This document shows, one piece after another, positions 1-64,000 of a DNA stretch of 64,000 nt (position 1 is its first letter; each line of letters starts with the position of its first letter). This DNA is from Takakia lepidozioides (taxonomy: Eukaryota > Plantae > Bryophyta). The translations under genes were made by a program, and so were the position numbers. A model generated the notes under the pieces. The model was not told where the DNA came from. It saw only the letters and a program-made list of their open reading frames with translations, and made no database searches. The stretch is taken from the NCBI GenBank assembly GCA_030704615.1, contig CM060731.1, forward strand, positions 24,180,001-24,244,000. The letters are read 5' to 3'.

Positions 1-54
1 CATCAGCGTCGCCGACTTGAGCTTGGACCCCTCGCTCACATCCTCAGACCCCAT
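1..54 (-). CDS. SCP2: 5' end of sterol carrier protein 2 (SCP2) gene, continuing beyond the window edge
   Basis: ATG at 54 gives MGSEDVSEGSKLKSATLM. The paralogous copy at 8921-9063 continues as ELVRAHLASDGK..KKIGFVNQINF, matching plant SCP2 (LKS..IM..MKEHL.TD.GK...KIGLVYQINI). Confidence 0.7.
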   Translation of the reverse strand, partial: MGSEDVSEGSKLKSATLM

Positions 55-571
55 TGCAACAACAGCTCCCACCTTTTCCCTCACCGTACTCAGAAGTGAA
101 TCTGTGCATGCAATCTCCCAGGACCTCTCCTGTCCCCCACACCAAACCACAGCACTCTTGCACTGTGCACTCACCGTCACTCAGAACACATTTAAGTATT
201 TGCATTCATTTGCTGCCTTTTAGTTCTCTGACTCGGCAGACTTGTGACCTTTTTCCCTACAAAAGTTCTCCATGGTCCTCCTTTCACAATTTAGGCCTAG
301 TGAGGAAAAACTATATTCATGTAAGCTTCCGAATTTTATCACACTAGACTAGGTATTAAAAGAGTATATGAAATCTGCACTTGTATATGCATTTTCATGT
401 AAGCTTATGCTGTAGAGGCTGATGCTTGCTCATTAGCTTCTTTGTTTAGATGTGAATCAAACTTACCTGCTACTATCTGGTACACAACGTGATCATATTT
501 GGACAAATGCCCTGCCCAAACTGAAAATGCATATCTGATATTATTGAATCTTTTTGGACTGACCCGGAGAG

Positions 572-651
572 TTGTAAAGTGAGCAAGTGTATCATTATCT
601 AAGCCTACTGCAAATGTGTGGTGTGCCCAAGCAAAAATTCCAAGAACTCCA
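572..651 (-). pseudogene. cox1: NUMT: fragment of mitochondrial cox1
   Basis: Translates GVLGIFAWAHHTFAVGLDNDTLAHFT versus the conserved COX1 motif [26 protein letters not shown]. Confidence 0.85.
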
Positions 652-1844
652 CGCAAGCAGTACCAAAGCAAATGGCTTGTGAGGAACACAACCACAGGGC
701 GAAACCATGCTTGCTCAACTCAAGACATAATGATTGCTCCAACTGTTAAACTAGTGAGAACCTCATTTTGAATTGCTGGAGTGCAGAATGCTGTCTGGCA
801 GAATGCATTTCATTAGTGGTTGTTAATTGGGTTCCACAATGGACACAAGTCACCAGCACGTAGATTTGTTCTCTGATGATGAAATCTTATCTCTCCACTG
901 TCTGCCTGTACTCTCATTGTACTTATCTCTAGAGGGTGCCAGCTTTTGTGCAATCTTAGTTCATGCTCAGTACCGGGTGGCTTGAGCACAACCTTCCTTT
1001 TTGGCTTTAAAACAAACATTAGACTTGGTAGTAGAAGTAGAGCCTTTCATTTGAAGATGGCAATCGTTCATGATCTCTTGTGGCGCTTGATTGAGTGGTG
1101 GTGTAATAACTTACATGTGATCTAAAGAACAGTCCTACATTTCAAGTCCAATGCAAATCTGAGATAAAATTGATTGTGCTGCTATTTATGTACCTCTTCC
1201 ATGTAACAGTGTAGTGAACTATCACAGGCCTTTTTACTGTCACTCACTTGGCTGCAGCTGAGGCCCACCTCAACAAAGCACCTGCAAACAAAGCTGTTGC
1301 ATGCTCAAATCGCTGTAACTTGCAGTACTAACCCAGATGGCAGAAAATAACTAAGCCTATTGCCAAAAGTTGGAACCCCACATATAAGTTTACCTGCCAA
1401 GCTGTAACAAACTTAAATGAAGCGTACAATACCACTGCAAATGACACTAACAGGTGTGGATAGGCATTGGGCTGGGATGTGGACGATTGAGCACCTGGGG
1501 GCTCACACCTCATTTCTGCCATCCCTTAGGAAGAGGCTTCTTTTCCATTATGTTTAGCTCCGTGGAGTTTGCCTCAAAAGCTCTTAAGTTCAATGTTAGG
1601 AAATCCAGATTTAGGGTGCACATTTTTCCTTGGTCAGCGGATTGGGGGCCCAAACTGGGTGTTACTTGTAAACCTAGGGTGATTGCGCTTCCTTACCTTC
1701 CGGGCAACTATTTGTGCTCTTTGCCTGAGATAGGGGCTCACTTTGGTGCTTACATTGGTTCCATGAATGTCAATGACTTTGAAGATGCGGACCACTTAAG
1801 TATTGACTCTGATGGTCATTTGGACCCGACCTGGGATTCGGGGA

Positions 1845-1990
1845 AATGTTCCTCACGGCTTTTCCCTAGTAGCAATGCAAAGGGCTAGAAAAGGCTCCCC
1901 ACAGCGAAACAGATGGTTTAGGAATCTGGGTAAATATTCCTCACAGCTTTTCCCTAGTAAGCATGCAGAGGGGCAATAAAGGCTACCACA
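1845..1990. repeat. Two-copy direct repeat (~88 bp period)
   Basis: ttcctcacggcttttccctagtagcaatgcaaagggc versus ttcctcacagcttttccctagtaagcatgcagagggg. Confidence 0.7.
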
Positions 1991-4951
1991 TGGTTCATTT
2001 TCCCGCAAAGAAAGGCAGCCTTGCCAATTGAGAAGGAACTTATAGCATGCTATCACCCTCGCTATGTCGTCTTTTCACCCCATGCATTGCAATACCATCC
2101 CTGTTTCCATACAAGCACATTCACCCCTGAGCGTTGGTCACTTGCGGTAAAAGTATTATTCCTTTTGGTGCCATCCACAAGCCATAGTGAAAGATAGAAA
2201 TTTCTTATCTCAAGCTATTCTTTACTTTAAGATAAATGTGAAACATAAAAAAGTCTGGAAAATAGGAAAGGAGAGAACATACAGGTAGGTATCATCAACA
2301 GGATTGGCCATAAGAGTGTCAAGGGAGACGCGCTCTGCTTCTATTTCCCCTTGCGTTCCCACTTCTTGTTTCTGCACCAGCATGTACAAGTTTCAACAAA
2401 TGATGCAATTTGGTGTGCCAACCAATTTACCAATTTTGAATTGAGCTTTCTAATTGAGGTGCAAGAGGAACTCACTCGTCCTGCAGGCCAGGATTTCGAC
2501 GATATTTCAGCTTGTGATCAATGCGTTTCACATTTGCTTCCACATCCTGCACCTGTTTTATCTAAGACGAGCCGACATGTTTACCTTGAAGGGGGGACAG
2601 ATAATCTTACCATGCACACAAAGACAAAGACATATGAAGGCATGTTGTAAAATTGTCTACATGTACATTAAGGCAGCAGGTAACTAAGTTAGATGCATCT
2701 TTTGCATGACCCACAGCCTGTATCCAACACACATGTTTTGTTTGCCACAGGGAAGCTACCATCAGAAATTGTAAATTAAGCATAAGCCCACCAACTAGTT
2801 CACAGCATACCTCCCATCATGAGCCCTGAACATACCAATGAATCTATGGAATCAAGGACACAGATCAACTCATTATATGAATGCTGCTATATGTTGGCGT
2901 TCCTGAAGATTTGCCAAGTATCTGAAAATGGAGTGATAAATTGTACAGATAAGTAACACAGCTTCTCTACTGATGCTCACCAACCTTAACAAGAAACTAC
3001 ATTCTCTTGGGTCCAACTGTGATTTCAGTGTGGGCGGCCTGAAGACAGTATCCATTCTCTTATACAATGTCCAGGGTTTCTCATGAGAGAGCAACCCTCT
3101 TCAGGACCATCAAGAACATAGTTCCTGCACCTCTGTTCACCAACTTTCAAAATCTCAAGGCTCAGCCTAAAGGCCCGGCCCTGTTGGGCAGATCAGACAG
3201 ATGAGATTTGATCCTTGTGTGAAGGGCTTTCTGGAGGAAATCTGGAAACCGAGAAAATTGTTTCTGCCATGCTAAATCCCACTACTGGATTGAGCCCCTC
3301 ACAAAAGGTAGTGTCTGTTCCCTTTTGTTCCACCCAAACTGACCATGGGGTCTATGGCCACAAGGCTACGGAAAACATCTTATGAGTACACATCCTCGGT
3401 GTTGTTTACAGGGTACACGGGTCCTCTAAACCTCTCATGGACATGATAAACTTCTTCATCTTCTCTCCTTAATGTTCCTAGATATATGTATCAGGTGAAA
3501 TATTTCAAAAGTTTGTTAGTGACCAAAGGGGGTTGAGAGTGAAATACCGGTCCAAATCCACCTAGTGCTCTTCTTGGTTCACAGTCCGCAGCGCTGCCAA
3601 AGCTAGCTTCAGATGCAAGACCAACAATCTGTCAGGAGGAGCTAACTATAGCAAATGCTTTCCACACTGCCACAAGATCATTTGACTTGATAATCAGAAA
3701 GCCTCCAGCACAATGGACTCTTTTACTACGATTGGCTTTCCAGTGCTGAGCACACTATGGGTTTCAAAGCTGTACACTAGAGATTATATTTTGCTTTCCA
3801 AAGCCCCCAACAGAGTTTCAGAAACCAATTTTCTTTCCAAACTTAAGATCCACTCTCTATCTTTCAGGCCCATTCTCTTAAGCTAGCCTTGGTCCACTAG
3901 TCCCATCTTCAAAAGCTACGGCAAACAACGTCTCCTGAATACATTCTCATCTTCAAGAATGCAGTGCCAACCTGGCCTGGAGGAAAGAGAAGAAGTGCAT
4001 CTGTCTGCATCATGGGATCCACCACAAATCAAGCTACGTCTTGCAATTCCTGTGGAAAACAAAGGCATGGTTATGGTGAAAACTCTGCCCTCAGCACGAG
4101 AAAACCTTATCTTGACATTTGAGCCTGACATCTGACAATCTACTCAAATTACCAACAGACAATGTACAGAGAGAGGAACAATTCCCTAGGACAGCAAGCA
4201 CACTTTAATGTCCAATTCAATCATCCCTAATAGGAATTGCTGTAGGAACTCTCAAGTCCAACCCACATGCCAACAGTCATTACCAGAATTGACATGGCTC
4301 AAGCAAGCTCAAATCCTTGTGTCCTCTGTAGTTCTACTTCTGCTTCTTGTTACCAGAAGGCTTAAGCCCACTACATGTGACAGAGACCACCAAACAGAAT
4401 AGAGTAGCAATTCTAGTCTACATGGACTTTATGTACCTGCAGACCTCGTACAGCTGCTGCCCCCTTGCACAAAATTCTGCAGGAACATGTACAACCAAAT
4501 ACTTCAAAACAACCCTCAAATCTGCCAACTGGCTGTTGGAAGAGCTTGCAGTGAGGCTCAATTTGCATCTGTGTATGTATGTGTGAGGGAGAAGAAGAAG
4601 AAAACTTATCATGGCCACAGATGCTCAAAGGGGCTATGGTACCAAAGTTAATACTCCAAATGAGTTCTCTGAACGGACATCAAAGCTGGATGAGAAGAGC
4701 TGCTAATGTTCCAAATAGCATGACATATACTAAGTGTGCATTCAACAGACAAGAGCTTGGCAGGTGGCAAAGAGCAGAAGTGCAGAGTACACACTGAACT
4801 CTGCGAAGTTCTTGTTACAAACAAAACTCCTCACAGGCAGCTCACTGGGCAGAATGCCATCTATCCGGACCATTTTATAGCACAAAAAATCATGATAAAT
4901 GAACTTCTGTACTACCAGCCTTGTTTTGAGGTGACTCTCTTCACGCTTGTT

Positions 4952-7267
4952 TCACCAGTAATCCCCACAAGAACAAATCCCGTCTTGGAAATGATGAAAA
5001 CGGTTGGCATCCCGTACAACAACTGCTCGCCCAACAATCTTTGAGATGAACTTGGTGGCAGTGTGGCAGTCACCACACACGCGCAGATTCTTGATGATGC
5101 AAATAGGCTTCCCAGGGGGTATGCTGATGAGCCCAAAAGCAATAGCCAGTCTCTCACTGTGATAGCAAAGAGAAAATTCCTTCCGCTCCTCCTCCACATC
5201 ATGCAATACAAAGCGCGTGTCAGGCATGTAACCTGCCTCCTTCATCAGCCCAGACAATCTCTTCAGCTCAGCATGAATTTCCGCAATTTGGGGATGCAAT
5301 TTGTCCTCCACAACGAACGTATGCACCTGGCTGTCCACCTCAATGCAGCTGTACCCTGGCTCCTTTCTGACACCTCTGTGCTGCATCATTCTTCTCACCT
5401 TGGCTGCATCATCCCACCTGCTAGCAGCAACATATATGTTGGATAGCAGCACATAAGTGGCAGCATCCTGTGGATCCCACCTAAGAAGACATGTTGCTGC
5501 ATGTTCTGCTACCTCTACATTGCCATGAGTTCGGCAGGCACCAAGCATAGCTCCCCACACCACCACATCTGGTTCCATTGGCATTTTGTTAATGAAAGTC
5601 TCTGCCTCATACAATTGTCCTGCACGGCCAAGAAGGTCCACTATGCAACCAAAATGCTCCAGGGTAGGGGTTAGGCCATGATCTCGTCTCATGGAATCAA
5701 AATAGTGGCGGGCTTCATCCACTAGGCCCACATGGTTACATGCAGAGAGAACACCTGTAAATGTGATACTGTCCGGCTTCAAGCCTTCCTGTTGCATTCG
5801 CTCAATTAGTTGAAGGGCCTCTCCACCACACCCATGCTGAGCATATCCTGTGATCATCACGTTGTATGAGACTACATCTCGTTCAGCCATGCCGTCAAAA
5901 ACTCGACGTGCATCCTTTATGCTCCCACAGGTGCCGTACATGTCAACAAGCGTATTCTCGAGAATGACATCTGGCTGAATTCCAGCTTTGATGATCTCTG
6001 CATGGACCTCCTTGCCCTTGTCCAGGGTGGCCAAGCTAGCACACGCCTTGAGAGCGCAAATGAATGTGATGTTGTTGGGTGTCACCCCTCTCTTCACCAT
6101 TTGCTCAAACACCTCCAAAGCCTTCCTACCACACCCATGCTGAGCAAATCCTGCAATTATTGCACTCCATGAGACCACATTAGGCTTGACGCCTTCCTGT
6201 TGCATTTGTTCAAATAGTTGGAGTGCCTCCCTACCACGACCTTGCTGAGCATATCCTGTGATCATCGCAGTCCACGACACCACATTTCGTTTGGCCATAT
6301 TGTCAAACACTTGACGTGCATCATTTACACTCCCGCATTTGGCATACATGTCGACAAGGGCAGTCTCCAGAATGATATCTGGCACAATCCCGGCTTTGCT
6401 GATGTCAGCATGGACCTCTATGCCCTTTTCCAGGGCTGCCACACTGGCACATGCACTGAGCATGCAAATGAATGTAACCCTGTCCGCCATCACGCCTTCC
6501 TGTATCATTTGCTCATAGAACTTGAACGCCTCTTTACCACACCCATTCTCAGCATATCCTGCAATCATTGCATTCCACGAGACCACATTTCGTTGAGCCA
6601 TAGTGTCAAACACTCGACGGGCCTCCTTCATGTTCCCACATTTGGCATACATGGCAGCAAGGGCAGTCTCCAGAATGATATTCGGTGCAACTCCTGCTTT
6701 GATGAGGTCAGCATGGACCTGTTTGCCCTTTTCCAGGGCTCCTAGGCTAGCACATGCCTTGAGAATGCAAATGAATGTGACCTTGTTTGGTGTCACCCCT
6801 TCCTGTATCATTTGCTGATAGATCTCCAAAGCCCCCCTACCACACCCATGCTTCACATATCCTGCCATCATGATAGTCCATGAAACCACATCTCGTCGAG
6901 GCATGTTGTCAAACACTAGGCGAGCATCCAACACACTTCCACACTTTGCATACATGTTGACAAGGTTGTTGGATAAAAACATGTTTAACTTATACCCACT
7001 TTGGATGATATGGGCGTGCACCTGCATGCCCTCTTCTAGGCCTTCCATCTTGCTGCACTGCTGCAACAGACAGACATAGGTATCGGAGTCTGCTGAAGCC
7101 CTTCTCTGATTCAAAATGTGCAGCGCCTCTTTCAGTTGTCCTGCCTTACAGAGTGCCCTTAAAGTGCCAAAAGAGTCCTTGCTGGCTCCCTCTTTTCGTC
7201 CTCTTTCAAACACATTGGACATGATGGAGGTGCCTAAGTCAGACAACTGTGGCTGACATACTGCCAT
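4952..7267 (-). CDS. PLS-class pentatricopeptide repeat protein with E and DYW deaminase domains (organellar C-to-U editing factor)
   Basis: Uninterrupted ORF (786 aa from GTG 7312; first in-frame ATG 7267). About 15 P/L/S motifs, E domains, PG box (EPGYSCIEV), HSERLA and CGDCH zinc ligands, C-terminal DYW. Confidence 0.95.
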   Translation of the reverse strand: MAVCQPQLSDLGTSIMSNVFERGRKEGASKDSFGTLRALCKAGQLKEALHILNQRRASADSDTYVCLLQQCSKMEGLEEGMQVHAHIIQSGYKLNMFLSNNLVNMYAKCGSVLDARLVFDNMPRRDVVSWTIMMAGYVKHGCGRGALEIYQQMIQEGVTPNKVTFICILKACASLGALEKGKQVHADLIKAGVAPNIILETALAAMYAKCGNMKEARRVFDTMAQRNVVSWNAMIAGYAENGCGKEAFKFYEQMIQEGVMADRVTFICMLSACASVAALEKGIEVHADISKAGIVPDIILETALVDMYAKCGSVNDARQVFDNMAKRNVVSWTAMITGYAQQGRGREALQLFEQMQQEGVKPNVVSWSAIIAGFAQHGCGRKALEVFEQMVKRGVTPNNITFICALKACASLATLDKGKEVHAEIIKAGIQPDVILENTLVDMYGTCGSIKDARRVFDGMAERDVVSYNVMITGYAQHGCGGEALQLIERMQQEGLKPDSITFTGVLSACNHVGLVDEARHYFDSMRRDHGLTPTLEHFGCIVDLLGRAGQLYEAETFINKMPMEPDVVVWGAMLGACRTHGNVEVAEHAATCLLRWDPQDAATYVLLSNIYVAASRWDDAAKVRRMMQHRGVRKEPGYSCIEVDSQVHTFVVEDKLHPQIAEIHAELKRLSGLMKEAGYMPDTRFVLHDVEEERKEFSLCYHSERLAIAFGLISIPPGKPICIIKNLRVCGDCHTATKFISKIVGRAVVVRDANRFHHFQDGICSCGDYW

Positions 7268-7679
7268 CTGCAGCACGCAAAAACTCTTACTTACAAAGCT
7301 TGACACTGACACTCCCAGAAACTATCTCATGGCTCCTATTTAGTTTCAAAGAAAGACCTGTTCAAGCTCTTTGCTGCATATTTATAGGTTTTTCACTTCG
7401 GTCATGAAGGTGCCTGATTGTCACAAATATACCAACTACTAGCTGCAATAAATTACTGTCCATGTGCATTGAACACCGAGACACACAGCAGACAGCTTCG
7501 TTCATCTTCTCTAAAAATACGAGTCACTGTATCAGTTCATCACAACGGACATAAATGCTGGCATGAAATCATGTACAAAGTTTTACCTCTGTACACTTTC
7601 AAGTTCTTGAGATCCACAAAAAGGGTCTCCTCAGCCACCCCCAGTTTCTGCCAAGCCATCAAACATATCACACAACCCT

Positions 7680-8510
7680 CCTAATCTCTTCTCACTCTCC
7701 ACTACTAGTAAGAAACATAAAGAGGTATATACATCCTTGGCTCTTTGAAATGCAAAATTGTCCATAGTAGGGATGGACAACATCACTGCCATTTCCCCTA
7801 ATACTCTTACTTCACTCAAGGTCAAAACAGCATGCCAATGCCTTCCACTTTCACAATGCCAATCACTTTCCCTGTTTCTATCCAGTGCCACATGATTCCA
7901 AATGTTCTTTAAGGATGCAGTTGAATAAGTTCTGGCCAGTAGCTCCCACAAACAAGTTATACCAATAGTCCGAAAATTGCAATGGAATTTCTCATTCCAC
8001 ATCCTCAAACACTGCCTTGGCCTGATCTTCAAGTGAAACAGTATCGGAAACCCCCCGGGTTACACCAGCATGTACTCATCTAATAAAGACATTGTGATTC
8101 CACTTAACCAGGGAACTACCCTTAGCATTACAGAACCAATTTGCAGTAGCATGTGCAGATATGCATGGGAGCTTTGAAGGCATCCCACCTAAAAACTCCG
8201 CCACTTCAAGACTCTTGGGGGAAAATGGTAAATCTAAATGATAATGGGGATCAAGCACTGGCCATAGACAAAAGACGCCAATTAGCATCCCAACCTGACA
8301 GGATTTGCACTTGAAGATTCCAGGAAATGTCCATATCTGCGGCAAGGTTACTTCTTCGGAGAATTAAGTTCAAGTGTAAACACAATGCTGAAAATGCTTC
8401 GCAAAAGGCAACAAGTTTACCCTGAGCACCTGGCAATCCTTCCAAGAGATCCCAAAGCTCAGCTTCTCTCCAAACCCAAAACAACAGGACAATGAAGCCC
8501 ATCGATGTAC
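7680..8510 (-). mobile_element. Degenerate LINE-like (post-RT, Trp-rich) fragment
   Basis: Broken frames with Trp-rich peptides (LWELLARTYST..NIWNHVAL..WHAVL; YHLDLPFSP) resembling L1-type 3' regions. No catalytic motif seen. Confidence 0.3.
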
Positions 8511-8920
8511 AATGGTCTGAACTTACACAAGGCTTGAAGAGAATGAGAAGCCCCCATGAACTTTTGACAAATAGTTGACCTAATCCACTGCTCGCTAGTA
8601 GTGCTGTCTAGTCCATGTGTGCGCCCCCACAAACAGGAAATCCTGGTTTCATATCTAGTTCTTGTAAGTTAGATCATCTTCGGCCTACATTACCTATCTT
8701 CTCACCCGCTTCTATCCTGTTGCTTGCCAAGGACGCTGACTGAAAACTATTTCCTTCTCCTTTCTTCTTCCCTCGATAAAGAAAAAGCAAACAGCTACAA
8801 ATTCCCCTTCCAGAAAACCACTCGATGCTAGGAGTAAATAGGTATCCTCTGCTCCCCCAACAAGCATACCGATTACAAAACACGCACACACAGCTTCTTT
8901 CCAGGATTTTAACGGCAAGA

Positions 8921-9165
8921 TTATCGACACGGAACAAAATTGATCTGGTTTACAAACCCAATCTTCTTCGACCCTTTCCATCACTGGCAAGGTGCGCCCT
9001 GACGAGCTCCATCAGCATCACCGACTTGAGCTTCGACCCCTCGCTGACAGCCTCAGACCCCATTGCAACAACAGCACCCACTTTTCCCCTCGCACCCTAT
9101 TCAGAATTGAATCTGTGCATGCAATCTCCCGGGGCATCTGCTGGCCCTGCCCCACACACCAAACC
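8921..9165 (-). pseudogene. SCP2: Duplicated SCP2 5' UTR and exon 1 with frameshift
   Basis: 9010-9165 is a close direct repeat of 1-148. ATG at 9063 reads MGSEAVSEGSKLKSVMLMELVRAHLASDGKG, then a frameshift to KKIGFVNQINFVP. Confidence 0.8.
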
Positions 9166-10011
9166 TACTCTATCTCCTCCATTTTACATGGCATCCGTGG
9201 CATCAGCGTTGGAGCAACTATATCAACTCGTCGTTTTCGTGATTCTCTCACCAAGAAGCAATATGTCACCACAAGAGATATATATTCATTCAATCCACAG
9301 CGGCACTTACCAGCCGCTCTTGTTTTTCTATACACCGAAGGGTGTTGTGGTTTCACAGCTCATCTTTAGTATATGCAAGGCAGGTTTTCTGGGCACCCTT
9401 ATTTATGCATGGCAGGTTTTTCCAGACCCTTCAGTGTGAAGTGCAGCCAAATAACTCGACATTTCATGTGGAGACAACGCTAGAGATAAATCATAGATTT
9501 TGATACATGGGCTTGGAGAGAGCTTGGAGTGCACGGAAAAGCTCGAGTCGAACAGAGAGGTAGGAGAGAGGATAGGTCTGTACTATGAGCTGACTTCGAG
9601 CAATGCCCACATGGGTTGAGTTGCGGCACCGGGCTTTCTCCTAGCTAGTGGCGCTGGTCATGCTGAGGCATGCCTGTCATGTCTACGGAGGAGACAGCAG
9701 GCTGTCGAATTCATACCGGAACCTTCATTTCGTACCAGCACTTGGCCAAGTCAAACGTTGTCCTAGATGACAACCTTGTTGCTGTCACGAACTCCAGCTT
9801 ATATCGGCAGGATCGCATTCAGGACAACTCATGTCTACACAGAAGATGTACCATTATTAGAGTTTGACCAGTTTCTAGTAATACAGTGTTGCTTCCATAT
9901 AGTTGTGCATTACACCACACTAAATTGTCCCAACAATGCAACCGGTACCTTGCAAGCTGATCACCAACATCGAACAATTTCAACTGTATAGGTCTTGGAG
10001 CTGTTTTATCT

Positions 10012-11415
10012 CGGTCCCAATATGGATGTGGCTTGATTTTACTGCAAGCGTGTGAGCTGACGGGTACGGCCCACGAGGTACAGCCGGGGAACCCCGCTCC
10101 GGCAGCCTCGTCGGCGAGTTGGACGCCCCATGTCAAATCATCCCCACCATTTCGCCCGTTGCCCCGCCCCCGCCCGCCCGCTGCTCCCCGCGCCCGCCCG
10201 CCCACCGCTGGCGGGACCAGTGACCAAATTGGACGGGGATCAAACGAGGGGGGGGGACCGGCTATGGTATGGGGGATCGCGCCTCCGATGGGATGAGGGG
10301 ATCGACGGTGGGGGGGGCGCCACGTGGCGGTGGGCGTGCCATGGGGCCTTCATCCGGCCGTCATCCATCCACTGCGCGGGAGGATGGCAGGGGATGAGGG
10401 GCGGATGACCCAGAACATCCATTGTTTTGAGGTTGGATGGATGAGCAGGGGATCGACGGTTCGGGGGAGCAGCACGTGGCGGGCAATTAGGGGTGGGGGA
10501 TCACTGCGGGTCCGGAGTGGGGATCAAGCCAGGTCGGGGGAGTGGCGACGTGTGGGGGGATCGCGCCGTGGATGGGAAGAGGGGATCGGTGGCGGGGGAG
10601 CGCCACGTGCCGTCCGATGGGTGGAGGGGGATCAGTCACCGCATTGGACGGGGATCAACGGAGGGGGGGGCCGGCGACGTGTCGGGAGATCGGGCCGTCG
10701 ATGGGAAGAGGGGATCGATGGCGGGGGAGCGGGAGGATGGCGGGGGATGAGGGGCGGATGACACACAACATCCACTGTTTGTGAGGTCCGATGGATGCGC
10801 AGGGGATCGACGGTCCAGGGGAGCCGCACGTGGCAGGCGATTGGGGTTGGGGGATCACTCCCGGTCTGGAAGGGGGATCAAGGCGCGTGGGGGGAGCGGC
10901 GACATCTCACCGCGCCGTGGATGGGAGGAGGGGATCGACGGCGGCGGGAGCGCCACGTGGCGATGGGCGCGTCATGGGACCTTCAACCGGCCATCATCCA
11001 TTCAATTGAGGTTGGATGGATGGGGAGGGGATCGACGGTTCAGGGTAGCGCCACGTGGTTGGGGATGGGGTGGGGGATCACTCCAGCACTGGAAGTGGGA
11101 TCAACCCAGTGAGGGGATCCACAGCGGGGGGGGGCCCCACGTGGCTAGAGATCGGGGGTGGGAGCCGCGCGGCCAGCGGTGGGGCGGGGTCAGGGTCCCG
11201 GGCGGGCGGGCAGGCGGGCGGGCGCGGGGGGTCATGGGGCGCGGGGAGCAGCGGCGGGGGGGGGGCGGGGCAACGGGCGAGGGTGGGGATGATTTGACAT
11301 GGGGCGTCCAGCTCGCCGACGAGGCTGCCGGAGGGGGGGTTCCCCGGCTGTACCTCGCGGCACCCGTCAGCTCACACGCTTGCAATAAAATCAAGCCACA
11401 TCCATATTGGGACCG
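10012..11415. mobile_element. Non-autonomous Mutator-like element (MULE) with long TIRs and GC-rich internal repeats
   Basis: TIRs >150 bp (cggtcccaatatggatgtggcttgattttac... / ...aaaatcaagccacatccatattgggaccg). Perfect 9-bp TSD gttttatct at 10003-10011 and 11416-11424. Confidence 0.9.
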
Positions 11416-13610
11416 GTTTTATCTTCTCTATCTCTCTCATGTTGTTTTTCACTCGACATCCAAGCCCATATTTACGGTTCTTCCAACAATGGTGTCTTGC
11501 TGACGCAGTACTCTAAGCTAGACACCTTCAAATCTTTCAACTTTGTGCGACATTCTGCTAAACAGCAATAGCATTGCATCCGATAGATCGATCTCTTCGT
11601 GTGCACACAGTTTACAATGCTCGTCTTTGGGTCAAGTCACCCTTCTCCCGTTCAGTAAGCCTCTTTAATTGTTCTTTGGCCCCACTCAACTATCTATCAC
11701 GCTTCACATTTTGGGTCCTTAACCTTAGCACGTGAATTTTCTTTGGGGTTAATTTCTTATGGTGGTTTGATGTCGGCCAGGCTCTCAGAGTCTGATACAT
11801 GTATGTAAGTAACTCTAGTAGATTGCAAGTCGATGAACTTGAAGTCTCGCACTTGCTCATGTAGAGGTCCATTCTCCATGGATAGGCGGCCCAGTTTAGC
11901 CTAGCAGTTTGCCAGTCTTCTCATATACTGTACCCCCTGCCATGCAATTAAAAGGAGCGTGAATATCGTATAACTGATATCCTCGACCATCGATGGCCCG
12001 ACCATTCTTGCGCCTTGCAGCCTGCAAACTGTCTAGCCATATTTGTCATGAACTAGCTCTGCCACGGTATCTCGTTCTGCACTCTTTCAAAACCACTCTC
12101 AAGACTCAAGATCAATTACCAACATTCCGTGGAAGGCGTGAGAGAATGCGTGCGGCTGGAGGTGAATATTATATATTGCCAAGCATGAGGTTTAGTTGCA
12201 TAATTAGTCTGAAGCATCGCTAGCGGCAAGTCACCTGCATATATCGTTGCCGGCAACTTTGCTGTAGCAGTGCAACAACTGAGATCTTGGTTTTATGAGA
12301 GACGAGAAGTCGGGTTGGAATGCTCAAGAAGTCTGGTCCCAATGCTTCAAGGCCTTTCCACCATGGGATTGAACTATACGAAGTAGTTAATTAGGGCTAG
12401 TACAAAACACGGTACATATGACTCTAGATCTCCTCTAGATATGACTACGAATTGAGTCGTGCCGACCACATATGAGTGCACGACTAGTTAATCTGGAATA
12501 CATGGCAGGAGGTTGAATAGTTGTGTAGGCGACTAACACCACATGTGTGCAGATAGCCGTGAATAGAATTGTTTACCCGGCAGATCAGCCGCTGACTGCA
12601 TCACAGGGAAGGTCTTTGAATTTGAGAATCCGTCCAGTTTGGGTCTTGTCTCGGACCTAGGCTTGAGGGGCGACTGACTGCCGCTTCCAGCTCGTGATTA
12701 GTTTGCGAAAAAGAAGCTTAGCAGAAAGTTTGACCCTCAACGTGGATGGAGAAAAAGAAAGACTTTGGACAAGAGCTCTTGAAGAATGGCAGCTGATGCA
12801 GGACCTACATGTTGCTTGTCACCAAGAATCCCGGCCCTGGGTTGGACTTTGTGTCACCCAGGAGGACAAGTTACCTGTTCAAGCCGGCTTTTTAGATCGT
12901 TTCGAGCTTCTCGGAGCCGTCCTTCTATGTCAGGCTTGTCTTTTATAGAAAAGATGATGGCCCGTTGCGGGATTCTGTACATACTTGTAGCCCCCACCCA
13001 AACGCAGTGGTAGCGGAGGTTGCTTGGGGTGACATGGCGGAGAATATTGTTGTCATTCAGCAGCGTGAACGTTTCCCCGCCCTCCTGTCTGCTTTTCCGA
13101 AGAGAGTGGACACGATCGGATTGACCACCTCAATGGGCCCCACATTGTCAAGCCCACTTTTGCCTCCCTCATTCACCTACTACTACTATCTCCCTCCGTC
13201 GTTTCTTTCTCTTCACGTTGACTCCCGACCCCCGAGTCTCACGTGTTCTCGGTCTGTATGACTAGCACGAGGGTGCCTACAAGCAGACGGGCCACATGTC
13301 CACCGGCCTTGACAAGACTGAAGATGATAATAGTAGCTAGCCTGCGGAGGTTTACTAAAAACCTTCCATGTTTCCAGATATATCATTGTATGATAGTGTA
13401 TCATAGTAGTGTAGTTTAAGATTCTTTCAGGTGTCACGTAATAGCTACCACGTTACGCGTTGAATTCCAATGTTCAGCCTGAGCTGGGAAGTCTGGAACG
13501 CATTACAGGATTTTGTCAACATTCAACATCGATCTCAAATTTTAGTCGTATTTTCTTAATTGAAAGAGAGCTGAAGCAGCAGACTCAGTTTTCAAGCCAC
13601 AAAAAGAATA

Positions 13611-16600
13611 ATGAAGATTAAAGCGGTTACGAATGAGCAGGTGCATAATAAGCATGACGGCTTGGACAAGGAGAATGGGAGGTCCGATACGGTGTACAAT
13701 GGGGACACTCCCAAGCTGGATGCTGGAGCTTTGTTTGTCCTCGAGTCCAAAGGTGCGTTTCCGATACCACCAGGCTTTTCAGATTTTTCCGTCAAATTCG
13801 GTACTCGAGGAGTTTGTGAATCCTTGGCATCTTTTGGGTAGCACATATGTGCAGGTGGGTGGATGATGGGCACCCAAATACCTGTACGCACCGCAATCCA
13901 AAGACATGCCCTGTCTGCGTACCATGGGCTATTATTAGAATAAACATCTGCCAAGCATTGACAGTGATTCTTTGTGATGAGGGAGTTGAGAAATGAACAG
14001 CAATGTAACAGTCCGTAATCGCCAAGAGCTCTTCAGATATTCTCTGGTTGTTGCCTGCAGTTAACATATTTTTCTTTTCTCTGGTACTCTGCACAGGGAC
14101 ATGGGTGCACGCGGGGTTCCATCTGACCACATCTATCGTCGCCCCAGCACTTCTCAGCTTTCCCTATGCATTTGCTGGCTTGGGGTGGGGTCCTGGTATT
14201 TTGGCGCTAGTAGCCGGTGCTGCTGTCACTTTCTATGCCTACAATCTCATATCTAAAGTGCTGGAATTCGCTGAGCTGCAGGGCCATCGCAGCCTCCGTT
14301 TCAGAGACCTAGGAAGTCATGTTCTTGGTATGCTTTTTCAGGGCAAGAGTACCGTACTTTTGTTAAATGAGCTAACAAATGATTGTGGAGTTCCCCCTCA
14401 GCAAAAGGCTCTTTCGACATTGTTTATCTGGGTCTTACTGAGAATGTGGGCTTTTGATCCAGCAAAGAGAGAGCGTTAGTCAATGTCTTCATTGCCCAAT
14501 CAAAGGAGTTTTCAGGTTTCAGGAGGTTGTAACGAGTGGGATAACAACAGAAATCCACTAAACCAAACCCTCCTGGTCTGTTGAGGGTATGTCGAACAAC
14601 TGCCTGACTGAGCATTGCTTTGTCTGGAGTGAGTTTGGTTGGTTTCTGACTCCCAGTCAAATGTCCCATGGGTATGTGCAGGACGTAAATGGGGCTTATT
14701 TTTTATCGCACCAATTCAAGTTGTTGTATGCATTGGCGCTGTAATTGGCGCTGCCCTACTTGGTGGTCAAAGCATGAAGGTATGCCTTCATTCATCTGCA
14801 GTCTGAGTAATTCATGGCAATGGACTTGTCTGCCCTGCTCAAGCCTGAGGGATTGCCATGCATTGAGGTGTGGATGGAAGCTTGTGGTGTTTCTTCCACT
14901 TTTGTCACTAACAATCAATGCATTATCATCTGCAGATAATATATTACATCTACAAACCGCAAGGTCCTGTGCAGCTTTATGTGTTTATCATTGCGTTTGG
15001 GGTGCTGATGATGCTTCTCTCCCAATTGCCATCATTCCACTCACTGCGCTATATCAACTTGGCATCACTCCTTCTCTGCCTTGCCTACAGCCTTTGTGTG
15101 GTCGCCGGCTCAATCTATGCAGGTCGGTCATCATCCCCTATTATGACCATTTGTCGTAAGGTCTAGCCACTTGTGACTAGGCCCATGCTTATGGGAGTTA
15201 TTAGATGTGTTCACTAGTAAAATGCAATTTTCAATCACTGCAATGTCCCTGCAACAACCAGTTGAGGACTTTAACTGCGGGTCTTCCATTACTGCCCCAG
15301 ATACTCTTCTCAGCGCTCCAGTGAGGTGGGGGTCACTGCTGAAATCTGCAGCTACTATTGAAATGTCCTCCAGTCTGTACTTGGAAAACCAACCCCAGTA
15401 GACAGCTTGACCTTGCTGAGGTACAGAACAAGCTCCAGTGCTATGGAAAGAGAGTGCTGTGACTATGTAAGATACAACACCTATGTGAAGAAGGATGTGA
15501 TTATAGCTTTGGGATGGGACTAGTAAGGATTGAACTTATGAAAGTCTCATGTAATTATCTTGTTTCTGGAGGATTTTCTGGATTAGATCATGTGTCTAAT
15601 GACAATGATTTACTGGGCTGAACGAGCAACAGTATTGATATTATACGTATTGCATGGGAGGGGGTGAACTTGAGAAAAATCTCTGTTACGGCAGGCCATT
15701 CCAGGGAAGCTCCACCCAAGGACTACTCTCTGTTGGGAAGTAGGACAACAAAATTGTTCGGGGCTTTCAATTCTCTGGCTGTTATTGCCACAATATATGG
15801 AAATGGCATTATCCCAGAAATCCAGGTATCACTTCTACCTTCTCTGTGTTTGTTGGTGAACCATCCATGGTAGACCCTTGTGCTAAATGAACCACCTGTG
15901 CTTCCAAGCATTCTCCAGTCATAGGTCAATCTTTACACAAAACCTAAGAGGCACACTTGCCTCTTGGGCAATGCTGTGGCCCCACACATCATCAGAGTGC
16001 TTTTTTGCATGACTACTCTTAGTTGAAGGGCTTTGATCTCTGTACCCACAATCAATTTAGTTCCATGGCAATGGTTGTCGAACAGAAATATTGGTCTTAT
16101 GAGCAGCTCTAAGCTTCATTATATGAATATATTAGTGCAAACTTCCTTACATAGTCAAGAGGGGGTAGCTGAATGGTAAGTAGCCTTGTTACTTTGCTGT
16201 TCAGGCAACGTTGGCGCCCCCTGTATCTGGGAAAATGTTCAAGGGCTTGTCTATCTCATATGCAGTCGTGTTATCCACTTTCTTTCCCGTTGCATGTTCG
16301 GGATATTGGGCCTTTGGTAATCAATCTCAGGGCAACATTTTCAGCAATCTGGTACCAAGTGGCAGTGTTTCTCTCATCCCAAATTGGCTTACGTTTATGG
16401 CCAACATTTTTGTTATTGCACAGCTTTTTGCTGTGGCGCTGGTAAGTCTCAAAAATCCATTTGGCCATTTGAGTTTGAAGGACAGATATAAGCTAGAAGC
16501 AGGGGGACTTCCACTTCCTGTTCCATGTTTGCTTCCCAGTCAACAGGTCTAGTTTCATGTCGATTAAAAAATTATCATATGACTAATATGGCCCACTTAC

Positions 16601-17096
16601 TGTATGGATGCTACCCTGCCATTCAACAGTACATTCCCCAACTGTTGTGACAGATAGTAGGCCTTTTGTTCTGAATGCCATATATTGAGCAGACTGTTGA
16701 TGGGTAACTGTTTAGGTGTACTCCCAACCAACATTCGAAATATTTGAGAGCCGCTCATCGGATGTGGCACATGGCAAGTTTTCACTGCGCAATCTCGTGC
16801 CCCGGTTGATCGTAAGATCTCTGTTTGTGGCTGTGGCAACTCTCATAGCTGCAGCATTTCCTTTTTTTGGTGACATAAATGCCATCATTGGTGCATTTGG
16901 TTTTATTCCCTTGGATTTTGTCCTCCCCTTTGTCCTCTATACAGTCACTTTCAGACCATCACCTCGGAGCATCATCTTTTGGGTGAACTATCTGATCATA
17001 TTCGTGTATACTGTCGTAGGGGTAGTTGGTTGTATTGCAGCAGTCCGCCAAGTCGTACTTGATGCAAGTAAGTACCAACTATTTGCAAATGTGTAG
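13611..17096 (+). CDS. GAT1: GABA transporter (GAT1-like, AAAP family), 7 exons, ~468 aa
   Basis: Exons 13611-13752, 14097-14327, 14682-14779, 14936-15122, 15695-15825, 16205-16441, 16716-17096, all GT-AG and in frame. Motifs [55 protein letters not shown]. Confidence 0.93.
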
Positions 17097-20000
17097 TGAT
17101 GTTTGTGGGCCTCCAGACTCCCAATACACCATTACACTCCCAGTATCACATCTGCAAAGACTCTATTGAATAGGAAAATGATACATATTTCCTGATAGTT
17201 TCAACAGTTTCAGCTGAGAAGATAGCTACGAAAATAGACTCATACATGCTAGGAGGGAATACAGTCATGTTCATTCGTGTATTGAAACAATTCCTATATT
17301 CATTCAGGTGTCAACTCAACACCTTGGTTGGTGTACAGATTAAGAACATCAATATTGAGTCAGAAGCATCATACAAGATCTACTTGCTGTATTGCATGTA
17401 TTCAAGGACCATTTCTTGGCTGGACACTGTCAGTTTGACATCATTTAGAAAAGGTGTGTGCATAAGGGAATGTGGAAGCTGCTTATTTTCTATCACATAA
17501 GAATTAGTTTGAATGCAATGGTGAGCACTTGGCACTTTCTTAAAACCATCTTCTGAAAGAAATATCTCCAGTGTATTGGCTACTGCGGAGTAAGCAAGTT
17601 GGCAACTGTCAAAAGTTGCTGCCAAGTAATAGATGGGGCCCGGGAGTTGAATGCCAGGGCCCGGTTCCATAGAACCCCCCGCCACCCCACGCCCTCCCAC
17701 GCCTCATGATCCTGCTGCCAGGACATGACACACATGCCCTCTCCCGCATCCCCATCCCGCTCTGCCCTCATGCATGGCATCGTCCTCCATCCCCCATGCA
17801 TGCCTTAACCTCCATCCCCCCATGCATGCAATAATCCTCCCCATGCATGCCATTGCATCCATATGATGGGATTGCATGTAAAATGATGAGAGAATACACG
17901 TACCAGCTCTCGCTTTCGTTGCTATTGTTGGCGTATCCCGTCCCGTCATGCACGTCAATTTTGTGGACAGAAGTGGGCAATCGTTCTACGATGCAGGATG
18001 TTTTCGCCGTGTTCAAAGGTTGCAACGCTTCCGCTCCAAACGTTCGTTGCATGCAGGTCCTTATTATCACTCTAGAACAATCAACTTTGTCATTTGTCTT
18101 CTCCGGATTTTCATTCTGCTCTTCCTCCAGGTTATACTTTGCGGGTGAGTGAGTTCTACAATGAGCATCCGAAGCCCAATCATCTCTGGCACGTTCCGTT
18201 CTTTGTTGGTTCTTTGACACATATTGCGTGCATAGGTTCACAAATGTGCATACAGTGAAACATGGTTTTGTTCCTTCGTGACAACTAGGGATACTGAAAA
18301 CGAGGGAACAGGGCAATCATGAAACTACGACTATTGCACTGTGTCTATCTTGCCCTAAATGCACAATACCCATAACTCAGGTATCGTTTTCTCACTACAA
18401 TAGTTAGCAAAGTGCAAAAGTGGGCCTATTTGCTAGTTATGGGCATTTAATGCAAGCATTCACATGGAGCTGAGGTGAAGAGTTTGTTACTTTGTTGGTA
18501 TTTTCAGATCCTAGAGAGACCAGTAAGACATAAAGCTGCCCACTTTCCTATTTGTGATGCCGTACTACAAGGATTGAAGGTGAAGGGCATCACTTCCCAC
18601 AATTCATTGGCTCGCTCCAGGGACGTGCACATATGTTCTATCACATTTTTTCCTTCCAAAACAGTAGGTGCATGATCACTCTCCATATTGAGATATGTCA
18701 TATTATCTGCAGTCCTTGCTGAGGATTTATGTTGGGCAGTGGATGTGTAGGTTTGCACGCTGCTGCAAGTGTTGGCAGACTCGGCAATCACGATGAAGGA
18801 GAGCAAAATGATAGAGAACCGGAGGGAATAATGCGAGATACATGATACCGATGAATACGAGGAGCTCATATGTGAGGCCTACTCGACTAGGGCAAAGGGT
18901 CCATGAATCTGAAACGTCTACCAGATGACAATACAGATGCATATATTGTGCTCTGGTTTTTGTGGATAAAAAGAAACTCAACTTGCACATGATAGATGGT
19001 TGTATGAAGCATGGGGAAGATGAGGGTGTCCTCAAAATGTATCATGTTTTTTAACCAAGCCATAGGGTTATTATGGAGGATGTCCTCAGGCGCCATAAGT
19101 TGATGTCACCTCTTAAAACCACAAGCAAGAAAAAGCTTCCTTCCTCCCATCCACCAGTGTCCCAAGACATAGGTGATCATCATTGGAAATCATCAAGGAC
19201 GAACAGGTCGCACGGTCAAGTGCTTGTGGCATTCGACAAAGAGCCGAAATGCAGGAGGGTTCAGTTTTCCAATCTACTAAGGGCCCTTCCTCCCATCATC
19301 CAAGGCATGACAAAAATATCACATCAGGTAATCTTCCTCCTGACAACTCCAATAAAGGGGCTCCAACCGGGGGTTTGAGGGCAAGGAAGGTGCATGCGTC
19401 GCTCTCAATAGCAAGCAACAAACTAAGCTGCGTGCCACGACCTCCGATCCTCCACTTCCTTGCTCTAGGGAGGAGGAATTTTCTTATTTCATCAACAAGT
19501 CCAAAACTTTGACTTCATCCATTGAAGTTCCAAAAAACCCTACACATGTTCGATGTCCTGGCCTTTACACCCTACTGTAGTATGAATTATTTCCTCAACC
19601 CTTCCCAAGCATAGAAGATGCTCACTTTCAAGAGTCCTCAGGCAGGTCATTGAGGCGGAGGACTTTGTTGGACATAACTTTGGCGGAGCCTATGGTCGGT
19701 GGTGGATCAATAGACAGGTGAGTTCGTATGACATTTGTTCATGCACATATTTATTTTTCTTTTGCATTTCCCTTGTACATGCTCATGTTCAGGGTCTGCA
19801 ATCCAACTGCATCTCTGAAAATTTTTGTGTATGAATGTACTTGACCTTCACGTGCAAATTTCCCTGTGAACCAGCCTGAAGCACCAGAGGAGGAAAAGGA
19901 TGATGTCTTGGAGACCATGGCTATGTGGGCAAAGAAGTCTGGCGTTTCCTGTGATTATGCGGTTGTCTACAAAGAGTGCACAGCCGTTACATCCTACCAT

Positions 20001-21466
20001 TAGTACATGACTGCCCTTGCAGCCTGTGAAACGAAAGAAATAGCAAGACAAGCAGAGTTGGAGGTCATCAGGAACCAGTACGTTGAAGACCAGCTGGCTG
20101 CGTGGGATGCCAATTTCTATCGGGAAAATGAAGAGCGTCAGTGGGGTTGGTCCCTATTTACACCATCGTGCATAACGGAAAGGTGCATGCTTCCCTTCCC
20201 ACTTTAGTGAAACCACTGGCACCTGGAATCCATCCTCCTGCGTGAAGTGTTTGCAACGTACCGCAAGATAGGGCTACCTGTGAAATGCCTATTAATTTTG
20301 CAGGTGTTGCGGACTATCTGAATGTCATATGCCATTAGTATTGAGGCAGTTTCATCACCTGCAAACATATTGTTGCATGACGTGCTGGTTGAACTTATTG
20401 GAACCGCGGAGGGCAATTGCATGCTTAAACATGCGTTAGCTTGAAAAATATATATTAATAAGTAATTTCAAACTTTGATTTGATTGTCGTTTCAAAACAA
20501 TCCTAATGATGGATCTCAAACCATGGTCAAAACTAGTTTTACATGTTCACTTCCTATTAATTTAAAAATTTAATGAATTCTTGTAGCTCATGATAACCTA
20601 TAGAGTACTATTGATTTTTGTATAGTAGTATATAAGCAAACATCCATTTCAATCTAATTGTATCAAGACCATGACAAACATAGAGACTTGAAGATTTTTC
20701 AAGGAATTGTTAGACTATGAAGAGGAATTCAGAAAGTTGTGGAAGTCGTGAATGTGTTTTTTAGGTTTTTTTCCATTGAGAAAAATGATACAGTTCCCCT
20801 ATGTGAAGTGGACTTGTTTTTTATAACTATTTCTATACACGTTACAATAATTTCAAATAACTTTGCAATTGATCAATGCATTTTCATGTAGGTTTCGTGA
20901 CTTGTAACTACTAATTTATGAGTACCTAGAAAGCGACAATATCAAATGAGTCGTTATACACACAGTAAGCAGATACGTCATTCAATAAGAATTTTGGTGT
21001 CAGAATTATGACCAAGCAAAACAAAGATGCACGAGAGTTGTACCCATGATGTTGTGGGGCGCCTAAGTACTCAAGTTGTAATATGCTCTCAAGCTCTCAT
21101 ATGTACTCAAGCTTGCTTCTCTCAGGTCGGGTACTCTCCCTTACAAGTGCAAATCAATTACATAAACTAAGTTAAGCTGCCAATGGCACCATGTTAGAGG
21201 AATCGATCAGTTATTAATCCTCACCACATAGCTCTCTTTTAAGAGCTTGTGCTATGGAAGCTCAACTAGAAGAAGATGAGTCTCCTCCACCCACTGCATG
21301 GAGATTTAAGGTTGCCCATGTCGCAAGTAAGACTCAATGACACATGGGACCAAATGAAGTCCAACTTAACACCCCAAAATACAAATAAGTGTAAATAGGC
21401 TTAACTAGAAATAGATAAATACTATTTGAATTAATCATGTCTAAATATATGATGCGTGATCACAAT

Positions 21467-22332
21467 CCTCTGAAATTTTGGTGTCATAATTAGTATAATA
21501 GGCGAGCCATGTCTGAAAACAATAAATTGATCAAACAAGCATAAATTACTGTATTGTTTCATCTAAATTAAAGCTAACTTTTCAAAGTGAACATCTTCTA
21601 GCTGTCACAATCAATGCAATGCGGTTGTCCAAGAGGTTCAACACGTGGTTGTAATCAATTACATCCAACATGCATCTATAGATTATCATTATATAAATTG
21701 GATGACGTATTAATTGTCAAGGGGGTCCATGATACAATTGAGATATCATTATGTTTAAAACATGATTGATGTTATAGTTCGAGTCAAAACGTCAATATTG
21801 ACAAGTTTAATCATTTAATTGAAATTTCATTGAATCGGACACATAAGCAAACAGACTGCACATACACTTTAAATTTTAGTTTATTAAAATATTATATTGT
21901 TCTTCTTATAATTAATTATTAACATTGGTAACTCTTTGGCACACAAAATTAATATTGTCAACACACAATTAGCAATGTTGTTGGACCTCTGAAATTTTGA
22001 TCAAGTGTCGGTATGGTAATGCTAGCAATGTTGTCGGACCTCTGAAATTTTGGTGTCATAATTAGTACAATAGGTGAGCCATCTCTGAAAACAAAAACTT
22101 GGTAAAACAAGCATAAATTATTGTATTGTTTCATCTATATTAAAGCTAACTATTCAAGTGAGCATTTTCTAGTTGTCACAATCAATGCAATGCGGTTGTC
22201 CCATTTCCCCCCATACAAAAGTCCTCATATATCTTTATATAGGAGGTTCTAGGTCAACACATGGTTGTGAATTACATCCAACATACATCTATAAATTACA
22301 TTCAACATGCATGATCTGTAGATTATCATTAC
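21467..22332. repeat. AT-rich direct repeat, two copies (~21467-21690 and ~22039-22332)
   Basis: cctctgaaattttggtgtcataattagta...caatcaatgcaatgcggttgtcc repeated with high identity. Confidence 0.85.
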
Positions 22333-22339
22333 TAGCGTA

Positions 22340-22868
22340 GCTTGTACCGTTGGCCCAAGTGTCAAGTGTCCTCTAAGCCCAAGTGTAGATCTTCTATGTA
22401 TCCTAGTGCCTCTCCTACGTCGAGGCCCAAGTGTGACCTCTAGGGTAGCATGTGCCGTTGGCCCAAGTGTCCAGTGTCATCTAAGCCCAAGTGCAATCTC
22501 CTATGTATCCAAGTGCGTCTCCTATGTCGAGGCCCAAGTGCGACCTCTATGGTAGCATGTGCCGTTGGGCCAAGTGTCCAGTGTCATCTAAGCCCAAGTG
22601 CAAGATTTCATATGTATCTATGTATCCCAGGTTGTCTCTTATGTTGAGGCCCAAGTGGGACCTCTAGGGGGGCCTATGCCGTTGGCCCATGTGTGAAGAA
22701 TTGAAATCTAAGACCCAGTGCATCTCCTATGTCGAGGCCCAAGTACGACCTCTAGTGTAGCCTATGTCGTTGGCCCATGTGTGAAGAATTGATATACAAT
22801 AAGACCAAGTGTAATTTTCTCTATGTCCAAGGGCGTCTCCCATATGCATCTCCTATATCGAGGCCCAT
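22340..22868. repeat. Tandem minisatellite built on GGCCCAAGTG subunits (~105 bp higher-order unit); related copy at 35045-35175
   Basis: Repeated gccgttggcccaagtgtccagtgtcatctaagcccaagtg...gaggcccaagtg. Confidence 0.85.
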
Positions 22869-23885
22869 CTATGGTTCGATGGTGGCCAAGACGGTGACAC
22901 CTGGAGGGAGTTGTAGTAGTGTGTGAGGGTTGTCAGGCGACCTTAGATGTGTGAGTACAAGGATTGTGAGGGCAGAGGGGGAGAAATGAACGATAGTGCG
23001 TGCCCATTGGAAAGCTTCTTGGATGATAAGGCCTGGTGGCGGATGGGCAAGGCCTTTGCCATACCATTTATGTTGGGTGGCAAGTCTAGTGGCTCCAAAT
23101 GTGCAGTCTCTAGGGTGGGGGCTGATATATGAGGAAAGCTCCAAAGAGCAAGTGAGTGGGCTTGAGTAGTAAGAGTGGGTGAGTTGGAACGAAGTAATGA
23201 GGGATTTGAGCATATTTGGGGGGATGGCAATGTGTGCATATGCTTGTGTTTGTCTATTGGTGGATTGTGGTTTCTTGGGGGGGGGGGGGTATTTCGGAGA
23301 TAACGCTCTAAGAAGAGCCAACAGATCTCTGTACGTAGCAAAATCCTATCGGGGTGGTTGCAGCTGGCATGTGCTTGAGGCTGAGGCTAGGTAGTTATTC
23401 CATAGTCAGGCGATTCGGTCGTTGGGAATTAGGCCGAGGTATCGGCCGTTAATGGCATAGATATTGGTCATGATATGGAAGGCAGAGCATATTATGGGGG
23501 AGTCGTGCATATTATCTTTGTCGGGATTACATTCAGTAATGGATATGTGTATGTTGGGGGCAGCTAACGGGTTGTGGATGTAGTGGGCGTCCGTGAGTTT
23601 GGTTTGGGAAGTATGTTGTTGGTGGATGTGCATGAGGTAGTTGGTGCTAGTATGTTTGTGGAATGCAGTGAGTAGGGCGAGATTATGAGCGGGTTCACAA
23701 TCGTCATGTGAGCCAAAAAGATCTTTTTCGGTTTGCCATGTATTATTGTCCGATGGGAAGCCAGCCCATTTGCATTAGTAATATGCGTCGAGCAAGTAGC
23801 CCCGAATGAGTCGATTGAGGAATGGGTTTTAACTCCAAGGATATAGCTTCAATGACAAAGGCATTGGGGTTATCGAGAGTTACCT
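22869..23885 (-). mobile_element. LINE fragment (copy 1): chromodomain plus PCIF1-like methyltransferase region
   Basis: CKWAGFPSDNTWQTEKDL (chromo), ITECNPDKD, FQLTHSYYSSPLTC..HPRDCTFGA..WYGKGLAHPP. Homologous to 41700-42560 and 57682-58880. Confidence 0.75.
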
Positions 23886-23980
23886 CAAATTACCTCAGGT
23901 GACATCTGGCTCATTGTTATTATAAATAAAGGCATTCAACGGCCGAAGTGGTGAACTTCAGCAGCTGAAGTGCGACATTC

Positions 23981-24018
<38 letters not shown>

Positions 24019-24164
24019 ATTTAAAAAAAAATTGTCCAAATTACACCTGCCATGGAGAATTTCTACCATAGAGCTATATTAATATCAGTATTGATATACC
24101 CCCAATATAAGATTTGAAATTTACAATACTGATACCATACCATATCAGGCCAAACAAAAACAAC

Positions 24165-26995
24165 AACGACGCAACGGCGTGAGCCTTGCGCGTGAGCGTA
24201 CGCTCACGCAGGAGTGACGTGGTGTGAGCGTGCACCTACGCTGACGTGGCGTGAGCGTGATGTCATCAGGCTGACATGACGCTGCATCATCATCTGTCAT
24301 GTCAGCATAAACATGCGGCGCCTATAACCGAGTATGGTCCTATGACCGTGGGATTAATGCAGGGAATCGTTGGCTAAATACAATGAAGACTACCATGAAG
24401 ACTACCATGAAGCCTACAACTGTGGCATCCAACATTGTGCAATTACAATTGTTTGTTTCGCTATTACAATTAAAATGACGACAAAATAACCTCACAACGT
24501 GAGTGCCATAGAGGCTGCCACGGGAAGACCCTGCTCCCTCCCCAAATAACAATGAGAGTTGGGATCACATTCAAAAGATGATTGCAGAGCGATAGGAGCA
24601 CATGTAGACTTCGAAAGGTGCAATGATGCATGTGCTTTAAAAAGCTGTCACTGAGATCTCACTAAGTATAGTTGGAAGCATAATGGAGGGATAAGGGATG
24701 TCATATCATTGCACCGCTGACTATGTTGCAAATGAATTGAATTGAATTTCAATAACAATGTTGTAAATTGCACATTACACAGCATGGTCGTCCACATACC
24801 AGATTGCATACTCACAGTCCATATAAACGAGATTTCAGATTGCACATTCCAGATTGCACATTCACCACATTCCAGATATACGAAGTGAGAGTTGATGTTA
24901 CATATGTGTTGTATCCCGCTGCAATAGAGTATCGACCTCGTTGAAACTTAGAGTGACCTGGTGAACGAAGTTGTCACGCTTGGGATTGCAAACCATTATC
25001 TTCAAAAATATTACCTCTCTTGCCCAAACTGGTTGATAGCATATTCACAAATCAGGACAGGTGCAATTGGGGAAATCAGAAACTGTGATGTCGTACGCCC
25101 TGTCATGAACAACAGATGTTGAAGTGATCATTGTGTACACCCGACCATACCCTGGATCGGGCACTTCCGTGGTGCTTGCAATACGAGCTTGGAGCATTCT
25201 TGCGGACTTCACCTTGCCGAAGTGTTTTGCGGTTGGAGGGAAACGCCAAACCAGCTTTCCATTTTGTTTGGTTGGCCACAAGTGAGGATTTATCAGAGGG
25301 ACCCGACAAGAAGCGGAACTGAAAGCAGATGCACGCAGAGGGGGTTGTAAGGGAAAAACCTGCCTCCTCCAGCATTGCAATCTCTTGACTTGTGAGATGT
25401 GTTCCCACCTTGACGGGCCAAATGGTTGGAGGAGTTGGCTTCATCACCACGGAAAGTCGCATAGTTCCATGCACACATCTACCTATCAAAAGTAGATAAT
25501 TTCTTTTTGCTCATGTTGTCTTCGGAATTGTGGCAGACTCGGGTGTTCGAGGCTTTGTGCGTGGTGAGGGTGCAGAAGGACACCATTACTCCTGATATTG
25601 CAGAGTTCCAGTTGAGGGACCTTGCAGCTTACGTTAACCCCACCTGCGAGCCTGTCAAGGATGATGTGGTCTTCAATTACGTGGACTCAGGTCGCACTAC
25701 GAATAGGTCAAATGGTGTCCCTTGGAGAGGTGCCCGGGAGAAATCCCAAGTTTTCATGCAGACTTTGGTGGAGACATGCAGCCGTCACGGTGGTCGAGTG
25801 GTTGACTTATCTATTGGCACAAGTGAGGCCCTGAACTTTGTACTTGAAATATGGACTGTGAAAGCTTCAATAGACAGAGGGAAGCCCTGTTCGTCTTCGA
25901 TTTGCAATAGCATCTTTCCATGCGTGCAAAAGCGCCGGAAGGCACTTCTTCGGCATGGAGGCTGATGCAGAGCTCTTCTCAAGCGAGCTTCATCAGCTTG
26001 AGTCGGGCTCTACTTTTGCCCCGCCCCCCTCACAGAGACAGTTCTGGAGAAGCCCGACGTGCCCGACGAGGATCTAGACGTGGACTCTGATTTTGAGTGT
26101 GAGTAAGTTTAGTTTTTTGTCGTGAAATAGATGTTGCATTCCCTTGTGTCATTCCCGTACTGTCCCGTTTGTTGCTTCGATGGTAAATTTCTGAATGGTG
26201 ACATCTAACACCATTCATCTTTTTGCTTTCCAGAGTGCGGTACCAATCATCGAATCACAGACACTTTTCGGTTTCCAAGGATGCTACATGACCCCGAGTC
26301 CCCCTCGAGCTTACCGCTTGTCTGTTTACGCGGAAGCATACACATGGGTGTTGTCCCAACAAACAACATGTTCGCCTCTCTATGGGGGTCATGGCAGAAA
26401 AAAAGATTACGGAATGGCTGGTGTATTTATAGATGATATTGCTGTAGAGTCTGGAAGTGGTTCCTCTGAAACCTCTAGTAGTTCGTGGGGTTCATGTACA
26501 CAGGCTTAATAAATGGTGTTTTGGTATTACAATCATTGCCAACCTGTTCTACATATTTTTCGCGCGTGCCGCAAAGTAGATTTTGGGATTGCCTGATGTA
26601 TGTCAGCATTGGAAAATGTTTGTGGGTTGGAAGGAAGGAACTATGTTACAAAAGCATGCATTGTTGTTCATGTTCAATTCCCTTGCGGGTGTTTTTCTCT
26701 TTGCAAAATCCTGTCATGTGCTCAAAAACCATCCACAAACCTCCCCTTGTTCCTCGGCCGGAATGAATTTGAATGTGGGGCGATCAAGACGGTTCAAAAA
26801 GTTAGGACATAAGCGCCTTGTTGTGCCCCATCCGTTCCGCGGAAATTAGCGGGGGGGGGGGGGGGGGGGGTGGGGGGAGAGCTCGGAATTAGGGCCTGCA
26901 CACGTGGAGCCTTGTTGACGTGGTGTGAGCCTGGCCAGGCTCACATGCTCCCGCAACCAAGCTCACGCGGAAGCATTCCCCTTTGCCGTGCTGTA
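24165..26995. mobile_element. Degenerate DNA transposon (MULE-like) with GTGAGC-rich ends, SWIM zinc-finger remnant (-) and N4/N6 methylase-like remnant (+)
   Basis: GTGAGC/GCTCAC repeat clusters at both ends with loose inverted similarity. YDITVSDFPNCTCPD at 25045-25100 (-). WRGAREKSQVFMQTLVETCSRHGGRVVDLSIGT at 25720-25822 (+). Confidence 0.5.
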
Positions 26996-28956
26996 GGATT
27001 TCATCTAATCATTTGTCATATGGATGGACAGAATTAAATGGATGAAATGGATGATATATGCACGGATGTTGGAGAATGCATGGCGGTTGGAAGCAAGTAC
27101 AACTTGGAGACGCACACGTGTGAGGGAATTAGGTCGAGCATCACGAGGACATCCACATAGGAAAAGTCAGAGACCGCCTGGAACCCACACAATAACTTGG
27201 CACTACATTTCAACCTATTGAGAGCCTCTAACTCAGGTGATTGTACCGGCAAAGCTTGCACACGCGCATTCAACTCCCATCCTATATCTAGTGTAAACTG
27301 GTTGGGAGGATTCCTGCAAAATCTGGTCCTCCTCAAGTCCCTTGTCAAATCCTCCCAACCCCTCTTTCTTTGGACTCACCAATAAATATCTTAAAATGTA
27401 GATGGTCGCTAAGTCTACTGATAAGGTGATGGCGACGATAACTATGAGATGCAGGGTTTGATTATTAATTATTGATTATTTATGTCACCCTAGTCCATGT
27501 GGTTTGTGTCACCCCCAAATCCGGTGTAACTTCTTCCTAGTGTGATTTGTGATTTGTAATTAGTCAAATGCCGTTACACCAAGTGGGATTGGAATGACAC
27601 TCCCATCCGTGTCACTCTAATGTCTGGTGTCACCCCTATGGTCACCCCGTTCTGTGTGACTCTCAGTAGGGTGGGGAAGATTTGACACGTCCAAAAACAG
27701 GCGCCCCATGCTGTCAGAGTAGTTCTTCTGTTAAAATCCCATTGTTTTTCCAACAGTAGGGGAGTAAATTAGAAGGACCGAAATATATGATCTTTCCATA
27801 GGCCAGGTCGTCGAAATTCCTACTGAAATTTCGGTAATTTGTATATACCCTAAATTAACAGTAATACCAAGTTCAAAACCCAACTTCAAAAGCTCCAGGA
27901 TTCCAGGTTCCCATATCTTATCCTGCCCTACCTCAGAGGTACATTGAGTAAAGAAATAGACTCTGGAGCTACCAAGAGAGGCTCAGAGAGGTATGGGACA
28001 CAGTTAGTATAAAACAGGAACCTCCACTACAACCCCAACCACTTTTCAGTTGACAAATCTGGAGAATGAGAAAGTTCATTGAGCTCTCCAGGTTCACATG
28101 CAATTGGTGTTGTTTTCACCCTTGCCCCGTTGAGAGAGGTCCTTATCACATTAAATCTGCCTTGGTTCACTTGGATTGACTGACTTGTAGATCCTTCATT
28201 TTAATGGAATGAAGACAACCCTAATTATTGCTGCCGAATTCAAGAGTACGTTCAACCTTCCAAAAGTGTGGATATAATCTGCTCAAAAGATAATAACTAG
28301 TGACCAAGCATGATCACACTTGCAGGGTGCTGCATGTTACTCATAAGCTACTTACACTCTGATGCAAAACAAGACCTATTTTACCAGCCACAAAATGTGC
28401 AACATCACTGTTGAACATCGCTTGATGGCACCAATGTGGGCAATTGGAACCTTTCAGAATTCTTAACGCGTTCTTGGGCGGCCACAGCCTGCAACTCATC
28501 CAGATATGGAAGAAGTGGGAACCAAGTACAATCCTTATATGCAGATACTTGAACAAACAATAATCCCCTTGAACCAGAAAGCCATATATCTGTGAAATCT
28601 GTTTTTCACCTATTAGTGTACTAATGTTCAAGATACTACTGATCTGCAGTCTAGTCTCTTTAATTCCTACGCCATGTTAACTTGTCTATTGTTAGGAAAT
28701 TTTTACCCCCTTTGAGGAAATACAAAGAGCCCACCCCAGCTGGGGACAGTGGGGAAGTGGCTGTTATTTGGCTGAGTCCTCTCACAGCTACTACACAAGT
28801 TTGCCTTTGTAAATGTTATTTTTTCCCTACTTTAATCAAAGGTTGTTATATGTGTAAAGGTCAATTGATGTGCATATATTTGCATGTCTAGTTAAGCTGC
28901 TGTAAATGCTAGCTAAATATTATGGACCTTGGCTAGACTGTTTTCTACTCGAGCAG

Positions 28957-31900
28957 TCATTCTTGGACATGGCTTGCTTTATCTTCCTCTCTTATTCTTT
29001 TGCTCTTTCTATACACCTGAAGTTGTGAAAGTAAAATTGTTACAATAGAGAGACAAACATGATTATACCCAACCTCTTGTGATCGAAACAGGTTGAGCAG
29101 TGACTGAACAGCCCCCACATGATACAAGCACATAAGAGATGATTTCCATGGCTGGAAACACATACAATCCTCAGTAAAGAGAGCTTATGAGCTTAAGTCA
29201 TACCATTTTCAGCCAATCTGTGCGGATGGTGATGATGAAAAGAGAGGTCATTTGGGCAAAGAGGCCACAAGCCAGACCTAACCACAAACCCTGCAAAATG
29301 GCCAACATTTTAAACAGACTCTAGCACATCTTCCAAGGATGGATTTGAGAACTTTATGTAATAAGAAGGTTACCGTCTGATTCTCAGATCTAATTCCAAG
29401 CATTAATATCTTCACATCTAAGAGCGACTAGACTAGACTTGGATGTTCAACATAAGGGACCCAAAACAGAGCATGGGACTCATCAAAACTCCAAGGGTAA
29501 CAAACCTTTGGGGTGATAGAGCTTGGGATTAACGCTGAATGAACAAAGAAAAGTGGCCTCAGTGCAGGTCCACAGGATCAACTGGTGTCATCAGAACTGG
29601 ACCAACATTGGAAACAAACCTGTTCGTTAAGATGGACCACAAACCCCAGAATGATGGCAATTGGCATGCCCAAGCAGTAAAAGGCTACCAAATTTGCATA
29701 GGCTCCACATTCTTGCCACCCGCATGCCCTCGCCACACCTGTAGGTTCAAACATACTCAAATATAAATCTGTTGGCCAGCAAATGGCTAAGTACAAATAA
29801 AGATTTGCTTATGTAATTACCACCTGCTTGGGACAGCAAGGCACAGTTGAGTCAGATAGTCACATAAACAAAGGGACGTCAGTCTAGCACACCTGAAAGA
29901 ACTCCTTGAATGCCATCCATGCAGCATGTGAAGGCAAGCAAGGGAAGTATCTTTGCTACGTGGGGCACCACTTCCTCTGAGTTGCTGAATATGCGACCCC
30001 ATACATTGCGCAGTAACAGCAGTGTAGTAGCAATCACCAGTGCCTGAATGGCTGACATCCCTAGCCCGATCTTCACTGCATATTTGGCGGCATGTGGGTG
30101 ACCACCTCCCAGCTCATTTGACACTCGTGTACTGCGACACACACACACACATGAGATCAGGCCAACTTTGTGGCTCATTTGGACCGCTCGAGTCATATCT
30201 TAATGTAAAACCCATTGTCATTGAAGCTAGCAATTCACCCACAGAAGCACTGCACCAGGGGAATTTCCAGTAACTGAGTCTTCCACTAGATGCAGTATTA
30301 GCATGTGATTCTTCCATTGTGTACACTCGGGTACAAATTTCATATCGAGCTTGAAACACTTCAAACAGAATTGTAAATTGGGAGTATATCAGCAGGTTAA
30401 TGTTCCACTGACAAATGAGGTTCTTTTGTGCAATAGAATGATAGCAGGTATTCCTACCATAAGCAAACAGAAAAGATAGACATCAGGCAGCTGGTTTCTA
30501 GAGTCTCTGCCCTGTAAAGACTTCCAACTCAAGAACCCTGTCAAGTACTTCCCCATATTTACCACATTACTCCAACTAGATCACTTTCAGAAGTAAAATT
30601 TATTCCCCAAACCAAAGAAACAAAGACTCTATTCATGAAGAAAGTTTGATGGTCCACCTTACAGCCGCACTAAGCCCAAAGGGGATCATGTATGTGAAGG
30701 CTGCTGTATTGAGACTGCACAAGAAAGGAAGGTAGTATAAACACCAAGATATTTGGTATAGTTTGATAATGGAAGAAAGAGAATGGGGTTTGAGCCCACC
30801 ACTTGCATCACTTGACAAGCAATTCCAGCATATATTGCATTCTAGTGCGCCAGTAGGACTTAGTTTGTGATGGCACACAAATACAAATAACATCTAGGCG
30901 TACAACCCCAGTTTACATCAATGACTCATGAGCATTGTCAAAAGAAAAGGTATAGGCAGAGGGAAACTTTAATACCATATGGAAAGCACTGACAACTCAA
31001 TCTTGGGGTTGGGTAATAGGCCCGCCAGAAGTACCAAAATCTCAAATGACCAATACTCCAGACTGCCATCAAGCAATATTGTGAGAGCCCTGTTTATACC
31101 GAGTAACTAGAAATTTCTAGTGCAAATTTCAAATTTTTTTGGAATGAAACACACGGTTGCCATCCTAGACCAGCAGACCATTAATTGCATTGAACGATGC
31201 AGATATGGGAGCTAGGACTGGACACCGCGCGTAACCCAAATCAGTAAGTCCTCGTCACTTTTGTTGTGGTTGTGCTATTTAAGGTTTGTTTGAAAATACT
31301 GGAGCAATAAGCTTTTGTTCTATCTAACCCCAATACCCAGGCCTAAGGGCTGACAACCAAGATCATGGCTTCAACCATTGCCATTGGTCTGGGCTGCCAT
31401 AATGGGCCCAATTCCCATCACATACTGTTCGCACCTCACTCAGTACACTTATGGTTCACCCCAACTTCTTTACCTGCATATTTCAATTGCTGAACTCCCT
31501 CTTTGCAGGAAGGTCTAAATTATTAAAAAGTTTGCATATGTCCCAGTGCCGCCCCCTTCCTCCATAGCCACTCGTAAAGGGCATGTTCCACACTCAACTG
31601 TGCCTTGTTGTCTTATACTACATCTACATAGGACAAAAAATAATTGCACTCTAGGTGTTTTGTACCAGTTCCAGCAGAGGTTGGAGTGTCTCTGGTCAAA
31701 TGATACTGTGATACCATGCCACATCAACATTCTTACAATTTGAAGACCAATGACCAATGGACAGAGAAGTAAGTCCCTCCAAGACTTAAGACTTCTGACA
31801 TGACCACACCTGACCTTTCAGTTCAAATAAATCGGAGACGTACGGATTGATGCCAACAGCCCATGAGACTGTTTAGGCTTTACAATACTCTATGAACAGA

Positions 31901-33984
31901 ACACTCTACCTGATCAGTCTAGCAATCGACATAGAAGCCCTCAAAGACTAAGAAATGCACATTTGCACATTTCTCTAGCTGCTTAGGAGTTCCTTGTATT
32001 GTCTCACTTCTACGGTGAAATCCAATTCCGCTGTGAAACTCCCACAATCACATTGAAATTAGCAATATCATTGCCACTCATATATGACAAATGTGAAAGG
32101 GACGGAGGGAAACAGTCCATAAGGTTATCTAGATACCTCACCTACCAAATCATCAATGCTGACGGAGTCGCCAGCTTCAAAAAGGGCATCACAGCCCCAA
32201 AAGCCTCTTGTGAGAAACCATTCCATGTCTTCCCAGGAAAATCTGAGAATGTGATATAGAGCAGCAGGAATAGTGCATTCAAGCAATAAGAGATGGATGT
32301 TGCCATGGCAGCACCAATTGAACCCACTCCCAACTTGTAAACCAGCAGGTAACAGAGGGTAATTTGGATCAGCAGTGTGCCCAAGGCGCATAAGGTCATG
32401 GGTACCACCACACTCTGTGTCTGAAGGAACTTCAGAAGGGGCTGAATCATTGCATGAGCAAACAAAGAGGGTACCAGCCACCAGATATACTGGCTTGCAA
32501 TGGCGGCAATCTCTTTATCTTGACCCATTAGTATCAAAACCGACTCCATGTTGTACCACAGTATGGCCAAAGGCAAGCACAGTATGAGCATACAAAGAAT
32601 GGCAGCCTGCAAATACACTCCCATCAGACGATACTGGCCTGCTCCATATGCTTGTCCACACAACGTCTCCAATCCACTTCCCATGCCTAACTGTATCCAC
32701 CACAAGATCCATTGGGTCATGATTCTTTGTTATTTCCGATATACCAATGGACACTGAAATTCCGCAATATTGAACCTATAGATCCCCATTGAAAGCTTTT
32801 CTAATTTTATAGGGGATGTAGATCACGTGGTTCACAAAGGAGAGAAATGATAAAGCAGCTAGATCCTTGAGAGACACGAATTACCAAGCAATATGGTCTC
32901 ACAGCTACAAGGGATAGCACTTCTACTGCTCTCTAAAGTAACGTTCAAACAAACAAGGCTGAACCAGCTCAAACGGTTCGATAGTGGCCAGTGGATCCAG
33001 TCTCAAGACCGTAGGTCCAAGGGTGCCCTGCACTGGTGCCTGCACCCATGTTCCGTAAGCCTACACCAAACAGTCAACGTATTGATAATGGGATGAACGC
33101 CCGCAGAATACAGAGAGGGGCCCTGCGGAAAAAACCAGTAGAAGACTTTCCCACTAATTTGATATCAGTACAGGCTTTATTCTAGGCTTGCAAATTCCAT
33201 TTGCGGACCACCTCTAGGTAGAGAAGGCTCGCAGAAGACACTGACCAGGAGAGTGAAGCCCGTAACGCTTGCAAGGGAACTAGCAATGGAAGTACTCGAC
33301 AGCTCGAGCTCCCCCAGATGACCCACAGATATAAGGGCAACGGCGAGGACTGAATACTGCAGCAAGTTGGTGAGAACCATGGGCCCCGCTATCACACACT
33401 GCCTTCTCACCTCCGACCACATGCTTTCGTGTAGTGAACTCGTTTCCTCATCTGCACACAAGAATCACACAGTTGTTACGTCAAACATTGGCTCTTGTTC
33501 ACATCGTTCGAGATTGGGTTGAAGTCGGGAATCTAGCAGTTTCATATGTCCTCGGTCTGTCGTGGAATGCATGCTTCCTGTCCAAGTGGTTCGAGAAAAG
33601 AGGAATTAATCACGACCACTGCATGCTTAACAAATAGCAGATTCTTACTAACCCGAATCCTATGACTGAGCCGACACTTGACAATCGTATTGCAAATTCT
33701 AACAAGCTGCACAGTAAGACAACTGGTTTTGCGAGAATAGCCCGTTGTAGTAAAGATTGCAAACTGGGGACATCTGGATGCGAGAACAAAGAGAACCTGC
33801 CCCGAAAAACATACAAACCCAACTTATAAGTTGACATGGCTTGATGTCCGTCACTACCCCACAATCAAGTTTCACCTGTCTCATTACAGCGACTCTTCCC
33901 GGAGGAGAAACGTGCATCAATTCCTCCAGACTCCTTGGCGTCTTCATTGTGAAGCAGCGGCACTGTCAACCTCTCTGCCGCCAT
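28957..33984 (-). CDS. MATE/DTX efflux transporter, 9 exons, ~502 aa
   Basis: Exons 33984-33876, 33451-33246, 32690-32146, 31062-30976, 30714-30658, 30131-29893, 29738-29620, 29290-29204, 29016-28957, all GT-AG and in frame. Motifs [48 protein letters not shown]-terminal ERLTVPLL dileucine-like motif. Confidence 0.93.
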
Positions 33985-36429
33985 CGCCACCTTACTACCG
34001 AGCTATTCCTTCACCACCTATTTCACACATTCACTCTCTCTTCAGCTCTCCACCCTCTCATGTTAGTCTATCCATCCACAGATCTCTCTCAACCATCAGC
34101 GTTGAGGTTCCAAGTGCCTCGTGGAAAAGCTGGTTGAGGCACTGCGCCGACACTTGTATCCGACACAGACGTATTCGAATCAGAATCAGACGAGGAAAAG
34201 TAGCAAAAGTAGCAGGCACATATTGGTCTCTTCCTCAAGGCCAAGGTCGAAGCTTGACTACTTTCCACAAGTAGGGGTTGATATCAACTCTGTGGCTTTC
34301 AGATGGTAGGCATGCGCACTGAGGGCTGAGCCTTACTACACAGTGTCTGTAGTCTATACTGGGTTTATGGTGCAGTGATTGTTGACAACCTGGTGATCAA
34401 TTCTTGACTGGCACATTAGACCATTAGTGTAAAACAATTGATCATCTCCAAACTAAATGGAAGTCCTACCTTCACTGGAAGGGGAACCTTAAGGTGGGTC
34501 CACCCATCCCTGACAATGACCATCTCTGCTGATCGCCCCATTTTTGGAGGCTGCACAAATTTACAGTATGGGTCTGTATCCTTAAGTGTCCCCATCTATC
34601 CAAAGCGTTGAGTAGCACATGTCATATCAATGTTATATACTCTGTTCAACAACTAATCTCAACTTACGGGGATGAGGTGGGGATAAAGGAGCCAGTAGAG
34701 ATTCCCAGAGTATGGATTATGGATCAAGATGGATTATGATGTAGGATGCTTTCATAACAGTTAAGTTGAATGTTCCATTCTGCAGTTTGTGACTCCTGGA
34801 ATTTTACACAAAGGACTGTATCTGACAAGCTCACTTCTGAGGTAGACGGATAATGGAGATACAAAACACAATGAGGATCCCATGGAGGAGAAAGACACAA
34901 AGGAAGGGATAAAATTCTCGAAGGAGAACTTCCGGGATCTCTATATTGGAAGACAGATCATCAATGTCATCTAAGTCATCTAAGTCTAATCATTTTTTTC
35001 CGCAGAGCCTACGACCAGATTTGAACCGGAGACCTTTTCCATATGCAGTTGGCCCATGTGTGAAGAATTCAAATCTAAGACCAAGGGCAATTTCTTATGT
35101 ATCCAAGTGCATCTCCCATCTAGCAATCTTTATTCATGTATCCGAGTGCATTTCCCATGTAGAGGCCCGGCAAGTGATAAAAATGCTGCCTCAGCGGGCC
35201 TGCCTGCGTGGCCCCACCCCCGCCCTCCACCTCGGCCCCCCTCGCGGTACCGCCGGGGCCGCGGCCACCGCGCGAGCCGCCCCCACCCCCTCCTACCCTC
35301 CGCCAGCGCGCAGGGTCCATTGCTCTCCAAAACATTGTCCTACATTCTCACTAAGCATTACTGTATTGCACGCATTTATCATGCATGCCCCATGAATGCA
35401 AGTAAACAGCCATCGCATCATGACTTTGCCATCATACAGTCATGTACATGTGCACATGCCTCCTCATACACATGTGTAGCGTGTCATTCTTTGCTTTGTT
35501 TTACCCTCCGAGATTGCTTGACAGCGGGTTGGCTGCTCAGTCGAAGCTTCACAACGGGATCCTGCTCTCGCTGGAGCAACTTGCAGCAGAGCACACACAC
35601 AGGAAGGATATCGATAGTAGAGCCTGATTGTTTTTCTGTTTGTTAGATTATGCAAGGGGCAGGAGTAGACGGGTGTAGAGGGCGCTCTTGTTGAAACGCG
35701 CAATTCCAATGTTTACAATGGATGCCTGGATGGGTATGAGGCGCCTTCAACAATACTCCAGGCCCTCAAACAGAGTGGAAGCACAAGAAAAGCTTTGTCA
35801 TGAGTGCACCCGCAATCGTAGGTAAGAGTTGACCATTTAGCTCCATTGGCAGCAGCACAAATCTGATCAATAGCTCACATGGATATCAGCAAGGTAGGAA
35901 ACCACACCTTTCCTGAAGATGTCCTACAATGTACTGCATTTTCGAAGCTAGTACTCATATATGTTGTAATGCCCTCAACCCAGTGGTAGCAAATGAGAGT
36001 TATTTGCAGATACAAGTCAAAATCTACAATAATTTAGTAATCCAGCTTTGAAGGTGCACTGGGTTGTTACAGATCTGGTGTTGGATTGTGATGGCTGCAG
36101 GTTGCTTGAGCATATCTGGCAAACGGTGGCCAATGTATGCTTCGCAATTTACCTGCTTCCCCTATCCACTTCCAAATTTGTTGTTGGACATGCTGATTTA
36201 CCAATTTACTATCTCATACTTAATCAAAACGATAGGTTTTTAAGAGTTTAGATTTCCTGCAAGTTCATTTTGTTGGCTCCTTGATGGAATTTGTGTTACA
36301 CTTTCTTTCCCTCCGTTGTTGCCTGAGCATGACAATGTCCAGAGCCTCTTCTTTCATTTGTTGTCATGTGTAAATCTGGCATGGGCGATCCACGATGCTC
36401 CCGCACGTAACATACACGGCGCTGCACGG

Positions 36430-37740
36430 CACTCACATTTTCCGAAATGGATTCAAGCCTAACGTTTTGATGCACAACACCCTTGTCAACATGTATGTAA
36501 GTGCATGAGCATCGTGGATGCTCCTGACCAAGTGTTCAGTAGAATGCCTCAGCGATCTTCGATCAGGTGGAATATAATGTTGGCAGGATTTACCAAGCAT
36601 GGGTGTGGTAGGAATGCTTTGGAGACCTATGAGCAAATGATACGCTAAGGGGTGAAGCCCAACCACATTGCGTTTGTTTGTGTTTGCAATGCGTGTGCAA
36701 GCTTGAGAGCCCTGGAAAAGGGGAAAGAGGTCCATGGTGACATCGTCAACGCTGGAATTGTACCAGATGTCATTTTGAACACTGCCCTGGTGGACATGTA
36801 TGCCAAACAGTGTTTTTTTCTTCAAATTTTGAAAAGAACAGGACTGGCTACTTAGTTTTGCAGGAAATAGCCATATTTTCTGCTCATCCACTGAAATTTG
36901 GACAGAATCATCCTCCTCTGTACTTTCATCCATGTATATCATCCATATTAGGCGAATTCATTTGAGATTTATATTTGTTTTTGAGAATTTTGGCGATTTC
37001 ATCCATGAGAAAACAGGGAATTTACGACAGAATATTCGATTTTGATTTTTGAGGTCAAGAAAGTGCAAAAAATTTCCGGAAATAAAAACACTGATGCCAA
37101 ATGTGGGTGCATTAAGGATGCGAAAGGAGTTTTCAACACTATGGCTGAACGAGATGTGGTGTCATGGAACACAATGCTTGCAGGGTATACACAGTAGGGA
37201 CATGGTATGGAGGCTTTGGAGACCTATGATCAAATGATGGGGGAAGGGTGAAGCCCGACCACATCATGTTTGTGTGTATTTGCAATGCGTGTGCAAGCCT
37301 GGCAGCTCTGGAAAAGGGCAAAGAGGTCCATGGTGACATTGTCAGAGCTACAATTGTACCAAATGTCATTCTGAACAATACCCTCGTGGACATGTATGAA
37401 GGGAGTGTGGTAGTGTGGATCAACATCCAAAACCAGATAAGTCGTCCCAGCAAGGCAAGGATGTATGCATAATTTGTGCAAAGCATGGATAGCTGAATGA
37501 GCAGAAATAGAGTTTGGGTCTGGAATGAATACTTTTCTGACCCCAATGCTTGTGGTGTGCTTGTGCAAGTCTGACAGCCCTGGAAAAGGGCAAAGAGGTC
37601 TATGGTGACATCATCAAAGCCGGAATTGTACTTGGTGGGCATGTATGCCAAATGTGGTAGCATTGAGGATGCAAAGGGAGTAGTTGACAATATGGCTGAC
37701 GAGGTATGGTGTCGTGGAGGGTGATGATCGCAGGATATGA
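36430..37740 (+). pseudogene. PLS-type PPR pseudogene
   Basis: Frameshifted P/L/S motifs (GVKPNHIAFVCVCNACASLRALEKGKEVHG, NTALVDMYAKCG, RDVVSWN) with stops; interrupted by a hAT MITE. Confidence 0.9.
36808..37093. mobile_element. hAT-type MITE inserted in PPR pseudogene
   Basis: TIR cagtgttttt / aaaaacactg. 8-bp TSD atgccaaa at 36800-36807 and 37094-37101, splitting MYAK|CG. Confidence 0.9.
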
Positions 37741-39149
37741 AGCTGCATGCCTTCTGTTTGATTTTCTTATGTGTGTTTGCTACTTTTAATGTTGAGTGCT
37801 TGTTTCCCGTGTGTTCCTCAAAGCAGTGTTCTAACAATGTGGTCCCGTGCCATTGTATGCATGGAGTAGCGGTTTCTCTTTGTACTGAGTTGCAATGTCT
37901 GTATTTCGCAGTTATGTGTGCTCTGAGTGGATGTGTAACTGATTGCCTGTATTTGATATACTGATGTTTCGGTGTGGTTACGTTTTTTCCATGGTGCTTA
38001 TGGTTGTAGAGCAAACACAGTACCGTCATACCAGTCTAGAATATATATTACTGCATGTATGTTCTTCTAAGGATAGTGGTAGGAGTTTCAGTACAATGAC
38101 AGACATCTCGCTTCAAGGTTAGAATGTGTTAGTGGGAGACAAAGTAGGCTGTTGAAATCAGACCTCATCAGTGTAGTTGATTTCACTGCACTTAATGTAC
38201 CCCACTTGTATGCCTTGCCTTAATGTCTTCAGTGGCCTTCCTACTTGATGGGCAATGTCTTTATAAATGTGGAAACAGTGACGCTAGGTGGGCACTGACT
38301 CTCGGTTGCCTTTGTGCAGGAAGTCGTATTGAAAATTCAAAGCAATCCACAACTTGTACCTCTTTACTTAACAGGTTTCCATTTGCAAATTGAATTGTGT
38401 TGCAAGAGGGATAAATGATGCAGTATATGGATCAGAGTCTGGTTGTGCCAATCATAAGGGTTTTGTGTGATATTAAACTCTCCTGGAGGTCATGTACTTA
38501 TTACCCAGCAATATGTCTTTACCTGAATTTGTCAAACTGCTCTATGCACCTGATGACAAACTGGTTACAAAGAATTGTTGTTCTGACATTGAGAAAAAGA
38601 ATGTTATTGTAGACGAAAAGAAACGTTGACACCGATCGCGTATATGATGCAAATTATCTCAAATGATACCAGATTGCTCTTGTATGTAATGGCAGTGCAT
38701 AAACCAGTCCAATACTGGTTTCAACCTTAAACAATATTGGAATGTTATAGTCGTTCACTTATATAATTGTCGAACAGTACTTCCAAAAGTGATATGCCCA
38801 AATGTGTTCATACACATTTGTTCAATGTCCCTCCCTGTCACACCTGAGAAGCGTGTATCATCGCACCATGCTTTTGAAACCTCATCTGTATGCATGTGAT
38901 ATTGGCAGGAACATGAACACAACTTAGCAGGAAGTATATGAGACACTCAAGATCTCTTCCAATGTCAAGAGCTGAAACCCTGGACACATTTCACTATTTC
39001 TGATCCCGTGTTTTCTCAATTTCATGGCTGTTGCAATCCACTGTCATGTTGTCATAAACAATGGCTCCAATGAGACAGTAGGACAAACGTCCCATTGGAC
39101 ATCATCAATATTGCTATATGTGAAATCAAGCTCTTACAAACAAGGGCAT

Positions 39150-39440
39150 ATCTTTGCATAACCATGACAGGTCGAGTTGCGAGATAAGGCCACAAGCTTC
39201 CATCTTGAGGCTCAGAAGACCCTTGCAGGTTGATGCGATTGCTACCGAACTATCTGAGTGTTCTATTTGTGAGGTCACGGCAGCAAGTGAGATCCAGTTT
39301 GTGCAGACCTATGCAGCCCACCATAAGACCTGTGTTGCCAGTGTCTGTTCTGCCACGACACTTGCTCACACTTGCTCTTTCAATGCGTTAAAACCTTTGC
39401 CTATGAACTCAAGGCCAAGCCCAGAAATGTCATAGTCATC
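39150..39440 (-). pseudogene. F-box/LRR-repeat (FBL3-like) gene fragment
   Basis: Frameshifted peptides LKE..SKCRG.TD, GCIGLHKLDLTCCRDLT, AIASTCKGLLSLKMEACGLIS: Cys-containing LRRs typical of plant FBL3. Confidence 0.65.
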
Positions 39441-40078
39441 CAGCTATGTTTGGCCTTTGGAGGCCATGGAGACAGTCAGGAAACAAGTTTCTAGAAGCGC
39501 CTAAGGTGGCTACATGGAACATACCACACGACCTTCGTTGAGTTCTGGATCCACTGTTCAGACGTTTCCTTTGGATATTTTTGAAATGTTGCCTCAACCC
39601 TGAGGGCAAGTGATAAAAGCTCGGCCGGCGAGAGCAACAGTGCTGCAAGAAAAAAGACAATATGTATAGTGAACCCTAAAGACAAAATGAGGAAGGACTT
39701 CTAAGAGAATCTCAAGAGAAGGCCAATAACAGGGAAATGATAACAATGAGAACTCTAAATGCGCACATTGGGAAGGCTACTTCATGGTGTGCAGCAGAAA
39801 GAAAACACGAGGGGGACAACAGGAGCAAAGAGAACTACGGTGGTGACACCAACCTGTGAAAGCACTTTGATGGAGGGAACGTCTGATTTGTTTCTCGAGA
39901 TTGTCCTCTGTAGTTTACAGACTGTGGGCGATGAAGATGACTGAACCGTTCAAGCGACATGAATACTGAAGCAAAACGTCTCTATGCGAAGCGTCCTCTT
40001 CCGCCTGTGTGTACGCACTGGCGAGAACACAATTTTGGAGACAGAGAATGAGGGGACGAAGATGCTGGGGACAGGTGA

Positions 40079-40480
40079 CACTACAACAGATGAGCATTTT
40101 TATGACTACAAATATGACTATTTTTTCAGTCCTATATGCGTTCATGACTACATGACTCTGAAGTGAAAAAAACGGCGTGATAGCGACTAGTCTTTAGGAC
40201 TGCGTTTTGCAAGTCATAGCTGTGACTGCGTGCGTGGCACCTGGAGTCATGCAAAGGAGAGTGATGTAGTCACAATTTTATGATTTACATATTACTAACT
40301 ATATGACTACATTGTCTGCTGAGCGTTGCCTACATGAAGAGGCTTCAGTGGAACACGTGCACCACTACGCAAGCGACACGTCACGCATTCGTGAGCGGAT
40401 CATATGACTATATGTCTGCAGAGCGATGCCTACATGGAGAGGCGCCGGATGGACAGTGCGCCACTGTGGATTTAACACGT
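40079..40480 (+). mobile_element. CACTA 5' terminus with ATGACT subterminal repeats
   Basis: cactacaacagatgagcatttttatgactac; near-identical start at 51429; many atgact/agtcat repeats. Confidence 0.7.
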
Positions 40481-40824
40481 CATTTTTGAATTATTTTTTA
40501 ATAATATTTTTAATTTTAGTAAATCAAATTATAAATTATAAAATTTAGATTATTAATTGATTTAAATTCTTCATTATATTTTTGGGAAAATATAATGGAA
40601 GGCCAACGGGGCTTGTACAAGTCTTATAAATCAATATTACAAAATTCCAAATTGGACAAGCATCCCCATGGATGCCTCAAACTCTAATGCGGAGCAAAAA
40701 TTAAGCAAACCGACACAAGGGCAGAAGTCTTTTAGTACTACTATAGTTCTGGTATATTACAATGAAGGACTCTATTTGCAACTATCGAATGCAATATTCC
40801 TTACAATTGCATTTGGCCAACAAC

Positions 40825-40920
40825 TCCGAAACAAACTTGGTGGCAGTGTGGCAGTCACCACACACCCGAAGATTCTTCACAAGATGGAGAGACATCCCTG
40901 CAGCTCATCAGCCCAAAACC
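40825..40920 (-). pseudogene. DYW domain fragment of a PPR gene
   Basis: GFGLMS..GMSLHLVKNLRVCGDCHTATKFVS; DNA similar to 5047-5135. Confidence 0.85.
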
Positions 40921-41444
40921 TCAATTGTCCCACCATTGACTGGGGTCAGAAAAGTTCCACAGCTTCTCCTCGTCTCTGTTACCTGTTTTTTGATACTTTC
41001 TTGTTGTCACGTTGGCAATTTTATGTCAAAGTCACTCCAAACTATCAAAGGTTCACTCAACCAGCTAATTTGCAGAATTCATAATGAAAATTGAGGGTCG
41101 ATTCTGATAAGAGGGAAAAACGGGGTGAAATGTGTTGAAGAATGTGCATTGATTAACAGTGCCTGATTTGATCAATTGTGTCGTTGCTGCTGCGGCTTCT
41201 AATTGACCATCTATCCATGCACAAATCATGCATACATCCTCGCCTTACTGCTAGCAGCTGACAATGATAGCCTAGAATTGTTCCAGCAAACACCCCGACC
41301 CTACTTATCACACTAGTTCATATGCTCAATTGCATCTGCTACTCTCTATAATCCAACAGGCGTTCACGTTCTTGCCTCGATTGTCCCACCATTGACTGGG
41401 TTAGAAAAGTATTCATTCCACAGCTTTTCCTCGTCATTTGCCCC

Positions 41445-42800
41445 TAGGTAAGTGAAGATGTAGTATGGGGGGGAGCGTCAAGTAGAGAGAGAGCGTCGTG
41501 GATGGACATGAGCTCAGAATGGTGGCAGGGCCAGGGAGCCGGAGGGAAATACTCCGACCGTTGCCGGTGTGATAAATTCCATATCCTACATTAGGTTTGG
41601 TGAGGGATCCATCAGTGTAGTGTGAGTTTGTCGGGGGATACTTGAGGGTGGTGTTTTGTTGATATATGGAGGGGATTGGGGGAAGGGGGGTTGCTGGTAT
41701 TACTTGGGGGGGGCGCGGTTATGCCATGCCCAGGCTTTGTTTGTTTTGACCCGGGGAAATGTGGTGGCTACGTGGGTGTGGAGGGGTGTAGCTGGGTAAT
41801 TGATGGTGACCTTCATTTTATGAGTTATGGTTAGCAACTGGTCTAGCTGGTGGAAAAAAGGTGTCGGTATGTTTGTATGAAGGGGGTTTTGGACATGTAG
41901 AATCAGAGTTATGGTAGGTTCTTTCCTCTTGAGATACTTGGGAAGAGGGGGGGTATGAGCGTACTTAAGCTGATTTGGGTCAATTGTGGCGAGTAGATTG
42001 ACCCCTTCCGGGAGTCGTAGGAGAGGGTGGGGGGTGCTAGGTGTATTTTGCTGTGTGAGGATGAGGATTGTGGAGGCAAGAAGAGAGGAGTGTGCTGCGA
42101 ATCTTGCCCATTGGAGAGCTTCATAAGCAAGAGGGCCAGAGGGGGGGTGGGCAAAGCCTTTACCCTCCCAGGTATGTTGGGTAGCATTACCGGTAGCTCC
42201 AAAGAGACAATCCCTGTGGTGCGGGCTGGAAAATGTGTGCAAGTCCATAGGACATGTCAGTGGATTGGAATAATATGAGTGAGTAAGCTCGAATGTATGG
42301 ATAAGCAAGGCGAGAATATCTTGGGGTATGGCATGGTGTGCGCATGCCATTTCTAGTCGGGTGAGGGATCGTGGCTTCTTGGGGGGGGTGTCTTTGAGGT
42401 AGCAGTCTACGAGCCAATATAATTCGGTCGCGAAGTCTTGTTTTGGGGGTTGTAAAGATTGTGGGTATGAGTTTGCAACATAATACTTCTCCCACAACCA
42501 TGTTAATCTGTTATTAGGAATGAGTCCAATGAAGCGGCCGTGTTGAGCGTAAATATTGGAAAGGGTTTAGGCATATGAGATAATCAGGGGGCTGGAACCG
42601 ACGCCATAGCAGTCTGTAGGGAGTTGGGTAAGAGCATTAGGAGAACTGGACCATAGGTTAAAGCGGCGGTTGAGGTGTTGGAGTTTGTGAGCTAGGATAG
42701 CTAGGTCGTCAGCGTATGCGGCAGCAAAGATTTCACTAGGGGGAGGTTTTATAATGATAGCTGAGATTGCCGCGTTCTAACCATCTTAGTAGTGGTTCTA
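41445..42800 (-). mobile_element. RandI/Dualen-like LINE fragment (copy 2): RT core, internal deletion, PCIF1-like domain, RNase H
   Basis: EPLLRWL at ~42778-42798, AYADDL at ~42705-42716, ORF 41700-42497 (MTase-like), then HYTDGS..VGYGIY RNase H at ~41575-41620. Confidence 0.8.
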
Positions 42801-43039
42801 ATTTGGGTTTTTGGGTCTTTGGCTCTTAGGGTTTTACGGGTTACATAGTTTAGTTTAGGGTTAGTTATAATATAGTTAGTTTAGGATTAGCTGCAATATA
42901 GTTTTGTTTTTAGGGTTTTGTTTTTTTGTGGGATGGGGACATATGGCTTTACGTTTGTAGGGTTTTCTTTTTCAAGTTTTTCCAAGGGTTGGGAGTGTAA
43001 CTCTTCCGGAGGTTATAGTGGGTCACAATACGGTACTCT

Positions 43040-44147
43040 ACCTCTCTCTCGTGCTAGGTCATGCCGCGTGTTTATCGACGTGTCACGCTTGAGGATTCGT
43101 TGCCGGCTGTGCCACACCCACCTGCTGAGGGCGAGACAGCACGTTCGCCTCGTCTACGAGTTAGGCGGCATCGCCATGTCCGCACAGCTTTGCCCCCACG
43201 GCCACCACCTCGAGGTCGTAGGCCGCCGAGTCCAGAGGCTCGAGCCCCGGGGAGACCCCGCCGGGACCGCCTCTTCAAGATTGAGTGTTGGTGCAATTGG
43301 TGTTGGGCATGACTACCGGTTGGGAGGACCACACCGATGATGCGGCGACCCCAGGTTGTGCAAAAACATTACACCAAGTACGAGATTGCTGATGCAGCAA
43401 AGGTAAGTCGTCCATATATCTTCTCACGTACTCCTCAATTAAGAGTACTATATCTAATGAAACCTCGTGTTTGTGAATTGAGTATTGATGCATTTCATAT
43501 CATGCATCTTGCAGCCCCGTCTTGATGTCCAAGCTCGCAATTTTTTTGCTGAAAAGACATACCGATGCGAATTTCTTCCTTCTTACGAGCCCCACCCTAT
43601 TCCGGATGTGAACATTTTTTTCTCGCAACATGACGTAGATGCAGTTTGTGAGGTAGCGGGGTACGATGCGTGTTTTTCTATTTTTGGGCACCGGGCTAGG
43701 TGCTTGCCACCTACGCACACACATTCGTCATCCTCGACATCGGCACCCCCATCATCACCATCATCCGCATCGTCCGTTCCTCCTATTGTAGATTGTTTTT
43801 CCTCATCACCATTGCCATCCGAGGTCCCTCATACCGACCGGCTACGTGTCCCTTCCTCTCCATTGCCGAGACCGCAGCCGCCACCGAATCCAAGTTCGAC
43901 ATCCTCGACATTGGCACCCCCATCATCACCATCATCCACATCGTCCGTTCCTCCTATTGTACATGTTCTTTCCTCATTACCATCGCCATCCCGGCCATCT
44001 CGGCCAGTACTACCTCCACAAGATCCCTCATACCAACCTACATGTCCCTTCCCCTCCACTGCCGAGACCACAGCCGCCACCGAGTCCGTATCAGGGTCCT
44101 CCGGCAGAACCCGGATGGATCCCACCACCTTTGGGGACTGTGTATGA
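43040..44147 (+). other. Pro/Ser/Arg-rich degenerate ORF region with internal duplication (~43728-43885 and ~43897-44085)
   Basis: ORFs 43061-43312 and 43485-44147; repeated SSTSAPPSSPSSASSVPPIV unit. Confidence 0.5.
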
Positions 44148-44833
44148 CTGGGACCGATGGATCACTAGGTTCCCACTCCGGGAGAAGGGCCCCCGAAGTG
44201 ATGGACGGGCGCCGCCCCCTAGGAGAGGTGGACCGAATGATTCGCACGGTTGGTCCGCGCCTTCGCCGGCCTGATGACGGCACCATACGTCATCGTGGTG
44301 CTAGGGAGCTATTCACGATGGGAGTCCAACCCCATTTCTACCAATGTCTTGTGCCTTGTCCAGTTCCGATTCCCGAGGGTGAGCCCTTTTTTTTGGACCC
44401 TGGTATGGGTCGCAGACTTTTTTTTATGGAGGATGTAGTTTTGGAGGGAGGAGAGGATTCTGTGGATTTGTTCCCCTATTTTGGGCTGAGGTACACCCAC
44501 CGGAAGTGGCAATTATTGCAGACACACGGCCTTGGGTCCTTGATCCATCCTTACATCCTTGTTGTGAACGACAATGATGTAAGGTCGAGAAATTTGGGCC
44601 GCAAAGCCCATATTTATTGTGACGGAAACCCCGATGTATACGGCAACATGGCTGGGCTCATCAACAGTTCAGTTACCTTACCGCCGGGCCACACTGCCAA
44701 CGTGTTTTGGGATGAGCGCCATGACGGGGATAGTAGATTGGACCCTAACATCACCACTTTTGTGATGACATGTGCAAGGAGGACTATCAGGGCTGGAGAG
44801 GAGTTGTTTGCAGAGTATGACTTTAGGCGTTAG
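44144..44833 (+). CDS. SET-domain protein (lysine methyltransferase-like) adjacent to CACTA transposase; 5' part possibly frameshifted
   Basis: GMGRRLF (motif I), PYFG, YCDGNP..GNMAGLINSS (NHS-like), ANV, ARRTIRAGEELFAEY (EL..[DE]Y). Confidence 0.75.
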   Translation: MTGTDGSLGSHSGRRAPEVMDGRRPLGEVDRMIRTVGPRLRRPDDGTIRHRGARELFTMGVQPHFYQCLVPCPVPIPEGEPFFLDPGMGRRLFFMEDVVLEGGEDSVDLFPYFGLRYTHRKWQLLQTHGLGSLIHPYILVVNDNDVRSRNLGRKAHIYCDGNPDVYGNMAGLINSSVTLPPGHTANVFWDERHDGDSRLDPNITTFVMTCARRTIRAGEELFAEYDFRR

Positions 44834-45144
44834 CCGACTTTCATCATGTGTAGATGGACGTAGGAAGACATTTTGTACATTGAGGTGGCTTCCTCCACCG
44901 TGTATATATATATATAGGCATTGATGTGTATTTGGATGCAGTTTTTCATGCTATATTCAAGGGAGTTTGGACGTTATATGTGAATTTGGGTATTTTGAAT
45001 TGTATAGTGTCTCCTTCATGTGGTAAAGCAATGTATGTATTTCCCTCGTGTGTATAATGTGTACTTTGGGTTTTATCCTGTATGATAATGAACAACGCCA
45101 TGTATGGAAACTGATAATGACATGGTTGTTTTTGGCATCTTAGG

Positions 45145-48100
45145 ATGCCGGCCACAACCCCACGACGTTAATTCATGAAGTTCATGATCTTGTCATGAAC
45201 CGGGATTTTGTTCCTTCGGAGGGGGGTGCGTATCAAAGGGACCCAACCCCGTCTGAAATGGCGGTCTCCGATGATGAGGACAACAATGACAATGGAATTA
45301 TGCATGTGGCAGCAATGGAGGACCTCTTAATGCATCAGATGGTAGATGAGGACACAGACTCTTTGAATGACATAGAAAAGAAGCCAAAACTCCCCTATAC
45401 GAAGGGGCCAAAGTGAGTAGACTTTCAACCATCTTGTTATTACTGAATTTGCAAATCCGTTTTGGCATAAGCAATGTGGGTATGTCTGCCATAATGCGGA
45501 CTATTGCGGACTACATCCTTGCCCCACATTTGAAGCCGAGAATGCCACGATCAAGAAAAGAGGCAAGATCAGCCTTGGATGCTGTGGGGATGGGCTATAA
45601 GATTTTTCATGCATGTCCATGTGATAAAACCCTGTACTACTGAGAGGATGCGAAACTCACAAAGTGTCCAAAGTGCAACAAAGACCGATATCGGGATGAT
45701 GTTCAAGGGAAGAAAGCCCCGCGCAAGGTATACCTGCGCCACAAATACACTTGTATATTGCATTCTACCTTTTTGCAACCGCTACAAGATGTAAGGTTTT
45801 ACTTAGAGATATGAATGACACTGATTATGATATGGGGCCGACATGGGGATGGTGCCAGAAAATGCATTACTTTCCAATCATCCCGCGACTGCAGACACAT
45901 TACCGAAGCCCCTCATTGGCACAACTGATGAGATGGCACGCCTCGCATCGGAGCCCCCCGGGAAAGGTGTGCGGGCCACAAGATTCACAAGCATGGAGGC
46001 ATACTGAAGAGATGTGGCCTTTTCTCTTGGAGGACCCACGACATGTCCGCCTCGGCTTCTCCTCGGATGGGGTCAACCCATACTCTGTCCAGTCATGTAG
46101 TCATTCCACTTGGCCGATGACCATGGTGAATTACAACATCCCTCCGTATCTTTCAATAAAAAAAAGACCATATCATGTTGGCTGCCATTGTACCGGGTGA
46201 GTGTTCCCATTTCATGCTTATTATTTCTTTGGATTTTACATTAATCTTCTTCTCTTTGGCGCAATTCCGATGGAAGATTGATGAGTGACGTAATCATGTA
46301 GTAAGATGTGTCATTCATTATGAAGTATAATTAGCATGGTGGAGCATTGAAACAATTAATGGTGTGAATGTCTCATAGGGAAAAAACAAGTGAAAGACAT
46401 GGACACGTACTTGCGACCTCTAGTTGATGAACTGAATGAGTTATGGAGGGGGGTCCCGGCATTGGATGCTTCACTTGACCCTATGGCCGGACAATCTTTT
46501 CAGATGAGAGGCATCTTGCTTTGGACAATGCATGATTATCCAGGTATATTATGTTCCCCATGAGAAACCCGCGTACATTTACCTGTCAAGGGATTATTGA
46601 TGAGGATTGGGATTGATTGAAGTAGCGGCGACAGTCTTCTGCACCGTAGTGGGGTAGATGCACATGGAAACTTTTTGTCTTTCCTAATGTGGCGGAATGT
46701 CTACAGGACTTACTGTTTGCTCGGGGTTGAGCACTAAAGGGTACCACGCATGCCTGCATTGTGGTGATGAACTTGATGCACAAAGCTCCAGCAATCTTCA
46801 CAAGATGGTGTATCCCAACTACCGCAAGTTTCTTCCTATGAGCCATCATTGGAGAAGAAGAGACAAACACTTGTTTGATGGCAAAGTGGAGTTACGTCCC
46901 CCACCTGTGACACCATCCAGGCACTTTTGGGAAGACTGATGGAAGGAGGCCCATCCGGAGGGGTCCGGTGAAGTGGAGGTCCCCGGCATGAACCGGCTTT
47001 CAATCTTCTACGAGTTGTCATATTGGGCGGTACATATTCCACAAAAACACCATCAATATTGTTATGCATGCATGTGATATTGCATGTTTTGTATGATTTC
47101 CATTGTTACTTTCACGACAAAATAGACGTGTAAGAATTTGTGGGTGGGGATATGTGTAGGACCTGAAGATTCGTCATCTTCTAGATTCCATGCATATTGA
47201 GAAGAATGTTTGCTCGTCCCTTTTTCGTGTTCTTCATGGCACGCTGGCAATGAAGGGAGTGGCTGCGAAAGGAGATTCTCTCGGTGTTAGAAAGGAACTT
47301 GAGGAGCAGGGTCGCATGCCCCATCTATGGGCCGAAGAAAATGGTGTGGACCCAAAGGGTGTTGTACGGTGGAAGTATAGGCGTGCACCTTGGCAATGGA
47401 CAAAGGAGGAATACAAGAAAGTGATAGCCACCATAGGAGCTTTCCGAACACCAACTGGTTATGGGTCATCCCTCTATATGAAGTTCAACGAAGACGGGGT
47501 CCATGGTTTGAAGTCTCATGACTACCACAATCTATTGCAAGACATCTTGCCCATTGCAGTACGTGGGACATTGACTCCCGAGGTTCGCGAAACAGTCTAT
47601 AGATTGGGAGCATTGTTCCGGTGGATTTGCTCCAAAGAGCTGGAGGAAGCGGACTTTCCACGCATGAAGAAGGAGGCGGCGGTGGTCATGTGTATGTTGG
47701 AGATGCACCTTCCTCCCTCCTTCTTTGACATCCAAGTGCACTTGGTAGTGCACTTAGTGGAAGAGGCTTCGATTGCCGGCCCCATTCATTCTCGGTGGAT
47801 GTACTACCTTGAGCGATACATGAAGACTTTGAAAGCACATGTAAGACAAATGGCACACCCGGAGAGTAGCATGGCGGAGGGGTATACATTGCAAGAGGCT
47901 ATGTTCTACTGCATGGAGTACTTGGCAAGGGTGGATAAGGAAGCCCCTCCAATGTGGAAGGAAGATGAGGATGTACGAACCAATGACATCGTTTTGCCCA
48001 AAAATTCAAAGAGGGTAAAATTACCCATCATGGTGATTAACCAAGCGCATGAGTTCATACTGAAGAACACCCCATCCATACATGAGTGGGAGGCAAGATA

Positions 48101-49122
48101 CAATAACCTTGTTCAGCAACAACATGAGGAGACGGTTGCGTGGAGGCGGAACCATGCAAGGGCGATTACACGCGCTCCGCGAGCAAGGGGCCGGCGTAGG
48201 GAATGTGCCTTCACAAGAATTGCCCATGGAATTGCAGCCTCTAAGTTCATTCCGCCATTGGCTTCGGACTGAAGTAGAGGATAGCATTGAGAAAGGTGAG
48301 GTGGTTTCAGATTTGGTGCAAGACATTGCAAGGGGCCCCTCTCAATTTGCGACCTCATACACGGCGGTTTGGGTTCATGGTCGTCATTTCCGCATTCGTG
48401 CTCTTGACATGAAGCGCAAAACAACGTTTGATTCTGGCTTGTGTGCCTCATATTGGCAAGACTTCGTGTGGGGCAGGGGAGATACATGACCTACCATAAG
48501 CACACTCAACTACTTTGGAGAGCTTGAGAACATACTCCAACTTCAGTATACAAGGCACCAGCCTCTTATCTTCAAGGCAAGGTGATTCTAGCCACATCTT
48601 GTGGGGCCATCCGCAACAATAGTGGAAGACGAATGTGGTTTCATGCGCGTTAATACAGATAGGCTCGAGTCTACTCATCGTCCCTCCAATGAGCCTTTTT
48701 CATGGCCTTCGGACATGGAGCAAGTTTTCTTCTTCGGATCAGGAAATTGGAAGGTAGTTGTGCATGCTCAGCCAAGAGGAAGACATATCTATCATGGTCG
48801 GGGATCTACATGGGGCGAGGCAGATGCGGAGGAGGAAGAGACTGGTCATGATGACGCTGATGTTGGCCGAGGTTGGATAGAGGGGGTACAAGAGAATGAT
48901 GACGCCCCGGACAATGCATCCCGGACCCTATACGATGAGGCTCCATCAGATGCGGATGTTGGAGAAGAAGATGAAGACATGGTAATTGAAACCGAGGTGG
49001 AAGATGATTCAGATGTGCCTTTCGGTGACCAGGCCATTTATGACAATGACTCTAATGAGCAAGAAGACTTGCAGCTTGATGAGGACAAAGAAGCTCCGGA
49101 TGATGATTTTCAAGTTGATTAG
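45145..49122 (+). mobile_element. CACTA (En/Spm) TnpD/Tnp2-type transposase, intron-containing, with stops and frameshifts
   Basis: HACPCD..LY, DPRHVRLGFSSDGVNPY..HSTWP..NYNIPP, LLWTMHDYP, MHIEKNV, GLKSHDYH, PPSFFDIQVHL..H, RWMYYLER, F.A.W (DUF4216-like), EPFSWPSD.EQVFF, acidic tail. Confidence 0.92.
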
Positions 49123-50579
49123 ACACGTAATCAAAGCTACATAATAATTCTCGCACAGAATTGTACCCATCCCTTCGATTGATTGTACATGTACATGCAT
49201 GTAGCTTATTTCTATGATTGATTAATAAAAAATCCATGAAAAAAATCCTTTGTAGGTGTGGCGATCTAGGAATAATTCTAATGAAGTTGTGACTCGAAAA
49301 AGTGACTCTAGGATTGTTGAGTTTTTGTACGAGGGCAAGAAAACCGGAAACAAAATCAAGCTTCCTAACCGGTTAGAGAACCGGCATGGTGATTATAAGG
49401 GTGTTATACCCGGAGCAAGATCCGGAGCAAATGAGGATGGCGTAGAGGCGGTTCTAGATAATACAAGTGTAAGGGTTAGTGATGGTAGTATGAAATTACA
49501 ATGTTGGGGAGATTAGGTGCACAATATTAATGAGATTGTCCAAGTAGGAAATTAATTAGTTGGGCATTTGGCATTTGGCTAAGACAATAGTTGTAAGTTG
49601 TAAGCTTAGTGTATTAGAGGGGCAGAGAGATAGATGACAGGGTTGAACGTTTGAACTTTGAACCCGAGACCCACAACTAATATTCTAGCGGCTTATCACC
49701 AGGCCACAACCCTTTTGTGTATAGTTTTACACACATACACAAAAATGCTAGAAAAAATAAAAATAAATAAAAGTGGATGAATCCCATAACCGGTACCATG
49801 GAACTGGCATTTCTTAAGATGGCATAACCGGTAGATTGAGAACCGGACAAAAAAAAATCCGTGTGTTTATTGAGAACCTGTAACCGAGATGTTTTTCAAA
49901 CCTATTGGTATACCCTGCCCCAGCCATCCATTTTTTTCAAAGAATACGCCATAACCGGGACCGTGAGAGGGCTCAAAACATGGTACCCGGCCAACATTGG
50001 TCACAACCCCCTGCATTTACAATATCTATGATTGCGGATTTGTCCTTCATAATGTTTTTTTTTTAGCTCTATTTTGTTTTGTGAATGCAAACCCCAGACC
50101 ACTACATCCATAGAAAAAATTGGACCCAAAAATAATTAATTTAAAAATTAATTTAAAAAAAAAAAAAAAACAAGTTTCTTTCACTCACTATTGTGGAACT
50201 CTCTATGGAGAGTGCATGAAGTTGAAAAGAACTCAACTTGGGAGTGCAAATGAGGGAAGAAAATATGGTTTTCAGTCCAAATGATTTTTGTTCACTCCCA
50301 AAATTTGCACACGCATTGCAAACGCTGTCATTAAGCATACGGTTTGGGAACGGAATAAAATAAAATCATGTGCATGTGCAAAAAATCATCATCCCACCTG
50401 AGGGCACGAGGAGGAGGATGTGGCGGCGGCCGTCAAGTTTGTTGGGATCGGCACCAATGGAGGGTAGAAAGAACTCTGGCCTTGTTATACAACAACAGAG
50501 AATGAGCACTATAAAGATTGGAAGAAGGGGATCAATTGACCCTGGCCTCAACCATGACCTTTGCAAAAAGACACTAAAT

Positions 50580-51156
50580 AGGGCCACACTGCGACTCCCG
50601 GACGTCGCAGGCCCGTCGCATTACCGCTGACGGGCGACTTCTAGCAGTCGCAACCCCCGCGAGGTGGCGTGCCCTCGCCACATGGCGGCCAAGGGGAAAA
50701 TGGCATCCTTGCGACTCCCTAACATCGCGGCCCTGCAGGAGCGTCGCCCCAGCAGGCATGCGACTGCGGGGAATCGCAAGGTCCTCGCCATTGTGGCATT
50801 TCGGCGACGTCTGGACGTCGCAAACCCAACACGACCTGACTCAACCCTCCCACGTGCCTAAGTGTGAGGGGGTGTTGTTGCGATTCCCGACAATCACAGC
50901 CTTGCGGGAGCGTCGCAGAGGGTAAGTGCGACGCCCGGGCGTCGCAACCCCCAGCTCGCTGGCGGGTCATCCCCAACAGCAGCGACGTGGCGGAATCGCA
51001 AGCAGGCGAAGCGTCACCGGAGTGGCGCGGCGGCGACGGGCCGACGTCGCAATTTTCGGGCCGGGCGCCTGCGCGGCGCTGCAGTCGCAAGAGGGTCATT
51101 GTGTCCGGCGCGCCCGGGGTCCCGGCGTCGCTAACCCCCCCCTAAACATAGTAGTG
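50580..51156. mobile_element. CACTA 3' terminus with GCGAC/GTCGC subterminal repeats
   Basis: Ends ...ccccctaaacatagtagtg (reverse complement CACTACTA). Abuts a repeat also present at 35310-35450. Confidence 0.7.
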
Positions 51157-51428
51157 GGTCTCTTGCTCGCAAAAATACTACCACACATTGAAGTCAATAT
51201 TACTGTAATGCACGCATCCATCATGCATGCCCCATGAATGCAAGAAGTACATCCATCGCATCATGACTTTGCCATCATACAGTTCTGTATGTGTGAATAT
51301 GGCTCCTCGTATGCTCATATTAGAGACCATGAACATTCAAATTTGAAATTTGAAACAACATTCAATGTACCTCCAAAACGAATGGACGTCATTTAGCGGA
51401 TGATTGTTGTCATTCATGTGATTGACCA

Positions 51429-52360
51429 CACTACAAGAGATGAGCGTTTTTAGGACTACGGCTTTTGCGGAGTCATAAAAACGGCATTAGGTACATGACT
51501 ACAGAACGCTGAAATGCGTTGCAGTCATAGTTTTATTGTGCAACAATGGACTCTCCTTTGATATTTAAACTGTCATCTCTATCATTGATGACAACAAAAG
51601 CCTTGGATACTGCTATGTAGGATCTTCCTTCTTCTGTGCTTGCATCGGCTGAAGTTTGATTGACCTCACTACTACTTCCAGGATCGATCTCCCTCTTCTT
51701 CTTTGGACACTCCCTCTCCCAGTGGCCTCTCCACAATTATTACATCTGGTTCTCTTCTTAAGCTCACTGATTCTCTCATTGCGCTGCTTTTTCTGCTCCT
51801 CAGACAGTCACTCTTGCAGTCTACTTCCACCGGCTCGGTTATTTCCCTTTCTTGCGAAGAAAGCTCTATCTCTTTGCTCATCGGCATTCCCTCGTTCTTT
51901 ATTCAATGACTCTTCCTTCAGGAGCCTTGATGTTAGATTCTCCAATGTTCTATTCTCAGGAAGTACACTATCCCACGCTGATAAAAGATGTCTGTAACTA
52001 GGCGGCAGACTACACACAATCTTTGTAATCACGGATCTCTCTGAAGTGACATCTCCTAGGTCACTCAATCTATTTGCCATAGACTCAATGGTACTAATAT
52101 GAGTCGAAATATCATCGTTCTCTCTCATTCTGTACTCAAAGAACTTTTGTTGAAGGATATGGATGTGTAGTAATGGATATCACTACATGACTCCGGAAAG
52201 GTAGGGAGCATTGGTCAAACATTGTTGACCACGATGACAGGGATGGTTTATATGACTCGCGTCATATGGAGGACTACACGTGGATGAATTTTCCTAGAAT
52301 CGTATGACTTCATGACTAAATTTGGTTTTACAACTCTAATTTTACGACTGCGTCACTATA
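51429..52360 (+). mobile_element. CACTA 5' terminus (same family as 40079) interrupted by a Copia fragment
   Basis: cactacaagagatgagcgtttttaggactac; atgact repeats resume after ~52170. Confidence 0.65.
51535..52170 (-). mobile_element. Ty1/Copia gag fragment (UBN2 domain plus zinc knuckle)
   Basis: QQKFFEYRMRENDDISTHI..L.DLG..KIVCSLPPSY..WDS..L..RLLKEE and C..GHWERECPK. Confidence 0.85.
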
Positions 52361-52469
52361 CGTATCATTTTGAAGGCACATACACGAATGTATTCATCCA
52401 TTGGGTAAGTTTATTCATCACTTTTTTTTGTCTCCCGCCACACCATATGTTTTCTTAGTATCCACGAGC

Positions 52470-55104
52470 CTAGAGCATGGAACGCGATGATCGCAGGATG
52501 TGCAGGGGCGTGGGATGGAGGCTTTGCAGACCTATTCTTGAGCAAATGATGCAAGAAGGGGCGAGGATAGGCACAGCGAGGCACTACAACACACTATGGT
52601 TTTCAGCACCGTCGGTATTTCACTATGAATTTCACTGTTTGCCACATTTCACTATTTCTAGCACCACGTAGTGAAATGTGTTGATATTAATAAAACAATT
52701 CACTACAACTATCAAAAGTTTCATTACAGAGTCCTTTATTCTACCACCCCTAAGTCAAACATTGACAGCTGTAATTCTGAAAATATAATTGATAATATAT
52801 ATTTCAATTTCAATAACTCAAAGTGAAAGTTTCTACTATAACTTTACTAAAGTGTTCAAACCAGCCCAATGGTAATATATTTTACTACCACTATCAAATG
52901 TTTGTCTACATGGTGTTTTGGTTTCCTAGACAAGCCTGGTAGGAGGATTTTAGCCTCTTACCTAGAATGAATCAAAGTGCAAAAGGTTAAAAAGTCAAAA
53001 AATTGCTAATAAGGTTGCCCATTAGGGTAATCGTGAACACAGAGGAGGGCTGGGACTTGGCGTTTTTTTGTCTCCTTCGCCACACCATGTAGCCGAGGGA
53101 TGGAATGCGATGATAGAGGATATGCAGGGGCGTGGGATGGAGGCGTTGAGCAAATGATGCGGGAAGGAGAAGAAGAGGAGGAGATGAGACGAGGATAAGC
53201 TCGCCGTTCTTGGGAGAGTCAGCTTGGTCTTAGTAGACCGTGTTTCAATCTCTGCCTACTCAGCTGCACCGTGGTGGTTCGATCTCACAGACCAATCCGA
53301 CATTACCTGACTACAGACACAAGCAGCACACACAAGAGGTCTTTTTGGGTTGATGGTCAGTCAAGTCATGACACAAGCTCAAGGACAATGTGGTGAGGGC
53401 ACCTTCTTCTTTGACCTATTTCAGCCTGTTTTGCCATCTCACATCATGTTTGTGTGCATTGCAATGCTTGTGCAAGCCTGGCAGCCCTTGAGAAGGGCAA
53501 AGAGGTGCATGGGGATATCATCGAAGCTGGAATTGTACCTAATGTTATTCTAAACACTGCCCTGGCAGCTCTGGAAAAGGGGAAGGAGGTCCATGGTGAC
53601 ATCTTTCAGAGCTGGAATTGTACCAAATGTCATTCTAACAATACCCTAGTGGACATGTATGCAAAATGTGGGTGCATCGAGGATGCAAATGGAGTGTTCA
53701 ACACTATGGCTGAACGAGATGTGGTATCGTGGAGTGTGATGCTTGCGGGGTATGCACAACAGGGACGTGGGATGGAGGCTTTGGAGACCTATGAGCAAAT
53801 GATGGGGGAAGGGGTTCAGCCCGACCACATCATGTTTGTGTGCATTGCAGGCCTGGCAGCCTTGATTTAAATCAGGCGCCTCAACCATGACCACAACTTC
53901 TAAAAGAGGATCAAGAGAGGGAGTCCATAATGCCTCTTCTGGCTCTTCTGGGCATGTGAAGATTCTTTGTGAGGCAGGCAGACTGAAAGAGGCTCTACAA
54001 CCTTTAAAGCAAGGAGCATTTCAGCAGATTCAGATATGTATGTCTGTCTCTTGCTTAAGTGCATCAAAATGAAGGGTCTGGAAGCTGGAAAGCAGGTGCA
54101 CACTCACATTATCCAAAGTGGATTCACGCCAAGTGTTTTTCTCCTCAACACCTTGTGAACATGTATGTTAAGTGCAGGAGCATCATGAATGCACACCGAG
54201 TGTTCAACGGAATGCCTCAACGAACTTTGATCATGTTGAATATAATGTTGGCAGGATTTAACATGGGTGTGGTAGGAATGCTTTGGAGACCTACAAAGCA
54301 AATGTTGCGCGAAGGGCCGGTGAAGCCCAACCACATCACCTTTGTTGGTGTTTGCAATGCGTGTGCAAGCCTGGGAGCCCTAGAAAAGGGGAAAGAGGTC
54401 CATGCTGACATCGTCAAAGCTGGAATTGTACCAAATGTCATCCTAAACTGACAGGTTTGCCAAATGTGGGTGCATTCAGGATGCGAAGGGAGTATTTCAC
54501 ACTCTGGCTGAACGAGATGTGGTGTCGTGGAATGCGATGCTTGCAGGGTATGCACATCAGGGGCACGGGATGGAGGCTTTGGAGACCTATGAGCAAATGA
54601 TGTGGGAAGGGTGAAGCCCGACCACATCAGGTTTGTGTGCGTTTGCAGTGCGTGTGCAAGCCTGGCAGCCTTGGAAAAGGGCAAAGAGGTGCATGGTTGC
54701 ATCGCCAAAGCTAGAGTTGTACCAGATGTGATTCCCTGTGGATCAATAGCTACAAGAAAAACTGCATGGGTAGATGGTCAACTAAAGGCTGCAGCTACAG
54801 CGGCATAGTTTATAATACCAGGCACCTCAACCATGACCACAGCTTCTGAAAGAGGATCAAGAGAGGGAGTCCACAATGCCTCTTTTGGCTGCACTTCTAG
54901 GCATGTGAAGATGCTTTGTGGCAGGCAGACTGACAGAGGCTCTATAGACTTTTGACCAATGAGGCATTTTAGCAGATTCAGGTACGTATGTCTGTCTCTT
55001 GCTTAAGTGCATCAAGATTGAAGGTCTGGAAGCTGGAAAGCAGGTGCACACTCACATTATCCAAAGCGGATTCATGCCAAATGTTTTTCTACTCAACACC
55101 CTAA
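52470..55104 (+). pseudogene. Cluster of PLS PPR pseudogene fragments, including two duplicated N-termini (~53873 and ~54819)
   Basis: LCEAGRLKEAL (cf. LCKAGQLKEAL of the intact gene); repeated CNACASLAALEKGKEVHG, DMYAKCG, RDVVSW motifs with frameshifts and stops. Confidence 0.9.
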
Positions 55105-55109
55105 GTGCG

Positions 55110-55288
55110 GGAGCATCATAGATGCTCTAAACTCTCAAATTATTTCTGGCTAACCAAAGCTACCACTGACGCACAAATCCGACAAACACTCAAATTCAGA
55201 TACGCCCAATACATGGGTCACCAGCGCAAACACATCTTTTGGCCGCATATGTTCCCATCTCCATACTGCCCATTATGTTCAACCATTT
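55110..55288 (+). mobile_element. LINE C-terminal zinc-finger region fragment
   Basis: SNYFW...QTLKFRYAQYMG..KHIFWP..YCPLC, resembling the CCHC-preceding region of LINE ORF2. Confidence 0.55.
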
Positions 55289-55644
55289 TGTGAAACCCCC
55301 GTGGACAGCTACAGAAGTATATATAAGGGGAGTAGTGACCCCGAGAACGGTGCAAGCCCGTTTGGTTAAAAACTAGTGAGTAAGTGAGCGAGCCGGAAAG
55401 CGACCCGGAAAGCGACCAAAGAGTGGGGAGCTGTTCCGGACTGCCATCTACCAAAGGGAATTCTCCTAGGCCCAAATAGGTGGAGGGTTTAGTGGGAAGC
55501 GAAGGGGGACCGTTATGTCCCGGTGAGCAGCCGAAGCTCCAAGTTGGCCCGGGCGGCCAGGTTGGGAGTCAGGCGCACGCATCAAAGCGAGTAACTATGA
55601 CTTGAAGGGGAGCTTACCGAAGTGAGGTGCGCGACAATATCACA
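55289..55644. mobile_element. Solo LTR-like sequence
   Basis: TGTGA...TCACA inverted termini and an internal TATATAA box. Flanks (cattt / gctgg) are not a TSD. Confidence 0.6.
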
Positions 55645-55794
55645 GCTGGAACACGCTCTAAACACCAGCCCATCCCTCTCCCACTTTGAACGCCTCCATC
55701 CCCGCCAAAACCGTCCCCTCCTCATCTATTTTAAAGAACGGCATATCACTCATCTCACCCAACTTACCACTACTATTGACACTCAACTTATAAC

Positions 55795-56305
55795 CAGTGT
55801 TTGTACCGGTGTATTGCCTGGTATGTGCACATGTATATGCATTGGTATTAGATACCAGACCAATCTGGTATAATTTGGGAGAATATTTGGTCATATACCA
55901 GGACCATGCTGGTATCAATTTTTTCATACCAGCCACAATACCAGTACTCCCCCAACGTCTTCCTCATTTAGTCTGGTATGTATACTATATTAATTTATGT
56001 GTACATATGCCTACATATTTGTACTTATGTATATTTATTTTCCTTATTATATTGTATTTGTTTTCACTGGATACTTGCTATTTGATGAACTTGTTATTCA
56101 ATGATGGCTTTGGAATGATACCAGAATTGATATCGGATACCAAAATTGATATCTGGTATTGTGGTCAGGATACTCATACTCATACCAGTATCTGGAAAAA
56201 GATACATATATTATTATATAGACCAGATTGGTATGAAAGTTTTGCGATACATCTGGTATCAGGATTAGTCTGGTATGTCCTAAAACTGATACCAGTACAA
56301 CACTG
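55795..56305. mobile_element. hAT-type non-autonomous element with ATACCAG subterminal repeats
   Basis: TIR cagtgtttgtac / gtacaacactg. 8-bp TSD cttataac at 55787-55794 and 56306-56313. Confidence 0.9.
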
Positions 56306-56515
56306 CTTATAACCCCGGGTGAATTCACACTTAAACACTCTCGTGCCATGGCTAAAACTTGCAGGCTTCTCCAACACCTACATACTCTACTATGTCATCC
56401 CTCTACATTCTGTACCCTTGAATGTGATCTTCCCTGCTTACTCTTTCTTCATATCCAACGCGACTTATTGCCCGCCTACAGATGAGCCCCATTTCCCTCT
56501 ATTCTCCATCGCTTA

Positions 56516-57448
56516 CACTACAACAAATGGGGGGGGGGGGTTTGCGTCGCCAGCCGCGCCCCCACGCCCCGCGCGGCGCTGAGCCCGCGACGCCGAGCCC
56601 GCGGCACTTCTTTGCGACGCCGGATCCCCCGCTGCGACACCATTACGACGCCCAACCATCGTAAGGTGGCATGAAGGGGGAAAGAGGACCCTCGCTGCGA
56701 CGGATTTTTTTTCTTGCGACGCCCCGGCGTCGGAAATCCCAAAAAATAAAAATAAAAAATAAAATTGGACGTTACGACGCTTCGGCGTCGCAAAAACGTC
56801 ACCAAGGGTGCCCCAGCGTCTCTGCGACGCCAGGGCGTCGCAACAACATCACCATAGTGGGAGTTTGTTTTTTTTTTTTGGAAACTTTGCGGCCCTCAAC
56901 TTCACAAAAGCGTCGTTGGGGGCGCCCCGCGCTGGGATGCCCAACGTTGCGACGCCAGGGGGTCGCAATGGTGTTGTGGTCAGCTTAGATCATCACAAGG
57001 ACATTGCTTGGGGCGCCTGACGGTGGGAGGGTGCAACAACGACGACGACGCTGGGACTGGGACTGGGGCTGGGTACTAAGGCTGTGGAGGTTGCAACTCC
57101 CCGGCGTCACAAGAGAGACCCCCTTAGAAGGAACTTGAAGGAAATCTCTATATGTATATATATATATATTTAGATTGCTTTTGTGATACATAGATGTAAC
57201 GTAGGTGTGTTGGTTAGTTTGTAGTGTCTTAAAAATGTTATAACGTAGAGGTCTTAGGTTCAAGTATGCATTGCATGATATATGTAGAACAATGAACATA
57301 TCGTTATTAGACAGAACCGGAGTCAATGGTCAACAAGTTTTTGAAATTCAAATTTTCCCGCCTAAATCCAAATGTACCCCCTTAAATTGTGACGTCCGGG
57401 TGTCGCACTTTGCGACCCCCGGACGGTGCTAATTCTGCATTGCAGAAT

Positions 57449-57487
<39 letters not shown>

Positions 57488-57662
57488 CCGACGCCCCGAC
57501 GTCAGAAATCGCGGTTTCGCCTATTTGTGAACCCCATTGGTCGCAAATTTGCGACGTTTTTTTGGCGACGCCCGGACGTCGTAAATTTGGTTCTTCCCCC
57601 CCTGCCCGAAAAAGGCTGTTTTACGACGCCGCAGCGTTGGAAACCCCCCCCCCCCCTTGGTG
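56516..57662. mobile_element. Non-autonomous CACTA element with GCGACGCC repeats
   Basis: Starts cactacaacaaatggggg and ends cccccttggtg (degenerate ttgtagtg). 3-bp TSD tta on both sides. Confidence 0.75.
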
Positions 57663-60600
57663 TTAGGACCTCCCAGACCTCATGTACGCATGGCTGTGCA
57701 CCCCACCCACATCCACTCCCCTACATCCTCTCCCCACTCAGACATGGACTCCATCCACACCCCCCCCGGCTCACCTCCATACGCCCTCCCTTACGCAAAC
57801 TACTTCCACCCCCGCTCCGGCCTCTTCCCCCTCATGCTCATCCGGTACTCTCGCAACTCACCATGCTAACCCAGATAACCCGGACGCATATGTTTTTGAC
57901 GCCATCCTAGGTATTAAAACTCAAACATCTACAGACTCATATGGGGCCACATATGTTGATAAATATTACCTCTGCCAATGGGCTGGCTTCACAGCTGATG
58001 ATAATTCATGGAAAATCGAGGACGACCTCTTTGGCTCACGTGACGACTGTGACCCCGCCCACAATCTCATACTCCTCACCGCATTCCACAAACGCACTAA
58101 CACTAACTACCTTATGCATACCCACCAACAACATATCTCCCAAAACCAACCCAAAGATGTCCGTCACGTACACCAACCGCTTACCGCTCCCAACATACAC
58201 ATACACATCACTGAATGCAACCCGGATAAGGACATCCTGCACACCTCCCCCACAATTTGTCAAGGCCCTCGTATGTCCACCATCTACACCTTCAATGGTC
58301 GTTTCCTCAGCCTCATTTCCAATGACAGACTAGCATGGCTCTGGGCCAAATACTCTACTTCCTCCCCCTGTGACACTCTAATCCACCCACCCCGCCAAGA
58401 CTTTGCTACCAAACTCAGCTGGCTTGCTACCCGCTACCTCCAAGATACCCCTGCCAAAAAACCCCGTTCCCTGACAAAACAGTCACAAGTCTTTGTTCAT
58501 AATACTATCCCCCGGGATATTTTCTCTCTGCTCATAACCACTTTCCAACTTACTCATTCATATTATTCCAGTCCACTTACATGCCTGATGGGTATCACAA
58601 CTTTTATCTGCCCCCACCCTCGAGACTGCATTTTTGGCGCCACCGGACATGCCACCCAGCGCGCATGGGCGGGGAGTGGACTTGCCTACCCCCCCTCAGG
58701 CCCCTCATGCATGAGGCCCTTCAATGGGCCCGTATAGCCGCACAATCCTCCCCATCAAACGTTACGATCTTGTTACAATCCTTCTACTCACTCATCAAAA
58801 GCTACCCAACAGTCCCCACCCCTCCCTACAATTCCCACCCGGCGTAACACTTCTCGCCGCTATCGAACCAAATATCCAAAATGTCATAGTTAACAAGAAG
58901 TAGGTAATTCTAGTTAACCATGACTAAAACCATGACAACTGTCGTGCACCTAAGCATCGTGCAACAACATACATCGCTGTCCATCACACATCCTAAGCAT
59001 ACAATCCTAGAAAGCTATGCCACAATCGCCCCCCTAGTTGGTGATTAGGTCCCTCTAACACCAGATAGCTGACAAGTATCCACCCTAATAAGATCACTGC
59101 TCGGTCTTCAATCGCACAAGTCCCAGTATCTGAAATCAATAGATCAAGAGGCCGGGTACAAAAGTAGCCTCATCGTTACTCGCCTTCCTACAATCCATGG
59201 CTTCAATTGGGTGTCCATGGCATTGAACTCTCGTTAGCTAGACCTTTGGATCACTAGTCAACCTCGCCACTGTCATGCCCAACTACCTTTGTCCAAGGCA
59301 TTGTGGACACAACCATTCTCCACTATGAACCTCCTCAAGTGGCGGTATCAAGCATCCCATGTGCTACCCCCTTGAGCATTTGTTACACACCAACATGGTC
59401 GCGGCACCACCAGCATGCCCATATAGCATGCAATGCAACCCTACAGGTACCATTGCAAGGTTGGGATCTATCCTCCCATCCACATGTGGAAGGTGACATG
59501 GCACACAATTGCGCACATGGTCCTTCCATACCATGCCATCTAGAATCAACATTCCTGAAGGCAACACCTCCCGGACCCTTAGAATCACACGACCTGCTGT
59601 GACATCCAAGGTCGTAGGCGCTGTCTGCTGCAGATACACATAGTTCCCAAGATGGAAATGCCGAACACCTGGCCGATATCCCCCTTCCCGTATAGTGGCG
59701 TACCTCAATGTGTCTCGGTGTTGGGCAATAGCAAGGTTCTCAAAAGCCATAGGCATGACTCTCTTGAACAACTCTGCCCGTTGGGCACATTCTTGTGTCC
59801 ACACATCCGGATCATCAAGGTTGAGGACTACTGTAGTCTCCCTGCGAATAGATGCAGACAAATCTGGCTCTCGGCCAAAGAGAAAGAAATAAGGCGAGAA
59901 CGAGGCAAGTGATGCTTGCTTGCTAAACCTGTAACCCATGGCCAACCAAGGTAGCTGAAGGTCCTAATCTCCCAAGTGTCCATTCTGCAAGCCATACTTG
60001 CGCAAGCCTTGCTTGACTATTTGCACAACCCTCTCGGCCAAGCCATCAGCCTCGGGATGATCCCGAGAAGTAGTGCAGTGATTTATCAAGGCTTGGTCAC
60101 ACAAAGCCTGAAACTCCCCCAAGAACTCTCTCCCCTGGTCTGTGAGTACCTCGGCTGGAGCACCAAATTGGCTAAGCACTCGATCTAAGAATGCATACGC
60201 AGCCCCATCACTTGCCTAGTCAGGCAATGCCACCAGTTCAATCCATTTGGAGAATATTCCACTATCACCAACACATACTTGTTATGGCGAATCGTTAGTG
60301 GTAATGGGGCCTGCAAAGTCAAGACTCCAACGATAGCCCAAACCCATAATGGGTAAATGATGTAATTATGGAGTAGGTGCATTGAAAGAAGCCCGCACTC
60401 TATCATACACCATGCACCTTGTCACTAAGTGTTGCACATCCGTGTGCATGCCCCGCCACCAATACTGTCCTTGCAGCAAACTATGAGTGCGCCGCATCCC
60501 AAAATGTCCCAACTCCTCATGGGCATGGCGTACCAATCACGCTCATTGTGTTGGATGAGGCACAATCCTCACTCGTCCATCATCCCATACTCGGAGTAGG

Positions 60601-62273
60601 TGAGTCCCATCCCACTTGAATCTCTTGGCTCGTTGTAGGATCCGATCTCTCTCCTTAGCAGTCACACTGGCTGCTGTCTTTCTAGTACAAAGGTAGGCCA
60701 ACACTGCTGCATCTTCATGTACATCCTTAGTACCACCAAGCTCCTTACTGATCTTTGGATCGTCATGCACACTATCTCTATGACCAATTGCATGGGATGG
60801 ACCAGCTTGAGCTCCCATTGCTAGAATGCATAAAAAGGCAGATGCGTACTATCCTGGCACCATCTCCTCGTCCGTCTCACCATGCCAACGAGCTCTTGTA
60901 TCATCAAGCTCACTTGTGCATGGATTGCGACTCAATCCATCCGCATCCTGGTTGACTATTCCGGCTCGATGCACCACCTAGAAGTTGTACTCTTGAAGCA
61001 TAAGTGCCCACCGTGCAAGCTTCTATGTAAGCTTGTCTGACTCCATCAACCACTTCAATGGTTGGTGATTCGTGACAAGGGTGAAGAGATTGCCATAGAG
61101 GTAGCATTTAAAATGTGCCACTGCCCATACTGCAGCTAGACACTCCTCTTCATAGGAACTATACTTCGCCTCAACATCATTGTTCGAGCGGCTAGCATAT
61201 GCCACTACAAACTCTCTTCCCTCATCATCCACCTGTGTGAGCACTGCTCCAATCCCCAACATATTCCAATCCGTATGTAGCTAGAAAGACCGCCCCCGAA
61301 TAGGCCGCCTCAGAATAGGCGCAGAAGTCAATCGAGCCTTGAGTTCCTCAAAGGCTTCCTCCTGCTTTTCCTCCCACTGCCACTCCTGACCCACCTTGGT
61401 CAACTTGGTAAGAGCTTTTGCAATGCTGCTAAATCCCTTGACAAACCGTCGATAGTAGTTTGCCAACCCCATGAAAAGCACGAACTCTGCTAACATCGAT
61501 AGGGCGTGGAATGCGTGCAATGGCCTCCATCTACTCCCCGCCTGACAACTCCACCAATCCAGCTTCGATCAACTCCATAGTCCGTGGCTAGATCAAAGAC
61601 CTCTTCATATCACTATACCTGTAGGTTCTTCGAAAAATTGGCGTGTCACTTGCCAAATCAATACGAATCTCCTGGCCCTTCAAACTCCCCAAATCCTTCA
61701 AAACGAAGGCAAAGCAATTTCTATAAGCCCTTAGAACTCGTTGGATCCTCCGCCTCTCTCCTCTGGTGACTGTAGGTCCAACATCTGGTTCCCAGTTGTC
61801 CTCAGTGACTGTAACCTTGGGTACACCAGGCTTGGAAGTAGGAGACGCATCCTTTGGTTGCTAGATAACAACCTTTTGGGTTTTATCTGCCCACCCTGAC
61901 CGTGGCGTAGCCTCCACTTGCTCCGCCTACCTTGAGAACATCCTCTGGGGAAGAAACATTCTCAACCTCTTCAAAAACATTGGTCACCTTGGCCTCCAAC
62001 TGATTCTCAATGTATGGCTCTCCCCACTCCTCATACTGCTGCTTGAGAGATCCAATGACTCTCTCTTTGCGCATCTCATCCCACATCTGCCATAGGTGTT
62101 TGCACCCCATGGTCCTGTGCTCGCCCCCACTCACTGCCTCCACCGTCCCGGTTGGCAGAGATGGTGTAATATCCAATGGAAGTGCAGACGTAGCCACCAA
62201 TGCTTGCAATCTCCGTTGCTCAGCCATGCACAAGCCAATAACCCATGTTGAGATCCATTGCCTGACCCAACAC

Positions 62274-63998
62274 CTAGCGTCGTGATGCCTTTGACAGAGC
62301 TGGCACAGCTGTAGTGCCCATGGCAAACCCCATTGCCCGCTCTCGCTCATCCACACTAGGCTCCACCAATTGTTGTAGCGCATTGTCCCAAATCAACCCT
62401 GGACCATTGTCTCGAAAAGCATGAGACGAGAGAAAACTCATGAGTGTAGGCAAGGCCGCACGTGGTTGCCCCACTCGATTGACCTCCGCCAAAGGTGGAC
62501 GATCATCATGTCGCACTCTCTTTGGTTGCCTCTTTTGGTCCAAAATGCCCTCAACCGTGAGATTGGGTGGCCGTTGAATGGAATCGTATGCTCTCTTGAG
62601 CAGCTCTGGTGGTGCAAGATTGGTCCACCACAATTGAGATCGATGCGCTCGTGATCCCACCGCTGCTGCATCCAATAGCACCGTCGATCCAATCCAAGAC
62701 CGCACCTGATGCACACTGGCCATAACCCTGGCCCGAGAGTCCCTCATAAGATGAACATTCTCCAAGATATCATGCAAGTCATTCCCATGACCTGCGGGAG
62801 AGTGTCCTTGACAAGGCAATCCAGCTATCACCAAGTCAATGGCACCATGCCGGTCCAAATCATCCGCCCCCAATAAGGTAATGTTTGCTGGCAAGGCCTT
62901 TTGATACCCTTGAATTGCTGAGAGAGGGGTAGTTGCAGGATTGGGTGGATCAAAAGCGGCACATGTTGAGTCCATTGGAAGTCCATGGATTTTTTTTTTT
63001 TTGACTCTATTGCTTTCAGTTTATTTAAAAATATATATATAGTAATATACTTATAACATTTTTAGTAAAGAGTCCATCCTCAAAGATTGAAAACATTATT
63101 TACTAGATATTTTAATCTTTAATTTGAAAAAAAACATTTAGACATCAAAATCTAGAGTTTACAACCACTTGTCCATATACCACCTAGCACCTCTAGATTA
63201 TAGGTTTGTATGCATTTTTAGTAAAAGAAGACACCTCAAAAACCCAAAACATAAGATGCTATGGACTAGAGCAAATCAACCTGTTTTTAGGTGCAAAATA
63301 GTCCATAATTCTCAATTCCTAAGATAATTAGTCCACATAAAAGTGGATTTGGGTTGGATTTAAATATGGCACCCCTAGTGTGTTTTCCTTTGTGTCATTG
63401 TATGAGTGTACATGATGTTTTTTCAGTCCATAAGATTTTATGTGTAACATCTGCAGTCCACAATAATCAACTTTAAAAGTCCATGGTTCTTTGGTACATG
63501 ATTGTTTTTGCAATCTAACAATTGGTACACATATCTATTGTAGTTAGAAACCCTACACTATATAAATTTAGATGAAATATTGAGTTGTTGAACAAATATG
63601 GGTAAAACCATGTAGGGAGGTCACTGCAGAAACTGCCATGTTACACAAAAACTGAGACACCCAATCCTGCAAATATCCAGAGGCAACAACTCAGGATATC
63701 GGTGTGTGAGCAAGGCGATGTGATACATAGAAATACGCCGAGCTATCTGATCCTTCTCCATATACAAGTACTTGCGTACTTTAATCCCTGCTTGCAACAC
63801 TCCTGCAAGCCGAGTGCTCATGCCTCCAAACATGTCTAGCAAACAAATCCCTGAGTCAAGTGGTTGCCAGGTAATGGGCATTGTGTCCAAAGGAGCTAAC
63901 TGAGGAAGTCCGGGTGATGTCACTGAACTCCCCTCACTCACCAATGGATAGGCCTCCTGCCATGCTTGGTGCGCACACTCGCTTGCTACTCGATGCAA
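62274..63998 (-). pseudogene. Cytosine-C5 DNA methyltransferase domain within Gypsy pol
   Basis: Motif I LLDMFGG, motif II YLYMEKD, motif IV DLVIAGLPCQGHS, motif VI LENV, motif VIII AHRSQLWWTN, and ERERAMGF (motif IX-like). Confidence 0.85.
62927..63678. mobile_element. AT-rich TIR element inserted in the DNMT domain
   Basis: TIR gggtagttgcaggattgggtg / cacccaatcctgcaaatatcc with 4-bp TSD agag. Removal restores the frame YPELLPL-SAIQG. Confidence 0.85.
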
Positions 63999-64000
63999 AT

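Follow-up and report, generated by a model that had tools for sequence, protein, structure and literature searches.

Which element left the sequence at positions 57757-58886 (forward strand) of the window, that is, of the whole analysed stretch of 64,000 nucleotides from Takakia lepidozioides, and what is the role of the PCIF1/CAPAM-like methyltransferase domain encoded there? An initial annotation had proposed a LINE with its own chromatin reader and an adenine N6-methyltransferase, which possibly marks the RNA or cDNA of the element. According to our analysis, the locus is probably a dead and truncated copy of a Dualen/RandI-type LINE, which encoded a chromodomain and a domain derived from PCIF1, the latter most likely non-catalytic and kept under purifying selection. 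In practical terms, 57757-58886 is to be read as transposon debris rather than as a plant gene.

Copies of the element in the window

Three copies had been reported for the window, and blastn confirmed their positions: 57874-58870 of copy 3, the feature under study, matches 23874-22872 of copy 1 (67% identity, E 6e-81), and 58396-58873 matches 42440-41973 of copy 2 (67%, E 2e-30). Their translations are 55-62% identical, and the shared protein motifs quoted in the initial annotation are found in all three. Copy 3 consists of a Pro/Thr-rich linker, followed by the chromodomain and the PCIF1-like domain; both of its ends are cut off, and frameshifts occur near 58700 and 58785. The previously given limits were 57682-58880; the copy starts at or before 57757 rather than at the ATG at 57682, and ends at 58886. 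In tblastn searches, residues 106-422 of the relative P0161 span 57757-58692, and P0017 spans 57847-58752. No homology was found 3' of 58886; a match at 58914-59045, noticed by eye, was rejected, as the downstream homology search gave no support for it.

Copy 1 (22872-23889, reverse strand) contains the same module of chromodomain and PCIF1-like domain; its reading frame is broken by one frameshift and by stop codons at 23408-23346. Copy 2 (41509-42801, reverse strand) is composed of an RT stub (42801-42648, YADD at 42716-42705), an internal deletion, a complete PCIF1-like domain in frame (42566-41877), a linker, and an RNase H stub (41685-41509, YTDGS at 41619-41605), which comprises the first 45-60 codons. 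Both stubs went unrecognised by Pfam and were found by tblastn with plant-type relatives. The claim that copy 2 links the domain to RT and RNase H is correct in that YADD and YTDGS flank it, but the junction with the RT was made by a deletion of about 480 codons, which joined RT motif 5 almost directly to the PCIF1-like domain and took the chromodomain with it. A small fourth fragment of the same LINE type (55105-55290, forward strand) is 56% identical to residues 437-491 of P0002 and corresponds to the part of the polyprotein that links RNase H with the CCHC/RLE domain; it adjoins a PPR gene. All copies in the window are dead.

Copies 1 and 3 lose homology within about 3 nt of one shared point, at the same codon, and each has a stop codon there; beyond this common break, the sequence search gave nothing significant. 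Both could be relics of a separate short unit, consisting of a chromodomain and a truncated PCIF1-like domain ending after IEP(N). Such a unit might represent a host gene family that arose by domestication, or a sublineage shortened at its 3' end and maintained by selection in its own right. Besides the common end, the divergence of the two copies speaks for such a unit: 65% of the synonymous and 23% of the non-synonymous sites differ, a pattern that neutral duplication of a single broken fragment would not produce. However, both copies are interrupted by frameshifts and stops, their 5' ends differ, and the Rossmann sheet is left without its last strand. Moreover, in copy 2 and every database relative the reading frame runs on through a conserved stretch and into RNase H, and a check for exon-like boundaries revealed no convincing splice signals at the break. 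Altogether, we consider a separate short unit quite unlikely and favour truncated copies of a longer element. Twin priming could fit a T37 run that lies 270 nt upstream of copy 3, but it does not fit copy 1.

Selection on the domain, a point raised in the initial annotation, is indicated by the differences between the window copies, with pN values of 0.23-0.27 and pS values of 0.60-0.76. The resulting dN/dS of about 0.2-0.3 is a rough value, as synonymous sites are saturated; on this rough estimate, the copies appear to have diverged under purifying selection while lineages of the element were active.

Homology and catalytic motifs of the PCIF1-like domain

In copy 3, the PCIF1/CAPAM-like methyltransferase-fold domain occupies 58282-58886 (forward strand), as deduced from a match to Pfam PCIF1_WW (E 1.7e-4) and from the alignment to copy 2; it lacks the last beta strand of the fold. 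Scored singly, each copy reaches only 21-22 bits (E 1.5e-4 to 3.2e-4), which is below the gathering score of 31.1 bits. Several relatives exceed the cut-off of this family (PF12237), namely P0161 (47.8 bits), P0101 (35.9), P0151 (35.4), and P0049 (32.8). A phmmer search of the PDB sequences with copy 2 alone gave no match, and a family profile was needed: with 30 members, PCIF1 was the sole match in the PDB (6irx, E 3.6e-9; 6irv, E 6.8e-7), and the alignment placed the 'aHPp' of the family opposite 'ANPPF'.

The structure was modelled from copy 2 (42566-41703); note that the fold evidence for copy 3 comes from this copy. Computed without an alignment, the model was useless (pLDDT 39.6); repeated with an alignment of 30 sequences, AlphaFold gave a pLDDT of 85.2 and a pTM of 0.81. 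The best six Foldseek matches were all CAPAM (E 5e-9 to 2e-7, TM 0.52-0.60), with the next fold at E 1.5e-4. A superposition by VIA-align with residues 426-668 of human CAPAM gave a Z-score of 18.7 and an rmsd of 3.6 Å for 220 residues; the next match had a Z-score of 8.3. In a comparison of ESM-Atlas features, all 30 matches were PCIF1_WW clusters. Judged by profile, predicted fold and language-model features, the domain is truly homologous to the methyltransferase domain of PCIF1/CAPAM, as had been suggested. The structural match is confined to this domain: the helical cap-binding domain is absent, Pfam scans of copies and relatives gave no match to a WW domain, and a chromodomain or PHD finger is located upstream in place of the WW and helical parts.

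The catalytic motifs are a different matter. In copy 3, motif I is found at 58552-58581, the Arg-Asp..Phe-Gly motif at 58621-58641, and a degenerate motif IV, AYPP for NPPF, at 58684-58695 (all forward strand). Motif IV reads AHPP both in copy 1 (23048-23037) and in copy 2 (42152-42141; both reverse strand). In each of the three copies, the altered NPPF (Asn553 to Phe556) is followed by a one-residue deletion, which removes the aromatic residue. The initial annotation had cautioned that HPP or YPP might signify altered or lost activity. All plant-type relatives share with the window copies the exchange of Asn by His or Tyr, the deletion of the aromatic residue, and the replacement of the motif-I Glu by Ser; by analogy with M.TaqI-type enzymes, we assume that this Glu contacts SAM. 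Across 30 relatives, the Asn position is occupied by H, Y, F, N, T, S, R, C or I; a catalytic residue would not vary so freely. A histidine at this position could in principle still form a hydrogen bond with the target amino group. Hardly any variation is seen across the family in the SPL loop and in the Asp of the Asp-x-x-Phe-Gly motif; given their retention, binding of a cofactor or nucleotide may persist.

Could the domain nevertheless be an active adenine N6-methyltransferase, which marks a cap-adjacent or internal A in the RNA of the element, or its cDNA? Arguments for activity are a well-predicted Rossmann core, whose nearest match is an active m6Am writer, the near-invariance of the SPL loop and the Asp-x-x-Phe-Gly motif, purifying selection on the domain, and the ability of PCIF1 to methylate ssDNA as well in vitro (PMC9178792). 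In addition, the distant relatives P0101, P0084, and P0133 retain the motif-I Glu and a motif IV of the form N-P-E-Y or x-P-P-[FY] (in P0101, NPEY), such that activity may survive in part of the family. On the other hand, N553A by itself inactivates PCIF1 (PMC9178792), NPPF mutations abolish CAPAM activity in vivo and in vitro (PMC8287941), and in the fly Pcif1 a Phe-to-His change accompanies absent m6Am (PMC9479742); the window copies and all plant-type relatives have lost the Asn, the aromatic residue and the motif-I Glu, and the Asn position tolerates nine different residues. Furthermore, the helical domain, which builds the cap pocket of CAPAM (PMC8287941), is missing. An active enzyme is therefore very unlikely here, and the proposed methylation of the element's RNA or cDNA by an enzyme of its own was not supported. 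As the catalytic residues are lost, the domain most likely binds rather than methylates; a non-catalytic binding module is the best reading of these sequences, and is supported by the same role having been proposed for the related domain of DIRS1 elements (Iyer, Zhang and Aravind 2016, PMC4738411).

A broader scenario concerns the active members of the family. There, reader and PCIF1-like domain might form a working unit, in which relatives with the Glu and an N/x-P-[PE]-[YF] motif would methylate adenine in their RNA or nascent cDNA, with the reader selecting the chromatin where this happens, and the plant lineage would represent a later, pseudo-enzyme stage. We regard this scenario as unlikely; if it were true, the near-canonical relatives would possess an epigenetic or epitranscriptomic writer encoded by a transposon.

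Chromodomain and architecture of the complete element

The chromodomain of copy 3 is located at 57886-58035 (forward strand). Its match to Pfam Chromo (PF00385) is below threshold (E 2.2e-3), as is that of copy 1 (E 7e-4); the relative P0001 scores 36.6 bits against a cut-off of 25.1. All 26 PDB sequence matches were chromodomains, the best being Chp1 (3g7l, E 4.5e-3). By alignment, the aromatic-cage positions are Tyr/Phe, Trp, and Phe, and copy 3 has kept all three: the Tyr in AYVFD as well as the Trp and Phe in CQWAGF. These matches argue that a real chromodomain precedes the PCIF1-like domain, in agreement with what had been noted for copies 1 and 3.

The complete element has to be deduced from relatives, whose polyprotein order is APE, RT, chromodomain or PHD finger, PCIF1-like domain, RNase H, CCHC, and R2-type RLE. 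The chromatin reader is a chromodomain in the plant lineage and a PHD finger in GC-rich kin of algal or protist type. P0153/L004 has Exo_endo_phos (E 6e-10, above the cut-off) upstream of RVT_1 (383-668), followed by PHD (1201-1249) and PCIF1_WW (from 1443); P0167 contains RVT_1 and PCIF1_WW in a single ORF, with a PPR-DYW gene on the same contig. Thus, the domain lies in the same ORF as the RT, as the initial annotation had assumed. In L007, the order is APE-like, RT, chromo-like, PCIF1_WW, RNase H, the APE matches being weak (E 9e-4 and 6e-3). The PCIF1-like domain is followed by RNase H in each of the 10 long matches, and both occur together in P0002, P0115, P0141, P0161, and others. The RT carries YADD and the surrounding motifs typical of LINEs.

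The C-terminal endonuclease was missed by Pfam and by a single-sequence PDB search and was found with a profile of seven sequences, which matched the R2 RLE (9nl3, E 8.3e-7; 9dou, E 1.4e-6). Invariant in this region are C, C, H, C, RH(D/N), PD, and K. The RLE is present in relatives, and the window retains only the stretch preceding it, at 55105-55290; no APE of this LINE family was found in the 64-kb window, and it is likewise known from relatives. Note that APE and RLE never occurred on one sequenced molecule: the architecture was stitched together from overlapping relatives, which are 73-80% identical in the shared domain, and from an ORF map. On an 11.6-kb contig, this map shows P0115 and an upstream ORF of 2629 residues. 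With RT, APE, RLE and chromodomain or PHD finger in the relatives, the earlier assignment to a non-LTR retrotransposon with its own chromatin reader holds, and the domain architecture of these relatives points to a LINE of the Dualen/RandI type.

That the copies belong instead to a DIRS1-type (tyrosine-recombinase) retrotransposon, the only retroelement class with a published PCIF1-derived domain (PMC4738411), is exceedingly improbable, as the domain stands before and not after RNase H in 10 of 10 long relatives, an APE precedes the RT with its YADD and LINE-type motifs, the C-terminus consists of CCHC and an R2-type RLE (E 8e-7), and no tyrosine recombinase match was found in the relatives.

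The PCIF1-like domain descends from the methyltransferase domain of PCIF1/CAPAM, which writes cap-specific m6Am. For the Dualen/RandI-type LINE, the following mechanism can be envisaged. Placed between RT and RNase H, the domain would be a non-catalytic scaffold that holds the RNA template, ssDNA or a partner protein while target-primed reverse transcription proceeds. The chromodomain, for which chromatin targeting is predicted, would tether the complex to methyl-lysine-marked chromatin and thereby bias where copies land. This makes the family a testable candidate for chromatin-guided LINE integration.

Comparison with known systems

Modules for chromatin or RNA modification are rare in retrotransposons; known cases are DNMTs in LTR elements of algae and dinoflagellates, chromodomains in chromoviruses, and the PCIF1-like domain of DIRS1. 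Each of these cases has been informative on the choice of targets by mobile elements or on their escape from silencing. The chromoviral chromodomains, located at the C-termini of Ty3/gypsy integrases, direct integration to marked chromatin. Like these, the element studied here encodes a chromodomain with an intact aromatic cage; unlike these, it is a LINE, and the chromodomain lies between RT and RNase H without fusion to an integrase.

Dualen/RandI LINEs were reportedly described by Kojima and Fujiwara in 2005. They combine APE, RT, RNase H, CCHC, and a restriction-like endonuclease in one polyprotein and occur in green algae and protists; published additional domains are SET, a C48 peptidase, a Josephin-type protease, and PHD (PMC5029228, PMC9977147). 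Taken together, the relatives of the window copies show the same set of APE, RT, RNase H, CCHC, and RLE. What distinguishes the element is the PCIF1-like domain together with the chromodomain, both absent from the published domain lists examined (PMC5029228, PMC9977147), and the presence of copies in a land-plant genome. In a literature search whose coverage left out many subscription papers and Repbase reports, we found neither domain in Dualen or other LINEs, and no description of the two in combination. A LINE lineage that reaches land plants here pairs a predicted histone-mark reader with a conserved PCIF1-derived domain lacking the catalytic motif.

With cellular PCIF1/CAPAM (6IRV, 6IRX), the domain shares the methyltransferase fold, the SPL loop, the Asp..Phe-Gly motif, and the Pro-Pro of motif IV; it differs in the missing WW and helical cap-binding domains, the degenerate NPPF, and its location inside a transposon polyprotein. 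A cellular parallel is Drosophila Pcif1, reported as catalytically dead (Pandey et al. 2020, as cited in PMC9479742): on that account, a PCIF1 member was likewise retained despite a damaged NPPF, implying a non-catalytic role. In contrast to the transposon domain, which lost both Asn and Phe, the fly protein is described as altering only the Phe and as keeping its WW domain and cellular role. The series from near-canonical to degenerate motifs within the LINE family should be useful for asking why a dead m6Am writer is kept.

The closest precedent is DIRS1, whose polyproteins carry a domain of the PCIF1 clade that was judged inactive because of substitutions in catalytic and substrate-binding residues, and for which a role in binding or mimicry was proposed (PMC4738411). 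The expectation that such a domain had no prior description therefore holds for LINEs in the literature covered, but not for retrotransposons in general. In both cases, a PCIF1-derived and apparently inactive domain is embedded in a retrotransposon polyprotein. The elements themselves, however, are of different classes: the host here is a LINE equipped with APE and RLE, whereas DIRS1 elements encode a tyrosine recombinase. The LINE domain lies between RT and RNase H, whereas that of DIRS1 follows RNase H. Moreover, a chromodomain or PHD finger accompanies the LINE domain. LINEs would thus constitute a second, apparently undescribed host class for a PCIF1-like pseudo-enzyme.

Homology of the domain to PCIF1

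The initial annotation had related the feature under study (copy 3, 57757-58886, + strand) and two further copies (copy 1, 22872-23889, - strand; copy 2, 41509-42801, - strand) to the methyltransferase domain of the cap m6Am writer PCIF1/CAPAM. Compared with each copy singly, Pfam PCIF1_WW gave E-values of about 1e-4, which is under the curated cut-off. With copy 2 as query, exhaustive HMMER searching yielded 185 relatives (63 at E ≤ 1e-10); the Pfam cut-off is exceeded by the database proteins P0161 (47.8 bits), P0101 (35.9), P0151 (35.4) and P0049 (32.8). When a 30-member profile was compared with all PDB sequences, only PCIF1 was matched (zebrafish 6irx, E 3.6e-9; human 6irv, E 6.8e-7), the family's 'aHPp' being aligned onto the 'ANPPF' of PCIF1. 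For the AlphaFold model computed from the 30-member alignment (pLDDT 85.2, pTM 0.81), the top six Foldseek hits were CAPAM/PCIF1 (E 5e-9 to 2e-7), with the next fold four orders of magnitude weaker; VIA-align superposed 220 residues on human CAPAM 426-668 with a Z of 18.7 and an rmsd of 3.6 Å, the next Z being 8.3. With protein-language-model features, 30 of 30 matches were PCIF1_WW. Lack of a significant profile or structure match to PCIF1 or a Rossmann methyltransferase had been set beforehand as the refuting test, and this test does not refute the initial annotation. Profile, fold and language-model features all agree and establish the domain as a homologue of the methyltransferase domain of PCIF1.

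Of PCIF1, this methyltransferase domain alone is present: the match stops short of the helical domain, which in PCIF1 forms the cap pocket together with the methyltransferase domain, and Pfam scans of copies and relatives detected no WW domain. The nearest ESM Atlas feature clusters consist of short PCIF1_WW proteins (195-270 aa), whose annotated members belong for the most part to giant viruses (Nucleocytoviricota) and to haptophytes; these clusters hint at stand-alone PCIF1-like domains circulating among giant viruses of algae as well.

The carrier element and its chromatin reader

In all ten long relatives, the PCIF1-like domain is followed by RNase H. A single ORF of P0153, encoded on contig L004, comprises RVT_1 (383-668), a PHD finger (1201-1249) and the PCIF1-like domain (from 1443), and an Exo_endo_phos (APE) domain closely precedes this ORF on the contig (E 6e-10). 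Reverse transcriptase (RT) and PCIF1-like domain also share one ORF in P0167, a plant-type relative. The second refuting condition set beforehand, a domain outside the ORF of RT, therefore does not refute the initial annotation either. On contig L007, the order is APE-like, RT, chromo-like, PCIF1-like, RNase H. Downstream of RNase H, the positions C, C, H, C, Arg-His, Pro-Asp and Lys are invariant, and a profile of this region matches the restriction-like endonuclease (RLE) of R2 elements (9nl3, E 8.3e-7; 9dou, E 1.4e-6). APE and RLE together are the hallmark of Dualen/RandI LINEs (PMC9977147, PMC5029228), and on the domain content of the relatives the carrier is probably of this type. Identity with DIRS1 was ruled out by domain order and endonucleases.

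Two further observations concern the relatives. An ORF just upstream of the APE of a plant-type relative (L007:1255-2160, + strand) contains the 2A-like ribosome-skipping motif Asp-Ile-Glu-Ser-Asn-Pro-Gly-Pro; motifs of this kind are reported from APE-type non-LTR elements (PMC3708506). On the P0115 contig (ENA ERZ1426764, 11569 nt), a 2629-residue ORF directly precedes a 1123-residue ORF with PCIF1-like domain, RNase H and RLE, which suggests that algal-type elements may encode more than 3700 residues.

Pfam Chromo matches upstream of the domain are weak (copy 3, E 2e-3; copy 1, E 7e-4). P0001, the database homologue closest to these copies, clears the Pfam cut-off at 36.6 bits, and a PDB sequence search with the copy 3 stretch matched chromodomains only (26 of 26, Chp1 ranking first); the three aromatic-cage positions are filled. 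GC-rich relatives, which are presumably algal or protist, have a PHD finger in its place. The presence of a chromatin reader directly before the PCIF1-like domain is therefore stable, while the reader itself is swapped.

Decay, constraint and a shared 3' break

The module of about 1 kb is present in the 64-kb window in three diverged copies, and the shared protein motifs quoted initially were found in all three translations. Copy 3 has 67% nucleotide identity both to copy 1 (57874-58870 versus 23874-22872, E 6e-81) and to copy 2 (58396-58873 versus 42440-41973, E 2e-30); amino-acid identity among the translations is 55-62%. All window copies are dead. Copy 3 has frame shifts near 58700 and near 58785, and copy 1 has a single frameshift plus in-frame stops at 23408-23346. 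Copy 2 preserves the domain in one 288-codon frame with both flanks cut: between the domain and the retained stubs of RT (42801-42648, - strand; 70% identity to P0167 over one 20-residue block, then YADD) and RNase H (start, 41685-41509, - strand), about 480 codons were deleted, the chromodomain among them. A fourth, small fragment of this type of element (55105-55290, + strand) abuts the end of an array of PPR repeat genes (53502-55118, + strand); on contig L006, a PPR-DYW gene adjoins a closely related element. A DYW-type deaminase has left a decayed fragment, with a Cys-x-Asp-Cys-His motif, at 40785-41030 (- strand). The PPR and DYW-type sequences of the window, and likewise the PPR-DYW gene on L006, are consistent with land-plant DNA.

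According to Nei-Gojobori counts, 60-76% of synonymous versus 23-27% of non-synonymous sites differ between copies; the ratios of about 0.2-0.3 are rough, since synonymous sites are saturated. Their direction is nonetheless clear: the greater part of the divergence accumulated under protein constraint, in active element families rather than through the decay of a single insertion.

The homology of copies 1 and 3 stops within about 3 nt of one point, directly after Ile-Glu-Pro(-Asn) codons, and a stop codon stands at this break in both. In copy 2 and all relatives, reading continues past this point into a conserved stretch. Because copies 1 and 3 diverged under selection, their common break is not explained by neutral duplication of a single truncated fragment; it might instead reflect a breakpoint that recurs, a sublineage shortened at its 3' end, or chance.

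A tandem array (22332-22811; periods 107 and 88 bp, 3.3 and 1.9 copies, 84-85% matches) begins about 60 nt past the 3' break of copy 1, and a T29 run (+ strand; A29 in copy 1 sense) is located at 23983-24011, 95 nt 5' of this copy. At 57451-57487, 270 nt 5' of copy 3, there is a T37 run, and 56570-57660 is crowded with a short dispersed GC-rich motif (GCGACGCC..GGACGTC). On the opposite strand, about 320 nt past the 3' break of copy 3, follows an LTR-retrotransposon integrase (59205-60980, - strand; Integrase_H2C2 at 60366-60536, E 5e-14; rve core at 59964-60179). It terminates in a PHD-like finger (59286-59420, 400 nt past the break), which resembles that of algal-type LINE relatives (P0152, E 2e-5; P0153, E 2e-4).

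Catalytic state, proposed role and known systems

The asparagine of the catalytic motif NPPF is replaced by tyrosine in copy 3 and by histidine in copies 1 and 2 and every plant-type relative. In all three copies and every plant-type relative, the fourth, aromatic residue is deleted and serine occupies the position of the PCIF1 glutamate (Glu-Cys-Phe-Ala-Ser-Pro-Leu stretch). The importance of the motif is supported by published work: N553A by itself inactivates human PCIF1 (PMC9178792), mutating NPPF abolishes CAPAM activity both in vivo and in vitro (PMC8287941), and a Phe-to-His change in the fly protein accompanies the absence of m6Am (PMC9479742). Across the family, nine different residues occur at the Asn position, a behaviour unlike that of a catalytic residue; the adjacent proline, the Ser-Pro-Leu loop and an Asp-x-x-Phe-Gly motif are near-invariant. 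Some distant relatives retain the glutamate and a motif such as Asn-Pro-Glu-Tyr (P0101), so the family shows graded loss, and judging by these motifs, activity may survive in a minority. The initial annotation had already flagged HPP/YPP as a warning that activity may be altered or lost. The domain is a conserved, probably non-catalytic descendant of PCIF1.

In this LINE with two endonucleases, the domain sits between the chromatin reader and RNase H. During target-primed reverse transcription, it could serve as a scaffold that binds the RNA template, single-stranded DNA or a host factor, and the chromodomain would anchor this complex on methyl-lysine-marked chromatin. For DIRS1 elements, a role of this kind was proposed by Iyer, Zhang and Aravind for the inactive PCIF1-clade domain found there (PMC4738411). 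In Chlamydomonas, Dualen LINEs are enriched in putative centromeric regions (PMC9940879), which would be compatible, if only circumstantially, with targeted insertion.

The architecture had initially been regarded as undescribed in land plants. For LINEs, no earlier description was found: PCIF1-like domain and chromodomain are missing from the published Dualen domain lists examined, and the literature searched yielded nothing that combines PCIF1 or a chromodomain with LINEs. For retrotransposons in general, an inactive PCIF1-derived domain has already been published; there the carrier is DIRS1, here it is a LINE.

Follow-up and report, generated by a model that had tools for sequence, protein, structure and literature searches.

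A DNMT3-type cytosine methyltransferase closes the gag-protease frame of a Ty3/Gypsy family of seed-free land plants with a dead copy in Takakia lepidozioides

Cytosine methyltransferase motifs ahead of retrotransposon genes in Takakia lepidozioides raise the question of whether the methyltransferase belongs to the retrotransposon family or is a stray fragment, and what it does for the element. The whole stretch of DNA analysed, referred to as the window, is 64,000 nucleotides long (contig CM060731.1, positions 24,180,001 to 24,244,000), and the initial annotation had described in it a Gypsy retrotransposon carrying a C5 cytosine methyltransferase (DNMT) in pol. The comparison with related loci and proteins indicated that the Takakia copy is a dead member of a high-copy Ty3/Gypsy family of seed-free land plants, and that the domain closing the gag-protease frame of this family is a conserved DNMT3-type cytosine methyltransferase. 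The description was right about the Gypsy identity and about a real, family-wide DNMT, but in land plants this domain closes the gag-protease frame before a stop codon.

The Takakia element lies on the minus strand, with the DNMT3-like domain at 63860-62253 (Table 1). Motifs I, II, IV with an intact Pro-Cys, VI and VIII were all present, as described, 5' of RNase H and integrase on the same strand. The RT-RNase H-integrase order in the window is that of Ty3/Gypsy elements, and the complete order of protease, RT, RNase H and DDE integrase was found in the related locus L029, which is unbroken, with 1369 codons followed by TAG CAG TTA and then by 1047 codons. The gag, protease and 5' repeat of the Takakia copy are situated past the window end, gag and protease being presumed from the relatives. 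In comparison with related loci, about 570 bp of the RT core was lost near 61533-61543 in the Takakia copy. The PHD finger, degenerate here, is intact in L029 (E 2.6e-10). Repeat A of the Takakia copy is cut where a neighbouring repeat element begins, the neighbour ending near 58870.

Table 1. Parts of the Takakia element in the order of its reading (positions in the window)
Feature	Position	Strand	Basis and remarks
Protease-methyltransferase linker	63861..63998	-	Open frame passing the window end; the relatives in Sphagnum, Marchantia and Calypogeia have this linker too
DNMT3-like domain, 5' part (motifs I and II)	63679..63860	-	Translation; alignment with intact relatives
TIR insertion, 752 bp, non-coding	62927..63678	.	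Inverted arms; 4-bp duplication; contigs without the insertion
DNMT3-like domain, 3' part	62253..62926	-	Translation, Pfam, homology, alignment
Post-DNMT spacer	61864..62252	-	Three-frame translation; two deletions that shift the frame, near 62248 and 61928
Conserved stop codon, in frame, in a type I readthrough context (TAG CAA CCA)	61855..61863	-	Comparison with related loci
Reverse transcriptase start	61544..61854	-	Gaps versus related loci
RT connection and RNase H, with stops	60921..61532	-	Pfam RT_RNaseH E 2e-26; 76% identical to RNase H of L029
DDE integrase with stops: zinc finger, core and C-terminal part	59500..60569	-	Pfam rve E 5e-6; 69% identical to integrase of L029
Degenerate PHD finger, pol end	59298..59432	-	Cys/His pattern in translation
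Polypurine tract	59026..59035	-	Related loci have it in the same place, ahead of repeat B
Repeat B, 85 bp, TG...CA	58940..59024	-	3' end is the conserved CACGACA of L001, L029 and L043
Internal repeat A, start only (TG...)	58871..58937	-	CA-NN-TG junction, as in three other subfamilies

Three decayed copies of a repeat frame were also detected in the window, at 57667-58737 (+), 22872-23874 (-) and 41703-42566 (-), each with a weak PCIF1_WW-like (adenine methyltransferase-like) match under the cut-off (E about 2e-4 to 3e-4). The frame at 57667-58737 contained a weak chromodomain, and the one at 41703-42566 is preceded by an RT fragment resembling that of LINEs and followed by what looks like the start of an RNase H. 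The Atlas gave a chromodomain lead only (0.75). Judging from these matches, the repeat may be a LINE that carries both an N6-adenine methyltransferase and a chromodomain; the available text of a 2026 adenine-methyltransferase preprint had no occurrence of 'PCIF1'. An intact PPR-E-DYW gene (4955-7321, minus strand) occurred within the same 64 kb as several decayed PPR copies (36400-37700, 53400-55100), which suggests a large editing-factor family in the host. PPR-E-DYW editing factors are a land-plant trait, and the intact gene marks the host as a land plant, a bryophyte being likely from the nearest relatives; a transporter exon used as a query to place the host gave no match. An element of about 1.15 kb at 56518-57666 had 33-nt inverted ends made of G/C runs and ten internal CG-rich 21-nt repeats, and GC-rich repeats resembling it were located at 10012-11415 and 50400-51300. 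Remnants of CACTA transposase (Transposase_21, DUF4218) and a piece of Copia gag were detected at 45700-49119 (+) and 51811-52179 (-).

The methyltransferase domain of the Takakia copy has been damaged in several ways. Motif I (LLDMFGG) was located near 63848-63822 and the Pro-Cys of motif IV at 62816-62811, with the Trp ahead of it changed to Leu. The alignment with relatives revealed that 26 codons were lost between motifs IV and VI, at 62768/62769; the ENV of motif VI lies at 62762-62754, and in motif VIII (62642-62634) the second Arg is replaced by Gln (62636-62634). The copy had been called dead on account of this deletion and the Arg to Gln change, and both were seen. Motif X (62273-62253) is located behind a private stop (62276-62274), just past the coordinate from which the initial annotation started. 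That annotation mentioned neither motif X nor the Trp to Leu change, the loss of RT core, the PHD finger, the stop ahead of RT or the split repeats. The domain is moreover divided by the 752-bp insertion, a later, separate mobile element of 32% GC with 26-nt arms that are 85% complementary, flanked by a 4-bp duplication (62923-62926 / 63679-63682). Insertion and one duplication together make 756 nt, that is 252 codons, and, as had been proposed, their removal leaves both DNMT halves in one frame. The termini of the insertion are G-rich and its CG o/e is 0.05.

Contigs joining 62922 to 63679 without the insertion were identified in runs X1 (6), X2 (5) and X5 (2), with 0 in X8, a putative RNA run made up of diverged pieces. 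Loose ends at the insertion border in X8 and with other flanks suggest further insertion sites. At motif IV (Trp), at motif VIII (Arg) and at the position of the private stop, the conserved codon was read in 96-100% of the summed X1 depth, a figure based on 3,247 X1 contigs over the DNMT-spacer stretch and on depth, which is not equivalent to copy number. Loose ends of other copies revealed the segment lost in the Takakia copy, and, as seen from loose ends and indel rows, the two spacer deletions were not common to other copies. Since other copies in the same organism are free of the insertion and keep these residues, the lesions are confined to this dead copy, which contributes nothing past what the family shows. 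None of 40 listed rows, out of 48, touched the stop at 61863-61861. The contexts of 40 listed differences (CG 4, CHG 9, CHH 16, other 11) fit ordinary decay and are uninformative on the enzyme.

In the DNA runs from the same organism, 21,830 contigs of X1 fell on the element and all of its 30 bins were covered, every DNMT bin included; cluster representatives at E <= 0.001 numbered 754. Relatives of the family were found in Marchantia, Calypogeia, Sphagnum fallax, Closterium, Klebsormidium nitens, Scenedesmus and Cymbomonas, i.e., in liverworts, a moss and algae. Vascular plants gave no match among the species-labelled hits, which were a minority of all hits, and relatives were found neither in a metagenome scan with a single protein query nor in a viral-contig scan. 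The best-matching proteins of Marchantia and Calypogeia were 55-63% identical to the 3' half of the Takakia DNMT, with E values as low as 3e-82. These gag-protease-DNMT proteins carry the label 'hypothetical' or only a domain name.

The Pfam DNA_methylase search, which the initial annotation had named as a check, was weak on the Takakia copy, with 16.6 bits for the 3' half (E 0.0054, cut-off 22) and nothing for the 5' half, but exceeded the cut-off for intact relatives (51.1 bits for L029 and 49.8 bits for L021). No significant match was obtained in a PDB sequence search with each DNMT half alone. The weak score and the several lesions might be taken as signs of a host DNMT3 fragment that fell by chance into this one element. 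Such an origin is refuted, and practically no chance is left to it, as the domain holds the same place in liverwort, moss and algal relatives, is under purifying selection in the family, and is impaired in the Takakia copy by lesions of its own.

Among 67 rows selected for near-full domains, the catalytic Cys was kept in 66 and the Glu in all 67, the two motif VIII Arg residues being kept in 66/67 and 67/67; in the algal rows the Pro of Pro-Cys was Glu in 25 of 42. The dN/dS ratio was 0.13 for L029/L031 (dS 0.26) and 0.08-0.22 across 11 between-subfamily pairs with finite dS, a range that leaves out 9 of 21 DNMT pairs with saturated dS, versus 0.93 for two dead sister copies. The DNMT domain is thus a part of the family maintained by purifying selection. 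Motifs I, IV, VI, VIII and X follow one another in unpermuted order, while DRM is permuted. The best profile matches were DNMT3A (103 bits), DRM (56) and M.HhaI (41), and the L021 domain model (pLDDT 96) had DNMT3A/B/C on top of the Foldseek results (TM 0.72). From the profile and fold searches, the domain is predicted to be nearer DNMT3 than DRM, DNMT2 or the bacterial enzymes.

In land-plant members, an in-frame stop closes the reading frame of gag, protease and DNMT some 100-135 codons past motif X, and RT resumes in the same frame. The RT start was matched in 38 of 72 loci, nearly all of them from one Sphagnum-type family with duplicates included. An in-frame stop within 40 codons was present in 35 of these 38 loci, followed by CARYY in 34 of the 35, and was absent in three. 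The full CARYYA was found in five of seven subfamilies, namely the window, L021, L032, L029/L031 (UAG) and L041 (UAA); it was absent in L001-type loci and L034, and the most abundant, Sphagnum-type family has CAA CCC, lacking the last base. Depending on the subfamily, the six bases code for Gln-Pro, Gln-Leu or Gln-Ser, and three different dipeptides imply a constraint on the bases. The background frequency of CARYYA was 3 in 1045 in-frame codon pairs of L029 pol. Marchantia P0003 and P0004 and Calypogeia P0005, known as proteins alone, end 98-100 residues past motif X, which is the place of the stop in the loci.

UAG-CARYYA is the type I readthrough signal of plants, known from tobamovirus (available text of PMC5382211). 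The window and four other subfamilies share with it the same stop and six-base context, but here the signal stands in a retrotransposon, between the gag-protease-DNMT frame and RT. Judging from this context, the conserved stop is likely to be leaky, and we infer that in land-plant elements the DNMT would be as plentiful as Gag, with RT and integrase arising by readthrough alone. Because the domain precedes this stop, it would be made in bulk with the capsid protein in active copies. In algal members (Klebsormidium, Closterium and several more), DNMT and RT are in one predicted protein, which means that the lineage does not need bulk DNMT expression.

The ends of the family are unusual as well. 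Repeats A and B each run from TG to CA, with the polypurine tract ahead of B, and instead of two identical terminal LTRs the arrangement is A-coding-B or A-coding-B-A-B. The 3' ends of related loci were A-coding-B in 11 of 16 distinct cases and continued as B-A(-B) in the other 5, and B preceded A in 0 of 18 distinct 5' ends. Full split repeats were observed in L030, L060 and L041, and B with the start of A in the window. Exact 4-bp duplications flanked seven of the nine relatives with both ends, the remaining two matching at 3 of 4 positions. The B-A junction, CACGACA-NN-TGT, is common to four subfamilies, the window included, and the CG within CACGACA is kept in all four, while CG is depleted elsewhere. 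This one-sidedness is not explained by a simple two-LTR-circle model, under which 5' ends of the form A-B-A should be as frequent as 3' ends of the form B-A-B (0/18 versus 5/16 seen); short-read assembly and B-B recombination may also have shaped the end counts. An unusual route of integration is suggested by such split ends occurring alongside ordinary integrase signatures. In related loci beyond the window, with the RNA 5' end predicted, the sequence after A was complementary to a stretch about 30 nt past the TATA (11 of 11 in L046, 13 of 13 in L029), with different sequences in the two. In the L001-type loci, this self-priming match was located about 30 nt past the TATA in 6 of 12, and the remaining 6 had it at a second site.

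Two domain orders were distinguished in the proteins, with the DNMT between protease and RT in those with streptophyte names and between RNase H and integrase in those with chlorophyte names. The latter order was seen in P0126, P0134, L071:3-5564 and about 50 further proteins, the named ones being from chlorophytes, and the literature search yielded no description of it. A land-plant group that includes the window and a group of chlorophyte type appeared in both the DNMT and the pol (RT/RH/IN) trees. The more thorough DNMT tree comprised 27 of 68 rows, the large DNMT tree being a quick tree only; it supported the land-plant group at 100/99 and the chlorophyte-type group at 100/100. The best tree placed land plants and Closterium against Klebsormidium and the chlorophytes at 64/53. 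The kinship with the charophyte (Klebsormidium) Gypsy element, proposed initially, was borne out: the window and K. nitens elements are homologous in DNMT and pol and fall in separate groups of trees that are unrooted, with no host-DNMT3 or non-DNMT plant Gypsy outgroup. The pol tree was rooted on one long animal branch, which makes its rooting unreliable.

These trees are compatible with one old capture followed by vertical descent. The vertical retention suggested in the initial annotation agrees with them to that extent, but the deep splits at 64/53 and the pairing of Marchantia with Sphagnum-type L001 (96/93), and not with Calypogeia, a liverwort, weaken it. The same observations, together with the departure of the RT tree with the long animal outgroup from host order, speak for horizontal transfer among algae and bryophytes, and not descent, as the way in which the land-plant elements spread. 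The DNMT and RT/RH/IN trees agree on the land-plant and chlorophyte-type groups, however, the synonymous sites are near saturation between subfamilies, and old paralogous subfamilies would account equally well for the mismatch. Horizontal transfer is therefore rather unlikely, though it is compatible with the best explanation of the function given below. A broader scenario may be put forward tentatively, with slightly better chances and still doubtful: a green-plant-wide Gypsy lineage that captured DNMT3 before the chlorophyte/streptophyte split, shifted it between two places in the polyprotein, acquired in land plants a leaky stop loading the particles with DNMT, and would use cDNA methylation and internal CA-NN-TG integration. 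If true, such integration would be a replication route not described for LTR retrotransposons with a DDE integrase.

As for the function, the best reading, which we consider probable, is that the DNMT is packaged and serves as a de novo methyltransferase for the cDNA of its own element. In active copies, DNMT would be made at capsid-protein levels and packaged in the particle, and readthrough would give a minor Gag-PR-DNMT-RT-RH-IN-PHD product. The protease would free the DNMT inside the particle, where the enzyme would likely methylate the cDNA ahead of integration, either shielding it or making the new copy pass as host-like chromatin. Reverse transcription would be self-primed, as in Tf1. 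The normal LTR would correspond to B+A, with the A-B junction representing joined ends, and the DDE integrase would act at the internal CA-NN-TG between B and A and not at the cDNA ends. Methylation of its own cDNA had been suggested for the element from the outset, but no footprint of it was detected, the CG depletion being no stronger than in the host gene of the window (codon-junction CG 0.31 of expectation in the element pol versus 0.25 in the PPR-DYW gene). Other points that count against this reading are the negative yeast result for the Klebsormidium domain given below, the incomplete CARYYA of the most abundant family and the three loci lacking the stop, the single DNMT-RT protein of algal members, the one-sided ends and the L001-type loci that match at a second site.

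Bryophytes have host methyltransferases of their own, which argues against an active DNMT working mainly in trans on integrated copies or host DNA, where it would limit copy number or tune silencing. The fusion with Gag and protease points instead to the particle, and the DNMT side of the stop is without a targeting domain. Still, a DNMT encoded ahead of the stop should greatly outnumber RT and integrase, beyond what two cDNAs in a particle would call for, and a slowing role was raised by the authors of PMC5890265 (in its available text); on balance, we regard action in trans as unlikely. The domain might otherwise be kept for DNA or RNA binding, or act on the CG of CACGACA to set which B-A junction the integrase cuts. 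The preservation of this CG in the four subfamilies and the one-sided end structures described above would suit such a role, as would the Klebsormidium domain, which was without de novo methylation activity in yeast, a result deemed inconclusive by the authors (PMC5890265, available text). The conservation of all catalytic residues counts against a pure binding role, no tie between methylation and site choice was seen, and the replacement of Pro by Glu in the algal rows indicates a site that differs between clades, all of which makes binding or junction choice quite improbable. The packaged methyltransferase acting on cDNA is thus preferred.

The role of retrotransposon-borne cytosine methyltransferases has been open since 2018 because their hosts are hard to work with. 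Marchantia is a model for which methylation mutants exist, and its unlabelled genes for gag-protease-DNMT proteins, such as Mp4g09160 and Mp8g17980, would make the question directly testable. Such genes may also inflate DNMT counts and contribute to bryophyte methylation.

Among the known systems, REM1 is a PHD-bearing Chlamydomonas Gypsy element with unusual repeats. Gypsy-7a_cRei, another such element of Chlamydomonas, resembles the Takakia family in the PHD finger in pol (PMC9940879), and the self-priming Gypsy elements Tf1 and Tcn1 in a primer-binding site complementary to the predicted RNA 5' end (PMC7175516, PMC6317226), for which the Takakia family has a candidate counterpart; they differ in that the available texts of these three papers report no methyltransferase. 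In the plant LTR survey PMC6317226, the accessible text contains 0 occurrences of 'methyltransferase', 'PHD' and 'Marchantia'. The EpiLTRs / DAM-LTRs are likewise LTR elements with methyltransferase and chromatin-reader domains, but, according to the available part of bioRxiv 10.64898/2026.05.21.726589, their DNMT is sister to DNMT4 and accompanied by an adenine methyltransferase and a chromodomain, whereas the Takakia family has a DNMT3-type domain and a PHD finger. SymbioDIRS-Dnmt3, with de novo CG methylation demonstrated in yeast, shares the DNMT3-type domain in a retroelement polyprotein and split direct repeats; it differs in its tyrosine recombinase in place of a DDE integrase, its dinoflagellate host and a capture described as separate (PMC5890265, available text). 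A DIRS/PAT-like identity of the present family found no backing in L029, which gave no tyrosine recombinase match and had an rve integrase instead.

The closest system is KnitGypsy-Dnmt3 from Klebsormidium nitens (de Mendoza et al. 2018, PMC5890265), a kind named 'Gypsy-DNMT3' of streptophytes in bioRxiv 10.64898/2026.05.21.726589, both as far as the available texts go. In the parts of PMC5890265 available, the DNMT capture is regarded as confined to the lineage of K. nitens, and the word 'Marchantia' occurs neither in the text nor in the text supplements; according to the accessible part of the review PMC6338049, land plants such as tracheophytes lack transposons of this kind, and the later papers, in the text available, mention only 'streptophytes' as hosts. 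A land-plant description or the readthrough was not found in the literature search, and bryophyte sequences may be held in subscription journals, in supplementary figures (the DNMT trees of PMC12344493 and PMC5890265) or in preprint supplements. KnitGypsy-Dnmt3 and the Takakia family have in common the Gypsy domains, an unpermuted DNMT3-type domain between protease and RT (KFL_009030040), purifying selection and, by the Fig. 4c legend of PMC5890265, a DIRS-like repeat arrangement. The Takakia family differs in its land-plant host, in the C-terminal PHD finger and in the DNMT that ends the gag-protease frame before a readthrough-type stop and enters the Pol frame only via readthrough. The Takakia family is therefore a variant of KnitGypsy-Dnmt3, new in its land-plant host and in the DNMT placed before the stop.
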